From the NCBI GenBank assembly GCA_964626855.1, contig CAZVKJ010000004.1, positions 4,869 to 68,868 of the forward strand: a stretch of DNA of 64,000 nt. The letters run 5' to 3'. The DNA comes from an uncultured Bacteroidales bacterium (GTDB taxonomy: Bacteria > Bacteroidota > Bacteroidia > Bacteroidales > CAIWKO01). This document shows positions 1 through 64,000 of this stretch, one piece after another; positions within the stretch are counted from its first letter, which is position 1; each line of letters starts with the position of its first letter. A model generated the notes under the pieces. The model was not told the DNA's origin and made no database searches. It saw nothing but the letters and a program-made list of their open reading frames with translations. A program made the translations under genes and the position numbers.

Positions 1-223
1 AAATAAATGTAAACTAAACTTTATGGGGCAATCCGCGGCGATACAGGGCATTTGGCATAGAACGTTCTTTTTATTAACTTTACGGCTGGTGGGACGGGAA
101 ACGGTTTTTATCCGCCAGCGGCGGATGCCGCCGCTTGCCACACTGAGCTGGTAGGATTTATGTGATAAATTAGGTATAAGCAACATAGATAATCGAGTTA
201 CCACCAATGCTAAAAAAACGACA

Positions 224-1135
224 ATGATAAAACAGACAGCAATATTCATTTTGGGTTTGACTTTGATTTTTAATCAAGCGAACGGACAGACATTTAAGAA
301 ACAATTCAATGACTTGGCTTCTAAAAAAGATACCATTGGACAGCAACAACTTTTACAAAAATGGGAAAAGGCTGATAGCAACGATCCTGAACTTTTTGTT
401 GCCTACTTCAATTATTATGTAAATAAAAGCAGAAACGAAATAATAACTCTTGGGCAGAATCCCAAAGGGAAAGACGTTTTGCAGATTATGGACCAAGATA
501 CGTCAAAAAAAGAACCTGTTGGTTTTATCTATGGCGATACTTACTACAATCCTGAATTATTAAGTAAAGGTTTTGACTGGATAAGCAAAGGAATTGAAAT
601 GAACCCAAACAGACTTGATATGCGGTTCGGAAAAATCTATATGTTTGGACAAATTGAAGACTATGAAAACTTTACAAAAGAAATAATCAAAACCATTGAT
701 TACTCAGCAATAAATAATAACAAATGGACCTGGGCTGACAGCAAACCACTTGACGAACCTAAAGACTTTATGTTAGGTTCAATTCAAGATTACCAAGTGC
801 AACTCTACAATACTGAAAATGACAGCCTTCTCAATAACATGAAACGTATTGCTGAGATTGTTTTAAAATATTACCCTGACCATATTGAAAGTTTGTCAAA
901 CCTTTCAGTAGTTTTTATGCTTCAAAAGCAGTATGATAAAGCATTGGAGCTTTTGCTGAAAGCAGAGAAACTTAATCCAAAAGACTACATTGTTTTAAGT
1001 AATATTGCACAAGTGTATAAACAAAAAGGCGATACAAAAAATGCAATTAAATATTACGAACTGACAATAAAATACGGTGACGAACAAGCAAAACAATACT
1101 CAAAAGAACAAATTAAAGAACTAGAAAAGAAATAA
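224..1135 (+). CDS. hypothetical secreted protein with C-terminal TPR-like repeats
   Basis: 303-aa ORF. N-terminal signal-like segment MIKQTAIFILGLTLIFNQANGQ. The C-terminal third reads as TPR-like helix pairs (YDKALELLLKAEKLNPKDY, GDTKNAIKYYELTIKYG). AT-rich. Confidence 0.55.
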   Translation: MIKQTAIFILGLTLIFNQANGQTFKKQFNDLASKKDTIGQQQLLQKWEKADSNDPELFVAYFNYYVNKSRNEIITLGQNPKGKDVLQIMDQDTSKKEPVGFIYGDTYYNPELLSKGFDWISKGIEMNPNRLDMRFGKIYMFGQIEDYENFTKEIIKTIDYSAINNNKWTWADSKPLDEPKDFMLGSIQDYQVQLYNTENDSLLNNMKRIAEIVLKYYPDHIESLSNLSVVFMLQKQYDKALELLLKAEKLNPKDYIVLSNIAQVYKQKGDTKNAIKYYELTIKYGDEQAKQYSKEQIKELEKK

Positions 1136-1288
1136 AAGCACAAAGGCTGTAGGCAATAAGGGGATTAGTGGTATTCGAAGGTTATTAGCCTACTTTAGTT
1201 TTTCGTGTAACTTAATAGGAAATCGCCCCAAATCCCATACTGCATAAAGCCTCCACCGATATACCCAGTATTCAGAATCAAAGATAAT

Positions 1289-1780
1289 ATGAAAATATTT
1301 TTTTATGCTTTAACTATTTTTACTTTCCTCTCAACCAGCACAGCTCAAACGACAAGTGGTAATTATGCCTGCAAGAAAGAGGCGAAAGAATTATGGAGAG
1401 AATTAGCTGACAGCGGAAGGTATCAGGACGCCATCAGGATTTTGCTGGACAGTATTCAGACAAGTAAACAAAAGAATAAAAATGGGACATATTGGCACGT
1501 CGGACAACTTTATGCTTGTAATAATGAATATGCTTTTGCCATTAAATATATGAAAAAATCAACAAGTTTTTTCGACAAAGTTTTTGACAGGGAATGGTGG
1601 TTATATTATAACGGGACAATTGCTTTTCTAAAAAAAGACAAGAAAAAACTAAAGAATTATAATGACAAGTTGTGGAAAAAGCATTCCGGCTACTATTATT
1701 ATAATGCTTGCAAATTGAAAGCATTGTACGAAAATTTTGACAAGCCTTATAGATTAGCTTATGATGTGTCTTGTAAATAA
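1289..1780 (+). CDS. hypothetical secreted protein
   Basis: 163-aa ORF with signal-like N-terminus MKIFFYALTIFTFLSTSTAQ. No recognisable catalytic motif. Confidence 0.45.
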   Translation: MKIFFYALTIFTFLSTSTAQTTSGNYACKKEAKELWRELADSGRYQDAIRILLDSIQTSKQKNKNGTYWHVGQLYACNNEYAFAIKYMKKSTSFFDKVFDREWWLYYNGTIAFLKKDKKKLKNYNDKLWKKHSGYYYYNACKLKALYENFDKPYRLAYDVSCK

Positions 1781-2036
1781 AATTACTGCGCAACTTTCTC
1801 TAATATTCAGCGGCAGTCCAGGGATTCAGACAATAACGTCGTTTTTATTAATCGTTCTGGCGAATGTTAACGTGATGAGATGATTAAACGAGTATTTTCA
1901 GATAACCCCTGTAATAATTTGGCGTTTAAGTCAAACATTGAAAATATGAACATATATTTGGACCGGCATAAAATGAACATCAAAAGCATATATGTGTTTT
2001 TTAATTTGACTATGATACATTAATGAAGTTGCCGTT

Positions 2037-3083
2037 ATGCAAGGTAGAAGTATAGAATTCATTTATTGGTTTGCCTATTTTAATCTCGACTCGCCCAGTG
2101 TACGATACAGGGGCAAATATCCATTAGACTTTTTTAAGGAACATAATGGGATAAACTCTTTCTTTGTGGTTCCTGATTATTCTCCGCGGGGAATAATCTT
2201 TTTTTTAAAAGCGTATTTTTCAGCCCTGTTTTTCAGGAAAAAAAACTCATTAATTGTCATTCAAAGGGTACAGTCGGATTTTATATATGCCAACCTTTTA
2301 AAATTGCTTATCAGGATTCGAAATCACGATACGGTTTATGACCTTGACGATGCCGACTATTTAGAAGTAAATCCCCAATCAATTCATTATTTTGCCAGGC
2401 ACTGCGAAAAAATTTCGGCAGGCAGCAGGCAAATTGAAACCTATTTAAAACGGTTTAACCACAGGATTGTCCATACAAGTTCACCCATTGTTGACCTGGG
2501 AATAGTCAGGAAATCAAAGAATACAAATTTTACGATCGGATGGATAGGCGGATTCGGCGGAGATCATAAAAGAAGCCTTATCGACCTGGTTTTTCCGGCT
2601 ATGAAAGAACTCACTTTTCCTTTTAAAGTTGTTATTCTCGGAGTACAAGATCCCAATGATGCGGAGTTTATCAGGAAATACTTTAAAGATAATCCCAATA
2701 TTGAAATCGAAATCCCGCTGGAAATCAACTGGAATGACGAAGCAGGCCTTCAAAAAAGAATAGTATTATTTGATGTCGGAATAGCAACATTAGCCAATAA
2801 CCAGCTGCAGTTATCCAAATCGGGAATCAAAGTAAAGCAGTATATGAATAATGGAGTCCCTGTATTAAGTACTGACCTGCCGGAAAACAACAGCGTGGTG
2901 GTGGACGGTGTAAACGGGTATTATTGCACCATGGCAAATGATTTTAAACAGAGGCTGATTCAATTCTATCATATGCCTGATGCCGAATATTTACGGTTTC
3001 TACGCAATGCGAGAAAATCAATATGTAACTTTGATCATAACAAATATTTGTCGGATTTTGAAAAGATTAAAAATGATATTTGA
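2037..3083 (+). CDS. putative GT-B glycosyltransferase (family 1/4-like)
   Basis: 348-aa ORF. The C-terminal segment KQYMNNGVPVLSTDLPENNSVVVDGVNGYYC resembles the donor-binding region of group-1 glycosyltransferases. Assignment is by eye only. Confidence 0.5.
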   Translation: MQGRSIEFIYWFAYFNLDSPSVRYRGKYPLDFFKEHNGINSFFVVPDYSPRGIIFFLKAYFSALFFRKKNSLIVIQRVQSDFIYANLLKLLIRIRNHDTVYDLDDADYLEVNPQSIHYFARHCEKISAGSRQIETYLKRFNHRIVHTSSPIVDLGIVRKSKNTNFTIGWIGGFGGDHKRSLIDLVFPAMKELTFPFKVVILGVQDPNDAEFIRKYFKDNPNIEIEIPLEINWNDEAGLQKRIVLFDVGIATLANNQLQLSKSGIKVKQYMNNGVPVLSTDLPENNSVVVDGVNGYYCTMANDFKQRLIQFYHMPDAEYLRFLRNARKSICNFDHNKYLSDFEKIKNDI

Positions 3084-3333
3084 CCATTAACATGAGGCAC
3101 GAGGCCCGTTGAGAAAGCCCCGCAGCTAATAGCCCAGCAGAGTCGTTTTTGATGTTGAACATCATTTGCTGAGATTCACTGAAATCATTATCGTAAAATG
3201 TATGGCGCACTTGGTAAATCTTTGATTTGTAGAAACAAAATCTAAATTTGTATTTTCGTTTTCACACAACACCAAATAATATCAGAAAATATAAGATCAT
3301 CATGTTGAAATAAAAATAATGTCGTATCTTTAA

Positions 3334-3789
3334 ATGAAAAATATGATTTGTTTGCTCAAACAACAGGATTATAATACCTGGATAGCGTTTGCAAAAGAAG
3401 TGGAGCCTCTGTTTGGGCCGATGGCAGATTCTGAGGAATTCAGGGACGGAATAACAAAATGTATTCAAAATAATAATGCATTCGGCATATATAATGACGA
3501 AGGGATTTTAGCCGGAATTATTGCACTGGATAGAGATCATAATGAAATATTATGGTTGGCAGTCGGGAAAAAATTTCGTGGAAATAAGTTTGGAGATAAG
3601 TTAGTCAAAAAGGCTATTGAAGAACTTGAAGTGAACGGCGATATCTATGTTCAGACATTTTCACGAAAAACTGAGGAGGGGAAATATGCCAGAATTATTT
3701 ATGAAAACAACGGGTTTGTTGATTTGAGAGATGCAGGTATAAATCCGGCAAATATTGAAACCGTTATAATGGTTAAAAGGAAAATATAG
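3334..3789 (+). CDS. GNAT family N-acetyltransferase
   Basis: 151-aa ORF. Acetyl-CoA motif-A-like LWLAVGKKFRGNKFGDKLVKKAIEEL and C-terminal YENNGF. Confidence 0.75.
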   Translation: MKNMICLLKQQDYNTWIAFAKEVEPLFGPMADSEEFRDGITKCIQNNNAFGIYNDEGILAGIIALDRDHNEILWLAVGKKFRGNKFGDKLVKKAIEELEVNGDIYVQTFSRKTEEGKYARIIYENNGFVDLRDAGINPANIETVIMVKRKI

Positions 3790-3796
3790 CGTTCGG

Positions 3797-4627
3797 ATGG
3801 AAACACATATTTATAAATCAGATAAAGGCGATATAGAGTACTTATTTGAAGGAAGTGGCCCCATCGTATTGATTTCTCACGGAGTAACCGGGGGCGTCGA
3901 TCAGTGTAAAGGCTTATCCGAAAGATACCTTGGCCTGGGCTACAGGTGTCTGTATGTTTCGCGTTTTGGTTATCTGAATTCTTCATTTCCTGATAACGCG
4001 TCAGCCCGGCTTCAGGCAAAAGCATATAGCGACATGTTGGATTACCTGGGTATCGGCAGCGTTTATATTTTTGGAAATTCAGCCGGGAGTACTTCTGCCT
4101 TACATTTTGCAATAGACTCTCCCGAAAAATGCCAGGGCTTAATACTGGTTTCCCCAAATGTTCCGGGAAACAAAAAGGCCTTACCTCCCAGGCTATTTAT
4201 GAGTTTGATTTTTGGCATTGATTTTTTGTATTGGCCGGTCATTAAGTTATTTGGAAGATATATGTTGCAGATGTTTGTGCCGGTAGCCGTTGAAAGAGCA
4301 TTGACAAAGATTCAGAGAGGCGAGCTGATCGACGAGGTGTTTATGGCTTCTTACCCGATAACAAGACGCACAAAAGGGGTGTTGTTTGATACGTATGTCT
4401 CAAATCCGTCCATTAATGAAGGAATGGCATACGATAAAATAAAGTCGCCGGCATTGATCATCCATGCCGTTGATGATCCTGCACCACCAATTGAAGGTGC
4501 CCGCATACTTTCAAAAAAAATAATGAATAGTAAATTTGTTCCTTTTCAAACTGGCGGACATTTAATATTGAATCACGAAAATGAAATCAAAGATTCCATC
4601 AGGGAGTTCATATGCCGGAAAACATAA
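3797..4627 (+). CDS. alpha/beta hydrolase
   Basis: 276-aa ORF. HGVTGG oxyanion-region motif, nucleophile elbow GNSAGS, and a C-terminal GGHL histidine region. Confidence 0.75.
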   Translation: METHIYKSDKGDIEYLFEGSGPIVLISHGVTGGVDQCKGLSERYLGLGYRCLYVSRFGYLNSSFPDNASARLQAKAYSDMLDYLGIGSVYIFGNSAGSTSALHFAIDSPEKCQGLILVSPNVPGNKKALPPRLFMSLIFGIDFLYWPVIKLFGRYMLQMFVPVAVERALTKIQRGELIDEVFMASYPITRRTKGVLFDTYVSNPSINEGMAYDKIKSPALIIHAVDDPAPPIEGARILSKKIMNSKFVPFQTGGHLILNHENEIKDSIREFICRKT

Positions 4628-4831
4628 CGCCCTTTTATGCATATTAGCCGGCATGTCAACAGATCATATCCTGCGCGGTGTGCGACAGGTTTGCATTTTA
4701 CGTTGGGGTAAATAAATTTTATAACGGGCAATGCATACGCAACCATGGCATACTGCAACAGGTATTACCGCAAGCTGTTAAGTAGTGTCTCATAGAAAAC
4801 ACAATATAAATATTAAACAAGGAGAAAACCA

Positions 4832-5476
4832 ATGAATGTTTTAAGTATTAACGGAAGCCCTGCCGGGCAGGCAAGCAACACAAACATTATGATACAGGCC
4901 GTTTTAAAGGGTTTTGAGTCTGCTTCAAATATCATCAGCAATATATTTCTGTCTGAAAAACATATTGAATATTGTAGGGGCTGCCATTCATGCTGGTTTA
5001 AAACTCCCGGCGAATGCGTCATTCATGATGATATGACGGAAATAATTATACAAATTAAGCACAGTGACGTGGTGATTTTTGGCTCGCCGCTTTACTTCAA
5101 TAATATTTCTGGAACCTTAAAGGTTTTTTTTGACAGGTTGACAGCAATGGGTGGTGATCCGCGTAATAATGCGGCAGGTGAAAACAAGAAGGCAACTTCA
5201 TTTATAATGATCTCAAATTGTGGTTTTCCCTACAGGTCACAATTTGATGTTGTATCTCTCTGGATAAATAATATTTCAAAAATGCTGCAGGTTAATTTAA
5301 TTGCGGAGTTTTATACAACCAATGGAAAGGTGCTGACTCAGGCAAATGAAGATCATGCGTGTCACAGAAACAATTATCTTGAATTTTTGGCAGCCTGTGG
5401 GAATGATATATGTAACAATGGAAGATTGTCAGATGAGTCAAAAGTATTGCTGACCAGGGATATATTAGAGTTTTAA
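4832..5476 (+). CDS. flavodoxin-like FMN reductase / iron-sulfur flavoprotein
   Basis: 214-aa ORF. N-terminal LSINGSP FMN-binding start, Cys cluster CRGCHSC...C, and FGSPLYFNNISGTLKVFFDRL typical of the NADPH-dependent FMN reductase / Isf family. An AAGGAG sequence lies just upstream. Confidence 0.65.
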   Translation: MNVLSINGSPAGQASNTNIMIQAVLKGFESASNIISNIFLSEKHIEYCRGCHSCWFKTPGECVIHDDMTEIIIQIKHSDVVIFGSPLYFNNISGTLKVFFDRLTAMGGDPRNNAAGENKKATSFIMISNCGFPYRSQFDVVSLWINNISKMLQVNLIAEFYTTNGKVLTQANEDHACHRNNYLEFLAACGNDICNNGRLSDESKVLLTRDILEF

Positions 5477-5616
5477 CATTGTTTCAACGCCTCCACCTGC
5501 AAGGTTTTGTCGCTTGCTAATGTTTTTTTTCATTAAAACACAAATAAGTGGCCGAAAAAATTGTTCAATTGATAAATAATGTTGTATCTTTATATAAAAT
5601 TTTAATCAAGGCAGGT

Positions 5617-5624
5617 TAGATTTG
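5617..5624 (+). promoter_or_regulatory. candidate Bacteroidota -7 promoter box (TAGATTTG)
   Basis: Exact match to TAnnTTTG, 33 nt upstream of ATG 5657. Confidence 0.35.
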
Positions 5625-5656
5625 AAATCCTACCGCAAACATTAACATTGATTGAT

Positions 5657-6808
5657 ATGAAAAAGTTTTTGATCGTAATCTTGTTTTTTGTTCAGTATCA
5701 ACTTATGCAGGGACAAAACGTATGGCTACAGAAAGCATCTTATCCGGGTATCAGTGGAAGTTTTTCCGCATGTTTTGTGATGAATAACAAAGCATATGTC
5801 GGCGGAGGTGTGTACACTACGTCCGGCGATTTTTATGAATATGATTATTCATCTGACACATGGACGGCTATGGCAAATATTCCTTCAGATAAGCGGAAAT
5901 TTAAATCTTTTGCACTGGGATCGTATGGTTATGTCGTTACTTCAGATTCATTATTCAGGTATGATATCCCGGCTGATACGTGGCAGGGAATGGGGGTGCT
6001 GCCATTTTCAAATGCAGACAATAGTAAGACGGCATTTTCCTTAAACGGCAAAGGATATGCTGTGTTAGGAAATGATAGTACCGTATGGGAATATGACGCT
6101 GCCGCGAATGCCTGGACACAAAAAAATAATGGGCCGAAAGCCATTGCAGACCCGGCATCTTTTATAATGCAAAATAAGGTTTACTTCGTAGGCGGAGAAA
6201 TTGGCTCTTCGCATATTTCAGATGTCTGGCAATACAGCCCGCAAACGGATCAGTGGGTGCCGAAGGCAGGTTTTCCGGGATACCCACGGTCAGGGAGTGC
6301 AGGATTTAGTATTAATGACAAAGGATACCTTGGATTAGGTATTGGCGTTTCCTGTACCAATGATTTTTGGGAATATAATGATACGACGGATAGCTGGCAG
6401 CAGATCGACAGCATTGCAGAAACATGTAACTTCGGCGCTGTGGGATTTTCAATAGCAAATTCCGGATTTATTGTCAATGGATGTGAACCTTTCGGAGGTT
6501 ATTTACCTTATTTCGGATTATGGGAATACACGAAGCCGTCCCTCGTGATGAATGCAAATGAAAGCAACAGGTACTTTAAAATATACCCCAATCCTGCATC
6601 CGGCTATTTTGTAGTTTCGGGGCCGGTTAAGGGATTAAGCCAGATTGTAGTTGCAGGAACTGACGGGAAAATAGTCTGGTGTAAAAACAGTTTTACAAAT
6701 GATCAGGTAATCATTGATGGTTCCCGTTTCTGTAGCGGGCTCTATAATATTATAATCACAGGAGACAATTTTGTTGAATCGGAAAAAATTGTTATTGAAA
6801 AACATTAA
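5657..6808 (+). CDS. Kelch-repeat beta-propeller protein with T9SS type A C-terminal sorting domain
   Basis: Start moved to ATG 5657 (MKKFLIVILFF signal), because the ORF-track start is a TTG. Repeated blade motifs are present (AYVGGG, VYFVGGE, W/Y spacing). The C-terminal FKIYPNPASGYFVV...GLYNIIITG...KIVIEKH matches Por secretion tail sequences. Confidence 0.7.
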   Translation: MKKFLIVILFFVQYQLMQGQNVWLQKASYPGISGSFSACFVMNNKAYVGGGVYTTSGDFYEYDYSSDTWTAMANIPSDKRKFKSFALGSYGYVVTSDSLFRYDIPADTWQGMGVLPFSNADNSKTAFSLNGKGYAVLGNDSTVWEYDAAANAWTQKNNGPKAIADPASFIMQNKVYFVGGEIGSSHISDVWQYSPQTDQWVPKAGFPGYPRSGSAGFSINDKGYLGLGIGVSCTNDFWEYNDTTDSWQQIDSIAETCNFGAVGFSIANSGFIVNGCEPFGGYLPYFGLWEYTKPSLVMNANESNRYFKIYPNPASGYFVVSGPVKGLSQIVVAGTDGKIVWCKNSFTNDQVIIDGSRFCSGLYNIIITGDNFVESEKIVIEKH

Positions 6809-6999
6809 AGTCCGATAAAAATTAAACTTGTAATAAAGGATGTAAATAAAAGTATCCGTTGTTTTCCTCGGTCATAAAGGAAGAATTGATTTTCAGCAAT
6901 TTACATCCTTTAGGACTGAGGTATAATAAATTGCTGAAAAGCAATTCATGCTATCTTTGCAGTTGGAGTACGACTTTAAGTCGTGCTCCAACTGCAAAA

Positions 7000-9366
7000 T
7001 CAAAACACATTTCTCGAATCCCGTTCCTTTTTTATTTCAATATTTTTTTCCGTTTTGGCTATGGATTTTCCTTTATTGAAACGGAAACTCACTTCAAGCA
7101 TCAGAAAGTTTTTAATGATGCCTACATCATATTTCCTCGACTCTGTGTATAAATCTGTTTTGATATAGGATCCCTGGTACTGTTCAACGCCCCAATTCAG
7201 TGGCACAAAATAAAGCAGCATCACACTCAGCCGTTGCTTGAAAAAAGGCTGCTTCAGAAATATGATCCAGAAGTCGACATCGTCTTTGTTATATCCCTGC
7301 GCCGTAATGCTTTTACGCATGTTCTTCTGGTACTGGAAACCGGTCATCGTATATTTTTTCTGGTTTTGATAAATAAAGCTGCCCAGCATCGCCCAGTCAT
7401 TTACATGGTTTGTTTTGCCTGCATAGTTAATATAGCCGCTGTTTAAGTCGGCATTTGCCTGCAGGAAAAAGACTTTGGCAATGGGAACGGAAAAACGGGC
7501 TTCAACACCGTACTTCCTGTAGTTTCCTGCGTTGCTGTATGTGTATTCAAATATGTTATCCGGACGAAGGGCGCCGGTTTCTGTAATGTAATTATTCGAA
7601 AATTGATAATATGGCTCAATCGTGATAAGCCCTCTGAGGATATTGGTCTGCAGTGAGATTTTGTGTGTTACTTCAGGCTTCAGATTGGGGTTCCCCGTAC
7701 GGATACTGTGTAAATCAATTACAGAAGAAAAAGGGTTGGTCTGGCTGATATTCGGGTAATTGCTTTCCGACCTGTACTTCACCTTAAAATCCAGAGACTT
7801 CCACGGTTGATATTTGATATCGGCATAAGGTTGAAAAATGATGTATGAATTTTTCTGCCCGCCGGCGTTTGGAGAACTTGTTTCAGCTACCCCGCCGAAT
7901 TTTATTCCGAATGTTTTGTTTTTTTGCCACGAAAAGTAAGCATAGAGTTTATTGCGGAAATCAGAATATGTAAATGGGGCGCTCATCGATTCAACAATGT
8001 ATGTACTATGAAGTTTCTGCCATGAATTTCCGTAACCGGCCTGAAGGTTTATTTTGTTTTTAAATGTATGAGCATATTCTAAAAAAAAATCTGTGGTGTT
8101 TTTGTCATCCTTTTCTTCTTCATTTCTGTTGTTGAGCAGGAGGTCTTTATATAGGTTAAAGGTTTGGCACCGGTAATTTGAGAATGTAAAATTCGTATTG
8201 ATTGAATTTTTTTCATCGGGTTTATACTGGTAAAACACAGAGCCGTATGCCGTGGAGGTATTCGATTTATTGCTGGATTCTGCAATATATTGATTGAGGA
8301 TGCCGTTGCTGCCTGTTTCCGTCACAAAATAGTTTTCGGTGGTTTTATTCAGGCTTATGGGCTGTGATGACAAGCTTCCTTCAAAGCTGATGGTCTGTTT
8401 CGGGTTGATATAGTAGTCGGCCCCCAGGGTGTAATTATGGTCAAGCCGTAAAATGTTCAGATTCATGTCATCCTTATTCAAAGGTTCCTTGGTTGTAACA
8501 AAACCGCCGGTATTGTATTCCTGCGTGATGAACGACTGCAGGTTAAAATGAGCAAAACTACTACTGTATTTGGCATACAGATTCACCTTATTATAGACAT
8601 AATTAAATGTTGCTGAAGCCCTGTTCTGGGTAAGAATGTTTCCGGCTTTATGCTCATCGGCATCCAGGGTGGTTTGATCGTAGAGGAAAAGTTCGGTGCC
8701 CTGGTAATCTTTTTTTAGGATGATGTTTATGACAGCCGAATAACCCTCCAGGGCATAACGGCCGCCCGGGTCCCTGATGATCTCGACTTTTTTCATGCGG
8801 TCGGGCGCAAGGTTTTTGACGTATTCCTGGTCTTTTTCAATGCCATCCACCAGTATGATCACCTTTGCATCATTATCAACTTTAATAGAATTATTGTAGT
8901 TGTCGTAAGAAACACCGTTGATTTTATTCAGAACATCTTTAGCGCTGGCGGCACCGGCCTTGAGCTTGTCGGTGACGATCTGCATGTCCCTGTCGAGTTG
9001 GTTTTCGCTTGAGCTTTCCTTTATCGAAACCTCGCTCAGCGTTTTTGAGGTGGGTTCAAGTTTGATTACGCCGAGAAAAACATTTTCATAAACGGGGGTG
9101 AGCGCCGTGGTGTCGGTATTAAAGCCGATAAAACTAAATACGAAGCGGTAAACACCGGGGGATAGGGGGATGTTGAAAAATCCGTTTTGGTCGGTAACGC
9201 CTCCGGTGATTAGGCTGTCTTTTTCATTTAACACGGAGATGGAACAGAACTCAAGCGTGTTCTTTGTCCGGGCATCTTTTACCTGGCCTGTAACATCCGA
9301 TTTTCCGCCTGCCATGATAAATCCGCTGTTGATCAAAAGGAGCACAAATAAAAATATACTTTTCAT
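7000..9366 (-). CDS. outer-membrane beta-barrel receptor-like protein with CarboxypepD_reg N-domain
   Basis: Start moved to the ATG at 9366 (MKSIFLFVLLLINSGFIMA signal). N-terminal GQVKDARTKNTLEFCSISV...GFFNIPLSPGVYRFVFSFIGF is a carboxypeptidase-regulatory-like fold. A plug-like VEIIRDPGGRYALEGYSAVINIILKK follows, then a long Y/N/F-rich beta-strand region ending in an aromatic residue. Confidence 0.7.
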   Translation of the reverse strand: MKSIFLFVLLLINSGFIMAGGKSDVTGQVKDARTKNTLEFCSISVLNEKDSLITGGVTDQNGFFNIPLSPGVYRFVFSFIGFNTDTTALTPVYENVFLGVIKLEPTSKTLSEVSIKESSSENQLDRDMQIVTDKLKAGAASAKDVLNKINGVSYDNYNNSIKVDNDAKVIILVDGIEKDQEYVKNLAPDRMKKVEIIRDPGGRYALEGYSAVINIILKKDYQGTELFLYDQTTLDADEHKAGNILTQNRASATFNYVYNKVNLYAKYSSSFAHFNLQSFITQEYNTGGFVTTKEPLNKDDMNLNILRLDHNYTLGADYYINPKQTISFEGSLSSQPISLNKTTENYFVTETGSNGILNQYIAESSNKSNTSTAYGSVFYQYKPDEKNSINTNFTFSNYRCQTFNLYKDLLLNNRNEEEKDDKNTTDFFLEYAHTFKNKINLQAGYGNSWQKLHSTYIVESMSAPFTYSDFRNKLYAYFSWQKNKTFGIKFGGVAETSSPNAGGQKNSYIIFQPYADIKYQPWKSLDFKVKYRSESNYPNISQTNPFSSVIDLHSIRTGNPNLKPEVTHKISLQTNILRGLITIEPYYQFSNNYITETGALRPDNIFEYTYSNAGNYRKYGVEARFSVPIAKVFFLQANADLNSGYINYAGKTNHVNDWAMLGSFIYQNQKKYTMTGFQYQKNMRKSITAQGYNKDDVDFWIIFLKQPFFKQRLSVMLLYFVPLNWGVEQYQGSYIKTDLYTESRKYDVGIIKNFLMLEVSFRFNKGKSIAKTEKNIEIKKERDSRNVF

Positions 9367-9629
9367 GATAAGGTTTCGTTTTTTTTTCAGATTATTGGAC
9401 ACCCGAAAAATTGAAAAGTTACAGATGGGGATTAATTTTTAGTTTGATCCCAAAAATGCTTGCTCAAATGACCTTTATGCAAGGCCGTGAACCCTCAGTG
9501 TTACTCCGGTTAATGCAAGGTGTTGAACCACAAAGCCCACGGCAGACAAAAGTACAAAAGAAGAATTTTAATGAAAAAAGGATAAATAAATTTTTATATT
9601 CATACATTATTTCGTTAATTTTGTTCTAT

Positions 9630-9719
9630 AATTACAAATACTTACCAATATTTGTAAATGTTTGTAACTTTATGTAAGCGATTTTTTAATAATTTATATG
9701 CAGAATTACAAATACTTAC
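9630..9719. repeat. two copies of AATTACAAATACTTAC, the first inside a palindrome
   Basis: The 16-mer occurs at 9630-9645 and 9704-9719. The first overlaps the palindrome TTACAAATA-n8-TATTTGTAA (9632-9657). Both copies are followed by ATGTTTG. The repeats lie 155-245 bp upstream of the operon start at 9875. Confidence 0.4.
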
Positions 9720-9874
9720 GATGTTTGATAGATAGTATGGACGATAAGAACTAAAGTAACAATAACAGTATTACTGCAACACAAAAGTTAGCAGCAAGTT
9801 TAGAAAAAAGAGAAGTGCGAAGTAAAAATTGATTTATTAGGAAACAGATTATTTAAAACAAAAATACACAAATC

Positions 9875-12800
9875 ATGTTTGAGAAAATCATAGAAAGACA
9901 ATTTAGAATTGATTTATTCGAAAAGGACAAAAATCCAAGAGTAACTTTTACTAAATTGAAATACTCTTATAACTATTTTTTAGCGTGTATTGTCGTTGAT
10001 AATTTCTCAACAAACAACTCATTTGACAAGTGGATTTATGGAGAAGCATTACCAGCAGACATAAAAAGTATTGGTGAAACAAATATAATTGTTAATAATA
10101 ATAAACTAGAAGATGAAATAAATTGGATCTTATTGAGCATTAGAAAATACAAAAATGAAATCAATAAATTTTTAACTTATAAAAAACAATTTGAAGCTAA
10201 ATTATTAACTGGAGACTATGAAAAGGCTGAAGAAATATTAAATTTGGTTGATTCTCAAATTTCAATGTCTTTATGGAGTATTGAAAATCGTTTTTTATTA
10301 ATTGAACTCAGAAAAGGGTTAAAGGAGAATACCGGTTTTCTTAATGATATTAACATTCAAAACAATAAGTCATTTATCAGATACTTAGCGCATTTTTATA
10401 GTACAAAAGCTGAAAAAGAACTTTCTGTTAATCGATATGAAGTAAATTTAGTAAAGTTTCTATTGCCTTTAATGGAAAAAGGATTCAATGCTGATTTAGA
10501 GTATTATTTTTTCAAGCTAAATCCATTTGTAAAAAATAATTACGAACATTTATCAGAAATTCTCGCATTTGAAAACTACAATTCAATAATTGATAAATAT
10601 ATATCATTAATAAGAGTCTTTCAGATTATTATTACGAATTTGACTGATACTGACAAAGAGTTGAAGGATTTTATTAGAAATAGATTATATTATTTAGATA
10701 AAAAAGTTGAAGATAATAATATAAAAATACTTAGAAGTGTAGTTGGAAATGAATTGGAAGAAATTTCTTTAAATTCAAATGACAAAAGTTATATATCAAT
10801 ATTAGACTTATATACGTCTGGTGAGTATGAAGTCTGTCAAAAAATGATTGAAACTGCACTTAATTTAGATCCATTAATTTTTGAATTCTATCCAATTTAT
10901 ATTAAATCATTATTACATCAAAAAAAAGAATTAAATTATGGTAAAAAAAATTCTTTTCAAGGTCAAATATTAGCGTCATTATTAGAATTGTATAAAAAGG
11001 AAAATAACCCTGTTGATTCTGGAATAATCTTAAAAAAGATTGCATATAATCTAAGCAATATTTCAAACATATCTTTTTCAATAACTGACATCGTAAAATC
11101 AGAAATAGAGAATGATGATTCATTTAATAAACTGTCACAGATAAACGCTTCATTTTTAAATCCACAATTATCAAAAATCCACAATAACCAAAATAAAATT
11201 CTTGATCTTCTTGCCAAAAAAACCTCAAATTCAAGCACAATCTTTTTATTGACGGCATTTTTAAAAGATACAATAAATGATATTGAATCTAAATCAAATA
11301 TTGATATAACTAGAATTAGTTATTATCAAGCTAAAAGGCATCAATTAAATGAAAACTATGATGAAGCAAGCAAAATTTGGGAAAGATTATTGGAAATTGA
11401 ACTTTTAAATTACAAAGTTGAAAAGGTACTAATAAATCTCTTCTTCTGTAAAGCAAAATTAAGCGAATTTGATTCTTGTATTAATTTGTATGTCAAATAT
11501 TATTTTAAAAATAAATATTTGGTTCAAAGATTAAATGTAGATATAGTTAAAAATGAAATTAAAAAAGCTAAATATAACAATATTATTCATTCCATAGAAC
11601 TACCATTATTTTTTTACTTAACAAATTCTGAGGGCTATGATATTCACACGGCCTATGAATGTTTTTTAATGAATAATGACTGTGAAAAAGCTTCAGAATT
11701 AATTGACAAAATAGATTCATATGATAATTATCTTATATTTTTTCTTAAAAATATATGCAATCTTGAAGTATTTAAACATTCCCCAGCAATTACAAATACA
11801 AAAAACAAATTTAATGAGCGAATCAAAATATGTCAATATTTAATTAAAGTTGATCCTCAAAATAAGGAAGAATATAAAGAAGAAGAAACTCTTTTATCAA
11901 ACAGATTAATAATTCAAAAAGGATTACAAGAAATTGATGAAAGTAAAATTTATGTTAATCAGGATAGTATAATTTTAAATGAACTAAAAGATTTAAAATC
12001 TATATTTAATAGATACGTTTCTATTGCTCAACTATCTGATGAAAAAGGAATTGCATTTATAAATTTGGGCTCTGAAAGGATGTATAATGTCTCATTGCAA
12101 GAAGAAACAACAATGGATGTTGAGTTTTCAAAAGATCCTCAATATGATATATTTAAAGAAATATTTTATGAAATAAGGGATAAGTTTTTATATAGTAAAT
12201 ATGGATTGAAATTAAACCTAAGTACAAGAATTCGCCATGGTGTTTTAGAAGGTGAAATTCGTTCTGAATTTGTTTTGTTAAACTTGATTACAGAGAAGGA
12301 AAATGCATCAAATGTTTACAAACAAAATAAACAGTTAAGAGCGATTATGCAATCATATAATGATGAACAAACCTGTATAATTTTTGATAAATTGATTTCT
12401 GAATTTTCTGAACAAATTGATAGTTTAATTTATGACGAAATTCTTGCTAAATACCTCCTTATTAAAACTGAAAAAGAAAACCCAGATGGTTGGTTAGATT
12501 ACAAGTATGATGAAGTTGAATTACAAGTGCTTTACTCTTTAATTTACAAAAACATAACAAGTTACAATGAGTTTATAGATTCTATTTTTAAAGACCTTTG
12601 GAACAGAACAAATAAGAATCTAATAGAGATTCAAATTAAACTTAAAAATGAATTCAGAGATAAATTTTACGATGTTATATATGTTTTTGAAAATAAACTA
12701 CAACAATCTAACGTAGTACTCCCAGATGAATTACTTACAAATTTGACAGTTATAAAAACTAAAGTCGAAAATAAATTATCTAAAATTGCAAGTTGGTTTA

Positions 12801-13291
12801 CTATTACTGATTCACAAATATCTGATTTTGATCTTAATAAAATAGTAGAAGTTTGTTGTGAATCTCTTCACAATCATTATACATCTAAAAACTTAATTTT
12901 AGACAAAAAAATTGAATATCACGGACTTATTAAGGGTCAGTATTTTACTCATTTAGTCTATTTGCTAAGAATATTTTTTCAAAATATTCTTGATTATTGT
13001 GAAGAAGACAATGTAAACATATTCCTTAGTATTCGAGAATCTAAAAATGTACTAAATATAAAAATTGAAAACAAGCTAAAAGATAACGAAGACATACAGG
13101 TACTAAAAGAAAAAATAAAAATAGAAGATGATATAATAAAATCTCAATTAGATAAAAAGTCCGGATTATACAAAGCTTTGAATATAGTTAGAACTAGCTT
13201 TGAAGATGATAAAAATGAATTATTCATTGACATTATAGAAAATAAGTTTTGTGTGTCAGTTGATTTAAATCTTAATAAGATATTAGCATGA
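9875..13291 (+). CDS. dtcA: Detocs DtcA-like sensor: large helical-repeat protein with C-terminal GHKL/histidine-kinase-like ATPase
   Basis: 1138-aa ORF, very AT-rich. About 770 aa of K/E/N/L-rich helical, TPR-like sequence with no TM segment. C-terminal FDLNKIVEVCCESL...LLRIFFQNILDYCEE is N-box-like, and KKSGLYKALNIVR is G2-box-like. The only His between roughly aa 770 and 1000 is H788, in LSTRIRHGVLEGE (12236-12238). The stop overlaps the next start (ATGA at 13288-13291). Confidence 0.65.
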   Translation: MFEKIIERQFRIDLFEKDKNPRVTFTKLKYSYNYFLACIVVDNFSTNNSFDKWIYGEALPADIKSIGETNIIVNNNKLEDEINWILLSIRKYKNEINKFLTYKKQFEAKLLTGDYEKAEEILNLVDSQISMSLWSIENRFLLIELRKGLKENTGFLNDINIQNNKSFIRYLAHFYSTKAEKELSVNRYEVNLVKFLLPLMEKGFNADLEYYFFKLNPFVKNNYEHLSEILAFENYNSIIDKYISLIRVFQIIITNLTDTDKELKDFIRNRLYYLDKKVEDNNIKILRSVVGNELEEISLNSNDKSYISILDLYTSGEYEVCQKMIETALNLDPLIFEFYPIYIKSLLHQKKELNYGKKNSFQGQILASLLELYKKENNPVDSGIILKKIAYNLSNISNISFSITDIVKSEIENDDSFNKLSQINASFLNPQLSKIHNNQNKILDLLAKKTSNSSTIFLLTAFLKDTINDIESKSNIDITRISYYQAKRHQLNENYDEASKIWERLLEIELLNYKVEKVLINLFFCKAKLSEFDSCINLYVKYYFKNKYLVQRLNVDIVKNEIKKAKYNNIIHSIELPLFFYLTNSEGYDIHTAYECFLMNNDCEKASELIDKIDSYDNYLIFFLKNICNLEVFKHSPAITNTKNKFNERIKICQYLIKVDPQNKEEYKEEETLLSNRLIIQKGLQEIDESKIYVNQDSIILNELKDLKSIFNRYVSIAQLSDEKGIAFINLGSERMYNVSLQEETTMDVEFSKDPQYDIFKEIFYEIRDKFLYSKYGLKLNLSTRIRHGVLEGEIRSEFVLLNLITEKENASNVYKQNKQLRAIMQSYNDEQTCIIFDKLISEFSEQIDSLIYDEILAKYLLIKTEKENPDGWLDYKYDEVELQVLYSLIYKNITSYNEFIDSIFKDLWNRTNKNLIEIQIKLKNEFRDKFYDVIYVFENKLQQSNVVLPDELLTNLTVIKTKVENKLSKIASWFTITDSQISDFDLNKIVEVCCESLHNHYTSKNLILDKKIEYHGLIKGQYFTHLVYLLRIFFQNILDYCEEDNVNIFLSIRESKNVLNIKIENKLKDNEDIQVLKEKIKIEDDIIKSQLDKKSGLYKALNIVRTSFEDDKNELFIDIIENKFCVSVDLNLNKILA

Positions 13292-13722
13292 AAGTTTTAT
13301 TAATTGAAGATACTGATCTTAAAAAAGAACAGATAGCTGCTTTTGTTTCGGAAGAATATCCATCTATTTATTTAGAACTGAGAAAGTCATATAATTCTGG
13401 ACTAAGAGAAATAATTAAGAATCAAGATTACTCATTAATACTTCTAGATATGAGTTTGCCTAATTATGACATCGCTCCAGGTGAAACAGGTGGTGATTTT
13501 GAAAGTATGGCTGGTAGTTTTCTTTTACAAGAGATGTATAGAAGAGACATCAATATAAATGTAGCAATTGTTACAATGTATAAAAACTATACAGATGAAG
13601 AATTTAATTCGGGCTTAAAAGATAGCTTCTCTAATTATTTAGGAGTTGTATATTTTAATTTGAATAAACCTGATAGTTGGAAAAAAGAATTAAGAACGAT
13701 TTTTAAATCTATAAATCTATGA
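13288..13722 (+). CDS. dtcB: Detocs DtcB-like stand-alone receiver (REC) domain protein
   Basis: 144-aa ORF. CheY-like MKVLLIEDTD acidic pocket and putative phospho-acceptor D54 in LILLDMSLP (13447-13449). No output domain. ATGA overlaps on both sides. Confidence 0.75.
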   Translation: MKVLLIEDTDLKKEQIAAFVSEEYPSIYLELRKSYNSGLREIIKNQDYSLILLDMSLPNYDIAPGETGGDFESMAGSFLLQEMYRRDININVAIVTMYKNYTDEEFNSGLKDSFSNYLGVVYFNLNKPDSWKKELRTIFKSINL

Positions 13723-14945
13723 TTAACATAATAATAGTCGAAGACAACAACGACAAATTAGTAAAAATTCAAGATCTGATAAAAACTGAAATTGATATTC
13801 CTGAACAGAATGTATCAACAGCAAAGAATGTCAAAGAAGCAAAGATCATTATGCGTAATACAACTTTTGATTTAATGATTCTCGATTTAGTACTCCCATT
13901 AGATGAAGATGATAATGAAAGTCCCGAAAATGGGATTTCATTTTTAAAAACTATACAAACAAACCCTACTATAAATCCTCCAATTCATATTGTTGGTTTG
14001 ACTAGTTTTACGGATTTAATAGAACAATATGCAGCAGAATTTACGAAGTACTTATGGTATTTAATTGAATATAAAGGTGATGAGTCAGATTGGAAGGAAA
14101 AACTTAAAGAAATATTTTTCCATTTGATTAAAGTTAGAAAAGAGTTCTTAAATCCAATTAATATTAAATACGATTTTGATATTGCTGTTATTTGTGCTTT
14201 ACATAATCCCGAACTTGTTCAAATATTGAAGATTCCAGCTAACTGGGAAAAATATTCAATACAAAACGATGCAACTCAATATTTTATTGGAATCTTTGAA
14301 AGAGGTGCAAAAAGATTAAAAGTAGTTTGTGCTTCCCCTCCTCAAATGGGCATGGTTGCATCTGCAACTTTATCTATGAAGATGATTAATTCTTTTAAAC
14401 CCAAATATATTGCCATGACAGGAATCGCTGCGGGTTATTCTGGAAATGATTTAGGATATGGGGATATCTTAATTGCAGATCAATCTTACGACGGAACGAG
14501 TGGTAAGATAATAACTCTTGAGAATCTCGATAAAAGTTTTTCCCCTAATCCTACCCCAATTCCTATAGATTCTGATTTAAAAGAAAAATTAAGAGGATTT
14601 GAGAATCATGAAATTCTATCAAAGATAAAAAGAAAATTTAACGGGAATTTACCTAACACTGAACTTAAAATTAAAGTTGGACCTTTAGTATCAGTTCCTT
14701 TTGTTATACAAAACGAAATTGAGTTTAAAAGCTTCAGGGACAATCAAAGAAAACTAATTGGTTTAGAAATGGAAGCATTTGGTATTTTTTATAGTGCAAA
14801 TAATGCTCCCAATCCCAAGCCCAAACCAATTGTAATTAAATCTGTATGTGATTTTGGTGACAGTAAGAAGGATGATAACTATCAGATTTATGCAGCATTT
14901 ACAAGTGCACAATTTTTCTATGAATTTGCATTGAACGAATTATAA
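13719..14945 (+). CDS. dtcC: Detocs DtcC-like effector: receiver domain fused to PNP/MTA-nucleosidase-fold domain
   Basis: 408-aa ORF. N-terminal REC domain (IIIVEDNND; acceptor D56 in LMILDLVLP, 13884-13886). The C-terminal ~260 aa carry nucleoside phosphorylase/nucleosidase hallmarks: PPQMGMVASATLSMKMI..YIAMTGIAAGY, GLEMEAFG (E350-M351-E352 at 14766-14774) and KSVCDFGD. Confidence 0.8.
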   Translation: MINIIIVEDNNDKLVKIQDLIKTEIDIPEQNVSTAKNVKEAKIIMRNTTFDLMILDLVLPLDEDDNESPENGISFLKTIQTNPTINPPIHIVGLTSFTDLIEQYAAEFTKYLWYLIEYKGDESDWKEKLKEIFFHLIKVRKEFLNPINIKYDFDIAVICALHNPELVQILKIPANWEKYSIQNDATQYFIGIFERGAKRLKVVCASPPQMGMVASATLSMKMINSFKPKYIAMTGIAAGYSGNDLGYGDILIADQSYDGTSGKIITLENLDKSFSPNPTPIPIDSDLKEKLRGFENHEILSKIKRKFNGNLPNTELKIKVGPLVSVPFVIQNEIEFKSFRDNQRKLIGLEMEAFGIFYSANNAPNPKPKPIVIKSVCDFGDSKKDDNYQIYAAFTSAQFFYEFALNEL

Positions 14946-14970
14946 AGACAGAAAAACGAGCTGCTAACAA

Positions 14971-15047
14971 CAAGTAGGGTCAATGCCACAGAAAAAAGTC
15001 TCAGCTAAACGGATAAAAGAGTGCATTCGCGGCACTGAACCTACTTG
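14971..15047. repeat. imperfect 17-bp inverted repeat immediately 3' of the operon
   Basis: CAAGTAGGGTCAATGCC (14971-14987) pairs with GGCACTGAACCTACTTG (15031-15047), with 2 mismatches and a 43-nt loop. There is no T-tract. It is flanked by CTAACAA on the 5' side and GTTTGCGGCAAT on the 3' side. Confidence 0.45.
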
Positions 15048-15078
15048 CAGCCGTTTGCGGCAATTGTAGAAAAATCTA

Positions 15079-15591
15079 ATGAATAGAATCAGGATAATAT
15101 TATTTTTCCTTGCATCATTGACAGTCTATTCTTGTAACAGGCCACCCGACCTGACAGAGGATGAAATCAATAATATATTAAATGGGATATTGGCCATCGA
15201 CAGCAATATTTGTATTGGACAATTATGCTGGAAATATAATGATTTAGCATGGGAAGACGAGTACAAAAAAGTATTTACTTCGTCAGACATCAGATTTATC
15301 AATAGACAGAAACGCTTGTTCAGTAACCTGAGAATCAAACCGAATATCTTGCAATGTTATTGGCCGACAAAGAAAAAATTCGACTATTTTGATATAGTAG
15401 ACACAAATTGGACAAAGGGGGGTGTTCATCATTTCTCTTTCCCTTTAATATCAGTAGACAGAAATAAGGTTATCCTGCAAACAGTATTTGACTGCAACAT
15501 GCCACTTTGTAGTTGGAGTGACGTAAGCTTATATGTCAGAAAAAATGGAAAATGGAAATTGGAGAAAACGTTTCAGTCTTGGCTAAGTTGA
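15079..15591 (+). CDS. hypothetical lipoprotein
   Basis: 170-aa ORF with a lipobox-like signal, MNRIRIILFFLASLTVYSC. Confidence 0.5.
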   Translation: MNRIRIILFFLASLTVYSCNRPPDLTEDEINNILNGILAIDSNICIGQLCWKYNDLAWEDEYKKVFTSSDIRFINRQKRLFSNLRIKPNILQCYWPTKKKFDYFDIVDTNWTKGGVHHFSFPLISVDRNKVILQTVFDCNMPLCSWSDVSLYVRKNGKWKLEKTFQSWLS

Positions 15592-15776
15592 AAAATAAAA
15601 GTGATGAAAAAAATAACCACATGCAGTTAACTTTGTGTCGACAGGCAGCGGTAGGGCAAGGTTAGTGAACATTTTAAGGCTTCTTAACCGGGCCTGTGGT
15701 TAGTTAAAAAACAGTACTTCTATCACTACTTCCGAACCCTGTTGTGGGATCAAACGCTTATCTGACTTTTGTATAG

Positions 15777-16077
15777 TACTACCTTGGCTATGTTCATATA
15801 AAATGTACATCGGAAATCATTGTCCCAAATATTTTTATGCCAAATGGTTATGAGAATAATGATAAATTTTAGGTTAATTCAAACATTATCATTATTTTTA
15901 ATGGTATCATTTTTAATTGCCGAAGTACACGATTGGACTGATACGGGCAGGGGATGAAATGGCAGAATAAATGAAAGCAGGCAGGCAAGTGATGGAACGT
16001 ATTATTACGTTAATATTGACCAGGGTAATGATGGAAAAAGTCGGAATTTGCAGGGAATATTCACCTTGTTAAGGTAA
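15777..16077 (+). pseudogene. degraded remnant of a T9SS type B (gliding-motility-associated) C-terminal domain
   Basis: Translation gives ...KCTSEIIVPNIFMPNGYENNDKF* (in-frame TAG at 15870). After a frame change it continues DWTDTGRG*NGRINESRQASDGTYYYVNIDQGNDGKSRNLQGIFTLLR* (stop at 16075-16077). This parallels the intact C-terminus of the next gene (IFIPNAFTPNHDGRNETF...GWDGKNSG...GVYVYMV...KERGIVNLIR). No upstream body of the gene remains. Confidence 0.6.
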
Positions 16078-16082
16078 CAGAA

Positions 16083-19000
16083 ATGAAAAAAGTATTGTTC
16101 AGCGGATTTTGCATAATTATTTTTTCTTTTTGTCTTTGGCTCATTTCCTTTGACCGTGTTGTTGCCCAATGCAGCATTGAGGCATGTCCTGATATTACTT
16201 TTTGCCCGGGAGCATCTGCACAACTGGTGGCTTCAGGAGGGGTAAGTCCGGGCAGCTATACCTGGTCGCCATCAACAGGATTGAACAGCACTACAATTTA
16301 TAATCCTGTCGCAAGCCCGTTAGTCACAACTACCTATTATGTCACAGGCAACGGCACATTAGGCAACGTAATTATCAACGGCGATTTTTCACAGGGAAAC
16401 ACAGGCTTTTCCTGTAATTATAATTATAATTCTAATCTTGTTCCCGAAGGAAATTATTATGTCGGTACAAATCCTCATACCTTTCATGGCGGATTTGTCA
16501 ATTTTTATGATCATACCAGCGGATCAGGAAATATGATGATTGTTAATGGTGCGGGTGTGCCTAATACCAATGTGTGGTGCCAGACGGTGCCTGTTACACC
16601 AAATACGGATTATGATTTTGCGACATGGGCCTGCAATGTAAGTAATTCGGGAAGTCCGGCACTGTTGCAATTTTCAATTAATGGCCAACCACTTGGGTCA
16701 ATATTTTCCGTGAATGCTGTGACCTGCATCTGGAATCAGTTTTTTGCAATTTGGAATTCGGGAAGTAATACTACTGCTACCATTTGCATTGTTAATCAGA
16801 ATACAACACTGGTGGGCAATGACTTTGCCCTTGACGATATATTGTTTGCACCGGTATGCTATGGAATAGATTCGGTTACAGTCTTTGTTGACCAGGTAAA
16901 CATTTCGGCAAGTCCTGCCAATCCGGCTATTTGTCCGGGGCACTCTGTAACGCTTTCTGCTTCGGGTGCAAGCACCTATACATGGATTCCGGGGAATACG
17001 CCCGGCTCCACTGTTGCCGGAGCTCAGATCACCGTTTCTCCTGTTACAACTACCATCTACACGATAACGGGTACAGATGCTATTGGGTGTACCGGCTCAA
17101 CAAGCGTTACCGTCAATGTCGGTTATCCGGTTATATCAGGCGTTCTTTCTGTTTGTACAAATTCATCGACTCAGCTTGCCGGAACTGGCCAGCCGGCTGT
17201 TTCAGGCGCCTGGGTATCCTCAAACACCGGTGTTGCTTCAGTAAATAATTCAGGTATGGCCATTGGTGTTTCAGCCGGTACAAGTATTATAACCTATACC
17301 GACATTGCGGGTTGTACGGCAACGGCAACGCTGACTGTTAACACAACACCTTTAGTAGTAGCTCTTTCAAATGTTTTTGTGTGCGACAGCGGCACGGTCG
17401 CCGCGACAAATTTTACCAGCAATCCACCCGGAGGAGTATTTTCGTGGACAAATTCCAATACAACTATCGGGCTGGGAGCGGGGGGTACGGGAAACATCCC
17501 CTCGTTTACGGCAATAAATAACACATCCTCACCAGCAAACGTAATAATTACAGTTGTTTCTACCCTGAACAATTGTACAGGCCCTCCTTCTGCCTATACC
17601 ATTACCGTATACCCATCGCCTAACGTCAATGCCCCGGTAGATATTGATGTTTGCGATGGTACCCTGATGTTGGCATCAACATTTAACGGCCCGCTACCGG
17701 GGACAACATTATCATGGACAAACAGTAATACGGCTGTCGGGCTTCCGGCAGGAGGTTCCGGCGACGTGCCGCAATTTAATGCAACGAATGCCGGTACAAC
17801 ACCTGTATTGGCCACCATCGTTGTAATTCCCACTGGAAATGTTTGCACAACTGCCCCTGTTACATACCACCTCACAGTTAATCCCATACCTTCTGTCACC
17901 ATGCCTGCCGATACGTCAGTCTGTCATGGTGCAATTGTCGGCGCTTCAATATATACAGGTACTGTGGCTGGAACAACATTTACATGGACAAATTCAAATG
18001 CGTCAGTAGGCCTTGCAGCCAGCGGCATTGGAAATGTGCCTTCATTTACAGCCATAAATACGGGAAATATCCCTGTTGTGGCCAACATCACAGTTACTCC
18101 TGCCGCCAACAATTGCACCGGAATACCTTCCGTATATAGCATCATTGTGAGTCCGGCACCCCTGATAACCTTTTCTTCCTTGCCGCAACTTTGTATTTCT
18201 TCGCCACCCTTGTCGCTTACACACGCGATACCGGCTGGAGGTATTTATTCTGGCGCCGGCGTCACCGGGAATATCTTTGATCCTTCGGTTGCAGGCATTG
18301 GAATGCATACCATATCATACACTTATACGGATACAAATAGCGGTTGTAGCAATACAGGCACAACACAGATTGTGGTCACTGATGGGTTATCAATTTCGGT
18401 ATCGCCTGAAAATCCTTTTATTTGTGAGGGCAACAGTATTATACTGCATGCTTCGGGAGCATCATCGTTCACATGGCAACCTGTTACTGGTTTATCTTCC
18501 AGCCTGGGCGATCAGGTTATTGCATCACCTGCAATGACCACTGTTTATACTGTTCAGGGCAGTAATCCTGATGGTTGTGCAGGTTCAGCTACAGTGGCCG
18601 TTGGAATATATAATGTGCCTGTATTGGCTGTTACGTCTTTTCCCAAAGAAGGATGCAGCCCGCTAAAGGTGAATTTTGGCTATGTGCCTATTGGGCCCAT
18701 CGATACCAACACCATGTATTGGAATTTCGGTGATCTTTCTTCATCAGAAAATTCATCTGTTAGAGCATTTCCTGCGCATACGTTTATCAACCAGGGGGAA
18801 TATGCTGTTTATCTGGGCGCACATACAACGGAAGGATGCCCTGTATCGTGCACAGATACCGTGCTTGCTTTTCCGGTTCCGGTGGCTGATTTCTATTATA
18901 ATCCCCCGGTAGCCAGTTTATACGATCCCAAAATAAATTTTATTGACCTGTCTGCAGACGGCACTTCCTGGTTATGGGATTTTGGTGATCCTGCTTCATT

Positions 19001-19415
19001 TAATAGTAACAGCTCAAACCTGCAGAATCCTGTTCATACTTTCAGCGATTCTGGTTCATTCCTGGTGCAGCTCATTGTATACAGTGATAATAGCTGTTCC
19101 GATACTATAGAAAAGCCCATCAGGATTTATCCCGAGATCATCATTTTTATCCCAAATGCGTTCACTCCAAATCACGACGGGCGCAACGAAACGTTCAGAC
19201 CAATAATCACTGGAATTGATAAAGAAGGTTACCTGTTTTATATTTTTGACCGGTGGGGGAAAATGGAGTTTAATACCAGTGATCCGCAGGAAGGCTGGGA
19301 CGGCAAGAATAGTGGCCGGGAATGCGAGATGGGAGTATATGTATACATGGTTGCATATCGTAGTATGACGGGTAAAGAATTTAAAGAAAGAGGTATTGTA
19401 AATTTGATCAGATAA
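16083..19415 (+). CDS. large T9SS type B cargo / adhesin-like protein with repeated Ig/PKD-like domains
   Basis: 1110-aa ORF with an N-terminal signal/TM segment. Three ~90-aa repeats (aa ~430-700) share the pattern C..G....A..F...P..G..F.WTNSN...GL.A.G.G..P.F.A.N. PKD-like segments (WNFGD, WDFGD) are present. The C-terminal IPNAFTPNHDGRNETF...GWDGK...GVYVY...VNLIR is the gliding-motility C-terminal domain. Confidence 0.8.
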   Translation: MKKVLFSGFCIIIFSFCLWLISFDRVVAQCSIEACPDITFCPGASAQLVASGGVSPGSYTWSPSTGLNSTTIYNPVASPLVTTTYYVTGNGTLGNVIINGDFSQGNTGFSCNYNYNSNLVPEGNYYVGTNPHTFHGGFVNFYDHTSGSGNMMIVNGAGVPNTNVWCQTVPVTPNTDYDFATWACNVSNSGSPALLQFSINGQPLGSIFSVNAVTCIWNQFFAIWNSGSNTTATICIVNQNTTLVGNDFALDDILFAPVCYGIDSVTVFVDQVNISASPANPAICPGHSVTLSASGASTYTWIPGNTPGSTVAGAQITVSPVTTTIYTITGTDAIGCTGSTSVTVNVGYPVISGVLSVCTNSSTQLAGTGQPAVSGAWVSSNTGVASVNNSGMAIGVSAGTSIITYTDIAGCTATATLTVNTTPLVVALSNVFVCDSGTVAATNFTSNPPGGVFSWTNSNTTIGLGAGGTGNIPSFTAINNTSSPANVIITVVSTLNNCTGPPSAYTITVYPSPNVNAPVDIDVCDGTLMLASTFNGPLPGTTLSWTNSNTAVGLPAGGSGDVPQFNATNAGTTPVLATIVVIPTGNVCTTAPVTYHLTVNPIPSVTMPADTSVCHGAIVGASIYTGTVAGTTFTWTNSNASVGLAASGIGNVPSFTAINTGNIPVVANITVTPAANNCTGIPSVYSIIVSPAPLITFSSLPQLCISSPPLSLTHAIPAGGIYSGAGVTGNIFDPSVAGIGMHTISYTYTDTNSGCSNTGTTQIVVTDGLSISVSPENPFICEGNSIILHASGASSFTWQPVTGLSSSLGDQVIASPAMTTVYTVQGSNPDGCAGSATVAVGIYNVPVLAVTSFPKEGCSPLKVNFGYVPIGPIDTNTMYWNFGDLSSSENSSVRAFPAHTFINQGEYAVYLGAHTTEGCPVSCTDTVLAFPVPVADFYYNPPVASLYDPKINFIDLSADGTSWLWDFGDPASFNSNSSNLQNPVHTFSDSGSFLVQLIVYSDNSCSDTIEKPIRIYPEIIIFIPNAFTPNHDGRNETFRPIITGIDKEGYLFYIFDRWGKMEFNTSDPQEGWDGKNSGRECEMGVYVYMVAYRSMTGKEFKERGIVNLIR

Positions 19416-19465
19416 ATATTGATAAAAATATTTACCCGATTTAACCTGTCTTATTCATACCCAGT

Positions 19466-19573
19466 TGTTCGAAGTTTGCACCATAGGTGCTCCTACGGAG
19501 TAACTTCGAACTTATAATACCAAATTGAAATATCAATTAGTCCAATAGGACGTATTGATATTTCTCATTTGGT
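19466..19573. other. two compound (nested) hairpins downstream of the adhesin gene
   Basis: The first (19466-19510) is GTTCGAAGTT...AACTTCGAAC enclosing GCACCataGGTGC and TCCtacGGA. The second (19519-19573) is ACCAAAT-GAAATATCAAT-(GTCCaataGGAC)-ATTGATATTTC-ATTTGGT. They may act as terminators or be REP-like elements. Confidence 0.4.
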
Positions 19574-19959
19574 TATGCCGATGGTTAAAATAAATAGTGC
19601 AAACGAGGGAAACGAAGTTTGGACTATATTATTTTTCCAATCGGTATAAAATGTAGTTTGCAACTATAATCATGCATTACCGGTCGTTACTTTTTTTACA
19701 TACAAACAGGTAATCGTGCGCATATTAAAGCTGAATAAACTAAGCCATTATATTCAGAAAAAGTTTCCGGGAAGGAAATAATATTTTTAAAAAGAAATAA
19801 TATTTATATTTGTTTGTATAAAAGGGAACAGCATAAAGCTACCTGGCTGAAGACCGTGAATAGGAGCATACAAAGGTAAAGCTGGAAATAAGTTTCCGGT
19901 AATATTTCGTAGTTAGACAGACAGTAGACGGACAGACACAATTTAAGAATAATAGAGCC

Positions 19960-20301
19960 ATGCTACACATGAATCCAGAATCTTACAGTGAAACAAAAGT
20001 TAAACTTTTGTTGATTTACTATTTTAGTTTTGGAGTCTATGCAATTCCGCCAATTTGTATAGTTCTCTTCTTTCTTAATGTTTGTGAGACCTCAATATAT
20101 TTCTGGTTGACATTTTTGCTTGGTACTCTTCCTTGTGCTTTTGTAGGCACAATTCTTTTTTTTATAGGCTGGAAAATCTCAATCAAGAGAAATATCAGAA
20201 AAAACATCACCGTTGGAATGCTTGGGACAATATTTGGAATAATGGGAATCATTATTGGAGTTGCACTTTGGGGACTATTTTACTTGGTAGTTGGAAGCTA
20301 G
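19960..20301 (+). CDS. small hypothetical membrane protein
   Basis: 113-aa ORF with 3-4 hydrophobic segments. No other support. Confidence 0.35.
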   Translation: MLHMNPESYSETKVKLLLIYYFSFGVYAIPPICIVLFFLNVCETSIYFWLTFLLGTLPCAFVGTILFFIGWKISIKRNIRKNITVGMLGTIFGIMGIIIGVALWGLFYLVVGS

Positions 20302-20654
20302 TTTATGATTGACTTGACACACAAACTGACATTGATAAAAATAAATACTACCGCTAATAGGGCTATAAAAGCAAATCTCTATTATTTGAGGAACATGAAA
20401 ATGAGGGCAGCTCGTTTATTTTTTATTCATCAAACTGGCTACCGTTTATTTTGGGTTTACAGCTAATGGTAAAGCCCTCGGGGATAACTTTTGACCCAAT
20501 TTTTTCTTCGAGGTCGGTCTTTTTTGTGATTGGGAATTCGACCTGGCATTTTCATATACCGGTTCCGCAGGTTTTTTTAACGATAAAGGAATCTTATCAA
20601 ATTGAAATTACGGCGTGGATAAAATTTATACTGTTTTACCTCAGTGAGTTTTTA

Positions 20655-20662
20655 TACCTTTG
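20655..20662 (+). promoter_or_regulatory. candidate -7 promoter box (TACCTTTG) for lpxD
   Basis: Matches TAnnTTTG, 18-24 nt upstream of the lpxD start candidates at 20680 and 20686. Confidence 0.3.
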
Positions 20663-20679
20663 CTATTCTCTGAAAATAT

Positions 20680-21723
20680 ATGAGCATGAAATTCACAGCG
20701 CAACAACTGGCCCAGGTGCTGAACGGCACGGTAGAGGGCAATCCCGAAGCAAGCATCAGTAAGCTTGCGAAAATAGAAGAAGGTGATGAAGAATCACTTA
20801 CGTTCCTGGCCAATCCGGCATACAAGCATTTTATATATACTACCAGGGCTGCCGTAGTCATTGTAAATAAAGATTTTGTCCCCGAGCAAAGCATTAGTGC
20901 TACGCTTGTCAGGGTTGACAATGCCTATACCGCTTTTTCGACGCTGCTCGAAATGTATAACCAGATAAAGCAAAATAAGACGGGCATTTCTGAAAAGGCC
21001 GTCATTGCTGAATCGGCAAAGATCGGTAAAAACGTATATATAGGTGCACAGGCTGTGATAGGCGACAATGTTGTGCTTGGTGACAATGTGAAAATATATC
21101 CGCTATGCTATGTTGGCGATAATGTTGTTATTGGCGGCAACACCACGCTTTATGCTTCGGTGACTATTTATTCCGACAATATTATCGGCAACAACTGTAT
21201 CATTCATTCCGGCGTGGTGATAGGTGCCGATGGTTTTGGCTTTGCGCCACAGACGGACGGAACATATAAAAAAGTTACGCAAACAGGTAATGTGATTGTT
21301 GATGATGATGTAGAGATTGGCGCCAATACAACTATCGACCGCGCCACGCTGGGCTCAACACGCATACATAAAGGTTGTAAAATCGACAACCTGGTGATGA
21401 TTGCTCATAATGTTGAAGTGGGTGAGAACACGGTTATCGTTTCACAGACAGGAATAGCGGGCTCAACAAGAGTCGGTAATAGCTGTACCATTGGAGGCCA
21501 GGTAGGTATTGTAGGTCATATTACCATTGCCGATCATGTGATGATACAGGCCCAGTCGGGGATAGCTTCCAGCATAAAAGAAAAAGGCGCTATTGTTCAG
21601 GGTGCGCCGGCATTCAATATCAAAGATTACCTGCGCTCGTACGTGCATTACAAGAACCTGCCGAAAATCGTCGACCGGCTGAATGCACTGGAAAAGGAGC
21701 TGGCCGAACTCAGGAATAAGTAG
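20680..21723 (+). CDS. lpxD: UDP-3-O-acylglucosamine N-acyltransferase
   Basis: 347-aa ORF. N-terminal [21 protein letters not shown]...[12 protein letters not shown] is typical of LpxD. A long run of left-handed beta-helix hexapeptide repeats follows ([25 protein letters not shown]...), then a C-terminal helix. Confidence 0.9.
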
Positions 21724-21744
21724 GCATACAGCGGTTTTATTAAA

Positions 21745-21868
21745 GGGCGACTCTAAAAACTTCAAATTTCTTTGTTTGTCTTCGTTCTTCAAATCCTCAT
21801 ATACGCTCAGTATACTGCGGTTTTCAGAACTTCGACCGCCTCGAACTTTTTTGTTTTTAGAGATGCCC
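21745..21868 (+). repeat. ~124-nt element with 16-nt terminal inverted repeats, 3' of lpxD
   Basis: GGGCGACTCTAAAAAC...GTTTTTAGAGATGCCC. The internal ~100 nt recur in inverted orientation at 56171-56272. Confidence 0.55.
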
Positions 21869-21994
21869 GATCGAGGTTGTTAGAGACACCCATAAATCCA
21901 TCTGACACTCGGCTAATAAAAAAACTACAGATTATAAGATTTAGACAAAACGAGGTTTGCCGGAACACCTCGCGTTGCTTGTGTATTTGCTGAT

Positions 21995-22758
21995 GTTTAA
22001 CCCCTACGGGGTAACACCATGATTTGTCTTATCATACCTTTACTATACTTTAAGCCCTACGGGCTATGGTTTTCAAGAGTATGTCGTAACAACCATCTTA
22101 CCGCGTAGCGGTTATAAGTATTTTATGTTTTTAGGTTTGTTTAACCCCTACGGGGTAACACTATGATTTATTTTATCTTACCCTTACTATACTTTAAGCC
22201 TTACGGGCTATTGCGATATACGCAATAAAACTTTACCGCGTAGCGGTTAAAGTATTTTATGTTTTTGGGTTTGTTTAACCCCTACGGGGTAACTCTATTA
22301 CTTTTCTTATCTTACTCTTACTAAACTTTAAGCCCTACGGGCTATTACGATATACGCAATAAATGTTTTACCGCGTAGCGGTTATAAGTATTGCATGTTC
22401 TTTTGGTTTTGTTTAACCCCAACGGGGTAACACTGTGTTTATTTTATCTTACTCTTACTATACTTTAAGCCCTACGGGCTATGGTTTTCAAGAATATGTC
22501 GTAACAACCATCTTGCCGTGTTGGGGTTATATGTATGGTATGTAAAAATCTCTTTACCGCGTAGCGGTTAAAGTATTTTATGTTTTTGTGTTTGTTTAAC
22601 CCCTACGGGGTAACTCTATTACTTTTCTTATCTTACTCTTACTAAACTTTAAGCCCTACGGGCTATTACGATATACGCAATAAAAGCTTTACCGCGTAAC
22701 GGTTAAAGTATGGTATGTAAAAACCCAAAGATGATAACTTTCCCCGTAGGGGATATAC
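21995..22758. repeat. REP-like hairpin array upstream of RAYT-1
   Basis: Five composite ~135-bp units, each containing CCCCTACGGGG, GCCCTACGGGC and CCGCGTAGCGG hairpins. The array ends with CCCCGTAGGGG (~22742). Confidence 0.8.
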
Positions 22759-22839
22759 TTCAAAAAATCATTAATGCTTACAATAAAATAATTGATTATC
22801 TTTAACCAAAAAGGTCACCCCCAAATAAAAACCATAATC

Positions 22840-23307
22840 ATGAAACCTGGCAATTTCACACAATTACAAATTCAAATGGTTTTTGCAGTTAAAAACCGTG
22901 AAGCACTTTTGCACAAAGATTTCAGAATACGTGTCTTTGAATACATGAGTGGGATACTCAGAGAAATGAAGCACAAATCCATTATTATAAACGGAGTTTC
23001 GGACCACGTTCATGTTTTTTTAGGCCTGAATCCTGCGTTATCAATTTCTGATACTGTACATGAATTGAAACGGAGTTCTTCAATTTTTATTAAAGAAAAC
23101 AAATTGTGCAAAAGTAAATTCTCATGGCAGGAAGGCTATGGTGCATTTTCTTATAGCAAATCTCAGGTTGAGAAAGTATACAATTATATTCAAAACCAGG
23201 AAGCTCATCATAAAAGAAAAACATTTAGGGAAGAGTATCTTGAGTTTCTGGACAAATATGAAGTTATATATGATGAACGGTTTCTTTTTGAATTCTTTGA
23301 CCTATAA
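22840..23307 (+). CDS. REP-associated tyrosine transposase (RAYT; IS200/IS605 TnpA-like Y1 HUH enzyme)
   Basis: Start moved to ATG 22840 (MKPGNFTQLQIQMVFAVKNRE). HUH motif in SDHVHVFLG and catalytic-Tyr region WQEGYGAFSYS. 155 aa. Flanked on both sides by cognate hairpin repeats. Confidence 0.8.
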   Translation: MKPGNFTQLQIQMVFAVKNREALLHKDFRIRVFEYMSGILREMKHKSIIINGVSDHVHVFLGLNPALSISDTVHELKRSSSIFIKENKLCKSKFSWQEGYGAFSYSKSQVEKVYNYIQNQEAHHKRKTFREEYLEFLDKYEVIYDERFLFEFFDL

Positions 23308-23830
23308 CCCCTACGGGGTAACACTATGATTTATTATATCTTACCTTTACTATACTTTAAGCCCTACGGGCTATGGTTTTCAGGAATATGTCATAACAAC
23401 CATCTTACCGTGTAGCGGTTATAAGTATTTTATGTTTTTGAGTTTGTTTAACCCCTACAGGGTAACCTTCTTCTAGGTGCCATTATTTGTATTAAACTTT
23501 AAGCCCGACGGGCTATTACAATATTCGCTGTAAAAGCTTTACCGCGTAGCGGTTAAAGTATTGTACATAAAAACCAAAAGATGATGACTTTCCCCGTAGG
23601 GGATATACTAACAGATTTAATTTTCTTGCAAGTAAACTGGAAAATGGGTTACTCGTTTGGTTTTGTTTAACCCCTACGGGGTAACACTGTGATTTATTTT
23701 ATCATACTCTTACTATACTTTAAGCCCTACGGGCTATTGCGATATTCGCTGTAAAAGCTTTACCGCGTAGCGGTTAAAGTATTATAAAAACATCCGGATA
23801 AAAGTCAATATTTTCCCCGTAGGGGATACA
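23305..23830. repeat. REP-like hairpin array downstream of RAYT-1
   Basis: Three more composite units in the same orientation as the upstream array. The first hairpin begins within the RAYT stop codon (ccTAACCCCTACGGGG). CCCCGTAGGGG occurs at ~23594 and ~23815. Confidence 0.8.
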
Positions 23831-23860
23831 CAAAAAAAGCTTTCCTAAAAAAACTGCTCA

Positions 23861-23937
23861 CTGTCAACTGTCAATTGCTAACTGCTAACTACTAACTACT
23901 AACTACTAACTACTAACTACTAACTACTAACTGCCAA
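23861..23937. repeat. 11-unit heptanucleotide tandem repeat (CTRYYAA; six perfect CTACTAA)
   Basis: The units read ctgtcaa ctgtcaa ttgctaa ctgctaa (ctactaa)x6 ctgccaa. The repeat ends 5 nt from the stop codon of the minus-strand DUF2207 gene. Either strand carries stop codons in all three frames. Confidence 0.85.
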
Positions 23938-23942
23938 CAGTC

Positions 23943-26900
23943 CTACCAGCTCGATCCGCCGCCGCCGCCAAAGCCGCCGCCCGAGAATCCGCCGCCGCCA
24001 AAACCGCTGAACCCGCCGCCACCACCAAAGGAGCTGAATCCGGAACTGTGAGAACCAGAGCCTGAAGAAGAACCTGGTGTATAATGATAATTAAAGTTAT
24101 GGTCCATGTGATACATGCTTGAGATCATGGAAGAAACAAGTAAGGATGTCGTAAATGTACCGTGATCGGCCGACTGGTACCATACCGGCGCTGAATTGAT
24201 CAGGTCTTTAAATTTTTCAGCCCACAGGCTTCCCAGGCCCATAACAATGGCAAACGAAACCGTTTCATCAAAATATCTCGGGTTTTCCTGCAACAGTCCT
24301 TTGAGCTTGTCGCTTTCGGCCCGCTCAATGAATTCCCTGAAACCAAGCAGTTCCATATAGCGGTCCATGCCAAAATGCCCGCGTTTGGGCATGATCATAC
24401 CGAAAAGATAAACTAGTCCCGATGATAACACAATGCAAAATTGGAACTGCAACCAGCTATAGCCGCTGAATAGTGAAGCAAAGATGCCTATACCAAGAAT
24501 AAAAAACGAGATGATTTTGAGGAAAGTGCTGAATCCCCTGGTGCCCGGCACATAGAACTGTTGTTTTTTTGAATAGGCATGCAACTCTTTGTCGGTTTCA
24601 TTCATGGTGATATAAAAAGAATTTTTTAATGAGCTCACCTTAACGGTGTTGTTTCGATCTTTGAATAATCCACCAAACATTTTCCTTTCGAAATTTTTTG
24701 CATCGTCAGGCAGTTCCCTCAGTTTCGTTAATTCATAATCTTTACTTCCCGCGAATGCCTTAATTTCTTTTATGGAGATTAATCCATGGCCTGCCCAGTA
24801 ATATATGAGGGAAACCAAGTCGCGTTTGTGCAGCTTATTGTCCCATAAAAATCCTGCTTCGGCAGGCGTTATATCTTTTGGTGGCTTATATTGAACAACA
24901 ATGGAGGTTCTTTTATCGCGGCCAAAGAAAAACCATATTATGAATAAAATGATCAACAGGATGAAAGGATAGAACAGGAGCTTATTGTTTTTCCAGATGA
25001 TTTTCCATGTCAGCATGCCGGAAACAGACAGGTTGTTTTTGGGCAGCCAGATTTTCAGAAATGGCGTTTCATTGGCCATTAGCGGCCTGTTGAGTTTACA
25101 GGTTATGATATTGTTTGATGTCGTAAATTTCAGAAGTTGCAAGGTGTCATTATTTATGTCAAACAACGTCTTTATCATATCCGCTTTTACGCCTTCAGGC
25201 AGAATGATCCTGATGGTGCCTTTTTTTACAGGTTCATCCAGAGCAGATAGCAATGGCTTATTCAGAAAGTAGGTGCCATTTACTTTGCTGAACAGGCCAA
25301 ATATATCATATTCGTAACTGAATAATGAATCGGCTGTTGCTTTATCATTGCCCCAGTAAATGGAATTATAATAGCTGTTTCCGTAACGATATGCATCATC
25401 CTGGCCGCTTACCGTAAGATTATTAACAAGCAGTTTGGTGTAACCGCTTAATAATGACCAGTCGGGTTGAAGTACATGGAGGCCTTTGTTGGCGGCGAGG
25501 TCATCATAATATGAAAAATTCTCATTGGCAGTGAAACTATGGTCAGGGCCAGCGGGATTTTTAAACATCACCTTGTACAACTGTTTTATATGAAGGCTTC
25601 CATTTTTGTTTATGGTAATTTCAGTAAGAAAATCATTAATATAATAGTTTTTGGCAAAAATCCCGATGGGCATTTTTGTTTTGTCGAAACCCGCGTCACT
25701 CAATGATTCTGTCATGATTACGGCATCCGTAGCAAATACTTTATCATATTTGATAATATACGTTTTTGTTTTAACATCCCATGTTAAATCCGGCGTTACA
25801 GGATGGTCTTCACTGGTTCTGAAAAAACGGAAAAGGGTATTTTCAATATTGATGGCGGGATCGGCTGATATTTCTGCGGTGAAGCCATTGAAGGGTTCTC
25901 CTGACATTTCACCTGTGAAAGGCCATTGAATTTCTGCCCTTCCCCTTTCAAAACGCACAGCCCCCCATACTTTATAACGATAAGTAACCGTAATCTTTCC
26001 CGAAAATTCTTTGGAACTGTATAGGTTTATGAACTTGTTTTTGCCTTCCCTTTGTGCATAAAACTGTGCGTCATTTACGCCGGGCGTAATGTAATTCACC
26101 GAAACATTTTTTAGAATATAATCCTTGATAAGAGATGTGTCGTTTGGTTTCAGGGTGTTAAAATCACGATTGAAAGATGTCTGCGGAAATATGAGAACCA
26201 CATCATATTTCTCTTCTATATCAAGGGATGCATCGTTGTTGATTTTTACTTTTATATTAAGTTTGTCGGTATAAAAATTCTTTGCCAGGTCGGTGATGGG
26301 TATGTTCGTATTTTCGAAAAAAGATAACGGAAACCTTACCACCAAAGTCATTCCTTCGTTTGCATTCAGTGCGGCAGTTAGGCTTCCTGTTATTGATGTG
26401 GGATTAATTTTATATACGGCATTATTGTCTTTGGATCCTTCGGGACCGGTGAAAAGCAAAATATCATCATTGGTCAGCTTAAGGGATTTGGGCAGGCTGA
26501 TGTTGAACCCGGCTTTGGCAATGGAGCAATCCCACTGATGCCCGATGAGATTCCAGTAAAGTTCGGTGTGGTCGCTGAACTTATTAAGGCCGCCCCACAC
26601 CACATACCTGATAACATACTTCTGGTTGCCTTCCACATATTTGTCAGCCGAACCTATTTTTATTTTCAGGAAATCGCCTTCGTAAGAAGGAGTGAACTCA
26701 AAACCTTCAACACTGATGTCTTTAATCAGCAATTCGTAATCGGCCGAAAAGCTTGCCCGCTCGGCTTTCTCCTTTCCCGGAAAATCAAATTGGCTATAAC
26801 GGAAAGGTATCGACCTGATGATTCCATGCCGCTGTTCTTTATAATGAACATCAATGGTTTCGGTTACAACGATGGAACTGTTGGCATTCATCTTCATGTC

Positions 26901-26987
26901 AATGAAATATGCGGTGATGTCGAAAGCTTCTGAAAATCCTGTGATGCCAGACAAGATAAGTATGGCAAGCAAAAATATTTTTTTCAT
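23943..26987 (-). CDS. DUF2207-like membrane protein with Gly-rich C-terminal tail
   Basis: 1014-aa ORF. Signal peptide, large extracytoplasmic N-domain, several TM helices (aa ~660-860), and the C-terminal tail SSSGSGSHSSGFSSFGGGGGFSGFGGGGFSGGGFGGGGGSSW. It is paired with LemA, as is typical for this family. Confidence 0.7.
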   Translation of the reverse strand: MKKIFLLAILILSGITGFSEAFDITAYFIDMKMNANSSIVVTETIDVHYKEQRHGIIRSIPFRYSQFDFPGKEKAERASFSADYELLIKDISVEGFEFTPSYEGDFLKIKIGSADKYVEGNQKYVIRYVVWGGLNKFSDHTELYWNLIGHQWDCSIAKAGFNISLPKSLKLTNDDILLFTGPEGSKDNNAVYKINPTSITGSLTAALNANEGMTLVVRFPLSFFENTNIPITDLAKNFYTDKLNIKVKINNDASLDIEEKYDVVLIFPQTSFNRDFNTLKPNDTSLIKDYILKNVSVNYITPGVNDAQFYAQREGKNKFINLYSSKEFSGKITVTYRYKVWGAVRFERGRAEIQWPFTGEMSGEPFNGFTAEISADPAINIENTLFRFFRTSEDHPVTPDLTWDVKTKTYIIKYDKVFATDAVIMTESLSDAGFDKTKMPIGIFAKNYYINDFLTEITINKNGSLHIKQLYKVMFKNPAGPDHSFTANENFSYYDDLAANKGLHVLQPDWSLLSGYTKLLVNNLTVSGQDDAYRYGNSYYNSIYWGNDKATADSLFSYEYDIFGLFSKVNGTYFLNKPLLSALDEPVKKGTIRIILPEGVKADMIKTLFDINNDTLQLLKFTTSNNIITCKLNRPLMANETPFLKIWLPKNNLSVSGMLTWKIIWKNNKLLFYPFILLIILFIIWFFFGRDKRTSIVVQYKPPKDITPAEAGFLWDNKLHKRDLVSLIYYWAGHGLISIKEIKAFAGSKDYELTKLRELPDDAKNFERKMFGGLFKDRNNTVKVSSLKNSFYITMNETDKELHAYSKKQQFYVPGTRGFSTFLKIISFFILGIGIFASLFSGYSWLQFQFCIVLSSGLVYLFGMIMPKRGHFGMDRYMELLGFREFIERAESDKLKGLLQENPRYFDETVSFAIVMGLGSLWAEKFKDLINSAPVWYQSADHGTFTTSLLVSSMISSMYHMDHNFNYHYTPGSSSGSGSHSSGFSSFGGGGGFSGFGGGGFSGGGFGGGGGSSW

Positions 26988-26991
26988 GTAT

Positions 26992-27546
26992 TTATTTTTT
27001 TATTTCGACCCTGATCACTTCGCGTTCAATATTTTCAATTTCAAAAAACTCTGCCGTTTTAAATCCGAATATTTTTGCGAAAATGTTCCCGGGAAAAGAT
27101 TCAACGGCGGTATTATTGTCACGTACCACGGCATTATAATATCTGCGGGCGTTTTGCAGGGTGTCTTCAACATCAATCAGAGAATCCTGCAACTTGATGA
27201 AATTCTGGTTGGCCAGCAGGTCGGGATAATTTTCCACAGTGACAAGGATGTTCTTTAAAACAGAGATCAGGTTATTCTCTGCCGCCTCATGTTCTTTGAC
27301 CGTTGTGGCATTTTCAGCCTGCGACCTGTATTTGGCCACATTTTCGAAGAGTCCTTTTTCATGAGCGGCATAACCTTTCACCGATTCCACAAGATTAGGA
27401 ATGAGAGAGTACCGCCGCTTGAGCTGCACATCGATATCGCTCCATGCATTTTTTATTCTGTTGCGGTAAGCGATGAATTTGTTGAAAAAAATAACAGTGA
27501 ATAGAAGCAGCAGTGCGACGATTGCTATTATTACATATATGGCCAT
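26992..27546 (-). CDS. lemA: LemA family protein
   Basis: 184-aa ORF. N-terminal TM segment followed by NRIKNAWSDIDVQLKRRYSLIPNLVESVKGYAAHEKGLFENV, which is characteristic of LemA. It ends 4 nt upstream of the DUF2207 gene. Confidence 0.85.
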   Translation of the reverse strand: MAIYVIIAIVALLLLFTVIFFNKFIAYRNRIKNAWSDIDVQLKRRYSLIPNLVESVKGYAAHEKGLFENVAKYRSQAENATTVKEHEAAENNLISVLKNILVTVENYPDLLANQNFIKLQDSLIDVEDTLQNARRYYNAVVRDNNTAVESFPGNIFAKIFGFKTAEFFEIENIEREVIRVEIKK

Positions 27547-27589
27547 AAATTTATAATTTGATTTATATCCGATGCCGGATTAATAAAAA

Positions 27590-27597
27590 CAAAAGTA
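27590..27597 (-). promoter_or_regulatory. candidate -7 promoter box (TACTTTTG) for lemA-DUF2207
   Basis: The reverse complement of caaaagta matches TAnnTTTG, 44 nt upstream of the lemA start at 27546. Confidence 0.35.
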
Positions 27598-27610
27598 GAA
27601 GAAAATCATG

Positions 27611-29539
27611 CTATTTGCAAATTTCTTTGATGACCTGTCCGGCTGTCGGGTTACCCAGCTCAAATGATTTGTGCCAGTCTTCGCATGCGCCTGTGGTATC
27701 GCTTACATTGAGGCGGGTGAGTCCCCTGTTGAACAGTACCACATTATCCCGGGGATTAAATTTTAGTGCGGTGCTGTAATCGTCGATGGCGCCATGATAA
27801 TCCTTCATCATGGCCCTGATATTGGCTCTGTTGCTGAATGCTTCGCCATCATTGGGCTCGAGGCTGATGGCCTTGTTTACGTCGTTGAGGGCGCCATTGA
27901 GGTTGCCGATGGTTGCTTTCAAAACGCCACGGTTATTATATGCTTTTTGAAGTTCTGGGTTGAGAGCAATGGCTTTATTATAGTCTTTGAGAGCGGCAGC
28001 CGTGTCTCTCAGCCCGTCGAAAGCCATGCCCCGGTTGTTAAAAGCTTCGGCAACGGTATCGTTTAATTTAATGGAAAGGTTCAGATCCTGCAGGGCGGCC
28101 TGGTAATCCTTAAACTCAATGAGAACATGGCCGCGGTTGGTGAGGCACTGGTCAAACAACGGATATAGTTGCAGCGTTTTATTGTAATCCTGCAATGCTC
28201 CCTGGTAATCTTTTTGCTCATTCTTATAATTTCCACGCATCCAGTATGGGAGGTAATTTTCCGGATATTTTTTTATAATATCTGTAAACAGCGTATTTCC
28301 GTCTTTCCATACTTTGGTTCTTTCCCATGTTAGAAAAGACATGATCATCACAAACACGATGCTTAGAAAAACGGCATTTTTTTTAACAGATTCTTTCTGG
28401 ATACCCGAAATCCACTGGCCGGCGATAAAAAACAAACCGATATAGGAAACATAGCTGTATCGCTCGGCAGTGATGGCATTACCCACTGAAATAATCTGCA
28501 GCATGATGGAGATTACGACCAGGAAAAATGAAACGCCAAATATTTTCTCACGCAACAGCTTTGTCTTTCTGATGGTCAGCCAGATCAACAAAAGGAGGAG
28601 CGGCAGTGAAGCATAATAATACCAGGGTAAAAAGGCACTTTTTACGTCGGGGTAATAGTGCATGGCAGAAAGCTTGAAAGGCGCAATGACCTTTACAACA
28701 TAGAAGACTATCGTATAAGTGAACATGAAGATCCGGTCAACGATGCTGTAATAAGAAATATCCTTCATGGCTCCCTGCTGCGAAAATAAAGCCAGGACGC
28801 CGAATAACAGCGCCGGTAATACAAAGGGAATTTTTTCAATGACAATCTTTGCATTGATTTTTCTTCTTTTATAAATATCGATAGCGATCATGATCACAGG
28901 AAGTGTAACGGCAGCTGATTTCGATAACAGTGAAAGTATGAAAAGAAACAGGCTGATCCAATAGAACTTTTTCTTTTGATCCGCTTCAAGATATTTTGAA
29001 TATAATAGCAGCGCTCCAAGATAAAACACCGTATACAGCACATCCTTGCGCTCCGAAATCCAGGCCACCGATTCTACGTGCATGGGATGCAATGCAAATA
29101 ATGCCGAAACAAGCAATGCTGAAAAACGTTGGCCGCTTAATTTCTCAATCAGCTTGTAAACCAGAAATGTATTTATTAAATGAAGTATTAAATTAAAAAG
29201 GTGGAATGGAAACGGATTTTGCCCGTAAATATGCTTTTCAAAGAAAAAAGTAAGCGTAGTTAAGGGATGGTAATTGCCAACATAAAAGGTCGAAAAAATA
29301 TCCTTTACCGAGTTGAAGTTAAATTCCTTGATATATGGGTTTTTAACGATGTAATCAGTATCATCAAGGCTGGCAAAACCATTAAACAGAGAACCTGCAT
29401 ATGCAATGGCCGTAAGTACAATGATGGCATAAATCGTCCAGGGTGGAAACTGCAATGATTTTTTTTGCACTGGAGTATTTTTAGAAATCTTGTGATTCTG
29501 CGGCTTTGCAGGTATTTTTTTCTCAGGCTTGTTAGCCAT
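27611..29539 (-). CDS. TMTC-like GT-C membrane glycosyltransferase fused to TPR repeats (paralog 1 of 5)
   Basis: 642 aa. K-rich cytoplasmic tail and ~10 TM segments. Loop-1 LDD motif (ASLDDTDY). DUF1736/PMT_2-like signature HPMHVESVAWISERKDVLY. About 6 C-terminal TPRs ending in CEDWHKSFELGNPTAGQVIKEICK. Confidence 0.7.
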   Translation of the reverse strand: MANKPEKKIPAKPQNHKISKNTPVQKKSLQFPPWTIYAIIVLTAIAYAGSLFNGFASLDDTDYIVKNPYIKEFNFNSVKDIFSTFYVGNYHPLTTLTFFFEKHIYGQNPFPFHLFNLILHLINTFLVYKLIEKLSGQRFSALLVSALFALHPMHVESVAWISERKDVLYTVFYLGALLLYSKYLEADQKKKFYWISLFLFILSLLSKSAAVTLPVIMIAIDIYKRRKINAKIVIEKIPFVLPALLFGVLALFSQQGAMKDISYYSIVDRIFMFTYTIVFYVVKVIAPFKLSAMHYYPDVKSAFLPWYYYASLPLLLLLIWLTIRKTKLLREKIFGVSFFLVVISIMLQIISVGNAITAERYSYVSYIGLFFIAGQWISGIQKESVKKNAVFLSIVFVMIMSFLTWERTKVWKDGNTLFTDIIKKYPENYLPYWMRGNYKNEQKDYQGALQDYNKTLQLYPLFDQCLTNRGHVLIEFKDYQAALQDLNLSIKLNDTVAEAFNNRGMAFDGLRDTAAALKDYNKAIALNPELQKAYNNRGVLKATIGNLNGALNDVNKAISLEPNDGEAFSNRANIRAMMKDYHGAIDDYSTALKFNPRDNVVLFNRGLTRLNVSDTTGACEDWHKSFELGNPTAGQVIKEICK

Positions 29540-29568
29540 AATATCTATTTATTTAAAAATTCATCACA

Positions 29569-29576
29569 CAAATGTA
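29569..29576 (-). promoter_or_regulatory. candidate -7 promoter box (TACATTTG)
   Basis: Matches TAnnTTTG on the minus strand, 30 nt upstream of the start at 29539. Confidence 0.4.
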
Positions 29577-29673
29577 CAAAAACAATAATCATCTTCTTAT
29601 ATGTTCCCCGTGACATCAGGGCGGCAATCAAACTGATGAAATTCAGATTTGTGACTGTATTCAAAGTGCGATA

Positions 29674-31596
29674 TTATTTATTACAAATCTGTTTTACAAA
29701 ATCAGCCGCCGGTGCGTATCCGAGATCAAGGGCTTTATGAAAGTCTTCGCAGGCACCGTCTATATCTTTAAGGTTAAACTTGGTATTAGCACGGTTGAAG
29801 TAAGCTATCTTGTCTTTTGGATCGATGGTTAAAACTTTATTGCAATCTTCGATAGCTCCATTATAATCCTTGAGCAGGTTCTTTATTCCGGCCCTGTTGC
29901 GGTATGCTTCGCTGTCATTAGGATCCAGGCTGATGGCTTTATTCATATCCTCAAGTGCACCCTGGGTATTTCCCATACTGAATTTCAGCACCGCCCGGTT
30001 GGTGTATCCTTTCGATAACTTTGGATTAAGTTTAAGGGCTTTGTTAAAGTCGCGCAGCCCGGCAGCCGAATCGCCCAACTGGGCATAGGCCATGCCGCGG
30101 TCGCTGTATGTTTCGGCAACCGTAGAGTCTATCTGTATTGACTGAGTCAGGTCACGCAGTGCATTCTGATAATCGTTAAAACCTTTGAGAAGCACCTTCC
30201 CGCGCGCTGCAAGGCTTGGCGCATATTTCTGGAACAACTGTATCGACTTGTTATAGTCGTTCAGTGCATTCTGGTAATCGTTACGCTTATAATAAATATT
30301 GCCACGCATCCAGTAAGCAGGATATCTGTCAGGATATTTTTTTACCACATCATTGAAAAGTACTACACCGTCTTTCCATACACCGATACGGTCCCAGGCA
30401 ACAACAGAATAAACGATGATCAGAAACCAATACCCGAACAAGATCGTTTTTTGAAGGGATTTTTTCTGAATTCCCGCTATCCATTGTCCTGCAATATAAA
30501 ACAACCCGAAGTAGGCGACGTAGGAGTAGCGTTCCGAAGTGATGGTATCGCCGACAGAAATAAGCTGAAGCATGATGGAGATCGCGATGAGAAAGAAGAA
30601 CATCCCGAAAAGCAATTCCCGCCTGAGCGCCGAACGCCTTATGACAAGCCATGCCACCACCAGCAGGAAGGGCACCGAGGCATAATAATACCATGGCAGC
30701 ATATCGCTGTTGGGGTAATAATGCATAACAGACATATGGAAAGGGGCAATAAGCTTGACGATATAAAATGAAACAGAATAGGATAGCATGAATATCCTGT
30801 CAATGAACGAAAATGAGGTGGATACTTCTTTCATCGCGTCCTGTTGTGAGAGAATGGCCAGTATGCCGAAAAGCACGGAAAGGGCCAGGAATGGTACTTT
30901 TTCGAGGAACATCCTTACATTGAGTTTTCGGCTTTTATAGAGGTCAAACACGATGAGGATTACCGGAAGGGTGACGGATGCCGATTTTGATAAAAGAGAG
31001 AGTATAAAAAGTATCAGGCAAATGAAGTAGTATTTGATTTTATAATCTTTCAGGTACAACAGGTATACAATCAATGCCGCTAAGTAAAACATGGTATAAA
31101 GCACATCCTTGAGTTCTGCCGTCCAGGCCACGGATTCCACGTGCATGGGATGAATGGCAAACAGCAGTGAAACGATCAGTGCCGTAAGGCTTTTTCCGCT
31201 TAATTTCTCGGCAAGTTTGTACACAAGAAAAATGTTTACCAGGTGAAACAACACATTTATGATATGATAGGGCATCGGATTAAAGCCGAACAGGCTGTAT
31301 TCGATCATGTAGGTCAGTAATGTCAGCGGAAAATAGTTGCAGTCATAAAATGAAGAAAAGATAATCTTTATAGTATCAAAGCTTAAATTCTTGCTGTAAG
31401 GATTATTAAATAGATAGATATCGTCATCAAGGTTGACAAACCCATTCAAAAATGACCGCAAATATATTATTACTGTAAAAGCCAGAACGGCATAAATGGC
31501 CCAGTGAGGTACCTGTAATGTGTTACTCTGCAGGCTGCTCTTTTTTTGAGGCTTTTGCTGTACGGTGTTTTTTTTATTCTGTTGCTTTACGGCCAT
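29674..31596 (-). CDS. TMTC-like GT-C glycosyltransferase-TPR fusion (paralog 2 of 5)
   Basis: 640 aa. VNLDDDIY, HPMHVESVAWTAELKDVLY, C-terminal TPRs, and a CEDFHKALDLGYAPAADFVKQICNK tail. Confidence 0.7.
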   Translation of the reverse strand: MAVKQQNKKNTVQQKPQKKSSLQSNTLQVPHWAIYAVLAFTVIIYLRSFLNGFVNLDDDIYLFNNPYSKNLSFDTIKIIFSSFYDCNYFPLTLLTYMIEYSLFGFNPMPYHIINVLFHLVNIFLVYKLAEKLSGKSLTALIVSLLFAIHPMHVESVAWTAELKDVLYTMFYLAALIVYLLYLKDYKIKYYFICLILFILSLLSKSASVTLPVILIVFDLYKSRKLNVRMFLEKVPFLALSVLFGILAILSQQDAMKEVSTSFSFIDRIFMLSYSVSFYIVKLIAPFHMSVMHYYPNSDMLPWYYYASVPFLLVVAWLVIRRSALRRELLFGMFFFLIAISIMLQLISVGDTITSERYSYVAYFGLFYIAGQWIAGIQKKSLQKTILFGYWFLIIVYSVVAWDRIGVWKDGVVLFNDVVKKYPDRYPAYWMRGNIYYKRNDYQNALNDYNKSIQLFQKYAPSLAARGKVLLKGFNDYQNALRDLTQSIQIDSTVAETYSDRGMAYAQLGDSAAGLRDFNKALKLNPKLSKGYTNRAVLKFSMGNTQGALEDMNKAISLDPNDSEAYRNRAGIKNLLKDYNGAIEDCNKVLTIDPKDKIAYFNRANTKFNLKDIDGACEDFHKALDLGYAPAADFVKQICNK

Positions 31597-31641
31597 AACT
31601 ATGGGTTTTACATTACAAACTTTAATTGAATATTTCTGTTG

Positions 31642-33585
31642 TCATTTGCAATAATACTGTAAATATTCCGATGCCTGCTTATTACCCAAAGATTGTGCAG
31701 TACGCCAGTCGTTGCAGGCATCGCTGGTTTTTCCCATTCTGTATTTACATGATGCAGCACTTACGAGGGCATTTGAATTTGAGGGGTTGATTTTATAGGC
31801 AGTTTCAAAATCATTGCATGCCTGTTCAAATTTATTTTCTTCGAAGTAGGTCTGCCCCCGGTTTTCATATGATTTATCATCTCTGGCATTTAAGCTGATT
31901 GCCTGGTTAAAACACTGTATTGCGCTCTGGTAATCTTTTTTTGATCTGAGGGCAATGCCTTTATTGTAATATGCAACATTGTGTTCATGATTTATGCGTA
32001 GTGCGTGGTCATACTCAGCGATGGCCCTGTCAAAATCTCCTTTGGTGTAATAAATGATCCCGCGGTTTGTATAACAAATAAAATAGGTTGAATCCACTTC
32101 AATGGCTTTATTGTAATTTTCAAGTGCACGGTCAATATCATTCAACCTGTAATAGCAGTTGCCACGGTTACAATAGGTGATGGCAAATTTGTGGGGAAAC
32201 TTGACGCTTAAGGCTTTATTATAATCTTCGAGAGCCCCCTGTATGTCATTGTTGTACGTCTTTGCATTACCTCTTGCCATATAAGCATGGCCGTAATCCG
32301 GGTATTGGCTGACGATTTTATCAAAAATGGTTACGCCGTCTTTCCAGGTTTTATTTTGCTCCCAGCTGATCACCGAAAATATGATGCAGGCCAAAATGGA
32401 AATGACCAGTGCAGTTGTGCCTTTCACAGGTTTTGCAGCGCCGGGCATTCCGGCAATAAACCAGCCAATGCAGATAAAAAAACCAACGTGGCCCAGGTAA
32501 ACATATCGTTCAGCAACAATGGCATAGCCTACAGGGATCAGTTGTAACATCAGCGCCATGGAAATAATGAAAAACATGCCTCCATAAAAAATATACGGCC
32601 TCTTTTTGTATTGCAGAATTATCATGACAACCAAGGCAATTACAACAGGAAGGCTGGCATAAAAATACCATTGCATCCCATTTCCGGGATAATAATGCAT
32701 GGCAGCAAGCCCGAAAGGGACGATGGTTTTGATGATATAATAGAGCAGGGCATAGGAAGCAATAAATATCCTGTCGAAAAAGGTATAAACAGACACCGTT
32801 GATTCATTTAATGCTTTTTGCCCGGCCTGAGCATAAATGGTTACAATACCTATTGCAATAGCAAGAAGTAAATATGGAATTTTTTCGAGCCATGCAATTT
32901 TGGTCATGGGCCTTTTCAGAATATAATCTGTCAGCAATAAAATGAATGGAAATATCACTCCTGTAGACTTTGAAAGCAACGACAGGAGAAACAGGAAGAA
33001 GGCAATGATGTATCCCGATTTTTTCAGTTTGCCTTGTGCATAAAACGAATAAACGATCATGCCTGCCATGAAGAAGAAGAAGAACAATACGTCTTTTCTT
33101 TCGGTGACCCAGGCAACGGATTCAGTATGCATGGGGTGAACGGCAAATAGCAGTGCAACAACAAAAGAGGCTGTGTTATTTTTTAAAATTATTCGGGCGA
33201 AATAAAAAACAAGTAAAACATTAATAGCATGTAATAATATGTTTTCGGTATGGAAAGCCGTTGGGTTCATGCCAAACAGGGCAAAATCAATTCCAAGCGA
33301 GAGTAAGGTTAAGGGATGGTAATTTCCCAGGTTGTATTGATTAAAATAGTTGAGGAAATTCTGCCAGTTCAGTTGCTGAACCATGGAGTTATCTAGCAGG
33401 TACATGTTATCATCCCAGTTGTTGGCCAGCCCGTTGGTATAGGCTTTGGCGTATACCACCAGCGTTATAATTACCAACAGGGCAGGTAAGATGATGGCCT
33501 GAAAGTTTAGTTCCTTTTTTGAATTTTTACCAATTGATTTAGAATTACTCTTGTTTTTATTTTTCTCTTTTGTACGTTTATCCAT
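31642..33585 (-). CDS. TMTC-like GT-C glycosyltransferase-TPR fusion (paralog 3 of 5, most divergent)
   Basis: 647 aa. NNWDDNMY, HPMHTESVAWVTERKDVLF, TPRs, and a CNDWRTAQSLGNKQASEYLQYYCK tail. Confidence 0.7.
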   Translation of the reverse strand: MDKRTKEKNKNKSNSKSIGKNSKKELNFQAIILPALLVIITLVVYAKAYTNGLANNWDDNMYLLDNSMVQQLNWQNFLNYFNQYNLGNYHPLTLLSLGIDFALFGMNPTAFHTENILLHAINVLLVFYFARIILKNNTASFVVALLFAVHPMHTESVAWVTERKDVLFFFFFMAGMIVYSFYAQGKLKKSGYIIAFFLFLLSLLSKSTGVIFPFILLLTDYILKRPMTKIAWLEKIPYLLLAIAIGIVTIYAQAGQKALNESTVSVYTFFDRIFIASYALLYYIIKTIVPFGLAAMHYYPGNGMQWYFYASLPVVIALVVMIILQYKKRPYIFYGGMFFIISMALMLQLIPVGYAIVAERYVYLGHVGFFICIGWFIAGMPGAAKPVKGTTALVISILACIIFSVISWEQNKTWKDGVTIFDKIVSQYPDYGHAYMARGNAKTYNNDIQGALEDYNKALSVKFPHKFAITYCNRGNCYYRLNDIDRALENYNKAIEVDSTYFICYTNRGIIYYTKGDFDRAIAEYDHALRINHEHNVAYYNKGIALRSKKDYQSAIQCFNQAISLNARDDKSYENRGQTYFEENKFEQACNDFETAYKINPSNSNALVSAASCKYRMGKTSDACNDWRTAQSLGNKQASEYLQYYCK

Positions 33586-33708
33586 TTTGGTTTTCTTTAA
33601 TCGAAAAAACTATCATTATTTAATTTATATATGCATCTTATATGTGCATCCTGATTTGTGCCAGGGATTCAAGGTGCCTTAATAAAGAAATACGATTGAG
33701 CTACATCA

Positions 33709-35649
33709 TTATTTACAATATTTTTTTATCATGTCACCTGCATTTTGGTCGCCGAGGTTTAGCGCGCTGTTCCAGTCTTCGCAGGCGCCGCTTGTATCAC
33801 TGGTATTCAGTCGTGCCATTCCCCGGTTGAAAAACAATTGGTTGTCGTCAGGCTTAAGTTGGAGCGCCGCGTTGTAATCATTGATGGCTCCCCGGTAATC
33901 TTTTATTAATGTTTTTATATTGGCACGGTTGCAATAACTGTTGCTTTCTTTTGGATTCAGCAATATTGCTTTATCAGCATCTTCAATGGCTCCCGAAATG
34001 TTTCCCATGATGGCTCTGAGAATGCAACGGTTATTGTAGGCGCTTTGCATTTTCGGATCCTTTTTTATGGCTTTGTTAAAATCGCGTAATGCAGCAGCAG
34101 TATCATTCATGCCCTGGTAAGCCATGCCCCTGTTGTTGAAGACATCGGCTGCAGTAGTATCCATTGTCAATGATTTATTAAGGTCAGCCAGTGCCGCCTG
34201 GTATTGTTTTTTGTCGATAAGGATTTTACCACGACTTGCAAGGCATTCATTGATGTTGGGGTTTAATTGCAATGCCATATTAAAATCTTGTAATGCCCCA
34301 TCATAATCTTTCAGTTCATTTTTGAAAAACGCTCTTGTTTTGAATGCTACCGGGCTTTCCGGGTATTTTTTTACCACATCGTCGAACAACGTGATGCCAC
34401 TTTTCCAGACACCAATCCTGTCCCAGGTTAAATAGGAGAACATTAAAATAAAGATTCCACTCACAATCATAGCAAGTTTCAAACGTTCCGGCCTCTGAAT
34501 TTTCGAGATCCAATGGCCAATGATAAAGAAAGTGCCGATGTACGAGACATAGGTGTACCGTTCTGAAGTTATGGCTACTCCTACAGAAATAACCTGGAGC
34601 ATGATGGATATCACGATAAGGAAAAATGCCGTGCCGAATATTTTTTCACGCCGCATCCGGGAAGGTTTTACAATAATAAAGATGATAAATAACAAAAATG
34701 GCAGTGATGCAAAGAATTCCCACGGCAGGGTATTGGTCGCAAACTTATCGGGATAATAGTGCATGGCCGATAAGTTGACGGGCGCAATCATCATGATGAT
34801 GTAATAAGAGATTGTATACGTAAATAAGAAAATACGTTCAAAGACCGTATAAAACGGGGTAAAGTCCGACAATGATTCTTCCTGGGAAAACAGGGCAATA
34901 ATTCCAAAAAGCAAGGATAACAGGAAGAATGGAACTTTTTCGGCAAACAATTTAACGCTGAACTTTCTTTTCTTATAAATATCGATAGCCAGCATGATCA
35001 CCGGAAGAGTCACGGAAGCTGATTTAGAAAGAAGTGATAAAATAAACAGCAGTATGCAAACCCAATAATATCTCGCCTTGAAGTTAAATCCGGATTTCAT
35101 GAAATTAAGGTATGCTGTCAATGCACCTAAATAAAAGACGGTATACAGCACATCTTTTCGTTCGGCAATCCAGGCCACGGATTCAACATGCATGGGATGA
35201 ACCCCGAATATGGCCGCAACAAATACAGCAGTAAATTCCTGCCCACTAAGCTTTTTGATAAAAAGGTAGACGAGAAAGACATTGGCAAGATGGAGCAACA
35301 TATTGAGCAGGTGATATGGAAACGGATTTAATCCGAACAAGCGGTATTCAAAAAGATAGGTGAGCATCGACAACGGCTGGTAGTTCCCCACATAGAATGA
35401 CGAAAAAATTGTTTTAATCCCGTTAAAACTGAAATCCATGATGTCTTTATTCTTACACACGTAACCATCATCATCCCAGGTAACAAAACCATTGAACAGC
35501 GATCTTAGATAAATTACTGCTGTGAGCGTAAGTACTGCATAAATGGCCCATGGAGGAATCTTCCAGGCCTTTTTTTGTACTCCTGTCACCGGGGTGGCGG
35601 GAGCTTTTTTTACTTGAATTTGCTTTTTATATTTTGGTTTTTCTGCCAT
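33709..35649 (-). CDS. TMTC-like GT-C glycosyltransferase-TPR fusion (paralog 4 of 5)
   Basis: 646 aa. VTWDDDGY, HPMHVESVAWIAERKDVLY, TPRs, and a CEDWNSALNLGDQNAGDMIKKYCK tail. Confidence 0.7.
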   Translation of the reverse strand: MAEKPKYKKQIQVKKAPATPVTGVQKKAWKIPPWAIYAVLTLTAVIYLRSLFNGFVTWDDDGYVCKNKDIMDFSFNGIKTIFSSFYVGNYQPLSMLTYLFEYRLFGLNPFPYHLLNMLLHLANVFLVYLFIKKLSGQEFTAVFVAAIFGVHPMHVESVAWIAERKDVLYTVFYLGALTAYLNFMKSGFNFKARYYWVCILLFILSLLSKSASVTLPVIMLAIDIYKKRKFSVKLFAEKVPFFLLSLLFGIIALFSQEESLSDFTPFYTVFERIFLFTYTISYYIIMMIAPVNLSAMHYYPDKFATNTLPWEFFASLPFLLFIIFIIVKPSRMRREKIFGTAFFLIVISIMLQVISVGVAITSERYTYVSYIGTFFIIGHWISKIQRPERLKLAMIVSGIFILMFSYLTWDRIGVWKSGITLFDDVVKKYPESPVAFKTRAFFKNELKDYDGALQDFNMALQLNPNINECLASRGKILIDKKQYQAALADLNKSLTMDTTAADVFNNRGMAYQGMNDTAAALRDFNKAIKKDPKMQSAYNNRCILRAIMGNISGAIEDADKAILLNPKESNSYCNRANIKTLIKDYRGAINDYNAALQLKPDDNQLFFNRGMARLNTSDTSGACEDWNSALNLGDQNAGDMIKKYCK

Positions 35650-35758
35650 AGTTTATTCGATAACATTACGATGTCAACCAATAATTTATAAAGTTATAAC
35701 GATGTAAGTAAATAATTCCGGAATGCATAATACATAGATATGATTCGATCATAAATCA

Positions 35759-37684
35759 TCATTTGTTACAAATAAGATTAATCATATTTTCTGCATTCTT
35801 GTCACCAAAGCTTAATGACTTATGCCATTCCTCGCATGCACCTGAAGTGTCATTTACATTCAATTTTGCCATGCCCAGGTTGAACATCACCTCATTATCT
35901 TTTGGTTTGAGCCTGAGAGCGGCGTTATAATCTTCAATAGCTCCAGGGTAATCTTTTTGCAGGGTTTTGATGTTTGCCCTGGTGCAATAGCTGACACTTT
36001 CCTCGGGGTCTATACTGATGGCTTTGTTTACATCTTCAATAGCTCCCGGGATATTTCCCATGATGGCTTTCAGGATGCTGCGGTTGTTATAGGCGTGATA
36101 CATATCAGGGGTCATACTGATGGCTTTATTAAAATCACGCATGGCGCCTGATGTATCATTAAGCCCCTGGAGTGCCATACCCCGGTTATTAAAGGCGTTG
36201 GCCTTGGAAGAATCGAGATCAATAGCCAGGTTCAGGTCATTGAGCGCATTTTTATAGTCTCTGAATTCTACCAGAACACTGCCGCGTGTAACCAAACAAT
36301 CCTGGAACAAAGGGTTTAATGAAAGCGCTTTGTTGCAATCCTGAAGTGCTCCCTGGAAATCATCATGAGATTTTTTAAAAATAGCCCTGGTGTTATATCC
36401 GTCTGGATTGTCGGGGTATTTTTTCACCACATCATCAAAAAGAGTAAAACAACTGTCCCAGACTTTTATCCTGTCCCAGCTAAGGTATGAAAACATGATC
36501 AGAAATAATGCGCTTACCACAAGCATAAAACGTTTCAGGGTGGGCTTCGGTATTTGCACAATCCATTGCCCGGCAATATAAAATAACCCGATATATGAAA
36601 TATACGAGTATCGTTCTGCTGCAATGGCATTGCCCACCGAAATGATCTGAAGCATGATGGAAATTACGATAAGGAAAAAGAAAACGCCGAAGAGCTTTTC
36701 GCGACGCAAGCTTGTTTTTCTTACCAGCCACACCACAAGCAGCAGTAAAAACGGAAGCGCCGCATAAAACATCCAGGGTAATGATTTGCCATGGGTCAAA
36801 GGATAATAATGCATGGCGGATAATTTGAATGGCGCAACAAGCTTGACAATATAAAACGACAGTGTATAACAGAAATAAAAAAATTTGTCGATAATAGAGG
36901 TGGAGGCTTCACCCCGCGCTTCTTTTTGTGAAAGCAAGGCAATGATTCCAAATAATAATGCCAGGGCAAAAAACGGGATTTTTTCTACAAGCATTTTTGC
37001 ATTGAACTTCCTGTTTTTATATAAATCCATTGCAATCATCAGCACAGGCAGTGTTACCGCGGCCGATTTAGAGAGCAATGATAAAATAAACATGAACAGG
37101 CAAATCCAGTAATGTTTCCATTTTAGGCCTGATGTAAGATAGTTTACATAAGCGATCAATGCTGCCAGGAAAAACAATGAGTACATCACATCTTTACGCT
37201 CAGCAACCCAGGCTACCGATTCAACATGCAAGGGGTGTAATGCAAACATAGCTGCCGCAAATAACGCCGTAAACCTTTGTTCACTCAACTTTTCAACAAA
37301 TTTGTAAACAAGAAATGTATTGACCAGGTGAAGAAATACGCTCGTAAAATGATAGGGAAGGGGGTTCAGCCCAAAAAAACGGTATTCAAAAAAGTAAGTC
37401 AACATGGTGAGCGGCTGATAATTGGCCACATAGTAAGAAGAGAATAATGTTTTTATGCCTTCAAAACTGAAATTCCTGATGTCGAAGTTCTTGGTAACGT
37501 AACCACTGTCGTCCCATTCTACAAATCCATTGAATAAAGCCTGTGAATAAACCAGGGCCGTGATAACTAGTACTGCATATATTGCCCAGGGAGGAACCGG
37601 AATGGTTTTTTTTTGAAAATTATTTTTCAGGGAAATGGTCTTTTGTGGAATAGTTTTCTTTTTATTGCTGGGTTTAGCGGGCAT
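35759..37684 (-). CDS. TMTC-like GT-C glycosyltransferase-TPR fusion (paralog 5 of 5, first in transcription order)
   Basis: 641 aa. VEWDDSGY, HPLHVESVAWVAERKDVMY, TPRs, and a CEEWHKSLSFGDKNAENMINLICNK tail. Confidence 0.7.
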   Translation of the reverse strand: MPAKPSNKKKTIPQKTISLKNNFQKKTIPVPPWAIYAVLVITALVYSQALFNGFVEWDDSGYVTKNFDIRNFSFEGIKTLFSSYYVANYQPLTMLTYFFEYRFFGLNPLPYHFTSVFLHLVNTFLVYKFVEKLSEQRFTALFAAAMFALHPLHVESVAWVAERKDVMYSLFFLAALIAYVNYLTSGLKWKHYWICLFMFILSLLSKSAAVTLPVLMIAMDLYKNRKFNAKMLVEKIPFFALALLFGIIALLSQKEARGEASTSIIDKFFYFCYTLSFYIVKLVAPFKLSAMHYYPLTHGKSLPWMFYAALPFLLLLVVWLVRKTSLRREKLFGVFFFLIVISIMLQIISVGNAIAAERYSYISYIGLFYIAGQWIVQIPKPTLKRFMLVVSALFLIMFSYLSWDRIKVWDSCFTLFDDVVKKYPDNPDGYNTRAIFKKSHDDFQGALQDCNKALSLNPLFQDCLVTRGSVLVEFRDYKNALNDLNLAIDLDSSKANAFNNRGMALQGLNDTSGAMRDFNKAISMTPDMYHAYNNRSILKAIMGNIPGAIEDVNKAISIDPEESVSYCTRANIKTLQKDYPGAIEDYNAALRLKPKDNEVMFNLGMAKLNVNDTSGACEEWHKSLSFGDKNAENMINLICNK

Positions 37685-37715
37685 AAAAGTTTTTATAATT
37701 ATTAAATTATTCTTA

Positions 37716-37723
37716 CAAATGTA
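37716..37723 (-). promoter_or_regulatory. candidate -7 promoter box (TACATTTG) for the TMTC-like array
   Basis: Matches TAnnTTTG on the minus strand, 32 nt upstream of the start at 37684. Confidence 0.4.
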
Positions 37724-37830
37724 TAGAAAATCATTTAATGAAAAAATTGCCTTTGTAAAAATTTGAATAACCTATTTATGTGGGACATTTCGGATGCCGC
37801 TCTGTTTCATGATTACAGAGACCTGCAATA

Positions 37831-37874
37831 TGAAAAAGAGGCTGTTTCACGGTGATTGTCCGGGGAACAGCCTC
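37831..37874 (-). terminator. rho-independent terminator downstream of the AOR gene
   Basis: Perfect 10-bp stem, AGAGGCTGTT (37836-37845) with AACAGCCTCT (37865-37874), and a 19-nt loop. On the minus strand the stem is followed by TTTTTC. Confidence 0.6.
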
Positions 37875-37906
37875 TGATGAGTGATAAATTGGTACTGAAA
37901 TGATGC

Positions 37907-40060
37907 TTATTGCAGTGGTGCTACTATTTCAATCAGTTCAGGAAGGTCCATTTCTATGGATTTCAGTCTTTCGATGGTAGGAACACCGCCGGGTGTCCAT
38001 CCGCGGCGTTTGTACACGGCATCAAGCAGTTTTTCATATTGTTCTTCACGATATTTACGCGTGATGGCAACTTTTTCTTCTGTTGACTTTCCTTCCGGAT
38101 CGATACCGATCTTTTCCTTCATTTGTTTGTCGTAGCGTTCCTGGCGTGATTCATATTCTTCAACGGTTACAGGGCCGGCTGCACGGTATGGCTGAGCATC
38201 GTGTTTACGAAGGCCTTTACCACAGCGAATATTGAATATCCGCTGGAACTGGTATACACGTTCTGATTGAACAATAAGGGATTTTTTATCTAGTTCGAGG
38301 CCGGTAACGGCTTTGTAAATGGTAACATAATTGTCGACGTGTTCGGGAACTTTGCCCGGTTCGTCCTGTAAATGGTTGTCGGCAGGTTCCACATCGTTCC
38401 ATGGGAGCTTACATAAGCCCTGCAGTCCAAACCAGGTACGGAACATCGGGAAATAATATAATGCTTCAGCTTTATTCTCGAATGTGGGAATCTGGTTGTT
38501 TACCATATCCATGAAGATCAGCCATGCTTCATCATGCTGGGGGCCTTTGTTGGTCATGGCATAACCGCCCTGTTGAGCGAGTGATTCCTTAGATACGTAT
38601 TGTGAATATTCAAGGCCTTTGTTTTCCATTCCGATATCCTGCAGGAATTGCGGGTCGCCCCAGCCTTTTTCAGCGAACAATTCTTTCATTTTGTGTACGC
38701 CTTGCCCGGCAATAACTCCGAAGCCTTCGCCGCGTGAAAGCTGGTGGAGTAGTTCCATTGCGCCGTCCTCATTACCAAAGTTGAGTTTTAATCCACCAGT
38801 GCGTTCTTCATTGATAATCCCGTTTTCGTAACATTCCATTACGAATCCGAGTATGGTTCCCCAGGTGATGGTGCATATTCCGTAAGTATCGCAGTAAAAG
38901 TTGGCTTCAATGGTAAAGTCCGGGTTGAAAATTCCGGCGCAGGAACCTAAGGAAGCAGCTGTTTCATACTCAGGCCCGTCAACAATAACTTTCTGTCCTT
39001 TATACGGCCCGGTGCGGAGTTCGTAATTATCAACACCTTTGGCGCATGACATATTGCATCCAATCCAGCAGCCGTCGGGCATGTTTTGGGTGAAACGTTC
39101 CTTGTAGCGTTCTGCATGAACTTTTATAGCGTCGGGATGGCTGCCGAATTTAAAATTGTGTGTCGGGAACAGGTCATAATCATTCATGATATGGGTAAGG
39201 TGTGCGGTGCCAATTTTACGCATCTGGCACTGTGAATCGTCAAGTTCGCGCATTTCCTTGTTAAAACGTTTTCCGCGTTCCATGATGGGTTCCATGTCAA
39301 CAACGTTGTTGAGGTTGCCTTTTACTCCCGGAACCTTGGCTACGACGGCTTTTATCTTTTTGTCGCGGAGTACGGTCCCAAGTCCGCCTCTGCCGGCCTG
39401 TTTCAGACGGACAACTTTACGTTTCATATCAAAAAATGTAAAGTTCAGGCATCCAATAAGTGAATGATCGGCAGCCGTACCGGCAGAAACAACAGACACA
39501 TTCATTTTATCTTTTTCGTCATTGGCAAATATTTCATGTAATTCTTCACCAATAACATGGCTGTCGATAGGAAGGTCTCCGGCATCAAATATTTCAACTT
39601 TTCCATTAACGCCATCAATATAGATGATGACCTCCTTGTCGGATTTTCCCTGAATTTCCATCGAGTCAAATCCGGAAAATTTCATAAATGGCCCGAAATA
39701 CCCGCCAACATTACTGTCGATCGGAATATGCGTTTGTGGCGATAAGGCGACAACCAATGATTTTCCGGTGCCGGAATATTGTGTAATACCGCATATAGGG
39801 CCGGTACTAATCACAATCTCATTTTCAGGGTCATTCCATTTTGTTTCAGGTTTGGTTGCTTCCCACAAAAGTTTCAGGCCAAAACCCTTACCACCGACAA
39901 ACTTATCCTTCATCAGCTGTGTGACGGGCTTCTCCTTAATTTCATGATTGCCAACATTCACGTACAGTGTACGCATATTGTAACCCTTTTCAATAGGTTT
40001 CAGTGTGTATTGCCATTCCTTCAGAAGGCTGTGCTTACTTCTAAATTCCTGTAGATTCAT
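37907..40060 (-). CDS. aldehyde:ferredoxin oxidoreductase family (tungsto/molybdopterin) protein
   Basis: 717-aa ORF. AOR N-domain start (RTLYVNVGNHEIKEKPV...GGKGFGLKLLW), pterin-binding DGPEYETAASLGS, and Cys cluster DGCWIGCNMSC. Confidence 0.8.
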   Translation of the reverse strand: MNLQEFRSKHSLLKEWQYTLKPIEKGYNMRTLYVNVGNHEIKEKPVTQLMKDKFVGGKGFGLKLLWEATKPETKWNDPENEIVISTGPICGITQYSGTGKSLVVALSPQTHIPIDSNVGGYFGPFMKFSGFDSMEIQGKSDKEVIIYIDGVNGKVEIFDAGDLPIDSHVIGEELHEIFANDEKDKMNVSVVSAGTAADHSLIGCLNFTFFDMKRKVVRLKQAGRGGLGTVLRDKKIKAVVAKVPGVKGNLNNVVDMEPIMERGKRFNKEMRELDDSQCQMRKIGTAHLTHIMNDYDLFPTHNFKFGSHPDAIKVHAERYKERFTQNMPDGCWIGCNMSCAKGVDNYELRTGPYKGQKVIVDGPEYETAASLGSCAGIFNPDFTIEANFYCDTYGICTITWGTILGFVMECYENGIINEERTGGLKLNFGNEDGAMELLHQLSRGEGFGVIAGQGVHKMKELFAEKGWGDPQFLQDIGMENKGLEYSQYVSKESLAQQGGYAMTNKGPQHDEAWLIFMDMVNNQIPTFENKAEALYYFPMFRTWFGLQGLCKLPWNDVEPADNHLQDEPGKVPEHVDNYVTIYKAVTGLELDKKSLIVQSERVYQFQRIFNIRCGKGLRKHDAQPYRAAGPVTVEEYESRQERYDKQMKEKIGIDPEGKSTEEKVAITRKYREEQYEKLLDAVYKRRGWTPGGVPTIERLKSIEMDLPELIEIVAPLQ

Positions 40061-40090
40061 ATTATTCTTTTTATAAAAATTTCTTTGTTA

Positions 40091-40098
40091 CAAAAGTA
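40091..40098 (-). promoter_or_regulatory. candidate -7 promoter box (TACTTTTG) for the AOR gene
   Basis: Matches TAnnTTTG on the minus strand, 31 nt upstream of the start at 40060. Confidence 0.4.
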
Positions 40099-40208
40099 AT
40101 AATATTATCGGATTTTATTCTGAAAGTATTAAAAATATTGATATGCAGACATGTGCATAACGATTATCTTTATGGCTTTTCAGGGAAAAAGAGGCGTCAA
40201 ATTATTGA

Positions 40209-42134
40209 CTATGTATTCATGAAAAGCAAAAACTCTTCGTTGGTCTGGGTGAATTTCATTTTATCTTTGAGAAATTCCATAGCTTCCACGGGATTCATGT
40301 CGGCCAGGTGGTTTCGCAGAACCCAGATACGTTGCAGCGCTTCTTTTTCATGAAGCAGGTCGTCGCGGCGTGTGCTGGATGCTACAATATCGATAGACGG
40401 GAAAATACGTTTATTGGAAAGTTTTCGTTCGAGCTGGAGCTCCATATTGCCGGTTCCTTTAAATTCTTCGAAAATTACTTCGTCCATTTTGGAGCCGGTT
40501 TCGGTAAGCGCTGTTGCAATGATGGTAAGGGAGCCTCCGTTTTCGATCTGTCGTGCAGCGCCGAAAAACTTCTTTGGTTTTTGCAGTGCTGAGGCTTCAA
40601 CACCTCCGGATAAAACTTTTCCGGATGCCGGTGCCACGGTGTTGTATGCACGAGCCAGGCGTGTGATGGAATCGAGTAATATCATAACATCATGTCCGCA
40701 TTCAACAAGGCGTTTTGCTTTTTCAAGAACAATATTGGCGATTTTTACATGCCTGTCGGCGGGTTCATCAAAGGTAGATGCAATAACTTCAGCGTTGACA
40801 CTGCGCTGCATATCGGTTACTTCTTCCGGGCGTTCATCAACAAGCAGAATGATCAGATAAACTTCCGGATGATTATAAGCAACGGCATTTGCAATTTCCT
40901 TCAGGATCATGGTTTTACCTGTTTTAGGTTGAGCGACGATGAGGCCGCGCTGGCCTTTACCTATAGGCGTAAAAAGGTCAATGATGCGGGAGGTGATGGT
41001 CATTTGCGGATGACCTGTAAGTTTTAGTTTCTTTTCTGGGAATAGCGGTGTGAGATGGTCAAAGTTCACGCGGTCACGCACCTGCTCAGAGCTAAGGCCA
41101 TTGATATGTTCCACTTTGATAAGCGGAAAATACTTTTCGCCTTCTTTAGGCGGACGAATTTTGCCCCTGACAGTATCGCCGGTTTTTAGTCCGAACAGCT
41201 TGATCTGCGATTGTGAAACATATATATCATCTGGTGAATTCAGGTAATTATAATCTGATGAGCGCAGGAAGCCATAACCGTCGGGCATAATTTCGAGTAC
41301 GCCCTCACAGGATACAATGCCTTCGAAGTCGAAGGAATATTCCGGTTGTTTTTCCCGCTGCGGGCGGTTTTTAAATTGGTTATCCCGCTGATAACGTTCC
41401 TGGTCCATAGGTTTGGACTCTTCAGTGGCTGTTGCCTCATCTTTAACGACGTTTTCCGGTACTGATTTATTCTCTGTATCTGCAGGAGTTTCAGGAGTGT
41501 TTTCTTTTTCCGCGGCAACGGCTTCCTGTTTTTCATCATAAGGATGCTGCGGAATCCGGGCAACGGGTTCTTCGTCATCAAAGGAAGGTAGCAGAAAATC
41601 GAATTTTTTTGCTTCTTCCTGAAAGAGTTCTTTTTTGTAGACCTTGTCTGGATGTGATTCCGGCTTTTCCGTCTGGGGTTCCTGTACTTTTTGTTCTTCG
41701 GTTTTAAAAAGAATTTTAGGTTGTTGTTCCCGGATTTTATGTTCTCTTTTATGTTCCTGTTGTTCAGGTTTTTCTTTTGAAGCGGGTTTGTCGAATCCTT
41801 TATTTTTGGGGAAATTGTTTTGGTCTTTTTGTTTTTTTTCAAAAACCTTTACCGGTTCAGCCGGTTTAGGTTGCTCGCCAGTAGCTTGTTGTTGTTTCAT
41901 TTCCGGGTTTTCAATGCGAGTACGCCTTTGGGCGATCTTTCTCCGGTTTTTTCCGTTTTCTTCATGGCTTTTTTCTACCGGCTTGTTTATATCTGGTTTA
42001 ATAGCCTGGATGTCAAGAATTTTGTGTATGAGGTCCTTTTTGCGCAGGTCTTCGTAATCGGGAACATTAAGTTTTTCGGCAATTTCCTGCAATTCAGGAA
42101 TAGTCATACCATTCAGGTCAATAATATTATACAT
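40209..42134 (-). CDS. rho: transcription termination factor Rho with long low-complexity N-terminal insertion
   Basis: 641 aa. N-terminal helix bundle ([31 protein letters not shown]). A ~220-aa K/E/P/Q-rich insertion at aa ~45-268. CSD-like RNA-binding region ([14 protein letters not shown]). Walker [17 protein letters not shown]-terminal RIFPSIDI. Confidence 0.92.
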
Positions 42135-42257
42135 AGAATGTAATTTAGTTAAAATGCTTGGTTTTTCAAAAGATCAAAAATGAAAATTAGGGTTATCCGG
42201 ATGTTTCAGTTAACGGTTGTTAGTGAAACGGAATATTTCATAAGGGAAAATTCGCTG

Positions 42258-42265
42258 CAAATATA
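42258..42265 (-). promoter_or_regulatory. candidate -7 promoter box (TATATTTG) for rho
   Basis: Matches TAnnTTTG on the minus strand, ~124 nt upstream of the rho start. This implies a long leader. Confidence 0.3.
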
Positions 42266-42296
42266 CATTTTTTAATTTAGCAAGCAAAAAGAAAAA

Positions 42297-43526
42297 TTAT
42301 TTATTCACCATTTTTACATCGAGGGCATCTCTCAGCCCGTTGCCCATCAGCATGAATGCAAGCACGGTGAGCATAATGGCTATACCGGGCGCTATGGCAA
42401 GGTATGCTGAATCCAGAATGATATACCCGTAATGTTCTTTGATCATCGTACCCCACGATGGCATGGGCGGCTGAACGCCGATACCCAGAAAACTTAATCC
42501 GGCTTCTATCAGGATGGCAGAGGCAAAGTTGGCCGCTGAAATAACAATGACAGGCGCAAGGACATTGGGCAAAATATGTTTAAAGATGATACGCGTATTG
42601 GAAAACCCAAGAGCGACGCCGGCTTCAACAAATTCTTTTTCGCGAATGCTCAGAAACTGTCCGCGTACAACACGGGCAACTTCAACCCACATGGTAAGCC
42701 CTACGGCAATAAATACCTGCCAGAATCCTTTGCCCAGCACAAATGTTATGGCAATAACAAGTAATAATGTGGGTATCGACCACACCACATTGATGAACCA
42801 CATGATCAGGTTGTCGACCCAGCCTTTGAAATACCCGGCCATAGCTCCAAGAAATATCCCGATGACCAGCGAAATAAAAACAGAAATAAAGCCCACCGAT
42901 AAACTGACACGTGTGCCGATCATGATCTGGCTGAGTACATCGCGCCCAAAACGGTCAGTGCCAAGTAAAAACCTTTTTGTAATGATATTTTCAGTTTCAA
43001 TTCTTTTTTGCATGGCGGTTACATCTTCAGAAAAATCTTTGCCGCTGATATCTTTAAACAATAAAGTATTGCCGCTTTTTGTGATTTCATTTACATCGGG
43101 TGAGAGGGCGTATATCACATCAGCCAGGTTGAATGACCTGATTTCTCCATTATTTGGCTTCATCCCCGTATACTCTTCCACAAATATCTTATCATCCTGA
43201 AAATAATACTTGTCAATAGGGATGTACAGGTAGTTATCCCTGGCGCCAAAGAACATTTTACTGAAAAAGCCTTTATGATCATAAGGATCATTTTTACATA
43301 CTTTCAGCATCTTTACTTTAAACCCCGGTTTTTTTGTGGTCAGTTCCAGAAATTGCTGATTGGCGTATGGTGTTGAATCAGGGGTTATGGTATAGCCAAG
43401 GATGGCTACGAGGGCAAGGAATAATACAAAAGCCACCGATATTATGGCCATGCGGTCTTTGAAAAGCTTCCGCAAGGCGAGTTTTGACAAGGAACCTGAA
43501 GCTGAATATTGCTTCTTTTTAAACAT
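42297..43526 (-). CDS. ABC transporter permease (DppC/OppC-type, extended N-terminus)
   Basis: 409-aa ORF. EAA-loop region EAGVALGFSNTRIIFKHILPN and multiple TM segments. No partner ABC genes are adjacent. Confidence 0.8.
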   Translation of the reverse strand: MFKKKQYSASGSLSKLALRKLFKDRMAIISVAFVLFLALVAILGYTITPDSTPYANQQFLELTTKKPGFKVKMLKVCKNDPYDHKGFFSKMFFGARDNYLYIPIDKYYFQDDKIFVEEYTGMKPNNGEIRSFNLADVIYALSPDVNEITKSGNTLLFKDISGKDFSEDVTAMQKRIETENIITKRFLLGTDRFGRDVLSQIMIGTRVSLSVGFISVFISLVIGIFLGAMAGYFKGWVDNLIMWFINVVWSIPTLLLVIAITFVLGKGFWQVFIAVGLTMWVEVARVVRGQFLSIREKEFVEAGVALGFSNTRIIFKHILPNVLAPVIVISAANFASAILIEAGLSFLGIGVQPPMPSWGTMIKEHYGYIILDSAYLAIAPGIAIMLTVLAFMLMGNGLRDALDVKMVNK

Positions 43527-43617
43527 AGGGGTGGTCTTATAACCGCAAAAATATCATTATCTTTTCAATAAATTTTATTTGACATACCTATTTATTATTT
43601 TTACAAAAAAAATTGAT

Positions 43618-44412
43618 ATGGAAGCATTTTGTCATTATAAGCATTTTAATATTCATTATAAACATCAGGGTACAGGCCATACCGTTGTGCTTATACATGG
43701 GTTTACCGAGTCGCTGAACATCTGGAATGAATTTTCTGAGCGGCTGTCTGAATTTTATCATGTGGTTACCGTTGATCTGCCGGGCCACGGGTTAAGCGAA
43801 TGTGTGGCAAATGTCCATACGATGGAGATAATGGCCGATTGTATAAAAACCGTTCTGGCTGAACTCGGAATAAAGGAATGCGTGATTATCGGGCATTCCA
43901 TGGGTGGCTATGTCACCCTGGCCTTTGCAGAGGAAAATCCTGCCATGGTTAGGGGCCTGGGGCTTTTTCATTCCAATGCATTTCCCGATAGCGCTGAAAC
44001 AATTAAAAACCGCATGCGCACCAATAACATTATTAAAAACAACCATTTTAATTTCCTGAGTGAATTTATCCCGTCCCTGTTTGCACCGGCAAACCAAATG
44101 AAATTCGTTTCAGAAATTAATGCGATGGTCAATGAATCAAAAAGAATGTCTGCCGATGCTGTGATTGCTGCAAATTCCGGAATGGCTGAACGTCCTGACA
44201 GGACGCATGTCTTAAAGAATGCTTCTTGCCCGGTTTTATTTATTGCAGGTAAACTTGATACGCGTATACCTTTTGATAAGGTGGTGGAACAGATAGGTAT
44301 GCCCAACGATAGTGTGGCCCTGTTGCTTGGCGATATTGCCCACATGGGTTATCTCGAAGCAAAGGAAAAAACTTATTATGCTGTGAAAACCTTTATTGAC
44401 GGATGTTTTTGA
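43618..44412 (+). CDS. alpha/beta hydrolase
   Basis: Start moved to ATG 43618 (MEAF...). HGFTES motif, nucleophile elbow GHSMGG, and a C-terminal GDIAHMG histidine region. Confidence 0.75.
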   Translation: MEAFCHYKHFNIHYKHQGTGHTVVLIHGFTESLNIWNEFSERLSEFYHVVTVDLPGHGLSECVANVHTMEIMADCIKTVLAELGIKECVIIGHSMGGYVTLAFAEENPAMVRGLGLFHSNAFPDSAETIKNRMRTNNIIKNNHFNFLSEFIPSLFAPANQMKFVSEINAMVNESKRMSADAVIAANSGMAERPDRTHVLKNASCPVLFIAGKLDTRIPFDKVVEQIGMPNDSVALLLGDIAHMGYLEAKEKTYYAVKTFIDGCF

Positions 44413-44436
44413 GTGGTTCATAAAAAATAAAAGTCC

Positions 44437-45180
44437 ATGAAAGCAGTTTGTAAAATTTGGATGTTGTGCCTGGCCACAATGTTGTTTGTCCGCTGTGCCT
44501 CAAATGAGACGGCAAATTCAGACACTGTTAAGCAATCCGAGATTTATCAGAATTATTCGGTAAGTTATAATAATGCCGAAAAAGAGCTGACAGCTACAGC
44601 ATCATTCCGTTTCGGAGGGGCTAACGGAACCACCTTATTGCTGGTGAAACCCTCCGGGGTGCTCTTTGAAAACCAGGAGATGCCGAACGAAAATAATGTT
44701 TTTTCAGGAACTTATTATGAAATGAATATCCAGACCGACCTGAAAGCCGGTTATACATTTGTATACACTGATGGTGACGGTAAAACCTATACCAACCATG
44801 CTGTTGTTATTCCTGCCGAAATAAAAAATTGCCCGTTGCAGATAGATAAAAACAAAGGCTTTTCAGTAGAATGGGATTATCCCTTGCAAAATGGCGAGAC
44901 CATAAACTTATATATCGAAGATAAATCAAACAATTCATCATTTGTTTTTAATAATGTGGTAGGGTCAAAAAGCATGAAAATGAATACAGATGAATTGAAA
45001 AATATTACGCCTGGCGAGGTAGATATATACTTAGTGAGGTCGAATGCTTCAGCACTTGCTAATGCAACGCATCTGGGAGGCAAGATGACGGCAAGCTATA
45101 CCTCGCGAAAGATTGAGGTGAAACTTGTTGGACAAGAGCCAAAGAATGATGAAGAAGATACTTTAGGTAATAATAAATAG
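44437..45180 (+). CDS. hypothetical lipoprotein
   Basis: 247-aa ORF with a lipobox-like signal, MLCLATMLFVRCAS. Confidence 0.5.
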   Translation: MKAVCKIWMLCLATMLFVRCASNETANSDTVKQSEIYQNYSVSYNNAEKELTATASFRFGGANGTTLLLVKPSGVLFENQEMPNENNVFSGTYYEMNIQTDLKAGYTFVYTDGDGKTYTNHAVVIPAEIKNCPLQIDKNKGFSVEWDYPLQNGETINLYIEDKSNNSSFVFNNVVGSKSMKMNTDELKNITPGEVDIYLVRSNASALANATHLGGKMTASYTSRKIEVKLVGQEPKNDEEDTLGNNK

Positions 45181-45196
45181 TGTTTGCACGGATTAT

Positions 45197-45776
45197 GGAT
45201 AGCACACTTATTCAGGATTGAATATTATGACCCGCAAGGCGGGTCAAATGTGAATAACCCCGTACAAAGTGCGGGGTAAGAAAAACACGAATCCCACAAT
45301 CCTAAAAGGATTGAATAATAAAATAAATAAGAGTACTTACACACAAATTCGGTATCAGTGTTTAATGACAGAATATTATTTTGAAGTGTCGGAACGAATA
45401 AATTATAATTTTGGGTATTGGATAGCACACTTATTCAGGCTTGAATATAATGACCCGCAAGGCGGGTCAAATGTGAATAACCCCGTACAAAGTGCGGGGT
45501 AAGAAAAACGCGAAGTCCCCAATCCTGAAAAGGATTGAATAATAATATAAATATGAGTACTTACACACAAATTCTTTATCAGTGTTTAATGACAGAAAAT
45601 TATTTTGATGTGTCGTAACGAATAAATTATAATTTTGGGTATTGGATAGCACATTTATTTAGGATTGAATATAATGACCCGCAAAGCGGGTCAAATGTGA
45701 ATAACCCCGTACAAAGTGCGGGGTAAGAAAAACGCGAAGTCCCCAATCCTAAAAAGGATTGAATAATAATATAAAT
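45197..45776 (+). repeat. tandem ~224-bp repeats (2.6 copies) carrying REP hairpins and decoy copies of the RAYT-2 5' end
   Basis: Units start at 45197, 45420 and 45644. Each contains GACCCGCaagGCGGGTC, CCCCGTACaaaGTGCGGGG and AATCCTaaaAGGATT hairpins. Units 1 and 2 also carry (a/t)GAGTACTTACACACAAATTC..TATCAG, a copy of the first ~10 codons of RAYT-2. Confidence 0.8.
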
Positions 45777-46223
45777 ATGAGTACTTACACACAAATTCTG
45801 TATCAGTTGGTTTTTTCAACCTGGAATCATGAAAAAACGCTTGATGAAAAAGGACAGGAATCTCTATATAAGTATATTTCAGGAATTCTTAAAAATAAAA
45901 ATTGTCATCTATACCAGATAAATGGTGTAGAGAACCACATTCATATTGTAACCCATATACATCCATCAGTCCCTCTTGCAAGCCTGATTAAAGATATAAA
46001 ACTTGCCTGTTCTTCATGGAATAAAATGACCGGTAATTTTAAAAACTTCAAGGGGTGGCAAGAAGGGTACGGTGCTTTTACCTATTCAATAAAAGATAAA
46101 AACCGACTGATTAATTATGTAAAAGAACAGAAAAACCATCACAAAATTAAATCGTTCAGAGAAGAATATAAGGAGTTACTAATAGAGCACGGGGTTGAGT
46201 TTGATGAAAAATATCTTCTTTGA
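45777..46223 (+). CDS. REP-associated tyrosine transposase (RAYT-2; IS200-like Y1 HUH enzyme)
   Basis: Start moved to ATG 45777 (MSTYTQILYQLVFST). HUH motif in ENHIHIVTH and Tyr region WQEGYGAFTYS. 148 aa. Confidence 0.8.
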   Translation: MSTYTQILYQLVFSTWNHEKTLDEKGQESLYKYISGILKNKNCHLYQINGVENHIHIVTHIHPSVPLASLIKDIKLACSSWNKMTGNFKNFKGWQEGYGAFTYSIKDKNRLINYVKEQKNHHKIKSFREEYKELLIEHGVEFDEKYLL

Positions 46224-46560
46224 TGGTTCAACCCTTATCAGGGTTGGATGGTACATTGTGTTTTACCCCGCACTTTGTACGGGGTTATTCATATTCAATC
46301 CCTTCGGGATTTAACTTGATAATTCGCAAATTGGGCTAAAGCCAGGAATTTTAGTATATTATAATAGAGGCTGTATCAAAAGTCAGAATCAGTGTTTATT
46401 TTGCCATAGTGAACCTTCGTGTGTACCTTGTGTCCCTTTGTGGTTCAACCCTTATCAGGGTTGGATGGTACATTGTGCTTTACCCCGCATTCGATACGGG
46501 GTTATTCATATTCAATTCCTTAGGGATTGAACCTGATAATTCACAAATTGGGCTATTAGT
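46224..46560. repeat. two ~217-bp repeats downstream of RAYT-2 with REP hairpins inverted relative to the upstream set
   Basis: Units start at 46224 and 46441. They contain AACCCTtatcAGGGTT, TTACCCCGCACTTTGTACGGGGTTATTCA (the reverse complement of the upstream TGAATAACCCCGTACAAAGTGCGGGGTAA) and AATCCCttcGGGATT. Confidence 0.8.
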
Positions 46561-46658
46561 AACCGCATTTATTAAGGACTTCAGCCCTGAAGGGAAAATT
46601 TGAGAATGAATCAGTTTAGAAACAGTACAAGAAAATAAAATTGACACCCGGCTGTTTT

Positions 46659-47852
46659 CTAATTCTTCAGCACTTTATTCACGAGGTCTGCGGCTTCCTG
46701 CAGCTTGATGGCCGAAAAAACTTTCAGGCCCGATTTGTCGATAATCTCTTTGGCTTCTTCAGCATTCGTGCCCTGCAACCTTACAATGATAGGTACTTTG
46801 ATTTCTCCTATACTTTTATAGGCATCTACAATGCCGTTGGCAACCCTGTCGCAGCGGACAATGCCGCCAAAGATGTTCACAAGTATGGCTTTTACATTGG
46901 GGTCGCTGAGGATGATCCGGAACGCTTCCTCCACACGTTTGGCGTTGGCGGAACCGCCAACATCAAGAAAATTTGCCGGCGCACCGCCCGATAGCTTTAT
47001 GATATCCATAGTTGCCATGGCCAGGCCGGCGCCGTTCACCATGCAGCCGACATTGCCGTCAAGCTTGATAAAATTCAAACCGAACTTACCGGCTTCCACC
47101 TCCGTGGGATTTTCTTCCGAAAGATCGCGCATATTTAAAATAATGCAATGACGATACAAAGCATTGTTATCAGCAACCATCTTGGCATCGGCAGCATAAA
47201 TTTTGTTGTCGGAGGCTTTAATCACCGGGTTTATTTCAAGCAGGGAGAGGTCGCAACCGATGTACGCATCATAAAGGTTTCTGAGAAAAACCTGCATATA
47301 CTTGTAAGCATCGCCTTCCAACCCCAGATTGAATGCAATACGGCGGCATTGAAAAGGCTGTATGCCCAGTGCGGGATGTATTTCTTCCTTAAAGATCTGT
47401 TCGGGTGTTTCTTCGGCTACCTTTTCAATGTCCATGCCTCCGCGCGGCGAATACATAATAATATTCCTGCCTGTTTGCCGGTTGAGCAACATTCCAACGT
47501 AAAACTCTTTTATCGGGTCTGGCCCGGGATAATAAATATTCTGTTCAATCAGCACCTTATGCACTGTCTTACCTTCGGCTTTTGTTTGTGGCGTTACCAG
47601 CTGCATCCCTATGATCTGCGCAGCAAAATCGAATACTTCCTGGTAATTTGAGGCTATTTTTACTCCACCGCCCTTGCCTCTGCCACCGGCGTGTATCTGG
47701 GCTTTCACTGCAAATTTTTCAGAGCCGGTGTTGGCATTTACCAACTGCGCTGCATTTCTGGCCTCCTCCGGGGTGCCAGCAACTAAACCCTCGGGAACAC
47801 TGACATGGTATGTTCTAAGCAAATCTTTTGCTTGATACTCATGTAAATTCAT
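46659..47852 (-). CDS. sucC: succinate--CoA ligase (ADP-forming) beta subunit
   Basis: Start moved to [12 protein letters not shown] at 47852. A TAnnTTTG box overlaps the longer ORF-track start, which argues against it. ATP-grasp and CoA-ligase motifs run throughout ([30 protein letters not shown]). No sucD is adjacent. Confidence 0.9.
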
Positions 47853-47873
47853 AAAATGTGTTTTTATTGTTAC

Positions 47874-47881
47874 CAAAATTA
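47874..47881 (-). promoter_or_regulatory. candidate -7 promoter box (TAATTTTG) for sucC
   Basis: Matches TAnnTTTG on the minus strand, 22 nt upstream of ATG 47852. Confidence 0.4.
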
Positions 47882-48025
47882 ATGAAAATATTTGACTTTT
47901 ACCCGGATAAGAATATTGATCATTAATAAAAATGTAACCTTATAATAATTGAAATGTCCTATTAATAACAAGATTTTAAACCGGGAAATATGTATTAGTT
48001 CTTATAATTATTTATTTTCGCATAG

Positions 48026-50497
48026 ATGAAGGACATGATCAGAATTTTATGCCCGTTATTGTTTATTGTTTTTTTTATTCAGGAGAATTATGCCCAGAAA
48101 AAAACAGCCCGTGCGGCCCGGTTTGCATTACCTCCTAAAATAGATGGCCTGCTGAATGATGATTGCTGGCGTTCATGCGATTCCATTGATGATTTCACCC
48201 AATATGTGCCCGTGTATAATGTAAAACCTTCGCAACAGACTGTTGTAAGGATAGGATATGATGATGAAGCTGTGTATATCAGTGCCATGTTGTATGACAG
48301 CAGCCCCGACAGCGTTTTTGCCGAAATCGGTAACCGTGATGACGACCTGAATGCAGATCATTTTTCCGTGCAATTTGATACATACAATATGCAGGAGGAT
48401 GCCTATACTTTTTTGGTATGGGCATCGGGAACACAATATGATTACAGGAAGAATGACGCTACATACAATGCTGTATGGCAGAGCGCTGTAAAGATTAATG
48501 ATCAAGGCTGGGCCTGCGAGATGAAGATCAGCTATTCAGCCCTGCGTTTTCCCAAGACCAAAGAGCAAACCTGGGGACTGCAGTTTTCGAGAGGTATACG
48601 CCGGCATCGCGAAACCGACCAGTGGGCGCTGCAAATAAAGACCAATGTTAATGCTCTGAAGGATTGGGGCGTGCTTACCGGAGTCAGCGAAGTTAAACCA
48701 CCGCTGCGCTTATCCCTTACCCCGTTTCTTTCGCTGTATGGTGATCACTATCCGTATAACGAAAAAGGAAAAAGTAATTTCTCCTATTCATTTAGCGGTG
48801 GGCTTGATCTGAAATACGGCATCAATGAAAGTTTTACACTGGATGTGACGTTGCTGCCCGATTTCAGCCAGGTACAGTCGGACTACCAGATAAAGAATAT
48901 TACCGCTTTTGAAACAGTATATGAAGATTACCGGCCATTTTTTACGGAGGCAATCGATATGTTCAAGGAGGGCGACCTGTTTTACACCCGTAGGATAGGG
49001 CGAATCCCCGATGGTTTCTTCAGCGTTTATGATTCATTGGCCGATGGCGGGATCGTGAAGAAAAATCCCGGGCAGGCCAAGCTGCTCAACGCGGTAAAAT
49101 TTTCGGGCCGTACTAAAAAAGGAACCGGCATCGGGATTTTCAATGCCCTCACCAATAACATGTATGCTGTTTTGGAGGATTCACCGGGAAATACGCGAAA
49201 AATACTAACTGAACCGCTGACGAATTACAACATTATGGTTCTTGACCAGATTCTGAAAAATAACTCGAAAATATATTTTGTCAATACCGATGTATTACGC
49301 GCAAAAAATTATGACGACGCCAATGTATCCTTGTTTGGGTTGACACTGTATGACAAAAAAAATATGTTTCAGTTTGCCGGCTCAGCGGCCATGAGCCTGA
49401 AAATTCATAAGCCCGACAGCGCCGGCGGAAAGATCAGCAATACGATGGGATTCAAAAGTGACCTTAGCTTTGGCAAGGTCAGCGGTAATTTTCAGTTCAG
49501 CATCTACAGAAATGAAATGAGCGATACCTGGGATGCCAACGATATGGGGGTTACCTTGCAGAACAACTTAACCACCACCGGATTTACGCTGAAATATAAT
49601 ATTTTTGAGCCTTTCTGGAAGTTCAGGGAAATGTACTCCCAGATCAATGTTTATTATAAGGAAAATTTTCTGGCCAAAAGGCCAGAGGAGTTCAGGATTG
49701 AACTGAGCAATAACTTTACTACAAACAAGTACCTTACCGTATGGGAAAGCATTGTCGTTAACCCGATCATAGTTTATAATTTTGCCGATACACGCGTGCC
49801 GGGGCGATTTTTCAGGATGGACAGGTGGTACTATGCCAACCTTGGTTTTTCGTCCGATTACCGCAAGACGTTTGCCCTCGACATGAACTTTGAATACTGG
49901 CAGGATATACTTGGCGATGGCCAGTATTTCGGATTGACAACGTCTCCGATCTTCAAAATAAACAAGCATTTTACATTTAAAATTACCAACAAGTATGAGG
50001 ATAACGGCAATGATGTCGGTTATGCCGATATTGATGAGCTTGACAATATTATAATCGGAAAGCGCGACATCACTACCGTTGAGAATACCATCACGGCGCG
50101 CTATATGTTTAAAAACAGCCTGTCGCTAAGCCTTACCGCAAGGCATTACTGGTCGAAAGGGCGTTACTCAGAATTTTATAAGGTGGATAATGACGGTGTG
50201 CTGATCACCGATCCCTTGTATCACCCCGGCGGCGCCTATGATTTTAATTTTAATGCCTTCAATATTGATTTGATGTTTTATTGGGAATTTGCACCTGGCA
50301 GCAGCCTGAATGTAACTTATAAAAATAACCTTGTTCATGATGGTACTGTGGTGATTCCATCATATTTCAGAAATTTCGGAAGTATATTTTCAGAAAAACA
50401 GCTAAATTCGCTCTCGGTAAAGGTCATATATTACCTGGATTATTTACAGGTGAAAAACCTGGTAAACAAGAAAAGACTGAAAAAAAACACGACATGA
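48026..50497 (+). CDS. CBM9-like / DUF5916-type outer-membrane-associated protein
   Basis: 823-aa ORF. Signal peptide, N-terminal [13 protein letters not shown] carbohydrate-binding-family-9-like region, and a long beta-rich C-terminal part. Family call is by eye. Confidence 0.55.
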
Positions 50498-51147
50498 TAA
50501 AGGCAGCAGGTATTCAAAAATCATATGGTACGCTTAAAGTTTTAAAGGGCATTGATCTAAATATTGCCAAGGGCGAAATTGTTGCAATATCAGGCGCTTC
50601 AGGCGCCGGTAAAACGACCTTGCTGCAAATTATAGGCACGCTCGACCGGGCCGATTCCGGCTCTGTTGAAATCAATGGCACCAGAATAAGTACGCTGAAC
50701 GATAAAAAGCTTGCGGCCTTCCGTAACCGGCATATAGGTTTTGTATTTCAGTTTCATCATTTGCTTCCGGAGTTCACCGCTTTTGAAAATGTATGCATTC
50801 CTGCTTATATTGCAAAGGCTTCCAGAAAAGATGCGGAGGGCAGGGCAAAAGAAATCCTGGGTTTTTTGGGGCTTACTGAACGCTTGTCACATAAGCCGGC
50901 CCAGTTGTCGGGCGGTGAGCAGCAGCGTGTGGCCGTGGCGCGTGCCCTCATCAATAACCCGGATATAGTCCTTGCCGATGAGCCCTCAGGAAACCTGGAT
51001 TCAGAAAATGCCAAAGAACTTCACAAACTGTTTTTTGATCTGAGGGATAAGTTTAACCAGACCTTTGTAATTGTAACCCATAACATGGAATTCGCGGGCA
51101 TGTCTGACCGCACGCTGTTTATGAAGGACGGGCTGATACAGCAATAA
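50494..51147 (+). CDS. ABC transporter ATP-binding protein (LolD/MacB-type)
   Basis: 217 aa. Walker [10 protein letters not shown], signature LSGGEQQR, Walker B IVLADEP. ATGA overlap with the upstream gene. Confidence 0.85.
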
Positions 51148-51280
51148 TTTTCTTGAAAGATATGAACTATTGGTGGCAAACTATCATTGTCCGTATGCTG
51201 ATTTATTGGACTTATTGAATTGTCTGGCGGTGGGGCGGCTGCTAGATTAGCCATCGTTTATTTTCTCAAATCTCTTTCAT

Positions 51281-52174
51281 TTAATAATTGAAATTCATAT
51301 TAATATTAGCCAATTTTTCTTCAAAAACCTTTTCTACCAGATAAGGTGCGGTTTTGTATATCAAATATGTCCTCCGGAATATTCCATGATGCGTTTCTAA
51401 TTCATACCATGTGATAAAACATTTATCTGGTAGCATTTTGATTTTAATATACGAATCAATTTCAAATAAATTTATACTATCAATAATTTTAAAGGTAAAA
51501 AGTTGAAAAGATGGTTTTTCTGTTCCAAATCCCATAAAAGAATAATTATTATCTTTATAATCTTCTATAATTTTAATCATCTCCGAATCCGAACAAATAA
51601 CATATCTCTGAGCTTCAAGTGAGTGCCATTTTAATGCAAACAATTCTCCCATTTGATTAAACAAAAGGTATTGTAAAAATCCTTCTTCAGTATTATCAGG
51701 TGTTACATTATTAAAAGCTCTCCTCTGAGGGTTATCAAGAAAATTGTTGAAGAAGAGACGTCGGTTGTTTTCCACAGAATCCTTATTTGGAACATTCTTT
51801 TCAATAATTTTTTGCCCAATATATTTATTAAGATCAAAATCTTTTTCTTTAACGTATATAATCGGGGTACCATCTAAGAAATAATCGGCAAAATACACTG
51901 AACATTCAAATCCTTGGCGTATCTTAAGTTTATCAAACATTTGCATATAGACATCAATATCAAATGTTGATGAATCAATAATATTTGGCATATAATAAGT
52001 ATTCGTTTCAGATGTGTCCCTGCATATTTCCACTGAATCTTGATAAGCTTGAACTTTTTTTATAAAATCACAATAATTCTGCGCTTCGATATAATGCGTC
52101 AACAATAAAATGGACAGGAAACAAATTAAAATTTCCTTTATAAAAAGTTTTTGCTTTGATTTTCTTTGTTTCAT
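51281..52174 (-). CDS. hypothetical secreted protein (AT-rich islet gene 3)
   Basis: 297-aa ORF with a signal-like ILICFLSILLLTHYIEAQ. No recognisable motifs. Preceded by the duplicated ~180-bp module. Confidence 0.5.
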   Translation of the reverse strand: MKQRKSKQKLFIKEILICFLSILLLTHYIEAQNYCDFIKKVQAYQDSVEICRDTSETNTYYMPNIIDSSTFDIDVYMQMFDKLKIRQGFECSVYFADYFLDGTPIIYVKEKDFDLNKYIGQKIIEKNVPNKDSVENNRRLFFNNFLDNPQRRAFNNVTPDNTEEGFLQYLLFNQMGELFALKWHSLEAQRYVICSDSEMIKIIEDYKDNNYSFMGFGTEKPSFQLFTFKIIDSINLFEIDSYIKIKMLPDKCFITWYELETHHGIFRRTYLIYKTAPYLVEKVFEEKLANINMNFNY

Positions 52175-52195
52175 AGACTTTTAAATGGTTTCTAA

Positions 52196-52376
52196 TAGTC
52201 AGTGCATGCTTCCTATGCCGCCACTGCCCCGTTAAAATTTCATATAAAGATACAGCATTATTTATCAATTTGGACGTGTCTTCTGAAATTTTTTCGGAGG
52301 TATGGAAACAAATATTTTGTTAGTAGTCAGAGACTACTTATTATTAAGTCCGAAGTCGCAGACTTCGGACAACAAG
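52196..52376 (-). repeat. ~180-bp duplicated upstream module (copy 1)
   Basis: About 85% identical by eye to 54075-54251. Read on the minus strand it runs: hairpin GTCCGAAGTCtgcGACTTCGGAC, then hairpin AGTAGTCtctGACTACT, then a conserved ~120 nt ending ~22 nt before the ATG. Confidence 0.75.
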
Positions 52377-52407
52377 TTACCACCAGTTATTCTTTCAATT
52401 CCAAATG

Positions 52408-52995
52408 TCATAGTTTTTCAATTTGGTCAATTATAGCCTTAAACAGGCAATAAACATCTTGCATCTCATTCAACGAATTCACAGAGCGGCCAACCATTCC
52501 CATAATTTTTAATTGTTTTGATTCTCTTTCACATGATATTGAAAAAATATTTGTTTTCAGGATTAAAGGAATTATTGAATCTGCATTTAGGATGTTTTTA
52601 ATTATCCTTTTATCAGAACCTTTAACTAAATATTTTTTGTCAAAATCAGGATTAGAAATCTCAATATCATGGTTGCTAAAAACCTTTAAAAATCTGTCAG
52701 CAAAATCTTCTTGGGTAATAGTAAAGTCAACATTCTTGTCTGAATTGATTATGCAAACCACTTTAAAAGGGTGGGTGTCCGATTCGTTAAACTCAATCTG
52801 TCCGTTTTCAAAAGGAACTATCAAATTGAATAAAGTCAAATCTCTTGAAACAGTTTGTTTCACCTTAAATGATCCACCTGTCTGTTTTGCAAAGTCAGTC
52901 CAGAACGACTGTTTTGCAGAAACATCAACAAACCCTTTTGTCTGGGTTACAAATAATTGTCTCAAAATATTGTCTGTTGGTTTCTTCACTTTCAT
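52408..52995 (-). CDS. hypothetical protein (AT-rich islet gene 2)
   Basis: Start moved to MKVKKPTDN at 52995. The longer ORF would read through a GC-rich structured intergenic element. No signal peptide and no recognisable motifs. Confidence 0.45.
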   Translation of the reverse strand: MKVKKPTDNILRQLFVTQTKGFVDVSAKQSFWTDFAKQTGGSFKVKQTVSRDLTLFNLIVPFENGQIEFNESDTHPFKVVCIINSDKNVDFTITQEDFADRFLKVFSNHDIEISNPDFDKKYLVKGSDKRIIKNILNADSIIPLILKTNIFSISCERESKQLKIMGMVGRSVNSLNEMQDVYCLFKAIIDQIEKL

Positions 52996-53146
52996 ATAAT
53001 TGGTGGTAACGGTGGGGGCTTTGCAGCGGGCGGAACTTGAACATTCCCGCCGACTCACCCCGTCCATAAAGTTAATTAATATTTCCATTCGTTTCAGTTT
53101 TTTCCCGTTTTCAGCCGGAGGCAAGGCCACTGTGTTGTATGCCGTT

Positions 53147-54046
53147 TTATTTCCTATATTTTGTAAAAATTTTTTTCAATATTTTCTCATTCTTTGAATA
53201 TTTGTAAAAATTTTCCTCTTTTAATAAAGAACCTAGGACTAAATCATTAATTTTCTCATTATCTTGATTTGTTTCAGATAAACATGTTAAGTGATTTAAA
53301 AGAGTTTCATAATATTTATCAATATAGTAGTCCTTATAACTTTGAACCTTTTCTTGAGATTCAATATTAATTTGAAAATCAGGAAAATTTAAATCTAAAT
53401 ATTGATAATAAGGAAGCGAATTGAACCTTGGGAACTTATTGATAATCTCCATCGCTAAATCATACTTTGGGGGTTTTGCTATATTTATAAATCCCCATAT
53501 TTGAAGTCCACAGAGTCTCATTACCTCTAGAAAAAATATTGATTTTTCTGTATCATCCTTTAACCCGTATGAATTTAAATCAAAATTAATTTTTGACATG
53601 TCAAAAGGCTTTACTTTATTCCCGTAACAAGCAAAGAGCATTGAATAATAATTATCTACCAAATCTTGGGACAATAGGTTCTTGTTTTCCAAATCTTTTA
53701 TTATCTCATTGTTGTTTCTTGGATTGTCTTCTCTCAGATTATAATTAATGTGAACAATAATATACAAGAATTTCAAATCAACATCACTTGGTCTTTTCAA
53801 ATATGTGTCTGACAATATTGAACTATTTTCTCGTATTGCCTCTCGGATAAATTTAGCAGGATATGCTAACGTTGTTGAATCATATTTATTTAAACTTTCT
53901 AGGAATTCAGATGGGGGATTATTTCTAAACATAAATTGTCTATATGCTTTTCCTAATTCAATTAATCCATCATTAATTTGTCCAAATGAAATCTGAGAGG
54001 TAAAAATCAGAATTCCGATAAAGCTTTTTAATATTTTCTTTGTCAT
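53147..54046 (-). CDS. hypothetical secreted protein (AT-rich islet gene 1)
   Basis: 299-aa ORF with signal MTKKILKSFIGILIFTSQISFGQ. Preceded by copy 2 of the duplicated module. Confidence 0.5.
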   Translation of the reverse strand: MTKKILKSFIGILIFTSQISFGQINDGLIELGKAYRQFMFRNNPPSEFLESLNKYDSTTLAYPAKFIREAIRENSSILSDTYLKRPSDVDLKFLYIIVHINYNLREDNPRNNNEIIKDLENKNLLSQDLVDNYYSMLFACYGNKVKPFDMSKINFDLNSYGLKDDTEKSIFFLEVMRLCGLQIWGFINIAKPPKYDLAMEIINKFPRFNSLPYYQYLDLNFPDFQINIESQEKVQSYKDYYIDKYYETLLNHLTCLSETNQDNEKINDLVLGSLLKEENFYKYSKNEKILKKIFTKYRK

Positions 54047-54074
54047 ATTTTAGTTATTTATGTCTTTTTACTAC

Positions 54075-54251
54075 TAGTCAGTGTCTGCTTTCTATGCCGC
54101 CCAACCCCGTTAAAATTTCATATAAAGATACGGCATTATTAATCAATCTTGACATATCTTATTAAATTTTCGGCGTGGTGGAATCAAAATGTTGTTAGTA
54201 GTCAAAGACTACTTTTTATTAAGTCCGAAGTCGCAGACTTCGGACAACAAG
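54075..54251 (-). repeat. ~180-bp duplicated upstream module (copy 2)
   Basis: See 52196-52376. It has the same two hairpins and the same conserved leader, ending ~28 nt before ATG 54046. Confidence 0.75.
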
Positions 54252-54317
54252 GTGCAAATATTTTTGTTGATATTCTTTTGAAAAAACAGTAGAAACAGCA
54301 TCAGAAGCGAGCGGGGT

Positions 54318-54674
54318 CTATTTCAGCAATATTTCATTTATTGCCCTGGTAAACTCGGCTTTGGGCATGGCGCCCATGCTCATCTGCGGCTGGCCATTCA
54401 ACGGGCAGAATAATATACTCGGGATGCTCTGAATGCCGAATGCTGCCGACAGTTCCTCTTCTTCTTCAGTGTTCACCTTGTAAATATCAACTTTGCCTGC
54501 AAACTCTTTTGATAATTCTTCCAGGATGGGGGCCACCATTTTGCATGGTCCGCACCAGTCGGCATAAAAATCAATGATACAAGGCAAAGTTCCCTTGAAT
54601 TTCCATTCGGTCTCCGCTTCATAATCGAATACCTTTTCTTTAAATGATTCTTTTGTCAAGTGTTCCATATCCAA
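54318..54674 (-). CDS. thioredoxin
   Basis: 118 aa, with the WCGPCK active site in a typical thioredoxin context. Confidence 0.9.
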   Translation of the reverse strand: MDMEHLTKESFKEKVFDYEAETEWKFKGTLPCIIDFYADWCGPCKMVAPILEELSKEFAGKVDIYKVNTEEEEELSAAFGIQSIPSILFCPLNGQPQMSMGAMPKAEFTRAINEILLK

Positions 54675-54728
54675 ACTAATTAACTAATCACTAATTAACT
54701 ATTAACTATTAACTTAATAACTATCCTC

Positions 54729-55361
54729 CTAATCACTGATCGCTGGCGCCTTACAAATATAACTCTTATCTTCCACCTGGTCAACAAAAAACGTTGCCAG
54801 GTCAGCACGCGAAACCATCAGGTTTATTTTATCTTTACCATAATATCCCACATGCTTAATACCCTTTGCCGGTGCATTGGTCAGGATGGCGAGCCTCACC
54901 AGGGTCCAGTCCAGACCGGAATCCCTGATAATTTTGCCAATACTTCTGATTTCGTGGTACGCTCCTGGAATAACTTTTTTTACAATGCTCACCAAAAGCC
55001 TGAATTTAAAAGGTTTTGCATCATTTTCCTCATCAACGCTGGCGGTGCCCATGGCAACCAGCCTGCGGACATGGTGCTTTTTCATGGCATCGACAAGGTT
55101 TTGTGTGCCTTCGCTCAATTCCGTGGTTTTTACATTTGTACTGGCACCAAGGATGCTGATCACAGCATCCGCGCCGTTTATGGCAGATTCAATTTTTGAA
55201 ATATCGCTCAATGTTCCTTTTATCACCGTTAAGTGTTCATCCTGGAAAGTAATCTTTTCAGGGCTTCTGGCGTAAGCAACCACATCATAACCTTTAGAAA
55301 GAGCATATTTTACAATCAGTTGCCCCGATGGGCCTGTTGAACCAAATACGGCTATTTTCAT
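54729..55361 (-). CDS. NAD(P)H-binding atypical SDR (NmrA/BVR-B-like)
   Basis: 210 aa, with an N-terminal Rossmann motif MKIAVFGSTGPSGQ. Confidence 0.75.
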   Translation of the reverse strand: MKIAVFGSTGPSGQLIVKYALSKGYDVVAYARSPEKITFQDEHLTVIKGTLSDISKIESAINGADAVISILGASTNVKTTELSEGTQNLVDAMKKHHVRRLVAMGTASVDEENDAKPFKFRLLVSIVKKVIPGAYHEIRSIGKIIRDSGLDWTLVRLAILTNAPAKGIKHVGYYGKDKINLMVSRADLATFFVDQVEDKSYICKAPAISD

Positions 55362-55370
55362 GCAATTTTA

Positions 55371-56045
55371 TTATTGGTAAACCGGGAAAGATATCGTGTG
55401 TTTTTCATTGTATTTCAGCAGGAAGTGATGAATCATTTTCCGCTTCTGCCGGGTTTTCTGTAATTCCTGGTAAAGCTCTTCATCATGTGCTTTCAGGAAA
55501 TCGCTGAAATCTTTATAGTTAAAAAGAAACGTAGTGCCTGTATTAAAATCCAGGAGATATTCCGTATAATCATTTGACGGCCCGACATAAGCAACAGGTT
55601 GCGGCGACATGAAAAGATCGTGCTGCATATCATCTTTATTGTATGCCATAAAGTGTGACAATGCCCCGACAATAAACATACGATAAAAATACCCCGTGTA
55701 ACCCTGGCTAAAATACAGTATGCCGTTTTTACAATAGCCGAAACACTTGTCGAGGGTGCAGGTTTTTTTGCTTCCGATAGAATCAGGGCAGGGGTATCTT
55801 AGAATGATACTGCCTTCCTCACCATAAATTTTGTCCTTTATAACTTCAAAATCAGGAAGCGAGGGCTTGTTGTTTTTGAATTCCTTAAAACTCTGGTATA
55901 TGCCGTCGTTGAATTTAAAATCGCGGGAATATTTTACAAAGGTGGTGTCGTTTTGTGCGGAGAGACGCGAAAACAGAGGACAAATAATTAAAATTGCCAG
56001 TACGGTTCTTAGTGCCAATATCTTGACATGGCCATGTTTGAGCAT
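55371..56045 (-). CDS. hypothetical secreted/membrane-anchored protein
   Basis: An ORF of up to 241 aa. The preferred start is MLKHGHVKILALRTVLAILIICPLFSRLSAQ at 56045, but this is uncertain. Confidence 0.45.
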   Translation of the reverse strand: MLKHGHVKILALRTVLAILIICPLFSRLSAQNDTTFVKYSRDFKFNDGIYQSFKEFKNNKPSLPDFEVIKDKIYGEEGSIILRYPCPDSIGSKKTCTLDKCFGYCKNGILYFSQGYTGYFYRMFIVGALSHFMAYNKDDMQHDLFMSPQPVAYVGPSNDYTEYLLDFNTGTTFLFNYKDFSDFLKAHDEELYQELQKTRQKRKMIHHFLLKYNEKHTISFPVYQ

Positions 56046-56170
56046 ATGTTTGCAGTAGATTGAAGCCAAAACAGTTTCGGTTTGATTTATAAACAAAATT
56101 ACAAATTTAATTTTTATCGGACCTAATTAGTGTCAATAAGAAAACTCCTGTTTGTAAAATGAAATGTCAA

Positions 56171-56272
56171 GTTTGAGGAGGAAGAAGTTCTGAAAACCGC
56201 AGCAAACTGAGCGTATATGAGGATTTGAACAACGAAGACAAACAATGAAATTTGAAGTTTTTGGAGGTGCCC
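56171..56272 (-). repeat. second copy of the lpxD-3' element, 3' of the HExxH protein gene
   Basis: The reverse complement, GGGCACCTCCAAAAACTTCAAATTTCATTGTTTGTCTTCGTTGTTCAAATCCTCATATACGCTCAGTTTGCTGCGGTTTTCAGAACTTC..., aligns with 21745-21845. The right-hand inverted repeat is absent. Confidence 0.55.
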
Positions 56273-56290
56273 TATTATTTGAGCGGAAAT

Positions 56291-59125
56291 TTAATACCTT
56301 GAGAATCCATGTTTAAACCGCAGCTGATCGAAATTTACGCTGTAGATAAGCTCGGATAAAATCTTGCTGTTGTTGAATAAATAAGTGGTTCTTATCCCCA
56401 GGCTTATGGGCGCAAGAAACCTCAGAAAATGAAAATCGCTCACAACCGCTATGCCTGCCGAGCTTAATGAGTGCCGATTGTTATCCTTTTCAACCACATA
56501 AGCGTAATCATAGTAAAAAGAAGCCCTGAAACGCTTGATATAAAGCAATGATCCGATGCTCCAGTCAGGATAGAATAAAGGCATTTCATACGAACTGTTA
56601 CAGACAAGCGTCTTTTTAAAATTACCGCTGTCAAAGCCATGAGGCAGGTTCACCAGGTCGCTGAAGATATAATCTTTTCCAAGCCTTTGCTGGTATGCGC
56701 CATAGATACTGAGGCTGTGATGCCTGCCGATGCCGGGGAAATAAAGCCGTGCCTGAACGGCTGAAATATCACCAAGTTGTGCCCCTGAAAATGGTGTATG
56801 CGCGTAGTCAAATTCCAGCAGTTGGCCCCAGCGGGGATTGATATCCCTGGCTGAAGTTTTCAGGATATTGTATCCATAAATACGATAATTCATCGCTTGG
56901 TAAAACCCTGAAAATGCATCATCAGGATAATTTTTCAGGGGGATGAGTTTGTTATAATCAAACGTAATTTCCGGCTTCAGGAAAAGGTAATATTTCCCTG
57001 CTTCAAAATTGAAAGGAATATTGATGCCGGCATTCAAATCCAGAACATTATAGGTAATTGTATCGGTCCTGGCAAAGTTGTATGAAAATCCCAGATCAAT
57101 TTCCGGATACCATCCCCGGTAGCTGAATTGTGCATAAACCCGCGACTGTGGCTTGTTCCACTCATGTTCATAACCTGCACTGAAAAACATAGTGCTCAAA
57201 AGGTTTTGAGACTGGATTTCAATACCGGGTTTTACCGTGGTGTTGTCGGCATTTATTGATAAGGGCCCCCAGCTGTGAAAATTGAAAAGGTTCAGAAACT
57301 TTGAATAATGTTTAACAGGGTATGTTTTTTTGTCAGCGCCATAAAAGTCTATTGTTTTTGTTGATGGTGTAATGAGCGACTGGTAGAGTTTGTCAGAATG
57401 ATCTGTAATGATTTCCAATGCTTCCCACGTTGCCGTGTCCGTTTTACATACGGCCGGCCTGTATCCGTCGGCTGTGTATTCCGAATAAAGCAATTCTTCG
57501 CCATCATCTGATATTGAAGGGTCAGAGGCGCCATATAATGTCGATGTTACCCTGAAGATTTTTTTTGTCCGGGTATTCAGCGCATAGATATCATTTATTC
57601 CTGAATAACCAGCAATAAAAAATACCGTATTTTTATAAATCAGGGGCTGGGCAATCTCGGTATAACCGGCTTCTGTCAGATCAGTTGATTTTCCCAGGCT
57701 GTCGAGCAGGCAAATACGTTTTCCATAACGGTTCAGGGCAATGTAAACAATCTCTTTACCTGTTTCGGACCAGCGTGGCGTCATCAGAAAATCTTCCGGT
57801 TCTGCATCGAAAATCTTTTTAAAATCCCCGGTTTCAGCATCAATGACCGCTAGTGATGACCGGTCGTTGGTGCTTTGCCCGGTGCAGACAATGTTTTTTC
57901 CCTGTTTATCAAGGTCGGGAGCAAAAAAGCGTGTCCGGTGTGTAAGCTTACGGCTCCGGTGTTTTTTCAGATCATAAACTTTAATTACCGAATAAGAGCG
58001 GTTTTCCCAGCGTGGGTCTGAGGTGTTCTCTGCCCAGGTTATTTTATCTCCGTCCTTGCTGAATGATGCAGATGAATATGCCCCGGGTGTGAACAGGCGA
58101 TGCTCTTTTCCGGAACTGTCAATACAAATAAAGCGTGTAACATCGTTCAGCCCCGAGCGGACACACAAATAGCTATTGCCATTCAAATACTTTGGAAAGT
58201 TAAAACTGGCATATAACTTATTTTCCGGGATTTTTATCAGAACGGATTCCGACAATTTGGTCCGCGACTTTTGTTCCGTCCACAGGCTGTCAAGCCGGTG
58301 AAAACAAAATTTATAAAGCTCAACCTTGTTCATACCGCTCACCTGCTTTTGCCCCTGGTTGAACGGAATGATCATGACTGGGACCCGTGCCGTTTTTTCA
58401 AGAGCTTTTTCCCAGAGGGAATCCGTGTAATATTTTCTTGCCGCAGCAACAAGTTGGTAGCCGAATTCATACCTGCCGGGCGTAAAACTCTTATAGGAGC
58501 CAAAACAGGCTTTGTTATAATTATACAACCCTTTTTCCATGACCTGTGCCCTGATTTTCATGGTAAACTGCGGGGTTCTGCCCCTGCCGCTGTTACTGAA
58601 AGCCGTTTCAGTGCAAACGGCATCACCTTCGATAAACCAGAATGGGACAAATGCCCCTAATATGCCGGCTGTAGCCTGCTGCCCGAAAATGCAGGACAAT
58701 GCCCGTGAAAAACCTCTGTTGATCTTGCTGTACTGTATCACATGCCTGAATTCATGCAACATAAGCTGGTCGTACCAGGGCTGGGCATAATCGTCCTGGC
58801 CGGGGCAGGTAAAAAACTCTATCCTCTTCGGGGCCCAGGGCACTTCAGCATTTGAGATAACGGAATTATTATGGAGTACAACAGGGATCCTGGCAGGGCT
58901 TACCTTCATATCTTTACTTAAAGGCCCGTAAACCTGCTCAAAGCCATTGGCGATATATTGTGCCTGTCGTTCAAAGCCCGAAGGGAAAATGATCCTGAAA
59001 TGCTCTGTTTTGATCACATTCCATTTTACAGTGGCAGGATCCTGGCCAAGGCTGTAAAACTGAGCATGGACCGTGACCGTTAATAACAGAAAAAATATAA
59101 TAAGTATTTTTTTTAATAGACTCAT
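56291..59125 (-). CDS. secreted HExxH metallopeptidase-like protein with beta-propeller repeats and C-terminal beta-barrel-like region
   Basis: Start moved to MSLLKKILIIFFLLLTVTVHAQ at 59125. The 109-codon upstream extension overlaps the divergent gene. HExxH in QLMLHEFRHVIQY. TolB/WD40-like repeats (DGDKITWAEN, DGEELLYSEY). The C-terminal ~330 aa are rich in alternating aromatic beta-strands. Confidence 0.6.
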   Translation of the reverse strand: MSLLKKILIIFFLLLTVTVHAQFYSLGQDPATVKWNVIKTEHFRIIFPSGFERQAQYIANGFEQVYGPLSKDMKVSPARIPVVLHNNSVISNAEVPWAPKRIEFFTCPGQDDYAQPWYDQLMLHEFRHVIQYSKINRGFSRALSCIFGQQATAGILGAFVPFWFIEGDAVCTETAFSNSGRGRTPQFTMKIRAQVMEKGLYNYNKACFGSYKSFTPGRYEFGYQLVAAARKYYTDSLWEKALEKTARVPVMIIPFNQGQKQVSGMNKVELYKFCFHRLDSLWTEQKSRTKLSESVLIKIPENKLYASFNFPKYLNGNSYLCVRSGLNDVTRFICIDSSGKEHRLFTPGAYSSASFSKDGDKITWAENTSDPRWENRSYSVIKVYDLKKHRSRKLTHRTRFFAPDLDKQGKNIVCTGQSTNDRSSLAVIDAETGDFKKIFDAEPEDFLMTPRWSETGKEIVYIALNRYGKRICLLDSLGKSTDLTEAGYTEIAQPLIYKNTVFFIAGYSGINDIYALNTRTKKIFRVTSTLYGASDPSISDDGEELLYSEYTADGYRPAVCKTDTATWEALEIITDHSDKLYQSLITPSTKTIDFYGADKKTYPVKHYSKFLNLFNFHSWGPLSINADNTTVKPGIEIQSQNLLSTMFFSAGYEHEWNKPQSRVYAQFSYRGWYPEIDLGFSYNFARTDTITYNVLDLNAGINIPFNFEAGKYYLFLKPEITFDYNKLIPLKNYPDDAFSGFYQAMNYRIYGYNILKTSARDINPRWGQLLEFDYAHTPFSGAQLGDISAVQARLYFPGIGRHHSLSIYGAYQQRLGKDYIFSDLVNLPHGFDSGNFKKTLVCNSSYEMPLFYPDWSIGSLLYIKRFRASFYYDYAYVVEKDNNRHSLSSAGIAVVSDFHFLRFLAPISLGIRTTYLFNNSKILSELIYSVNFDQLRFKHGFSRY

Positions 59126-59225
59126 AGCCGGGCTGATATGCCAAAAGTACAAAATGCAGTAAATATTCTTGAATGAAACTTTGAATAACTTTTTGAAAAA
59201 CGTAACTTTGTTGAAAATTAGTGAT

Positions 59226-59591
59226 ATGAAATTCATTATAAAAGTCTTAATAACAGCCTGTGCAGTGATGTTCACCGCATGGCTTCTGCCGCATATAGAG
59301 GTTGATAATTTCTGGACCTGTATTCTTGTAGCATTTGTACTGGCAATATTGAATGCTATGGTGAGGCCGGTTTTATTATTTATCAGTATTCCGGCTACTA
59401 TTCTGACATTGGGATTGTTCATTTTTGTTATCAATGCTTTGATCATCATCATTGCCTCCTATTTTGTTGACGGCTTTAAAGTGGAAGGCTTCTGGTGGGC
59501 TTTATTGTGCAGTATCATTGTTTCATTTGTTAGCAGCGTGTTGAACAGCCTGGTTCATGGTAATAAAAATAGTCAGGAGGTTCAGAGGTAA
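59226..59591 (+). CDS. small membrane protein of the phage-holin-4_2 / YvlD-like family
   Basis: Start moved to MKFIIKVL at 59226. Four TM segments. Contains ILNAMVRPVLLFISIPATILTLGLFIFVINALII. Confidence 0.6.
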   Translation: MKFIIKVLITACAVMFTAWLLPHIEVDNFWTCILVAFVLAILNAMVRPVLLFISIPATILTLGLFIFVINALIIIIASYFVDGFKVEGFWWALLCSIIVSFVSSVLNSLVHGNKNSQEVQR

Positions 59592-59621
59592 GGGTTTTGA
59601 CACGTGAAGCGTTTTAAATGA

Positions 59622-60788
59622 ATGAGTAAAATGGAACTTTCCGATATTATCAACCACCTGGGAGAAGAGCGAAACGAGTACTATAATTCGGTTGCGCCAC
59701 CGATTGTCAGGACAAGTAATTTTTGTTTCGCTAGTGTTGAAGAGATGCGGTGCAATATCAATAAGGAATTTGAGGTTCCGTTTTATACACGGGGAAATAA
59801 CCCTACCGTAAGCATTTTGCGAAAAAAAATGGCAGCGCTTGAAAAGACCGAAGATGCACTTATTACCTCAAGCGGCTGTGCGGCGATCAGTGCAGCAGTG
59901 TTCGGAAACCTTTCAGCAGGCGATCATGCGATCTGCGTGAAAAATTGCTATAGCTGGACGCACACGCTGTTCAATGATATCCTGAGGAGGTTCGGCGTCC
60001 ATGTCAGCATTATTGACGGTACACGCGTGGAATTCTTTAAAAATGCCATTACGCCGCATACACGGCTGATCATGCTGGAAAGCCCCACATCTTTCATGAT
60101 GGAATTGCAGGATCTGAGAGCGATTGCAGCCTTGGCAAAAACGCATGAAATAACAACCGTTATCGACAACAGCTATTCAACGCCTCTCTTTCAGAATCCC
60201 GCAGAAATGGGTATCGACATTGTGGTTCATTCGGCTTCAAAGTATTTAGGGGGGCATAGCGACCTTATTGCCGGAGTGATATGTTCTTCTGAGAAAATGA
60301 TACGCAGGCTTTTTGCGCAGGAATACCTTGCCTTTGGCGGGATCATCACACCGGATAATGCATGGCTGATTCTACGGGGCATGCGAACCTTGCCATTGCG
60401 GATGAATCAGGTGTACCAGACCTGCCGGAAGGTTGTCGATTTTCTGGAAGACCATCCCAAGGTGGAAAAAGTGTTGTGGCCCTTTGCAAAGAGTTTTCCG
60501 CAGTCTGAGCTTGCATCAAAGCAGATGAAAGGAGCCGGCGGGCTGTTTTCTTTTACCTTGAAAACAAAAGAGATGGAACGCGTTGATGCTTTTTGCAATA
60601 AGTTGAAACACTTTTTGCTGGCCTGCTCATGGGGCGGGCACGAATCGCTGGTTTTCCCGGCATCGGTGCTTTACAGCTCGCAGAATAATAATAAGGAACT
60701 ACCGTTTAACCTGGTGCGCATGAATATAGGACTGGAAGAGGCCGATGTGCTGATTGCCGATATTCAGCAAGCCCTGGAGCATGTCTGA
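59622..60788 (+). CDS. Cys/Met-metabolism PLP-dependent enzyme (cystathionine beta-lyase/gamma-synthase family)
   Basis: 388 aa. PLP-lysine motif HSASKYLGGHSD, with family-typical RGNNPT and DNSYSTP. Confidence 0.8.
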   Translation: MSKMELSDIINHLGEERNEYYNSVAPPIVRTSNFCFASVEEMRCNINKEFEVPFYTRGNNPTVSILRKKMAALEKTEDALITSSGCAAISAAVFGNLSAGDHAICVKNCYSWTHTLFNDILRRFGVHVSIIDGTRVEFFKNAITPHTRLIMLESPTSFMMELQDLRAIAALAKTHEITTVIDNSYSTPLFQNPAEMGIDIVVHSASKYLGGHSDLIAGVICSSEKMIRRLFAQEYLAFGGIITPDNAWLILRGMRTLPLRMNQVYQTCRKVVDFLEDHPKVEKVLWPFAKSFPQSELASKQMKGAGGLFSFTLKTKEMERVDAFCNKLKHFLLACSWGGHESLVFPASVLYSSQNNNKELPFNLVRMNIGLEEADVLIADIQQALEHV

Positions 60789-60831
60789 TAATGATAAAAC
60801 AAGTCAAATGGGATTTTAAAATCTTCATAAC

Positions 60832-61137
60832 ATGACAGTCTTGGTTAACATCGTCAGCTGGCTTGAGCACCACAGTGCGCCTTGTTTATTTAAAAAATTG
60901 ACTGGATTTGCCTGCCCGGGCTGCGGAACACAACGCGCGGTCATTGAACTTTTAAAAGGAAATTTGTTGAATAGTATAAAGGAGTGGCCCGCCTTATTAC
61001 CTGTGGCTTTTATGATGATTTACCTCATGCTGTTTTTAATTTTTAGATTCAAAAATGGCCTGAAAATATTACAGATCAGTTTTATAATAAATGCGATCAT
61101 CATACTTATCAATTACATTTATAAGTTATTTTTGTAA
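60832..61137 (+). CDS. DUF2752-like small membrane protein
   Basis: 101 aa. CLFKKLTGFACPGCGTQRA motif followed by two TM segments. Confidence 0.6.
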   Translation: MTVLVNIVSWLEHHSAPCLFKKLTGFACPGCGTQRAVIELLKGNLLNSIKEWPALLPVAFMMIYLMLFLIFRFKNGLKILQISFIINAIIILINYIYKLFL

Positions 61138-61224
61138 AACGAACGTTTTGTCTGCCACAACAAATCATGATGATAAGTTGTTTGAATAAATTTAAAATTT
61201 TATGAATAAGAAACATTGAACGAT

Positions 61225-61569
61225 ATGGAAGAGCAACAAACAGAATTTCAAAGCCCTGTCACCGGGCAGAAAATGATCCCGTATTCTATTACTGCCATGG
61301 TGTTTGGGATTGTATCCATCGTGGTAATGTGTTATTTTGGCTGGGTTGCAGCCATTGTAGCCCTGGTGTTACACAAAAAGGGAATGAGGATTTATAATGA
61401 AAATCCTTCTGATTATAAACAAGGATCGCTTAGCATGATGCGAACGGCAAAGGTTTGCGGAATAATAGGTCTGATCGTTTCTATTGTATCAACCGTGTTA
61501 TATCTGTTGTATTTTGTTTTTATCCTGGGATTGTCTACATATTCCTTTAATTCAGCCATACATTACTAA
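61225..61569 (+). CDS. DUF4190/CCC-motif-like small membrane protein
   Basis: Start moved to ATG 61225. Two hydrophobic hairpins (MVFGIVSIVVMCYFGWVAAIVALVL and CGIIGLIVSIVSTVLYLLYFVFIL). Confidence 0.5.
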   Translation: MEEQQTEFQSPVTGQKMIPYSITAMVFGIVSIVVMCYFGWVAAIVALVLHKKGMRIYNENPSDYKQGSLSMMRTAKVCGIIGLIVSIVSTVLYLLYFVFILGLSTYSFNSAIHY

Positions 61570-61571
61570 TC

Positions 61572-63095
61572 ATGAAAATACTCCCTGTCAGCCAGGTACG
61601 TGAGGCGGATGCCTATACCATATCCAATGAACCTGTTGCTTCTGTCGACCTTATGGAGCGTGCCGCAACAAAATGTTCCAACTGGATTCTTCAGCATCTG
61701 GGGCGGGGCAGAAGCTATAAGATATTTTGCGGTACCGGCAACAATGGCGGTGATGGCTTGGTAATAGCACGTCATCTCGCCGAAAAAAATGTCCGGGTTG
61801 AAATCTTCATCGTACGTTACAGTGATAAATGCTCAGAGGATTTTTCTTTAAATATGTCACGTCTGACGAAGATCAGGAAAATCAAAATTGTTGACATAAA
61901 TAATCAGGAGGATATCCCGGCTATAAATTCAACAGATATTGTCATTGATGCCATCTTTGGTTCGGGATTGACAAAGCCGGTTATTGAGGGTATTGCGGCA
62001 GAGGTTATTGATGCTGTAAACCAAAGCAGGGCTGAAGTGGTTGCTGTTGATATTCCATCGGGGCTCTTTGGTGAGGATAATACTGAGAATACGGGAAAAA
62101 TTATCCAGGCCCGGCATACCCTCACATTCCAGTTTCCGAAGCTTTCATTTTTCTTTGCATCAAATGAGAAGTATGTTGGCAGCTGGCAGGTCCTTCCCAT
62201 CGGCTTGCATCCTGAGTTTATCAGGAATGTTGATGTGAGGAACTATTATACGGAGCATGACGACTGCAAAGCGCTTATAAAACCAAGAAATAGGTTTTCT
62301 CATAAAGGTACTTACGGGCATGCATTGCTTGTGTGTGGCTCGTATGGAAAGATAGGTGCTGCGGTGCTTGCTGCGCGCGCCTGCCTCCGCTCGGGTGCCG
62401 GCCTGGTTACTTCTCATCTTCCCAAATGCGGATATAAGATCATGCAAACGGCTGCACCGGAGATCATGTGCAGCATTGACAGCGATAAAGAGGTGCCGTC
62501 GGATCATGTTGATATTAAACAGTATAATGCCGTGGGTATCGGGCCGGGCATCGGCAATGATGAAAAGACTCAGAAAGCCTTGAAATTGCTGGTTCAAAAC
62601 TGTAACAGCCCCGTGGTTTTTGATGCTGATGCCTTAAATATCCTTTCGGAAAACCCGACCTGGATTCCTTTTGTGCCGAAGAATTCAATATTTACCCCTC
62701 ACCCAAAGGAATTTGAACGTCTGGCCGGTAAAAGTTCAAATGAAACGGAAAGACAGAAAAGGCAGGTTGAATTCTCAAAGAAACACGGAATATATGTCGT
62801 TTTAAAAGGCGCGTACACGTGCATCAGCACGCCGGCGGGCGATTGTTATTTTAATTCTTCCGGCAACCCGGGCATGGCTACCGCTGGCAGTGGTGATGTG
62901 CTGACCGGCATCATCACGGGTTTGCTTGCGCAGGGCTACACGCCTTTCGAAGCCAGTATCCTGGGTGTATATGTTCATGGCTTTGCCGGCGACCTTGCCG
63001 CGAAACGGTATGGTTATGAAGCTACAACGGCTTCCGAGATCATCAATATGCTGGGGAAAGCCTTTTTAAGATTAAAAACGCTGTCAGATCAATAA
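61572..63095 (+). CDS. nnr: bifunctional NAD(P)H-hydrate repair enzyme (epimerase / ADP-dependent dehydratase)
   Basis: 507 aa. YjeF-N motif CGTGNNGGDG and a C-terminal carbohydrate-kinase-like domain with GSGDVLTG. Confidence 0.88.
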   Translation: MKILPVSQVREADAYTISNEPVASVDLMERAATKCSNWILQHLGRGRSYKIFCGTGNNGGDGLVIARHLAEKNVRVEIFIVRYSDKCSEDFSLNMSRLTKIRKIKIVDINNQEDIPAINSTDIVIDAIFGSGLTKPVIEGIAAEVIDAVNQSRAEVVAVDIPSGLFGEDNTENTGKIIQARHTLTFQFPKLSFFFASNEKYVGSWQVLPIGLHPEFIRNVDVRNYYTEHDDCKALIKPRNRFSHKGTYGHALLVCGSYGKIGAAVLAARACLRSGAGLVTSHLPKCGYKIMQTAAPEIMCSIDSDKEVPSDHVDIKQYNAVGIGPGIGNDEKTQKALKLLVQNCNSPVVFDADALNILSENPTWIPFVPKNSIFTPHPKEFERLAGKSSNETERQKRQVEFSKKHGIYVVLKGAYTCISTPAGDCYFNSSGNPGMATAGSGDVLTGIITGLLAQGYTPFEASILGVYVHGFAGDLAAKRYGYEATTASEIINMLGKAFLRLKTLSDQ

Positions 63096-63626
63096 TTCAG
63101 CTATTTCTTTTCTTGTCCGGGGCTTCAGTGCCCTTTTCTGCAAATGTTCCGGCAATGATGCAATGTCTCCGTGATATCCAACGGCTGCAACGGATATAAG
63201 CGAATATTCCTCTGTGATGTTGAAATGCTCACGAGCCTTTTCCTGGCTGTAACCGCCCATCTGGTGAACATAAATGCCCTGTTCCATCGCAGCGATAATA
63301 AAGTTCATCATCGCCATGCCGGTATCATACTGATGGTAGGGGTTGGGCTTACCGTTGTATGAAGAAAACTTTTTTGCCATAACAAGAATTAGGACTGGCG
63401 CAGATTTCGCCCATTCTTTGTTGGTATCAGCAAGGCAATCAAAGAGTTTTTCATATTGTTTGCTGTCTTTTTTCGGGCAGACAATAAATCGCCAGGGCTG
63501 TTCATTAAATGCAGAGGGTGCCCAGCGGGCTGCTTCAAAAAGCTGCAACAGCATTTCATGATCTACTTCTTTTTCAGAAAATATGACCGGGCTGTAACGC
63601 TTAAAAATAATTTCTGTAGCTGTCAT
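63084..63626 (-). CDS. nitroreductase family protein
   Basis: 180 aa, with RYSPVIFSEKEV...AARWAPSAFNEQPWRF. Its 3' end overlaps nnr convergently by 12 bp. Confidence 0.8.
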   Translation of the reverse strand: MTATEIIFKRYSPVIFSEKEVDHEMLLQLFEAARWAPSAFNEQPWRFIVCPKKDSKQYEKLFDCLADTNKEWAKSAPVLILVMAKKFSSYNGKPNPYHQYDTGMAMMNFIIAAMEQGIYVHQMGGYSQEKAREHFNITEEYSLISVAAVGYHGDIASLPEHLQKRALKPRTRKEIAELLI

Positions 63627-63840
63627 GGTTGTTGATAAATGATGGACACATTAATTTTAAATCCTTGTTCTGTTGCATCAAAGATACTTAGTTTTACGAC
63701 CATCTGAAAATGATTTTTCAGGTAAATCTCCTTCAGATGGCATTGAGTTCAGCTATACGCCTGAGTGCTTGTCAGCGGTATATTTTATCCTTTTATGATG
63801 AATTCGTTTAAAAATTCATTATTTTTGAAAAAAATCGTCT

Positions 63841-64000
63841 ATGAGAAAATGGCTTTTCCTGTTTATTTCCGCCATATTGTTTTTATCATGTGGTGGCGCC
63901 GGTGATAATGCAAAGAAAGAGGATACTGCTGCAGATTCAGCAAATAATGATGAAAAAGTTGCCGTGACCAAACCTGTGATGCTGGATGAAATATCCTTTC
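63841..64000 (+). CDS. hypothetical lipoprotein (5' partial, runs off the window)
   Basis: ATG at 63841, lipobox signal MRKWLFLFISAILFLSCGG, and an open frame to the window end. Confidence 0.45.
   Translation, partial: MRKWLFLFISAILFLSCGGAGDNAKKEDTAADSANNDEKVAVTKPVMLDEISF

Follow-up and report, generated by a model that had tools for sequence, protein, structure and literature searches.

The large open reading frame analyzed in this work very probably encodes DtcA, the sensor kinase of a horizontally acquired Detocs (defensive two-component) anti-phage system in which the signal is relayed through residue H788. Together with the two genes immediately downstream, it constitutes a Detocs operon, DtcA/B/C (PADLOC PDC-M60), the features of which are listed in Table 1 by their position in the window, i.e. 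the whole stretch of 64,000 nucleotides that was analyzed. The gene opens with an ATG codon, the Met1 of which is shared by at least 90 % of 38 homologs. The relatives of DtcA comprise 40 close homologs and 2625 cluster representatives (50 % identity), and the conservation counts given below for the family refer to 189 diverse members picked from 50 %-identity clusters. dtcA is a correctly read new member of an already known family, the kinase core of which is still poorly described.

Table 1. Features of the Detocs locus, with nucleotide positions in the window and residue numbers of DtcA where applicable.
Feature	Position	Strand	Basis
dtcA, soluble TPR + histidine-kinase-like sensor of Detocs	9875..13291	+	ORF, 1138 aa; PADLOC PDC-M60A, E 1e-75
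TPR-like all-alpha solenoid, presumed sensor, aa 1-640	9875..11794	+	AF2 pLDDT mostly 85-97
Conserved helical hairpin, aa 642-717 (E648, R649, E670; DESKIYVN)	11798..12025	+	AF2 secondary structure, conservation, alignment to Vibrio-type relative P0192
Variable low-confidence linker, aa 720-753	12032..12133	+	pLDDT <50 in both AF2 models
Helical segment with predicted acceptor His, aa 755-891	12137..12547	+	AF2 secondary structure
Motif S783-T-R-I-R-H788-G-V-L-E-G-E-I-R796 (family YLSxRIRHG[TV]LxGxhR)	12221..12262	+	Conservation in 189 members
H788 codon CAT (in cgc-cat-ggt), predicted phospho-acceptor	12236..12238	+	Equivalent to V. alginolyticus DtcA H645
Two long helices, aa 897-973, DHp-like hairpin without His, before the ATPase domain	12563..12793	+	AF2 helices 897-944, 951-973
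Catalytic ATP-binding (Bergerat/GHKL) domain, aa 987-1138	12833..13288	+	Alpha/beta sandwich in AF2; Foldseek
N-box LLRIFFQN(1037)ILDY (family hhxNhxKH)	12962..12997	+	N1037 in 187/187 ungapped; aligned to PhoQ 'VLDNACKY'
G1-equivalent IKIEN(1066)KL, Asn for the adenine-binding Asp, no Gly	13058..13078	+	N1066 181/189, Ser in 6
G2-like DKKS(1096)G(1097)LYK(1100)A (family EGG[ST]G[FLY]xK)	13151..13177	+	G1097 186/186, K1100 186/186 ungapped
dtcB, stand-alone receiver, 144 aa	13288..13722	+	PDC-M60B, E 9e-28; Response_reg
dtcC, receiver + PNP_UDP effector, 408 aa	13719..14945	+	PDC-M60C, E 1e-108; PNP_UDP_1 (E 1e-11), Response_reg

The three reading frames of the operon are intact and translationally coupled, with ATGA overlaps joining the dtcA stop to the dtcB start and, again, dtcB to dtcC. 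The same A-B-C gene order is seen in 78 of 80 genome loci recovered by means of the motif, and the other two stop at the DtcA match. A two-component system of the ordinary, housekeeping kind, regulating gene expression and endowed with an unusual cytoplasmic sensor, would share this layout of a kinase plus receiver domains, but neither of the receiver proteins carries a DNA-binding output, and the output found in the operon is a PNP nucleosidase of a defence clade. Related loci also speak against such a regulator, since they retain DtcA and DtcB while the effector is swapped (PNP in 39 loci, something other than PNP in 34), and so does base composition, with GC values of 22-30 % across positions 9600-14600 as opposed to 43-46 % in the left flank and 42-44 % in the right one. 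A housekeeping role is hence extremely improbable. The Detocs explanation, which we hold as a whole to be highly probable, presents the cassette instead as a low-GC island acquired horizontally by a Bacteroidota-type genome. A scan for sigma-70 promoters yielded no more sites than were found in shuffled sequence.

The system best suited for comparison is the Detocs operon of Vibrio alginolyticus UCD-32C (Rousset et al. 2023, bioRxiv 10.1101/2023.01.24.525353), where the DtcA H645A and DtcC D58A and D353A mutants lose defence, DtcB D53A is toxic, and DtcA is annotated as 'TPRs + Histidine kinase' (10.1101/2023.01.24.525353). The operon described here shares with it the three-gene organization, the layout of TPRs followed by a histidine kinase and the motif YL[SG]xRIRHG around the essential histidine, as well as the acceptor aspartates of DtcB and DtcC and the catalytic aspartate of PNP. 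D54 of DtcB (13447-13449) corresponds to Vibrio D53, with ILLDMSLP aligned to IILDMSLP, whereas D56 (13884-13886) and D378 (14850-14852) of DtcC correspond, respectively, to D58 and to the catalytic D353 of the PNP that serves as effector in most Detocs systems. Because the primers used for H645A mutagenesis encode the same motif (GIASYLGR-RIR(A)GTFEG; 10.1101/2023.01.24.525353), H788 can be regarded as the counterpart of the defence-essential H645. This equivalence is in line with the hhalign alignment of P0192, a Vibrio-type relative, to the DtcA module (94.8 % probability), which places RIRHG on H788. P0192 acts here as a bridge: a database search with the first 399 residues of Vibrio DtcA retrieved it but missed the Vibrio protein. 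Defence fails in H645A, which marks the residue as essential and does not thereby establish its phosphorylation.

The two systems also differ. Vibrio DtcA is shorter (at most ~980 aa, judged by operon coordinates), and its host is a γ-proteobacterium rather than a Bacteroidota-like organism. DtcC is 27 % identical to its V. alginolyticus namesake over the full length (E 5e-28) and DtcB 23 % identical over a 100-residue local alignment, while a comparison of profiles detected no similarity between the first 399 residues of Vibrio DtcA and the DtcA family studied here (probability 0.3). Phage protection through ATP/dATP nucleosidase activity has been demonstrated for two systems only, those of Vibrio and Enterobacter.

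At the level of architecture, the first-pass annotation had described DtcA as a soluble protein with a helical region of ~770 aa, and no transmembrane segment was indeed detected, the best Kyte-Doolittle mean over 19 residues being 1.28 (usual threshold ~1.6). The region is also helical, but it does not form a single repeat array, as the AF2 models (mean pLDDT 82) resolve it into a solenoid that extends to ~640, a hairpin at 642-717 and a linker at 720-753. The DtcA model matches in Foldseek the TPR solenoids of IFT-A, SKI3, Ctr9 and APC/C subunits, and the family profile matches consensus TPR proteins with E 2e-15. Pfam tag PF27260 is present on all 40 close homologs. Histidines occur in DtcA at positions 173, 225, 348, 436, 489, 572, 591, 635, 788, 999, 1001, 1016 and 1026, making H788 the sole histidine between 636 and 998. 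This extends the earlier claim that it stood alone between roughly 770 and 1000, and the distance of ~240 aa then estimated from H788 to FFQNILDY now measures 249 aa to N1037.

Conservation across the family singles out this same residue. H788, R787 and R796 are each present in all 189 members, G789 in 188 and S783 in 186, and the only other histidine conserved within 640-1137 among these members is that of N-box position 1041, which is found in 129 of the 189 and replaced by Tyr (Y1041) in the protein described here. Such a pattern is, on comparison of sequences, more than chance would produce, and it leaves no residue competing with H788 among the homologs. In the AF2 models, H788 falls where two helices meet, ~110 aa N-terminal to the hairpin that adjoins the ATPase domain and lacks histidine; the residue is followed by a glycine, not the usual acidic residue, and flanked by the invariant R787 and R796. 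Neither DtcA nor, at E<=1, any of 30 diverse members gave a Pfam match to HisKA, HisKA_2, HisKA_3, HWE or Hpt, and a profile search of the PDB with the H788 segment returned coiled-coil noise only. Likenesses of the motif to HEPN Rx4-6H, to the 'RHG' of histidine phosphatases (PGM, SixA) and to an NDK-like 'RxIxHG' were dismissed as coincidental, given that the segment is predicted to be all-helical and yields no profile match. A histidine segment placed upstream of a His-less hairpin is a layout not spelled out in the literature searched.

The acceptor role proposed for H788 is deduced from the residue being invariant and from the defence-deficient phenotype of Vibrio H645A. One may envisage, alternatively, a true kinase in which the residue is catalytic or structural (e.g. 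acting with R787 and R796 to position the gamma-phosphate) and the phosphoryl group travels straight to the receiver aspartate or by way of another residue. A non-acceptor H788 would agree with the glycine that takes the place of the acidic general base of HisKA, with the two flanking arginines, with a location outside the hairpin next to the CA domain, and with structural matches that include PDK2, a serine kinase that combines a helical bundle with a GHKL domain; the published evidence, moreover, is genetic only. Nonetheless, the module conserves no other histidine and no further candidate acceptor, the operon provides two receivers with intact aspartates, and the H645A, D58A and D53A phenotypes fit a His-to-Asp relay, so that a non-acceptor role appears unlikely.

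The AF2 model, as read by Foldseek, places a GHKL/Bergerat fold at the C-terminus of DtcA. Searched against the PDB, it matches histidine-kinase DHp+CA modules and PDK2 with probability 1.00. CA-containing matches include RetS, ZraS, CpxA, HK853, DesK, AdeS and the CA domain of VanS (TMt 0.68, rmsd 5.1 over 151 columns), and DHp+CA structures align over 220-260 columns, which, judged by lengths only, is about the size of the hairpin plus CA. The CA domain of PhoQ is matched weakly by sequence/profile as well (E 8e-4 and 0.01), with the N-box Asn aligned. Pfam matches among 40 members are to HATPase_c_5 (10/40) and HATPase_c (4/40), all under curated thresholds. Upstream of this domain, no conserved His column exists in the 897-973 hairpin among the 189 members, and the NEFRDKF...SKIASWF stretch (925-975) has no histidine at all, as the first-pass annotation had it when it reported no canonical H-box directly before the ATPase region. 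The segment LWxRTExNL (908-916) was considered as a degenerate form of the H-box SHELRTPL in which Leu had replaced His, and rejected, since the register after 'RT' misfits and none of 30 members matches a HisKA profile at E<=1. The initial reading of DtcA as a strongly diverged kinase with a long distance from His to ATPase, which did not name Detocs, is thus supported by the predicted fold, by the invariant H788 and by the identity of RIRHG and the H645 motif, and none of the computational checks proposed along with it spoke against it. Such a kinase could have either a long DHp or a chemistry of its own.

The nucleotide-binding boxes are degenerate, in keeping with what had been noted at the outset. 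The G1 box DxGxG is absent, and N1066, placed at the end of strand 1059-1067 in the AF2 model, represents a family-wide Asn in a register set by the PhoQ alignment, which stops just before 'ED'. With respect to the canonical G2 GxGxG, DtcA reads DKKSG and keeps S1096, G1097 and K1100 only; at positions 1094 and 1095, Gly is found in 122 and 108 of the 189 members, respectively, where the protein described here has Lys. As the G1 Asp is thus Asn and two G2 glycines are Lys in a sub-clade, ATP binding by DtcA is an assumption of our reading. These substitutions, together with an own Pfam GHKL match of just E 0.012 and a very low GC content (22-27 %) that could reflect drift, would also suit a decayed copy or pseudo-kinase that had lost ATP binding, leaving the cassette inactive. 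Several lines of evidence make such decay very unlikely. KKSG, KRSG or KQSG is common to a sub-clade of full-length homologs with 54-81 % identity; N1037, G1097, K1100 and H788 are invariant in 38 of 38 close homologs, with N1066 in at least 90 %; the G1 Asn is the family rule (181/189) and not a lesion of a single copy; and the intact, coupled reading frames point in the same direction.

DtcA can be compared with established kinase classes. As in class I kinases of the HisKA/DHp + HATPase_c type (HK853, PhoQ, CpxA, RetS), a Bergerat CA domain, with its N-box Asn and an S/T-G loop of the G2 type, follows a two-helix hairpin, and there are partner receiver domains. The spacing from His to N-box Asn is, by contrast, roughly 105-115 in EnvZ, PhoQ and HK853; in DtcA the hairpin has no H-box and the histidine lies ~110 aa farther upstream. 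DtcA further differs from class I in having RHG instead of H-[ED] and Asn for Asp in G1, and in lacking a transmembrane or periplasmic sensor and any Pfam HisKA-type match. CheA-type (class II) kinases are alike in layout only, with an acceptor histidine that is not part of the dimerisation hairpin preceding the ATPase domain, whereas DtcA has no Hpt, H-kinase_dim or CheW-like domain in Pfam and its His segment adjoins the hairpin without an intervening (P2-like) domain. Foldseek alignments to mitochondrial PDK/BCK cover ~400 columns of a 499-residue model (aa 640-1138) and fit a helical bundle followed by GHKL, but the rmsd is large, TM-scores reach just 0.2-0.3 and there is no sequence similarity, and PDKs are serine kinases without receiver partners.

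The atypical traits of DtcA (the 249-aa gap, Gly after His, no HisKA signature and the G1 Asn) are, by the alignment of its members, common to the whole family, the kinase core of which falls outside all curated HisKA/HPt models of the Pfam version searched and carries Asn where GHKL ATPases read adenine with Asp. Here we build on this to propose, tentatively and with some doubt, that DtcA kinases (2600 or more clusters at 50 % identity) might form a separate class of histidine kinases, with an Arg-flanked RHG histidine at a helix junction, a His segment upstream of, or packed on, a His-less hairpin, no adjacent acidic base and a G1 Asn. If so, their autophosphorylation geometry, and possibly their nucleotide preference, would be unlike those of HisKA, HisKA_3, HWE and CheA.

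In the mechanism that we favour, the N-terminal TPR-like solenoid would detect an infection cue, a role that the first-pass annotation had proposed for the repeat region and that agrees with the published annotation of TPRs. The cue may differ from that of Vibrio, given that the first 399 residues of Vibrio DtcA have no detectable similarity to the N-terminus of this family. The C-terminal GHKL domain would then bind a nucleotide triphosphate and phosphorylate H788, the predicted acceptor, from which the phosphoryl group would pass to D56 of DtcC and turn on its PNP domain. As shown for Vibrio, PNP splits ATP and dATP into adenine and ribose-5'-triphosphate and aborts infection, and it would presumably do so here. 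D54 of DtcB might serve as a phosphate sink against autoimmunity, a proposal made in the literature from the toxicity of D53A. Our analysis thus assigns a Detocs cassette to a genome of Bacteroidota type and maps onto it the residues that such a relay would use (H788, N1037 and N1066 of DtcA, D54 of DtcB, D56 and D378 of DtcC). The literature searched offers no report on autophosphorylation, phosphotransfer or structure for any DtcA and, being soluble and well-predicted, the protein is therefore a reasonable subject for work on the wiring of defence kinases. More generally, DtcA could show how a kinase can use ATP for signalling when the effector of its own system breaks this nucleotide down.

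PADLOC assigned three consecutive genes of the window to the components of Detocs, the defensive two-component anti-phage system (PDC-M60A, E 1e-75; PDC-M60B, 9e-28; PDC-M60C, 1e-108), and Pfam detected receiver domains in both the second and the third gene, in the latter together with PNP_UDP_1. Detocs is described as a DtcA with 'TPRs + Histidine kinase', a stand-alone receiver (DtcB) and a receiver-PNP fusion (DtcC) (10.1101/2023.01.24.525353). In Vibrio alginolyticus, defence is abolished by H645A in DtcA and by D58A or D353A in DtcC, D53A in DtcB is toxic in a PNP domain-dependent manner, and the PNP domain of DtcC cleaves ATP and dATP (Rousset et al. 2023, 10.1101/2023.01.24.525353). The window's DtcC aligns with Vibrio DtcC over its full length (27 % identity, E 5e-28), and the acceptor and catalytic aspartates coincide (D56 with D58 and D378 with D353 in DtcC, D54 with D53 in DtcB). 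The H645A primers (Table S7 of 10.1101/2023.01.24.525353), once joined and translated, read GIASYLGR-RIR(A)GTFEG, which is the DtcA family motif, F-h-x-S-x-[YF]-G-L-D-x-Y-L-S-x-R-I-R-H-G-[TV]-L-x-G-x-h-R, the mutated codon falling where the window's protein has H788, the candidate phospho-histidine. A two-step bridge from the N-terminal 399 aa of Vibrio DtcA to the window's module ran through P0192, a Vibrio-type relative containing YGIASYLGRRIRHGTLKG. This protein was found with those 399 aa (28 % identity, 95 % query coverage) and was placed by hhalign onto the DtcA module with 94.8 % probability (E 5e-8), its RIRHG aligning to H788 and its DDSRIYVD to DESKIYVN. Comparing the N-terminal ~400 aa of Vibrio DtcA with the N-terminal solenoid of the DtcA family alignment by profile detected no similarity (hhalign probability 0.3) beyond one shared G-x-Y-x-x-A turn; the sensor halves are thus far more diverged than the kinase halves. 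Since every feature of Detocs that a sequence can reveal was found, the locus is, on these grounds, a further member of a system already described in 2023.

Features of the Detocs cassette and of the DtcA model
Feature	Location	Strand	Remarks
DtcA ORF	9875-13291	+	ATG start, 1138 aa
DtcB ORF	13288-13722		144 aa; start overlaps DtcA stop (ATGA)
DtcC ORF	13719-14945		408 aa; overlaps DtcB ORF (ATGA)
All-alpha solenoid	DtcA up to ~residue 640		AlphaFold2
Helical hairpin	DtcA 642-717		AlphaFold2
Low-confidence linker	DtcA 720-753		AlphaFold2
Helices of the His segment	DtcA 755-773, 778-787, 790-801, 819-826, 831-860, 880-891		AlphaFold2
Two long helices	DtcA 897-944, 951-973		AlphaFold2
Alpha/beta sandwich	DtcA 987-1138		AlphaFold2; strand/helix order of a kinase CA domain

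Conservation across the family centers on the same histidine. Forty close homologs of DtcA were collected, all carrying the Pfam tag PF27260, and searching exhaustively with a profile of the C-terminal 499 residues returned 2625 cluster representatives at E<=1e-3 (1852 of them at E<=1e-30); among the 150 matches listed, the majority are ~1100-1200 aa long, and some shorter sequences are probably partial. In an HMM alignment of 189 of these representatives, H788 is conserved throughout (189/189), together with R787 (189), R796 (189), G789 (188), Y815 (188), D849 (188), W974 (187), F975 (187), N1037 (187), S783 (186), G1097 (186), K1100 (186) and N1066 (181). Aligning 111 full-length members (22-58 % identity to the query) with MAFFT brought out the same invariant positions. 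No second conserved histidine was found within residues 640-1137 of the 189 members other than at position 1041 of the N-box, occupied by His in 129 of them and by Tyr (Y1041) in the window's DtcA. The factual elements of the first-pass annotation all hold, including its choice of H788. DtcA has 13 histidines (173, 225, 348, 436, 489, 572, 591, 635, 788, 999, 1001, 1016 and 1026), and H788 (codon CAT, 12236-12238) is indeed isolated, as the sole one between 636 and 998. The protein lacks a TM segment (top 19-residue Kyte-Doolittle window 1.28, under the usual threshold), N1037 of the N-box-like FFQNILDY lies a long 249 residues past H788, and the G1 and G2 positions are occupied by the degenerate IKIENKL and DKKSGLYKA. 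Near-invariance is also seen at E648, R649, E670 and the DESKIYVN block (aa 688-695), which together span ~11816-11960 in the helical hairpin that follows the solenoid and precedes the His segment; the counterpart of this block is recognisable in P0192.

Pfam detected no HisKA or HATPase domain in DtcA at E<=1, a weak TPR being its sole match, and among 40 family members HATPase_c_5 and HATPase_c appeared below threshold in 10 and 4. From the family alignments, AlphaFold2 yielded a mean pLDDT of 82.5 for full-length DtcA and 82.0 (pTM 0.71) for residues 640-1138, with H788 at the junction of helices 778-787 and 790-801. Foldseek matched the C-terminal model to PDB histidine kinases with probability 1.00 and E ~1e-5 to 1e-4 (bacteriophytochrome kinase, RetS, CpxA, ZraS, AdeS and HK853 over 220-270 aligned columns; GacS over 341) and also to PDK2, PDK4 and related kinases over ~400 columns. 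The full-length model matched TPR solenoids (IFT-A, SKI3, Ctr9, APC/C subunits), DesK, ChpT and the VanS CA domain, the latter with TMt 0.68 and rmsd 5.1 Å over 151 columns. In sequence searches, a profile of the 111 members matched consensus TPR proteins at E 2e-15 and, at E 8e-4, the CA domain of PhoQ, and a CA-only profile set 'lrilleNiikhs' against PhoQ 'MGNVLDNACKYC', N-box on N-box. The Foldseek kinase matches and those to the PhoQ CA domain hence point to the C-terminal GHKL fold whose absence would have counted against the first-pass reading, and the diverged kinase that it proposed, with putative TPR sensing, is supported.

In GHKL ATPases the G1 residue is an aspartate that contacts the adenine N6. 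At this position (aa 1066, 13070-13072) the DtcA family has Asn in 181 of 189 members and Ser in 6, a replacement of which we found no discussion in the literature searched and which raises the question of the nucleotide used by these kinases. At G2 (aa 1094-1095, 13154-13159), most members have E-G-G-[ST]-G, as opposed to D-K-[KRQS]-S-G in the query and its near relatives, a sub-clade in which two ATP-lid loop glycines are lost.

As to the segment bearing H788, in 30 diverse members HisKA, HisKA_2, HisKA_3, HWE_HK, H-kinase_dim and Hpt gave no match even at E<=1, and a profile of residues 750-985 built from these 30 matched nothing relevant in the PDB. The DHp+CA matches cover ~225-260 aligned columns, the CA domain having 152 residues, and aligned lengths by themselves suggest that the hairpin 897-973 is the DHp counterpart, which would leave H788 ~110 residues upstream of it; the two CA-abutting helices of this hairpin hold no conserved histidine. 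The PDK-like matches might suggest that helices 778-860 pack on the hairpin as one enlarged bundle, or these helices may form a separate unit. Unlike canonical HisKA kinases, DtcA has neither an H-box on the hairpin nor DxGxG, and its histidine is flanked by two invariant arginines and followed by Gly, whereas HisKA has Glu or Asp after it. This predicted histidine-kinase-like protein is outside every curated HisKA family of the Pfam copy searched.

Under the proposed mechanism, the TPR solenoid would sense infection and the CA domain would phosphorylate H788, as its invariance and the Vibrio H645A phenotype suggest. The phosphoryl group would then pass to DtcC D56 and switch on the PNP nucleosidase, with genetic and enzymatic support drawn from the Vibrio system, and DtcB D54 may buffer leaky signalling, as hypothesized in the literature. 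We regard this relay as very probable overall, and what doubt there is falls mostly on H788 as acceptor and on normal ATP binding in the KKSG sub-clade.

A scan for LS[TA]RIRHG[VT][LFI] in one genome per species gave 141 confirmed loci, and the 80 kept belong mostly to Bacteroidota, with some Proteobacteria, Firmicutes, Verrucomicrobiota and Cyanobacteria. A DtcB homolog directly follows DtcA in 78 of these 80, the remaining 2 ending at the DtcA match. The DtcC receiver, present in 73, is joined to a PNP domain in 39 and to a different C-terminal part in 34, an effector modularity that agrees with the Detocs paper (10.1101/2023.01.24.525353). In tblastn the PNP half matched none of these 34 fusions.

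The GC content is 22-30 % over ~9600-14600, whereas the left flank has 43-46 % and the DNA past 16000 has 42-44 %, and the Detocs cassette hence looks horizontally acquired. The three genes make up a sharp low-GC island (9400-14950). The genes that flank it encode T9SS sorting domains and an outer-membrane beta-barrel, which suggests a host of Bacteroidota type. A CarboxypepD_reg and OMP beta-barrel protein (7000-9402, - strand) lies on one side and a 1110-aa PKD/CHU_C T9SS-secreted protein (16083-19415, + strand) on the other; both are ordinary Bacteroidota surface genes, and no further defence genes adjoin the island in these flanks. A 170-aa ORF (15079-15591) with a lipoprotein-like N-terminus (MNRIRIILFFLASLTVYSC), intermediate GC (34-38 %) and no family match may mark the island edge. 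Elsewhere in the window, six tandem ORFs, grouped by length alone (640-647 aa), occupy the - strand at 27611-37684 and 40209-42134, with a gene for aldehyde:ferredoxin oxidoreductase (37907-40060) breaking the run; a Pfam scan of one of the six (27611-29539) showed strong TPR repeats at its C-terminus (TPR_1, E 7e-30).

Follow-up and report, generated by a model that had tools for sequence, protein, structure and literature searches.

The protein O-mannosyltransferases TMTC1-4 (CAZy GT105), which use Dol-P-Man to mannosylate Ser/Thr of cadherin EC domains in the ER, and TMEM260 (CAZy GT117), which acts on IPT domains, join a GT-C membrane domain to luminal tetratricopeptide repeats (TPRs). In TMTCs, donor and sugar are proposed to be bound by a segment of EL4 on which Pfam DUF1736 is based, and in TMEM260 an Asn ladder of the TPR domain recruits the extended acceptor peptide while the loop-1 Asp is essential. 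Among bacterial GT-Cs, Pseudomonas aeruginosa TfpW is encoded by a gene that adjoins its pilin client. We analysed a 64 kb stretch of DNA (the window) from an uncultured Bacteroidales bacterium that carries five tandem genes, c1 to c5, and we consider this array an ordinary member of a known, uncharacterised family, whose members probably add single sugars to proteins of the periplasm or the cell surface.

Layout and divergence of the array

The ORF list of the window contains five consecutive minus-strand ORFs of 640-647 aa, all intact, with spacers of 134 (c1-c2), 45 (c2-c3), 123 (c3-c4) and 109 bp (c4-c5), bearing out the preliminary description of five tandem genes with one architecture. 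We assigned c1 (27611-29539, minus strand, 642 aa) as a TMTC-like GT-C with six TPRs from its ORF, an AF2 model and TMTC homology. Its paralogue c2 (29674-31596, minus strand, 640 aa) was assigned from the ORF, PMT_2 and TMTC BLASTP, the divergent paralogue c3 (31642-33585, minus strand, 647 aa) from the ORF, pairwise identity and PMT_2, and both c4 (33709-35649, minus strand, 646 aa) and the first gene of the array, c5 (35759-37684, minus strand, 641 aa), from the ORF and TMTC BLASTP. In the NCBI annotation, the products are named merely "tetratricopeptide repeat protein".

A Bacteroidota-type -7 promoter motif, TACATTTG (TAnnTTTG), precedes the c5 start by 31 nt (37716-37723, minus strand) and likely marks the start of a c5-c2 transcription unit; with a motif background of 0.58 per kb on the same strand, it is no more than suggestive. 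A second TACATTTG -7-like motif, which precedes c1 by 29 nt (29569-29576, minus strand), is a possible separate c1 promoter, and the spacers upstream of c2, c3 and c4 hold no motif of this type. The spacer sequence at 37833-37875 (minus strand) contains a GC-rich hairpin and then a T-run (AGAGGCTGTT...AACAGCCTCTTTTT); this terminator-like element is located downstream of an aldehyde:ferredoxin oxidoreductase gene and sets that gene apart from the array. The 64 kb window contains neither a GT2 that could make the donor nor a flippase, and none of its genes is an obvious client.

Pairwise identity was 34-36% between c3 and the other copies versus 51-59% among c1, c2, c4 and c5, making the third copy the most divergent, as had been described. 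DNA identity between copies was 60-79% over the longest shared tracts, with no near-identical tracts, and the c3-c2 junction was recovered in at least 4 independent metagenome assemblies; together these findings rule out an assembly artefact, against which the preliminary description had already cited the divergence of the copies. A related MAG (L001) has this array too, with its synteny preserved, and carries positional orthologues of c1, c2 and c5 at 70%, 70% and 67% identity. The tree groups c4 with c5 and L001_3504, from which c4 can be read as a c5-like duplicate, whereas c3 branches outside the clade to which the other copies belong. Among 5.8 billion proteins, c3 had a single close relative (P0158, 63%), itself a single-copy gene elsewhere; c3 is a rare, deep lineage. 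We obtained dN values of 0.15-0.36 with saturated dS, indicating that the copies are under purifying selection.

Homology, topology and active site of the membrane domain

We compared the membrane domains of c1 (28307-29539), c2 (30376-31596), c3 (32344-33585), c4 (34405-35649) and c5 (36458-37684), all on the minus strand, with 12 animal TMTC N-domains retrieved from supplementary file 2 of PMC7801869. All 5 x 12 pairs matched by BLASTP (E-values of 1e-8 to 1e-17), and a BLASTP search of c1-c5 against ArnT, STT3B, PglB and Pmt1 returned no match. Profile comparison with HHalign gave a probability of 99.9% for TMTC (E-value 7e-32, 376 columns, 25% identity) and less than 2% for the same four controls (ArnT 1.1%, Pmt1 0.2%). 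The proposed GT-C/TMTC relationship is thus upheld, and on these comparisons c1-c5 encode bacterial relatives of human TMTC protein O-mannosyltransferases. The presumed Pfam content fared less well: PMT_2 passed its cut-off of 26.1 bits in c2 (40.0 bits) and c3 (34.4 bits) and was not reported for c1, c4 and c5, and DUF1736 matched none of the five, even at E<=10. Pfam scans of c1-c5 found no MIR domain and, for whole proteins or TM domains at E<=10, no match to Wzy_C, the domain of PglL/PilO-type O-oligosaccharyltransferases.

AF2 gave models of whole c1 (pLDDT 90.2, pTM 0.85) and of the TM part alone (pLDDT 89, pTM 0.91), and the latter has the GT-C fold. Using the TM-only model as a Foldseek query, all matches with a probability of ~1.0 were GT-C enzymes (STT3, PglB, AglB, Pmt4, Pmt1/2, ArnT, AftD, DPY19 and EmbB), with the top TM-scores for the protein-modifying Pmt4 (0.58) and STT3B (0.57); ArnT came at rank 21, a similarity at the level of fold only. 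Membrane helices had been described as about ten, for which 11 is the better figure, as the HHalign profile alignment is gapless across all 11 TMTC TM segments. Lysine and arginine numbered 21.2 per 69 residues in the predicted cytoplasmic segments and 9.1 per 149 in the periplasmic loops, and the lysine-rich N-terminal tail was recovered with 6-10 K+R within the first 30 residues. By the positive-inside rule, the DD loop and the TPRs are placed in the periplasm, in computational agreement with the periplasm-facing orientation suggested before; the predicted topology is 11 TM, N-in, with a periplasmic TPR domain.

The DD strings of the preliminary description (SLDDTDY, NLDDDIY, NWDDNMY, TWDDDGY and EWDDSGY) and its signature HP[ML]H[VT]ESVAW..E[RL]KDV match literally in all five copies. 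The DD codons are located at 29360-29365 (c1), 31423-31428 (c2), 33409-33414 (c3), 35470-35475 (c4) and 37508-37513 (c5), the HPMHVE codons at 29072-29089 (c1) and 31135-31152 (c2), their HPMHTE and HPLHVE counterparts at 33121-33138 (c3) and 37220-37237 (c5), and the c1 AERY codons at 28457-28468, all on the minus strand. Four functional sites of TMTCs are conserved in the array proteins and invariant across c1-c5. The loop-1 DD (c1 D59/D60) aligns with TMTC1 D52/D53 and is conserved in 66/66 relatives, as befits the GT-C motif it had been taken for; D166 is equivalent to TMTC1 D169 (64/66), K207 to TMTC1 K219 (66/66), and R360, the AER arginine of EL5, to TMTC1 R404 (66/66). This arginine binds the lipid phosphate in other GT-Cs. 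H151, P152, H154 and E156 of the HPxHxE loop (EL2) are conserved in about 66/66 relatives, and all catalytic motifs are intact in c3 despite its divergence. Other TMTC elements are missing: in the HHalign alignment, the DNP of TMTC EL4 is aligned to non-conserved residues and its DW falls in a gap, and in EL1, 9 residues shorter than that of TMTCs, the His/Lys of SHKSYRP (TMTC1 H89/K90) is aligned to variable V/G and just Y-x-P-L is retained. With EL4 diverged and DNP and DW absent, donor and acceptor chemistry may differ from that of TMTCs.

TPR domain, family context and choice of acceptor

The periplasmic TPR domains (27611-28306 in c1, 29674-30375 in c2, 31642-32343 in c3, 33709-34404 in c4 and 35759-36457 in c5, all minus strand) scored 82-126 bits with Pfam TPR_1 in all five copies, and the AF2 model resolves the approximately six repeats described earlier into six helix pairs plus a capping helix. 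A C-terminal Cys pair had also been described; it is present as C-x21-C in all five copies, whereas the pattern originally written for it is one residue off and has 0 matches. One cysteine is kept in 64/66 relatives and the other in 62/66, as would suit an oxidising compartment. Repeats 2-6 have an Asn at TPR position 6. Divergence between paralogues is concentrated on the concave face of the TPR domain, with an identity of 0.38 at helix-A non-consensus positions versus 0.57 in helix B (p=6e-4); helix-A variability is also general to TPRs and was seen in the 66-sequence family too (0.29 vs 0.38). The substrate-diversified battery put forward in the preliminary description is consistent with this concave-face divergence, if unproven; as a whole, the preliminary interpretation was partly supported.

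The family is very large (~112,000 clusters at 50% identity) and already carries the JGI label "protein O-mannosyl-transferase"; our literature search found no paper characterising a bacterial member, in line with the earlier remark that these are essentially uncharacterised. Two or more tandem copies were present in 20/83 related loci and six copies in three of them, so that a five-fold array, previously called unusual, stands at the high end and is not unique. Copy number varies between 1 and at least 6; in other lineages, arrays of 2-6 copies have arisen repeatedly by independent local duplication. In 7/83 loci, from several phyla, an orthologous small GT2 is encoded at most 190 bp from a family member; its best NCBIfam similarities (AglJ, Dol-P-hexose transferase, PpgS and ArnC) suggest a polyprenyl-phosphate-hexose synthase-like protein.

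We hold it somewhat better than even that c1-c5 are five inner-membrane GT-C glycosyltransferases, homologous to TMTCs, that transfer a single sugar to exported proteins, each with its own clients. In the computed architecture, the lysine-rich N-terminus is cytoplasmic and followed by 11 membrane-spanning helices. The loop-1 DD, the HPxHxE...(R/L)KD loop with the Asp-Lys pair and the AER arginine form a periplasmic active site, and the six-repeat TPR domain lies in the periplasm, where a disulfide probably staples the C-terminal helix to it. A small GT2 whose gene lies elsewhere in the genome would make a polyprenyl-phosphate monosaccharide at the cytoplasmic face; once this donor is flipped, its single sugar would be moved by the GT-C domain to a Ser/Thr of an exported protein held extended in the concave, Asn-lined TPR groove. 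Since the copies keep every catalytic residue and differ mainly on that groove, they would most likely serve different client proteins, like the four TMTCs and TMEM260 of vertebrates. Protein acceptors are likely, if unproven.

An acceptor other than protein (lipid A/LPS core, exopolysaccharide, peptidoglycan or a glycolipid), with paralogues decorating different glycans, is distinctly less probable in our estimate. TPR domains also bind polysaccharides or serve as scaffolds in envelope machines, and here the domain would bind the polymer or dock on an envelope-spanning export or assembly machine; the TPR halves do resemble modules of polysaccharide and pilus machines (the PgaA, BcsC, PilW and PrsT families, all below cut-offs), and the EL4/DUF1736 segment that distinguishes TMTCs is diverged. 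The fold matches include ArnT, AftD and EmbB, whose acceptors are lipids or glycans, but the best TM-scores belong to protein-modifying enzymes, the profile similarity is TMTC-specific with no ArnT signal, and an Asn-ladder TPR groove binds peptide in TMEM260. An LpxD gene is located ~6 kb from the array in the window and LpxD is near family members in 8 loci, a recurrence that is mostly synteny of close relatives, and no polysaccharide-export genes flank the array.

It is improbable that the initiating transferase missing from the general O-glycosylation system for Bacteroidota proteins is to be found in this family, placing the conserved core hexose from polyprenyl-phosphate-hexose onto D(S/T)X sequons, with paralogues splitting the client proteome. 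A 2025 review calls the core-glycan OTase undiscovered and likens the pathway to eukaryotic O-mannosylation, so that homologues of the latter should be sought; the family is periplasm-facing, linked to the polyprenyl-P-hexose-synthase-like GT2 and abundant across Bacteroidota classes. However, it is also common in phyla without a known D(S/T)X system (Omnitrophota, Eisenbacteria, Ignavibacteriales, Chlorobiota and Synergistia), Bacteroides, Prevotella, Porphyromonas and Tannerella account for 0 of the 80 best genome matches, and its variable copy number with independent duplication speaks more for client-specific enzymes than for a single universal one. A third reading, under which the proteins are catalytically inactive TPR scaffolds or chaperones anchored in the membrane, or the array is an artefact of assembly or annotation, would suit the bare NCBI name and the sub-threshold PMT_2 in 3/5 copies, yet we give it very little credence: all catalytic and donor-binding GT-C residues are invariant in the five copies and kept in 64-66 of 66 relatives, identity between the copies is 34-59% without near-identical DNA tracts, the related MAG repeats the array and its synteny, and the recovered c3-c2 junction refutes the artefact.

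Comparison with known systems

Two-component systems such as ArnC/ArnT, GtrB/GtrC and Ppm1/Pmt resemble the family in the small GT2 that adjoins its members in the 7/83 loci, and ArnT is a fold match of the array membrane domain; the array window, however, holds no GT2 partner. ArnT itself (GT83) modifies lipid A, and its C-terminal periplasmic domain is of alpha/beta type; the array proteins have an all-helical TPR domain in that place and no sequence-profile match to ArnT. PMT/POMT enzymes (GT39, including actinobacterial Pmt) share the GT-C fold, as seen with Pmt4, the loop-1 acidic pair and the logic of a lipid-phosphate-mannose donor, with PMT_2 above its cut-off in two of the five copies (c2 and c3), but the array proteins lack MIR, carry TPRs instead of a luminal beta-trefoil and have no Pmt1 profile similarity. 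P. aeruginosa TfpW, likened here by its description (bioRxiv 10.1101/2020.04.19.049825), is a bacterial membrane GT-C that also has TPR motifs; it arabinosylates one particular protein, pilin, with a polyprenyl-phosphate sugar as donor. The genes that flank the array include no pilin and no other obvious client.

TMEM260 is a member of another sequence family (DUF2723) and has an extra Rossmann-like domain, which carries the catalytic base and has no counterpart in the c1 AF2 model, but it shares the GT-C core and the luminal TPR domain, and its TPR Asn ladder is paralleled by the Asn at position 6 of repeats 2-6. From TMTC1-4, the array proteins differ by the lack of a DUF1736 match, of the EL4 DNP and DW and of the EL1 SHKSYRP His-Lys, by having just six TPRs with a probably Cys-stapled end helix, by their tandem genes and by a donor that has to be built on a bacterial polyprenyl phosphate instead of dolichyl phosphate. 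They share with them a homologous GT-C membrane domain of 11-TM N-in topology, a non-cytoplasmic C-terminal TPR domain, the presence of several paralogues in one genome, and the EL1 DD, the LFAxHPxHxE...R.D loop, the Asp-Lys pair and the AER arginine.

The array genes and their homology to TMTCs

The ORF listing bore out the preliminary description in giving five consecutive minus-strand genes of one architecture, namely c1 (27611-29539, 642 aa), c2 (29674-31596, 640 aa), c3 (31642-33585, 647 aa), c4 (33709-35649, 646 aa) and c5 (35759-37684, 641 aa), separated by 134, 45, 123 and 109 bp. The DD-loop strings quoted there, as well as the signature HP[ML]H[VT]ESVAW..E[RL]KDV, were matched literally in all five copies; the C-terminal Cys pair is also real (C-x21-C in 5/5), but the regular expression proposed for it was one residue off. 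We found 51-59% mutual identity among c1, c2, c4 and c5, against 34-36% between c3 and each other copy, so that c3 had rightly been singled out as the most divergent; conservation among the copies was slightly higher in the membrane half than in the TPR half. Inter-copy DNA identity did not exceed ~79% over the longest common tracts and the c3-c2 junction was identical in at least 4 independent metagenome assemblies, from which we conclude that the array is genuine and, as previously argued, no assembly artefact. A search for near-identical DNA tracts and local inverted repeats among the copies returned none, so nothing pointed to gene conversion, to a collapse in assembly or to an invertible promoter. 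Catalytic residues were all retained in 5/5 copies. dN was 0.15-0.36 with saturated dS, indicating that all five are maintained by purifying selection; when TM and TPR halves were treated separately, dS was saturated or undefined in every pair and thus gave no dN/dS ratio.

The proteins had been called TMTC-like on the combination of PMT_2/DUF1736 and TPR, of which the homology and the GT-C fold stood and the domain content did so in part: Pfam TPR matches were strong in 5/5 copies, PMT_2 passed the cut-off solely in c2 and c3, and DUF1736 was absent from all five, even with isolated membrane domains at E<=10. An NCBIfam scan of the copies returned sub-threshold TPR families only. Searched by sequence against solved structures (PDB), a TM-only profile had no match, and the results for the whole-protein profile were dominated by TPR proteins. 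We modelled c1 with AlphaFold2 on 66 homologues (pLDDT 90.2, pTM 0.85) and, since full-length Foldseek returned only TPR proteins, built a TM-only model (pLDDT 89, pTM 0.91), for which the confident Foldseek matches were all GT-C (STT3, PglB, AglB, Pmt4 with a TM-score of 0.58, Pmt1/2, ArnT, AftD, DPY19 and EmbB). No TMTC chain was among the solved-structure matches of the TM-only sequence profile or of TM-only Foldseek.

Supplementary file 2 of PMC7801869 provided a published alignment of the N-domains of animal TMTC1-4, which also contains rows for ArnT, STT3B, PglB and Pmt1. Using BLASTP with the database size fixed at 1e8 residues, each copy matched 12/12 TMTC sequences (E 1e-8 to 1e-17, 24-38% identity), and no match of c1-c5 to the four control GT-Cs (ArnT, STT3B, PglB, Pmt1) was obtained. 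When a 27-sequence bacterial TM alignment was compared with the TMTC one by HHalign, the probability was 99.9% (E 7e-32) over 376 columns spanning the entire domain; controls stayed below 2%, although these were single sequences and hence had less power. Residues D52/D53, D169, K219 and R404 of TMTC1 correspond to D59/D60 (conserved in 66/66 relatives), D166 (64/66), K207 (66/66) and R360 (66/66) of c1, and the TMTC HPxHTE motif to the essentially invariant H151, P152, H154 and E156. Motif mapping found no conservation in the bacterial copies of the EL1 His-Lys of SHKSYRP or of the EL4 DNP and DW motifs; the EL4 bearing DNP and DW is the DUF1736 segment, and its divergence explains the Pfam miss. 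By BLASTP, HHalign and motif mapping, then, the window proteins are at sequence level true TMTC homologues, but form a distinct bacterial subfamily and are not orthologues.

To derive topology, helices of the model were assigned after TMTC and ArnT and charges were counted. Predicted cytoplasmic segments held 21.2 K+R in 69 residues (net +17.7), and predicted periplasmic loops 9.1 K+R in 149 residues (net -2.5). This charge bias on the modelled helices supports 11 TM helices, correcting the earlier estimate of about ten, with an N-in, C-out arrangement that would place the DD loop and the TPR domain in the periplasm. The C-terminal Cys pair (C619 and C641), conserved in 64/66 and 62/66 relatives, fits an oxidising compartment.

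A putative donor synthase and a probable acceptor groove

To find recurrent partners, all neighbouring ORFs of the related loci were clustered. The most frequent neighbour of family members was a small GT2 glycosyltransferase (Pfam Glycos_transf_2), whose nearest named families, all below their cut-offs, were AglJ, Dol-P-hexose transferase, PpgS and ArnC, polyprenyl-phosphate monosaccharide synthases without exception. In 7/83 loci from different phyla, a family member has an orthologue of this GT2 (49-71% identity) no more than 190 bp away, which is the classic pairing of a donor synthase with a GT-C enzyme; L007 and L052 are examples of loci with such a pair. No third gene, a flippase for instance, recurred beside these pairs in the related loci, and the 64-kb window encodes neither a GT2 of the donor-synthase kind nor a flippase.

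Within the TPR halves of c1, c2, c4 and c5, identity was 0.66 at structural-consensus positions, and at non-consensus positions 0.38 in helix A, where these residues line the concave groove, versus 0.57 in helix B (Mann-Whitney p=6e-4). Repeats 2-6 carry Asn at TPR position 6. The TPR domain of TMEM260 has an Asn ladder by which the extended acceptor peptide is recruited, and mutation of this ladder reduces activity to ~10%. Human TMTC1-4 and TMEM260 have distinct Ig-like domain clients, supposedly chosen via their TPRs.

Enrichment of the Bacteroidota O-glycosylation sequon D[ST][AILVMT] in TPR halves reached nominal p=0.017 in c1 only and was not significant in the other copies, c5 having zero sequons; we rejected it as evidence. 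At TPR position 7, all six repeats carry Arg in place of the canonical Leu (55-65/66 relatives), within an N-R-[GA] signature. We take this signature to be common in Hop/Tom70-type TPRs, in agreement with sub-threshold TOM70 matches, and dropped the notion of an unusual basic ladder for this reason. The window also encodes two type IX secretion cargo proteins, one with PKD and CHU_C (16083-19415, +) and one with Kelch and Por_Secre_tail (5648-6808, +); that these Ig-like or beta-propeller surface proteins might be TMTC-like clients is pure speculation.

Family spread, copy number and genomic setting

In an exhaustive profile search, 112,664 clusters (50% identity) scored E<=1e-3, of which 31,633 reached E<=1e-30. 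Among the genome matches listed, most were Bacteroidota (Bacteroidales, Chitinophagales, Saprospiraceae, Flavobacteriales, Cytophagales, Sphingobacteriales), the others including Omnitrophota, Eisenbacteria, Ignavibacteriales, Chlorobiota, Chitinivibrionales and Synergistia. Cultured carriers include Arcicella aurantiaca DSM 22214 (L048), Flectobacillus longus LYT7W (L061) and an Aquimarina in which the GT-C gene is paired with the GT2 (L055). NCBI labels family proteins "tetratricopeptide repeat protein" and JGI labels many of them "protein O-mannosyl-transferase". The family is thus very large and already loosely annotated, and the window genes are ordinary members. Our literature search found no paper characterising any bacterial member, as the preliminary description had supposed, nor experimental work on this branch, which is now open to direct testing; a "tandem genes" paper on Flavobacterium collinsii that surfaced was unrelated.

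At least two copies occurred within +/-10 kb in 20/83 related loci, with six copies in three loci and four in two, so that the five-fold array, previously thought unusual, is among the larger examples of a recurrent arrangement and not unique. In the neighbour-joining tree, the copies of L009, L014, L028, L067 and L068 group within their own locus, implying independent tandem expansions, and such recurrence suggests selection for a widening client range. Two contigs of one Bacteroidales MAG (CAIVAT01, bin-2870; L013 and L056) each carry family members, so genomes can hold non-tandem copies and per-locus counts underestimate copies per genome. The same LemA/DUF2207 synteny, interrupted by a kdp operon, recurs in a related Bacteroidales MAG (L001), where at least six copies stand in tandem; c1, c2 and c5 pair in the tree with positional orthologues from this MAG (70, 70 and 67% identity), c4 being a c5-like duplicate. 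The insert is a complete kdpFABC-kdpDE potassium-transport operon between array and LemA (12243-20377 of L001); at this position the window shows nothing but a 64-bp spacer. Outside the entire clade of other copies lies c3, with one close relative (63% identity) among 5.8 billion proteins, a single-copy gene of locus L084. In that locus (8980-11522) a rhomboid protease gene precedes it by 3 bp, a CHU_C cargo gene follows it immediately, and a phosphomannomutase-family gene stands two genes upstream. In another related locus (L074, 4373-4987), the GT2/GT-C pair likewise has a rhomboid-like ORF in its vicinity.

The Bacteroidota -7 motif TACATTTG was found ~30 nt upstream of c5 and c1 only, and a hairpin with a T-run precedes c5, which weakly suggests a c5-c2 transcription unit plus c1; a scan for sigma-70 promoters and terminators did no better than chance. 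Elsewhere in the window, an AT-rich island at 10-14 kb (GC 0.23-0.26 versus ~0.40 elsewhere) holds a 1138-aa ORF (9875-13291, +) that has no Pfam match and may be horizontally acquired. Three consecutive ORFs of 297, 240 and 299 aa (51281-54046, -) also have no Pfam match and lower GC (0.31). An IS200-like Y1 transposase gene (22792-23307, +; Y1_Tnp, 88 bits) lies just past the array-flanking DUF2207/LemA genes. The Rho termination factor (40209-42134, -) bears a low-complexity charged N-terminal extension of ~250 residues before its conserved core, and such long charged extensions are typical of Bacteroidota Rho.

Reading of the array and comparison with known systems

The interpretation in the preliminary description was largely right, with the corrections made here. 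Homology, fold, catalytic-residue conservation, charge-bias topology, the linkage of relatives to a GT2 and the bias of divergence towards the groove were observed; the protein acceptor, the sugar and the paralogue specificity are inferred. On balance we lean towards c1-c5 being periplasm-facing, polyprenyl-phosphate-sugar-dependent TMTC-like protein O-glycosyltransferases, the paralogues differing in client choice. The main rival, in which the acceptor is a glycan or lipid and the TPR domain a scaffold, seems to us rather unlikely. Human TMTCs are medically important, with roles in cobblestone lissencephaly and hearing loss. With their homology, intact catalytic residues, predicted periplasmic TPR domain and recurrent GT2 partner in related loci, the bacterial proteins offer a testable model of client choice by GT-C/TPR enzymes.

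A 2025 review regards the enzyme that initiates Bacteroidota O-glycosylation as yet to be found, and the process as possibly similar to eukaryotic O-mannosylation, which makes this family a candidate class for comparison. It is nevertheless highly improbable that TMTC-like enzymes, supplied with donor by a polyprenyl-phosphate-hexose synthase, act as the periplasmic initiators of general Bacteroidota protein O-glycosylation; the family occurs widely beyond Bacteroidota and varies in copy number, both of which speak against it. If it were true, tandem paralogues would split the client proteome through diversified TPR grooves, the pathway would start in a manner resembling eukaryotic O-mannosylation and not en-bloc oligosaccharyl transfer, and the metazoan cadherin O-mannosylation machinery would have originated in bacteria.

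Follow-up and report, generated by a model that had tools for sequence, protein, structure and literature searches.

A G+C-poor three-gene islet in a digester Bacteroidota genome is a mosaic of single-gene units and intergenic repeats with a widespread double-hairpin palindrome

In the 64,000-nt stretch of a digester Bacteroidota genome that we analysed (the window), a G+C-poor islet of three ORFs, all on the minus strand, lies between a LolD-like gene and a thioredoxin gene, and most likely represents ordinary accessory genes with a putative, reusable regulatory module rather than an array of defence genes. The G+C contents of genes 1, 2 and 3 are 0.267, 0.316 and 0.281, compared with 0.391 for the window and 0.43–0.47 for the genes that flank the islet, in agreement with the initial annotation, which had described a low-G+C minus-strand islet of three ORFs with these lengths inside a housekeeping stretch. 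The islet is an exact mosaic of module, gene 1, a 119-nt 'mid' repeat, gene 2, a second module copy and gene 3 (Table 1), and DNA homology to relatives elsewhere starts and stops exactly at the edges of the intergenic repeats. In the direction of transcription, the homology blocks are module (54251–54068), gene 1 (54068–53142), mid (53133–53015), gene 2 (53011–52373), module (52376–52189) and gene 3 (52189–51246). The block of gene 2 is the extent of its nucleotide homology to two loci elsewhere (L145 and L151), that of gene 3 corresponds to locus L132, and the 3' end of module copy 1 adjoins, at 54068, the start of the gene 1 homology to locus L131. The islet is fixed and invariant across about 10 contigs of the source population.

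Table 1. Coordinates of the islet, its flanking genes and related elements in the window
Feature	Position	Strand	Description
Thioredoxin gene	54318–54674	−	Upstream flank of the islet by transcription; Pfam PF00085, E 1.2e-23
Module copy 1	54068–54251	−	H1–H2 double hairpin, spacer, promoter-like core, proximal leader
H1 palindrome, copy 1	54223–54245		GTCCGAAGTC-TGC-GACTTCGGAC; part of the model R1 match
H2 hairpin, copy 1	54197–54213	−	AGTAGTC-TTT-GACTACT, 10 nt after H1
Promoter-like core, copy 1	54110–54140	−	31 nt, AATAATGCCGTATCTTTATATGAAATTTTAA; −7-like box TATCTTTA at 54123–54130
Gene 1	53147–54046	−	299-aa exported protein (signal peptide), all-alpha
Mid element	53015–53133	−	119-nt dispersed repeat; −7-like box TAACTTTA at 53067–53074
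Gene 2	52408–52995	−	195-aa protein without signal peptide
Module copy 2	52189–52376	−	H1 52348–52370, H2 52322–52338, core 52232–52262, −7-like box 52245–52252
Gene 3	51281–52174	−	297-aa exported protein (signal peptide), alpha/beta
LolD-like ABC ATPase gene	50494–51147	+	Convergent downstream flank of the islet; PF00005, E 9e-35
Diverged H1-family member	19463–19525	+	GTTCGAAGTT, 23-nt insert, AACTTCGAAC; outside the islet
Core copy	5575–5605	+	Kelch / type IX secretion (T9SS) protein gene lies 65 nt downstream; no hairpins attached
Shorter core copy	3315–3339	+	Directly upstream of a GNAT acetyltransferase gene

Each of the three genes has nucleotide homologues with 76–81% identity in other metagenomes, in unrelated contexts; homologues at 64–82% protein identity occupy unrelated neighbourhoods as well, and the module is absent upstream of all homologues examined. 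The gene families are AT-rich in every host, with a G+C content of 0.29–0.34 for the gene and 0.34–0.43 for the rest of the locus. The family of gene 1 comprises more than 125 full-length homologues across Bacteroidota (41–84% identity), Gln23 behind the signal peptide is at least 90% conserved, and the AF2 model has a pLDDT of 92.3; Pfam gave no match in 44 family members, and the PDB contained no fold or sequence match. In the family of gene 2, every one of the 152 cluster representatives starts at the ATG at 52995, and the 240-aa GTG call of JGI is therefore too long. Matches to PF11335 (DUF3137) were found in 10 of 32 family members (best E 8.4e-6), which suggests a weak link by which gene 2 may be a distant DUF3137 relative. 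The family of gene 3 is rare (15 homologues), Gln32 behind its signal peptide is invariant, the AF2 model has a pLDDT of 79, and the PDB contained no match. With the exception of the DUF3137 link, Pfam, NCBIfam, PADLOC, PHROG and PDB gave no assignment for genes 1–3, in keeping with their first description as proteins without recognisable motifs. A comparison with immunity families had been suggested on that occasion, and these databases returned no immunity, defence or other characterised family for any of the three proteins.

The module of about 185 nt is a composite of a bipartite palindrome (H1–H2), a 31-nt promoter-like core and an unstructured leader. It had been reported as an approximately 180-bp sequence present twice at about 85% identity, and we indeed found two copies, with 85.6% identity across 188 nt in BLAST (E 2e-56) and 83% identity by MAFFT columns. 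In the MAFFT alignment, the identity between the copies is 97% in H1–H2, 61% in the spacer, 97% in the core, 79% in the proximal leader and 33–43% in the flanks, and both module ends are sharp. The similarity stops 21 nt (copy 1) and 14 nt (copy 2) short of the ATG, not at the 22–28 nt given originally. Folds of the whole module beat those of shuffled sequences (z −3.3 and −4.7) because of H1 and H2; the leaders of genes 1 and 3 alone are unstructured (z −1.1 and −0.6). The fold energy of H1 (GTCCGAAGTCtgcGACTTCGGAC) is −16.1 kcal/mol (z −5.6) and that of H2 (AGTAGTCtytGACTACT) is −7.4 kcal/mol (z −3.6), which bears out the two strong hairpins that were noted at the start of the module. On the gene (minus) strand, UUAAUAA comes after H1 and AACAAC after H2, with no U-tract in either case, and the intrinsic-terminator rule is passed only by H2 read on the plus strand, in both copies. 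Within the islet, H1–H2 sits just after the upstream gene, which is the thioredoxin gene for copy 1 and gene 2 for copy 2. When up to 3 mismatches were permitted, H1 was detected at these two window sites only (0.00 expected by chance). Across the 64 kb and about 45 kb on further contigs, the full module has two copies only; no copy turned up in the other collections, among which the metagenome collection did not return the source contig either. The proposed search for further modules recovered it neither upstream of homologues of the genes nor anywhere else searched. Rfam gave no match at gathering score in the window, and nothing relevant at E up to 10 in 51000–54500.

The two hairpins belong to a family that is dispersed across Bacteroidota. 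Exact H1 occurs at at least 119 intergenic places in GTDB genomes, with hosts in Mucilaginibacter, Chitinophagaceae, Saprospiraceae and Lentimicrobiaceae, and its position there is mostly at gene 3' ends. Among the matches listed, 124 of 128 H1 instances are intergenic, 33 of them in convergent and 9 in divergent gaps, and the bipartite H1–H2 arrangement is seen in 72 instances, with a 10-nt linker in 57. The H2 stems of the family show compensated variants, and the commonest stem type, GTAGTC/GACTAC (30 of 72 elements), is also the stem of the islet H2. A covariance model of H1 stem, 10-nt spacing and H2 stem (R1), built from 47 elements of other genomes only, matches both module copies on the minus strand at full length and gap-free, with 50.9 bits for copy 1 (54196–54249) and 51.0 bits for copy 2 (52321–52374; E about 4e-13 for each). 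The family linker has the consensus GAYTATGCNT, with T4 in 57/57, A5 in 55/57, T6 in 54/57 and G7 in 54/57 elements, and the family 5' flank is (C/T)GCT. The window linkers TTAATAAAAA and TTAATAATAA lack the TATG and the 5' flank reads TGTT, and the window copies are therefore divergent family members. A third, diverged member lies 48 nt past the stop of a 1110-aa gene and scores 16.6 bits against R1 (E 0.004–0.009), which brings the window total to 2 exact and 1 diverged copy in 64 kb. The loop of this third element carries an inserted, different REP-like hairpin. At least about 17 H1 loci are present in one Mucilaginibacter chromosome and at least about 20 in one Lentimicrobiaceae MAG, and in some other genomes H1–H2 forms local tandem arrays. 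The family is neither in Rfam 15 nor in the literature that could be searched, and an Rfam scan of 15 H1 loci returned only a tRNA; apparently, the H1–H2 double hairpin is a widespread and undescribed repeat.

The promoter-like core recurs upstream of three other genes, co-oriented with each, and the copy near the Kelch protein gene is 95% identical over 39 nt to that of module 2. Bacteroidetes sigma-ABfr promoters have a −7 element TAnnTTTG and a −33 element TTTG (PMC7366714). The boxes TATCTTTA and TAACTTTA agree with the −7 consensus at 7 of 8 positions, and the islet boxes resemble such promoters in that they fit TAnnTTT, lie 65–80 nt ahead of the start codon and share the orientation of the genes; the distances to the ATG are 76 nt for gene 1, 71 nt for gene 2 and 70 nt for gene 3. 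Unlike in sigma-ABfr promoters, however, the islet box ends in A rather than G and is embedded in a longer conserved core of 31 nt, and a −33 TTTG at canonical spacing is absent, with a TTG 13 nt upstream in its place. The mid element in front of gene 2 had been described as G+C-rich and structured, and its G+C content is indeed high (0.50 over 53015–53133), but it folds no better than shuffled sequences (z +0.59). An 82% identical copy is located at 5050–5167 of another contig of the same metagenome (L148), in a convergent intergenic gap. Behind the −7-like box, all three islet leaders and the L148 copy share the motif CTTTAT..ACGGG..GSMGG, a pattern that was derived from these same sequences.

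With moderate confidence, we read the islet as a mosaic in which three AT-rich single-gene units, two for exported proteins and one for a cytoplasmic protein, were acquired independently and would each have been joined to a host-type intergenic repeat that supplies expression signals. H1–H2, a member of a REP-like family of extragenic palindromes, most likely acts as a 3'-end hairpin for the gene before it, be it as transcript stabiliser, weak terminator or insulator. The core with its −7 box TATCTTTA is a candidate promoter, a 65–75-nt unstructured leader follows it, and gene 2 may be served by a different dispersed repeat with a similar −7-like box at the same distance. Taken as a whole, the module most likely represents a 3'-end hairpin or insulator joined to a predicted promoter. 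It may have been copied as a unit, with subsequent selection on hairpins and core; the 97% identity of hairpins and core, with n = 2 copies, also fits two conserved elements that merely lie at similar distance. The initial annotation had tentatively assigned to each cassette its own insulator or terminator together with a promoter and leader. The homology edges confirm the cassette-like layout, and we infer that the hairpin and promoter assignment is reasonable, since the −7-like boxes are positioned 70–76 nt before the ATGs and the hairpins elsewhere are found mainly at 3' ends.

A true cassette array of the integron or rAID-1 type, in which a site-specific recombinase captures single-gene cassettes at repeats and these encode orphan immunity factors against interbacterial toxins, is very unlikely. 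The defining feature of rAID-1 clusters in Bacteroidales is a 5' XerD-like recombinase (bioRxiv 10.1101/471110; Ross et al. 2019), and the criteria that we applied were a XerD-like tyrosine recombinase with no less than 44% identity to BF9343_RS08045 and at least two co-directional downstream genes with a G+C content of at most 41%. Two of the three rAID-1 search features (bioRxiv 10.1101/471110) are seen in the islet, which has three co-directional genes of G+C 0.27–0.32 and repetitive intergenic sequences in a Bacteroidota host; moreover, the cassette edges coincide with repeats, two products are exported like many periplasmic immunity proteins, and the closest homologue of gene 1 (L131) belongs to a series of co-directional genes, the majority without a Pfam match. 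However, the 5' neighbour is thioredoxin and not a XerD-like recombinase, and neither this nor any other integrase was found within 10 kb on either side (JGI Pfam calls) or in ten further ORFs. The islet has only three genes, its repeat is common to only two of the three intergenic regions, it is invariant in all population contigs, and the L131 array has no repeated intergenic module. Immunity homology was absent in Pfam, NCBIfam, PADLOC, PHROGs and PDB sequences and folds, a set that does not include the immunity profiles of Ross et al. With integron arrays, the islet shares single-gene units with sharp edges and imperfect palindromes between them, but it has no IntI or attI, and the junctions CACCTTGTTGTCC, GGTAACTTGTTG and CCACCGTTACCACC do not fit the GTTRRRY core. 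As the gene 2 homologues end before H1–H2, the hairpins stay behind in other genomes and are not carried with the cassette as attC would be. Integron cassettes are usually promoterless, whereas each islet gene appears to have its own predicted promoter. Nor are the hairpins specific to the islet, as the H1–H2 family is dispersed across Bacteroidota. Without recombinase and immunity homology, and with only two full module copies known, the suggested likeness to recombinase-associated defence arrays was not supported. The accompanying statement that the window contains no recombinase must be qualified: two IS200-like Y1 (HUH) genes are present, although each is flanked by different hairpins.

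These Y1 genes bear on another reading, which we regard as unlikely, namely that the module would be a self-contained, non-autonomous mobile element (MITE- or REPIN-like) that carries an outward promoter, was inserted two times in front of unrelated genes and was moved in trans by a transposase encoded elsewhere, possibly of the HUH/Y1 type. The sharp module ends, the multicopy nature of the H1–H2 family with its tandem arrays, the two Y1_Tnp genes in a genome that propagates REP-like repeats and the REP-like hairpin inside the loop of the third H1-like copy speak for it, whereas terminal inverted repeats and target-site duplications are lacking at the ends of either copy, full copies are limited to two in the sequences searched, tblastn with the window's Y1 protein finds no Y1_Tnp in the at least 119 H1 loci (8 kb around each), and the hairpins at the window's two Y1 genes are unrelated. 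Given a spacer identity of just 61%, any transposition of the module would be old. Miniature repeats with promoters and terminators, such as Neisseria Correia elements, pneumococcal BOX/RUP and enterobacterial ERIC, end in inverted repeats, are flanked by target-site duplications and number tens to hundreds per genome. The module resembles them as an intergenic repeat of about 100–200 nt that brings hairpins and a predicted outward promoter to unrelated genes, but none of their inverted repeats, target duplications or high copy number is seen for the full module. Among the closest known systems are REP/BIME (REPIN) palindromes and their RAYT (TnpA-REP) transposases (PMC2817692, PMC3116915, PMC6006769, PMC3733652). 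Like these, H1–H2 is a short, strong intergenic palindrome that is multicopy in other genomes, is enriched at 3' ends and sometimes occurs in local tandem arrays, it is composed of two hairpins at fixed spacing, and its host carries Y1 (HUH) genes amid other REP-like hairpins. REPs have a guide tetranucleotide, GTAG or GTGG, at the 5' foot of the hairpin. GTAG opens H2 in 55 of the 72 bipartite elements as well as in the two window copies, and H1 has no such tetranucleotide; in contrast to REPs, it is base-paired within the stem and not at the unpaired foot. Further differences are that no RAYT adjoins the H1 sites (8 kb around each), that the window's Y1 genes do not form a REPtron, in which the same palindromes would flank a cognate Y1 transposase gene, that only three copies occur in the 64 kb, and that several Bacteroidota orders share the 20-nt H1 stem without a change.

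We consider it very unlikely that the conserved module part functions at the RNA level, either as a riboswitch-like 5' leader of genes 1 and 3 or as a plus-strand antisense small RNA ended by H2 and a T-run. The whole-module folds, the leader motif shared with the L148 copy (a self-derived pattern) and the plus-strand H2, which passes the terminator rule when followed by TTTTTATT (copy 1) or TTATTATT (copy 2), would be in line with such a function. However, the fold energy stems from H1 and H2 and not from the leader, which is the less conserved module part, Rfam had no match, be it at gathering score or with E up to 10, the linker consensus of the family does not include the T-run behind H2, and a conserved plus-strand promoter was not seen.

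On its own, the islet is routine: accessory genes with presumably borrowed expression signals. Its exact mosaic neatly illustrates how single genes of foreign origin may be connected to a Bacteroidota genome via a duplicated host module with a predicted promoter. The more useful by-product is the 54-nt bipartite palindrome: genomes of Sphingobacteriales, Chitinophagales, Saprospirales and Bacteroidales share an identical first stem. As REPs are described as species-specific (PMC6006769), this conservation across orders points to a conserved protein or RNA partner, or to a mobile element with a broad reach in Bacteroidota. It is conceivable, if improbable, that H1–10 nt–H2 serves as the recognition site for a so far unrecognised DNA-processing system in several Bacteroidota orders, for example of the HUH/Y1 type or another site-specific enzyme, and that the islet shows this system in action as it attaches single-gene units to an existing hairpin-plus-promoter module. 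Such a site would explain why the 20-nt stem stays identical across the orders, and the islet would then represent a cassette system unrelated to integrons.

The islet between the LolD-like ABC ATPase gene and the thioredoxin gene is an exact mosaic of abutting homology blocks, which, in DNA comparisons with the surroundings of homologues from other metagenomes, adjoin each other within a few bases (see table). As the initial annotation had described, three minus-strand ORFs of low G+C stand amid housekeeping genes, with values of 0.267 for gene 1, 0.316 for gene 2, and 0.281 for gene 3, compared with 0.391 for the window and 0.43–0.47 for the flanking genes. Gene 2 starts with the ATG at 52995, where the homologue alignments begin; the 240-aa JGI call is too long. 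All contigs with an identical thioredoxin or LolD also contain the islet, and as their mutual identity is at least 99.99%, the islet-bearing contigs are one clonal population, present in several anaerobic-digester samples.

Genes and homology blocks of the islet, and further copies of the promoter-like core (positions in the window unless a contig is named)
Feature	Position	Strand	Size, context or related sequence
LolD-like ABC ATPase gene	50494-51147	plus	islet flank
Gene 3 ORF	51281-52174	minus	297 aa
Gene 2 ORF	52408-52995	minus	195 aa
Gene 1 ORF	53147-54046	minus	299 aa
Thioredoxin gene	54318-54674	minus	islet flank
Module 1 block	54251-54068		module 2
Gene 1 unit	54068-53142		76% nt identity to L131
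Mid element block	53133-53015		82% to L148
Gene 2 unit	53011-52373		78-80% to L145 and L151
Module 2 block	52376-52189		module 1
Gene 3 unit	52189-51246		81% to L132
Core copy	5575-5605		65 nt before Kelch/T9SS protein gene
Core copy, shorter	3315-3339		just before GNAT gene
Core copy	contig L135		80 nt before 191-aa ORF

The neighbourhoods of islet-gene homologues are unrelated. The gene 3 homologue of locus L132 lies between genes for a type IX secretion (T9SS) protein and a DEAD-box helicase, that of gene 2 in L146 stands beside methyltransferase and permease genes, and gene 1's nearest homologue in a different organism (82% identity; L131, 1-10737, Logan SRR29758288) lies among twelve genes in a row that point the same way, the majority of them without a Pfam match. 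No repeated intergenic module was seen in L131, and the module is absent from all islet-gene homologue loci examined. In every host, the families are AT-richer than their surroundings (G+C 0.29–0.34 versus 0.34–0.43). Based on these unrelated contexts, the module-free homologues, and the AT-richness in every host, the islet genes behave as independently moving single-gene units of an AT-rich accessory pool. The run in L131 also includes a 768-aa protein with nine internal repeats of ~123 nt. A 15-nt inverted repeat, GTTACCACCAATTAT / ATAACTGGTGGTAAC (52996-53010 and 52376-52390; 14/15 complementary), brackets gene 2, reaching precisely up to the start codon at one end and up to the module 2 boundary at the other. 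These flanks are conserved with homologues elsewhere, with a complementarity of only 11/15 in L145 and 8/15 in L151; as the complementarity is not kept and chance alone would give ~0.4 pairs of this kind, a mobile gene 2 cassette with terminal inverted repeats was set aside. L145 has a 10-nt direct repeat, GTTGTTAATT, on both sides of the gene 2 unit.

Full-length members of the gene 1 family number more than 125 and are spread over Bacteroidota (Flavobacterium, Hymenobacter, and Dysgonomonas among others); of 44 members searched, none matched Pfam. The AlphaFold model of gene 1 is confident and all-alpha (pLDDT 92.3), and searches of the PDB gave neither a fold match (best E 0.4) nor a sequence match. 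Gene 3, with only 15 homologues, has an alpha/beta model (pLDDT 79), also without a match in the PDB. Paralogy of genes 1 and 3 was rejected, given a BLASTP E of 1.2 and the different predicted folds. Both proteins carry an N-terminal signal peptide, and the Gln that comes after it is conserved: Q23 is present in at least 90% of gene 1 family members, and Q32 is invariant in the gene 3 family. This fits the 'Q-rule' of Bacteroidetes for substrates of signal peptidase I. The gene 2 protein lacks a signal peptide, and its family is a distant relative of DUF3137 (10/32 members matched, best E 8.4e-6). Searches of the islet proteins against PADLOC, NCBIfam, and PHROGs returned nothing. A phage or plasmid origin was rejected on the PHROG result and because H1 and the core are absent from IMG/VR, and the module and an H1–H2 consensus from PLSDB.

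The module upstream of genes 1 and 3, which had been noticed as a repeat of ~180 bp, was recovered with 85.6% identity over 188 nt (E 2e-56), and there is no further full copy within the window. The two strong hairpins at its start are exactly as described, with folds of −16.1 kcal/mol (z −5.6) for H1 and −7.4 kcal/mol (z −3.6) for H2. Hairpin stems and core are 97% identical between the copies, the spacer 61%, and the leader 79%. No U-tract follows the hairpins on the gene strand, and a strong terminator role is therefore disfavoured. Short-read unitig assemblies of this organism (Logan: L005, L010, L011, L137) stop precisely at H1 (window 52370, 54245, 54222), so that assemblies are fragmented at this locus by the duplicated palindrome.

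An exact scan for the H1 pattern GTCCGAAGTC-NNN-GACTTCGGAC in one genome per GTDB species found at least 119 places. The matches listed come from many Mucilaginibacter species, other Sphingobacteriaceae, Chitinophagaceae (Agriterribacter, Terrimonas), Saprospiraceae, one Lentimicrobiaceae MAG (~20 loci), one Bacteroidales MAG, one Flavobacteriaceae MAG, and a few Chloroflexota MAGs. Among these listed matches, H1 is intergenic in 124 of 128 instances and shows no orientation bias, and the gap types (33 convergent, 55 tandem, 9 divergent) indicate a preference for the 3′ ends of genes. A second hairpin follows H1 in 72 of the listed instances, in 57 of them after a linker of exactly 10 nt with the consensus GAYTATGCNT. 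The H2 stems are mainly GTAGTC/GACTAC (30) or GTAGTT/AACTAC (22), and compensated variants occur (GGAGTT/AACTCC, CGGGAC/GTCCCG, ATAGTC/GACTAT, GTAGAC/GTCTAC). A covariance model trained on 47 elements, all from other genomes, matched both window copies at full length, ungapped, and on the gene strand (51 bits, E ~4e-13); H1, spacing, and H2 are retained, the TATG of the linker is lost, and TGTT replaces CGCT upstream. Away from the islet, 48 nt past a gene stop codon, the window has a third member of the family at 19463-19525 (GTTCGAAGTT...AACTTCGAAC); it is diverged, two of its stem pairs are compensated, and small hairpins of other kinds (GCACCataGGTGC, CTCCtacGGAG) make up an insert of 23 nt in it. 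The H1–H2 element had no match in Rfam, IMG/VR, or PLSDB, literature searches with the H1 sequence gave only unrelated primers, and the supplements of two REP surveys have no entry for it; the bipartite palindrome family, widely conserved, is apparently undescribed.

Local tandem runs of H1 or its half-sites were seen in a Lentimicrobiaceae MAG (CAZFPO01: L045, L050, L052, L070, L107) and in Mucilaginibacter (L046, L083), for example ...GACTTCGGACAACGAATCTGAGACTTCGGACAACGA... and three full H2–H1 units spaced ~100 nt, which suggests local amplification of the element in these genomes. In the window, the insert hairpins at 19463-19525 resemble the TAC-loop repeats of a ~1.9 kb non-coding array at 21960-23900, and an isolated H2-like GTAGTTTGCAACTA lies 130 nt beyond the diverged H1-like palindrome (19654-19666). 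The array has units of ~125 nt with the hairpins CCCCTACGGGG, AGCCCTACGGGCT, and ACCGCGTAGCGGT, and contains a Y1_Tnp gene (22792-23307, plus; PF01797 E 5.5e-25). Another, IS200-like Y1_Tnp gene (45777-46223, plus; PF01797 E 4e-18) sits in a REPtron-like locus at 45081-46555. Upstream of the gene stand three ~224-nt repeats in tandem, each of which takes in the gene's initial ~25 nt as well as the hairpins TGACCCGCaagGCGGGTCA and ACCCCGTACaaagtGCGGGGT, and two 115-nt repeats come after it. The motifs of this gene (NHIH / WQ / YVKEQKNHH) resemble TnpA-Y1 subclass 1.2, which is listed without REPs (PMC6006769). A tandem array on the minus strand (27611-37684) holds five co-directional ORFs of 640-647 aa, which internal repeat families reveal as paralogues with ~60–80% DNA identity.

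The 31-nt core, AATAATGYYGTATCTTTATATRAAATTTTAA, is co-oriented with the downstream gene at every site. Within it, TATCTTTA matches 7/8 positions of the Bacteroidetes −7 promoter consensus TAnnTTTG (PMC7366714), and no −33 TTTG is present at the usual spacing. The −7-like box lies 76 nt before the ATG of gene 1 and 70 nt before that of gene 3, and from this sequence we infer that the core probably has promoter activity. A metagenome scan for the core gave a single contig, which was not the source contig, and is therefore uninformative on copy number. The leaders, a less conserved part of the module, have no extra structure relative to shuffles (z −1.1 and −0.6).

The element before gene 2 had been called GC-rich and structured; the former holds (G+C 0.50), whereas its fold is not significantly structured (z +0.59). 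Its TAACTTTA box stands 71 nt ahead of the ATG of gene 2. A second copy (119 nt, 82% identical) was traced via a spurious 58-aa ORF, P0277, to a different large contig from the same metagenome, at L148 5050-5167 (Ga0116247_10000218; also L149 and L150). P0277 is called over the copy in all three samples, and in the window gene callers fused the same frame to the N-terminal end of gene 2, lengthening it by 45 codons. In L148, the copy lies in a convergent gap, 13 nt past a stop codon and without a same-strand downstream gene, and the mid element thus represents a second intergenic repeat of the dispersed kind and not a gene 2-specific leader. That the mid element is a leader conserved in the gene 2 family was also rejected because the homologues in L145, L146, and L151 lack it upstream, and that it is a third copy of the module was rejected because the whole is not alignable, with only a short post-hoc motif shared.

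How the module arose and acts can be read in several ways. That it is a mobile MITE- or REPIN-like composite is unlikely, as neither terminal repeats nor target duplications are present and only two full copies were found in the window plus about 45 kb of other contigs. A function as regulatory RNA appears quite improbable, with unstructured leaders and no Rfam match. Least probable is a recombinase-driven cassette or immunity array, the analogy with acquired interbacterial defence that had been proposed at the outset: the islet shares two of the three search features of recombinase-associated acquired interbacterial defence (rAID-1) clusters, co-directional genes and low G+C, but the recombinase that defines them (bioRxiv 10.1101/471110) was seen neither in the Pfam calls for 10 kb on either side nor in ten further ORFs, its proteins showed no immunity homology in Pfam, NCBIfam, PADLOC, PHROGs, or the PDB, and the hairpins do not travel with the genes. 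We lean slightly towards a reading of the sequence in which the acquired genes are each expressed from a host-type intergenic repeat, and the 185-nt segment combines a double hairpin with a promoter and leader. Its first part would be a REP-like 3′-end double hairpin serving the upstream gene, its second part a promoter and leader serving the downstream gene, and the segment would have been duplicated once, as a unit, after which the hairpin stems and core were presumably held at 97% while the spacer dropped to 61%.

The H1–H2 hairpins behave similarly to REP/BIME elements, but their agreement with the RAYT-linked features is partial at best: GTAG lies inside the H2 stem, and no cognate Y1 gene was found in the 8 kb around each of the listed H1 sites. 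REPs are described as species-specific (PMC6006769), and the cross-order sequence identity of H1–H2 is unusual for them. We place the islet hairpins and core among extragenic palindromes of REP-like type and intergenic repeats that bear promoters. In conclusion, the islet is an ordinary accessory one whose modular build is unusually clean, and each acquired gene in it would be transcribed from an intergenic repeat of the host type.
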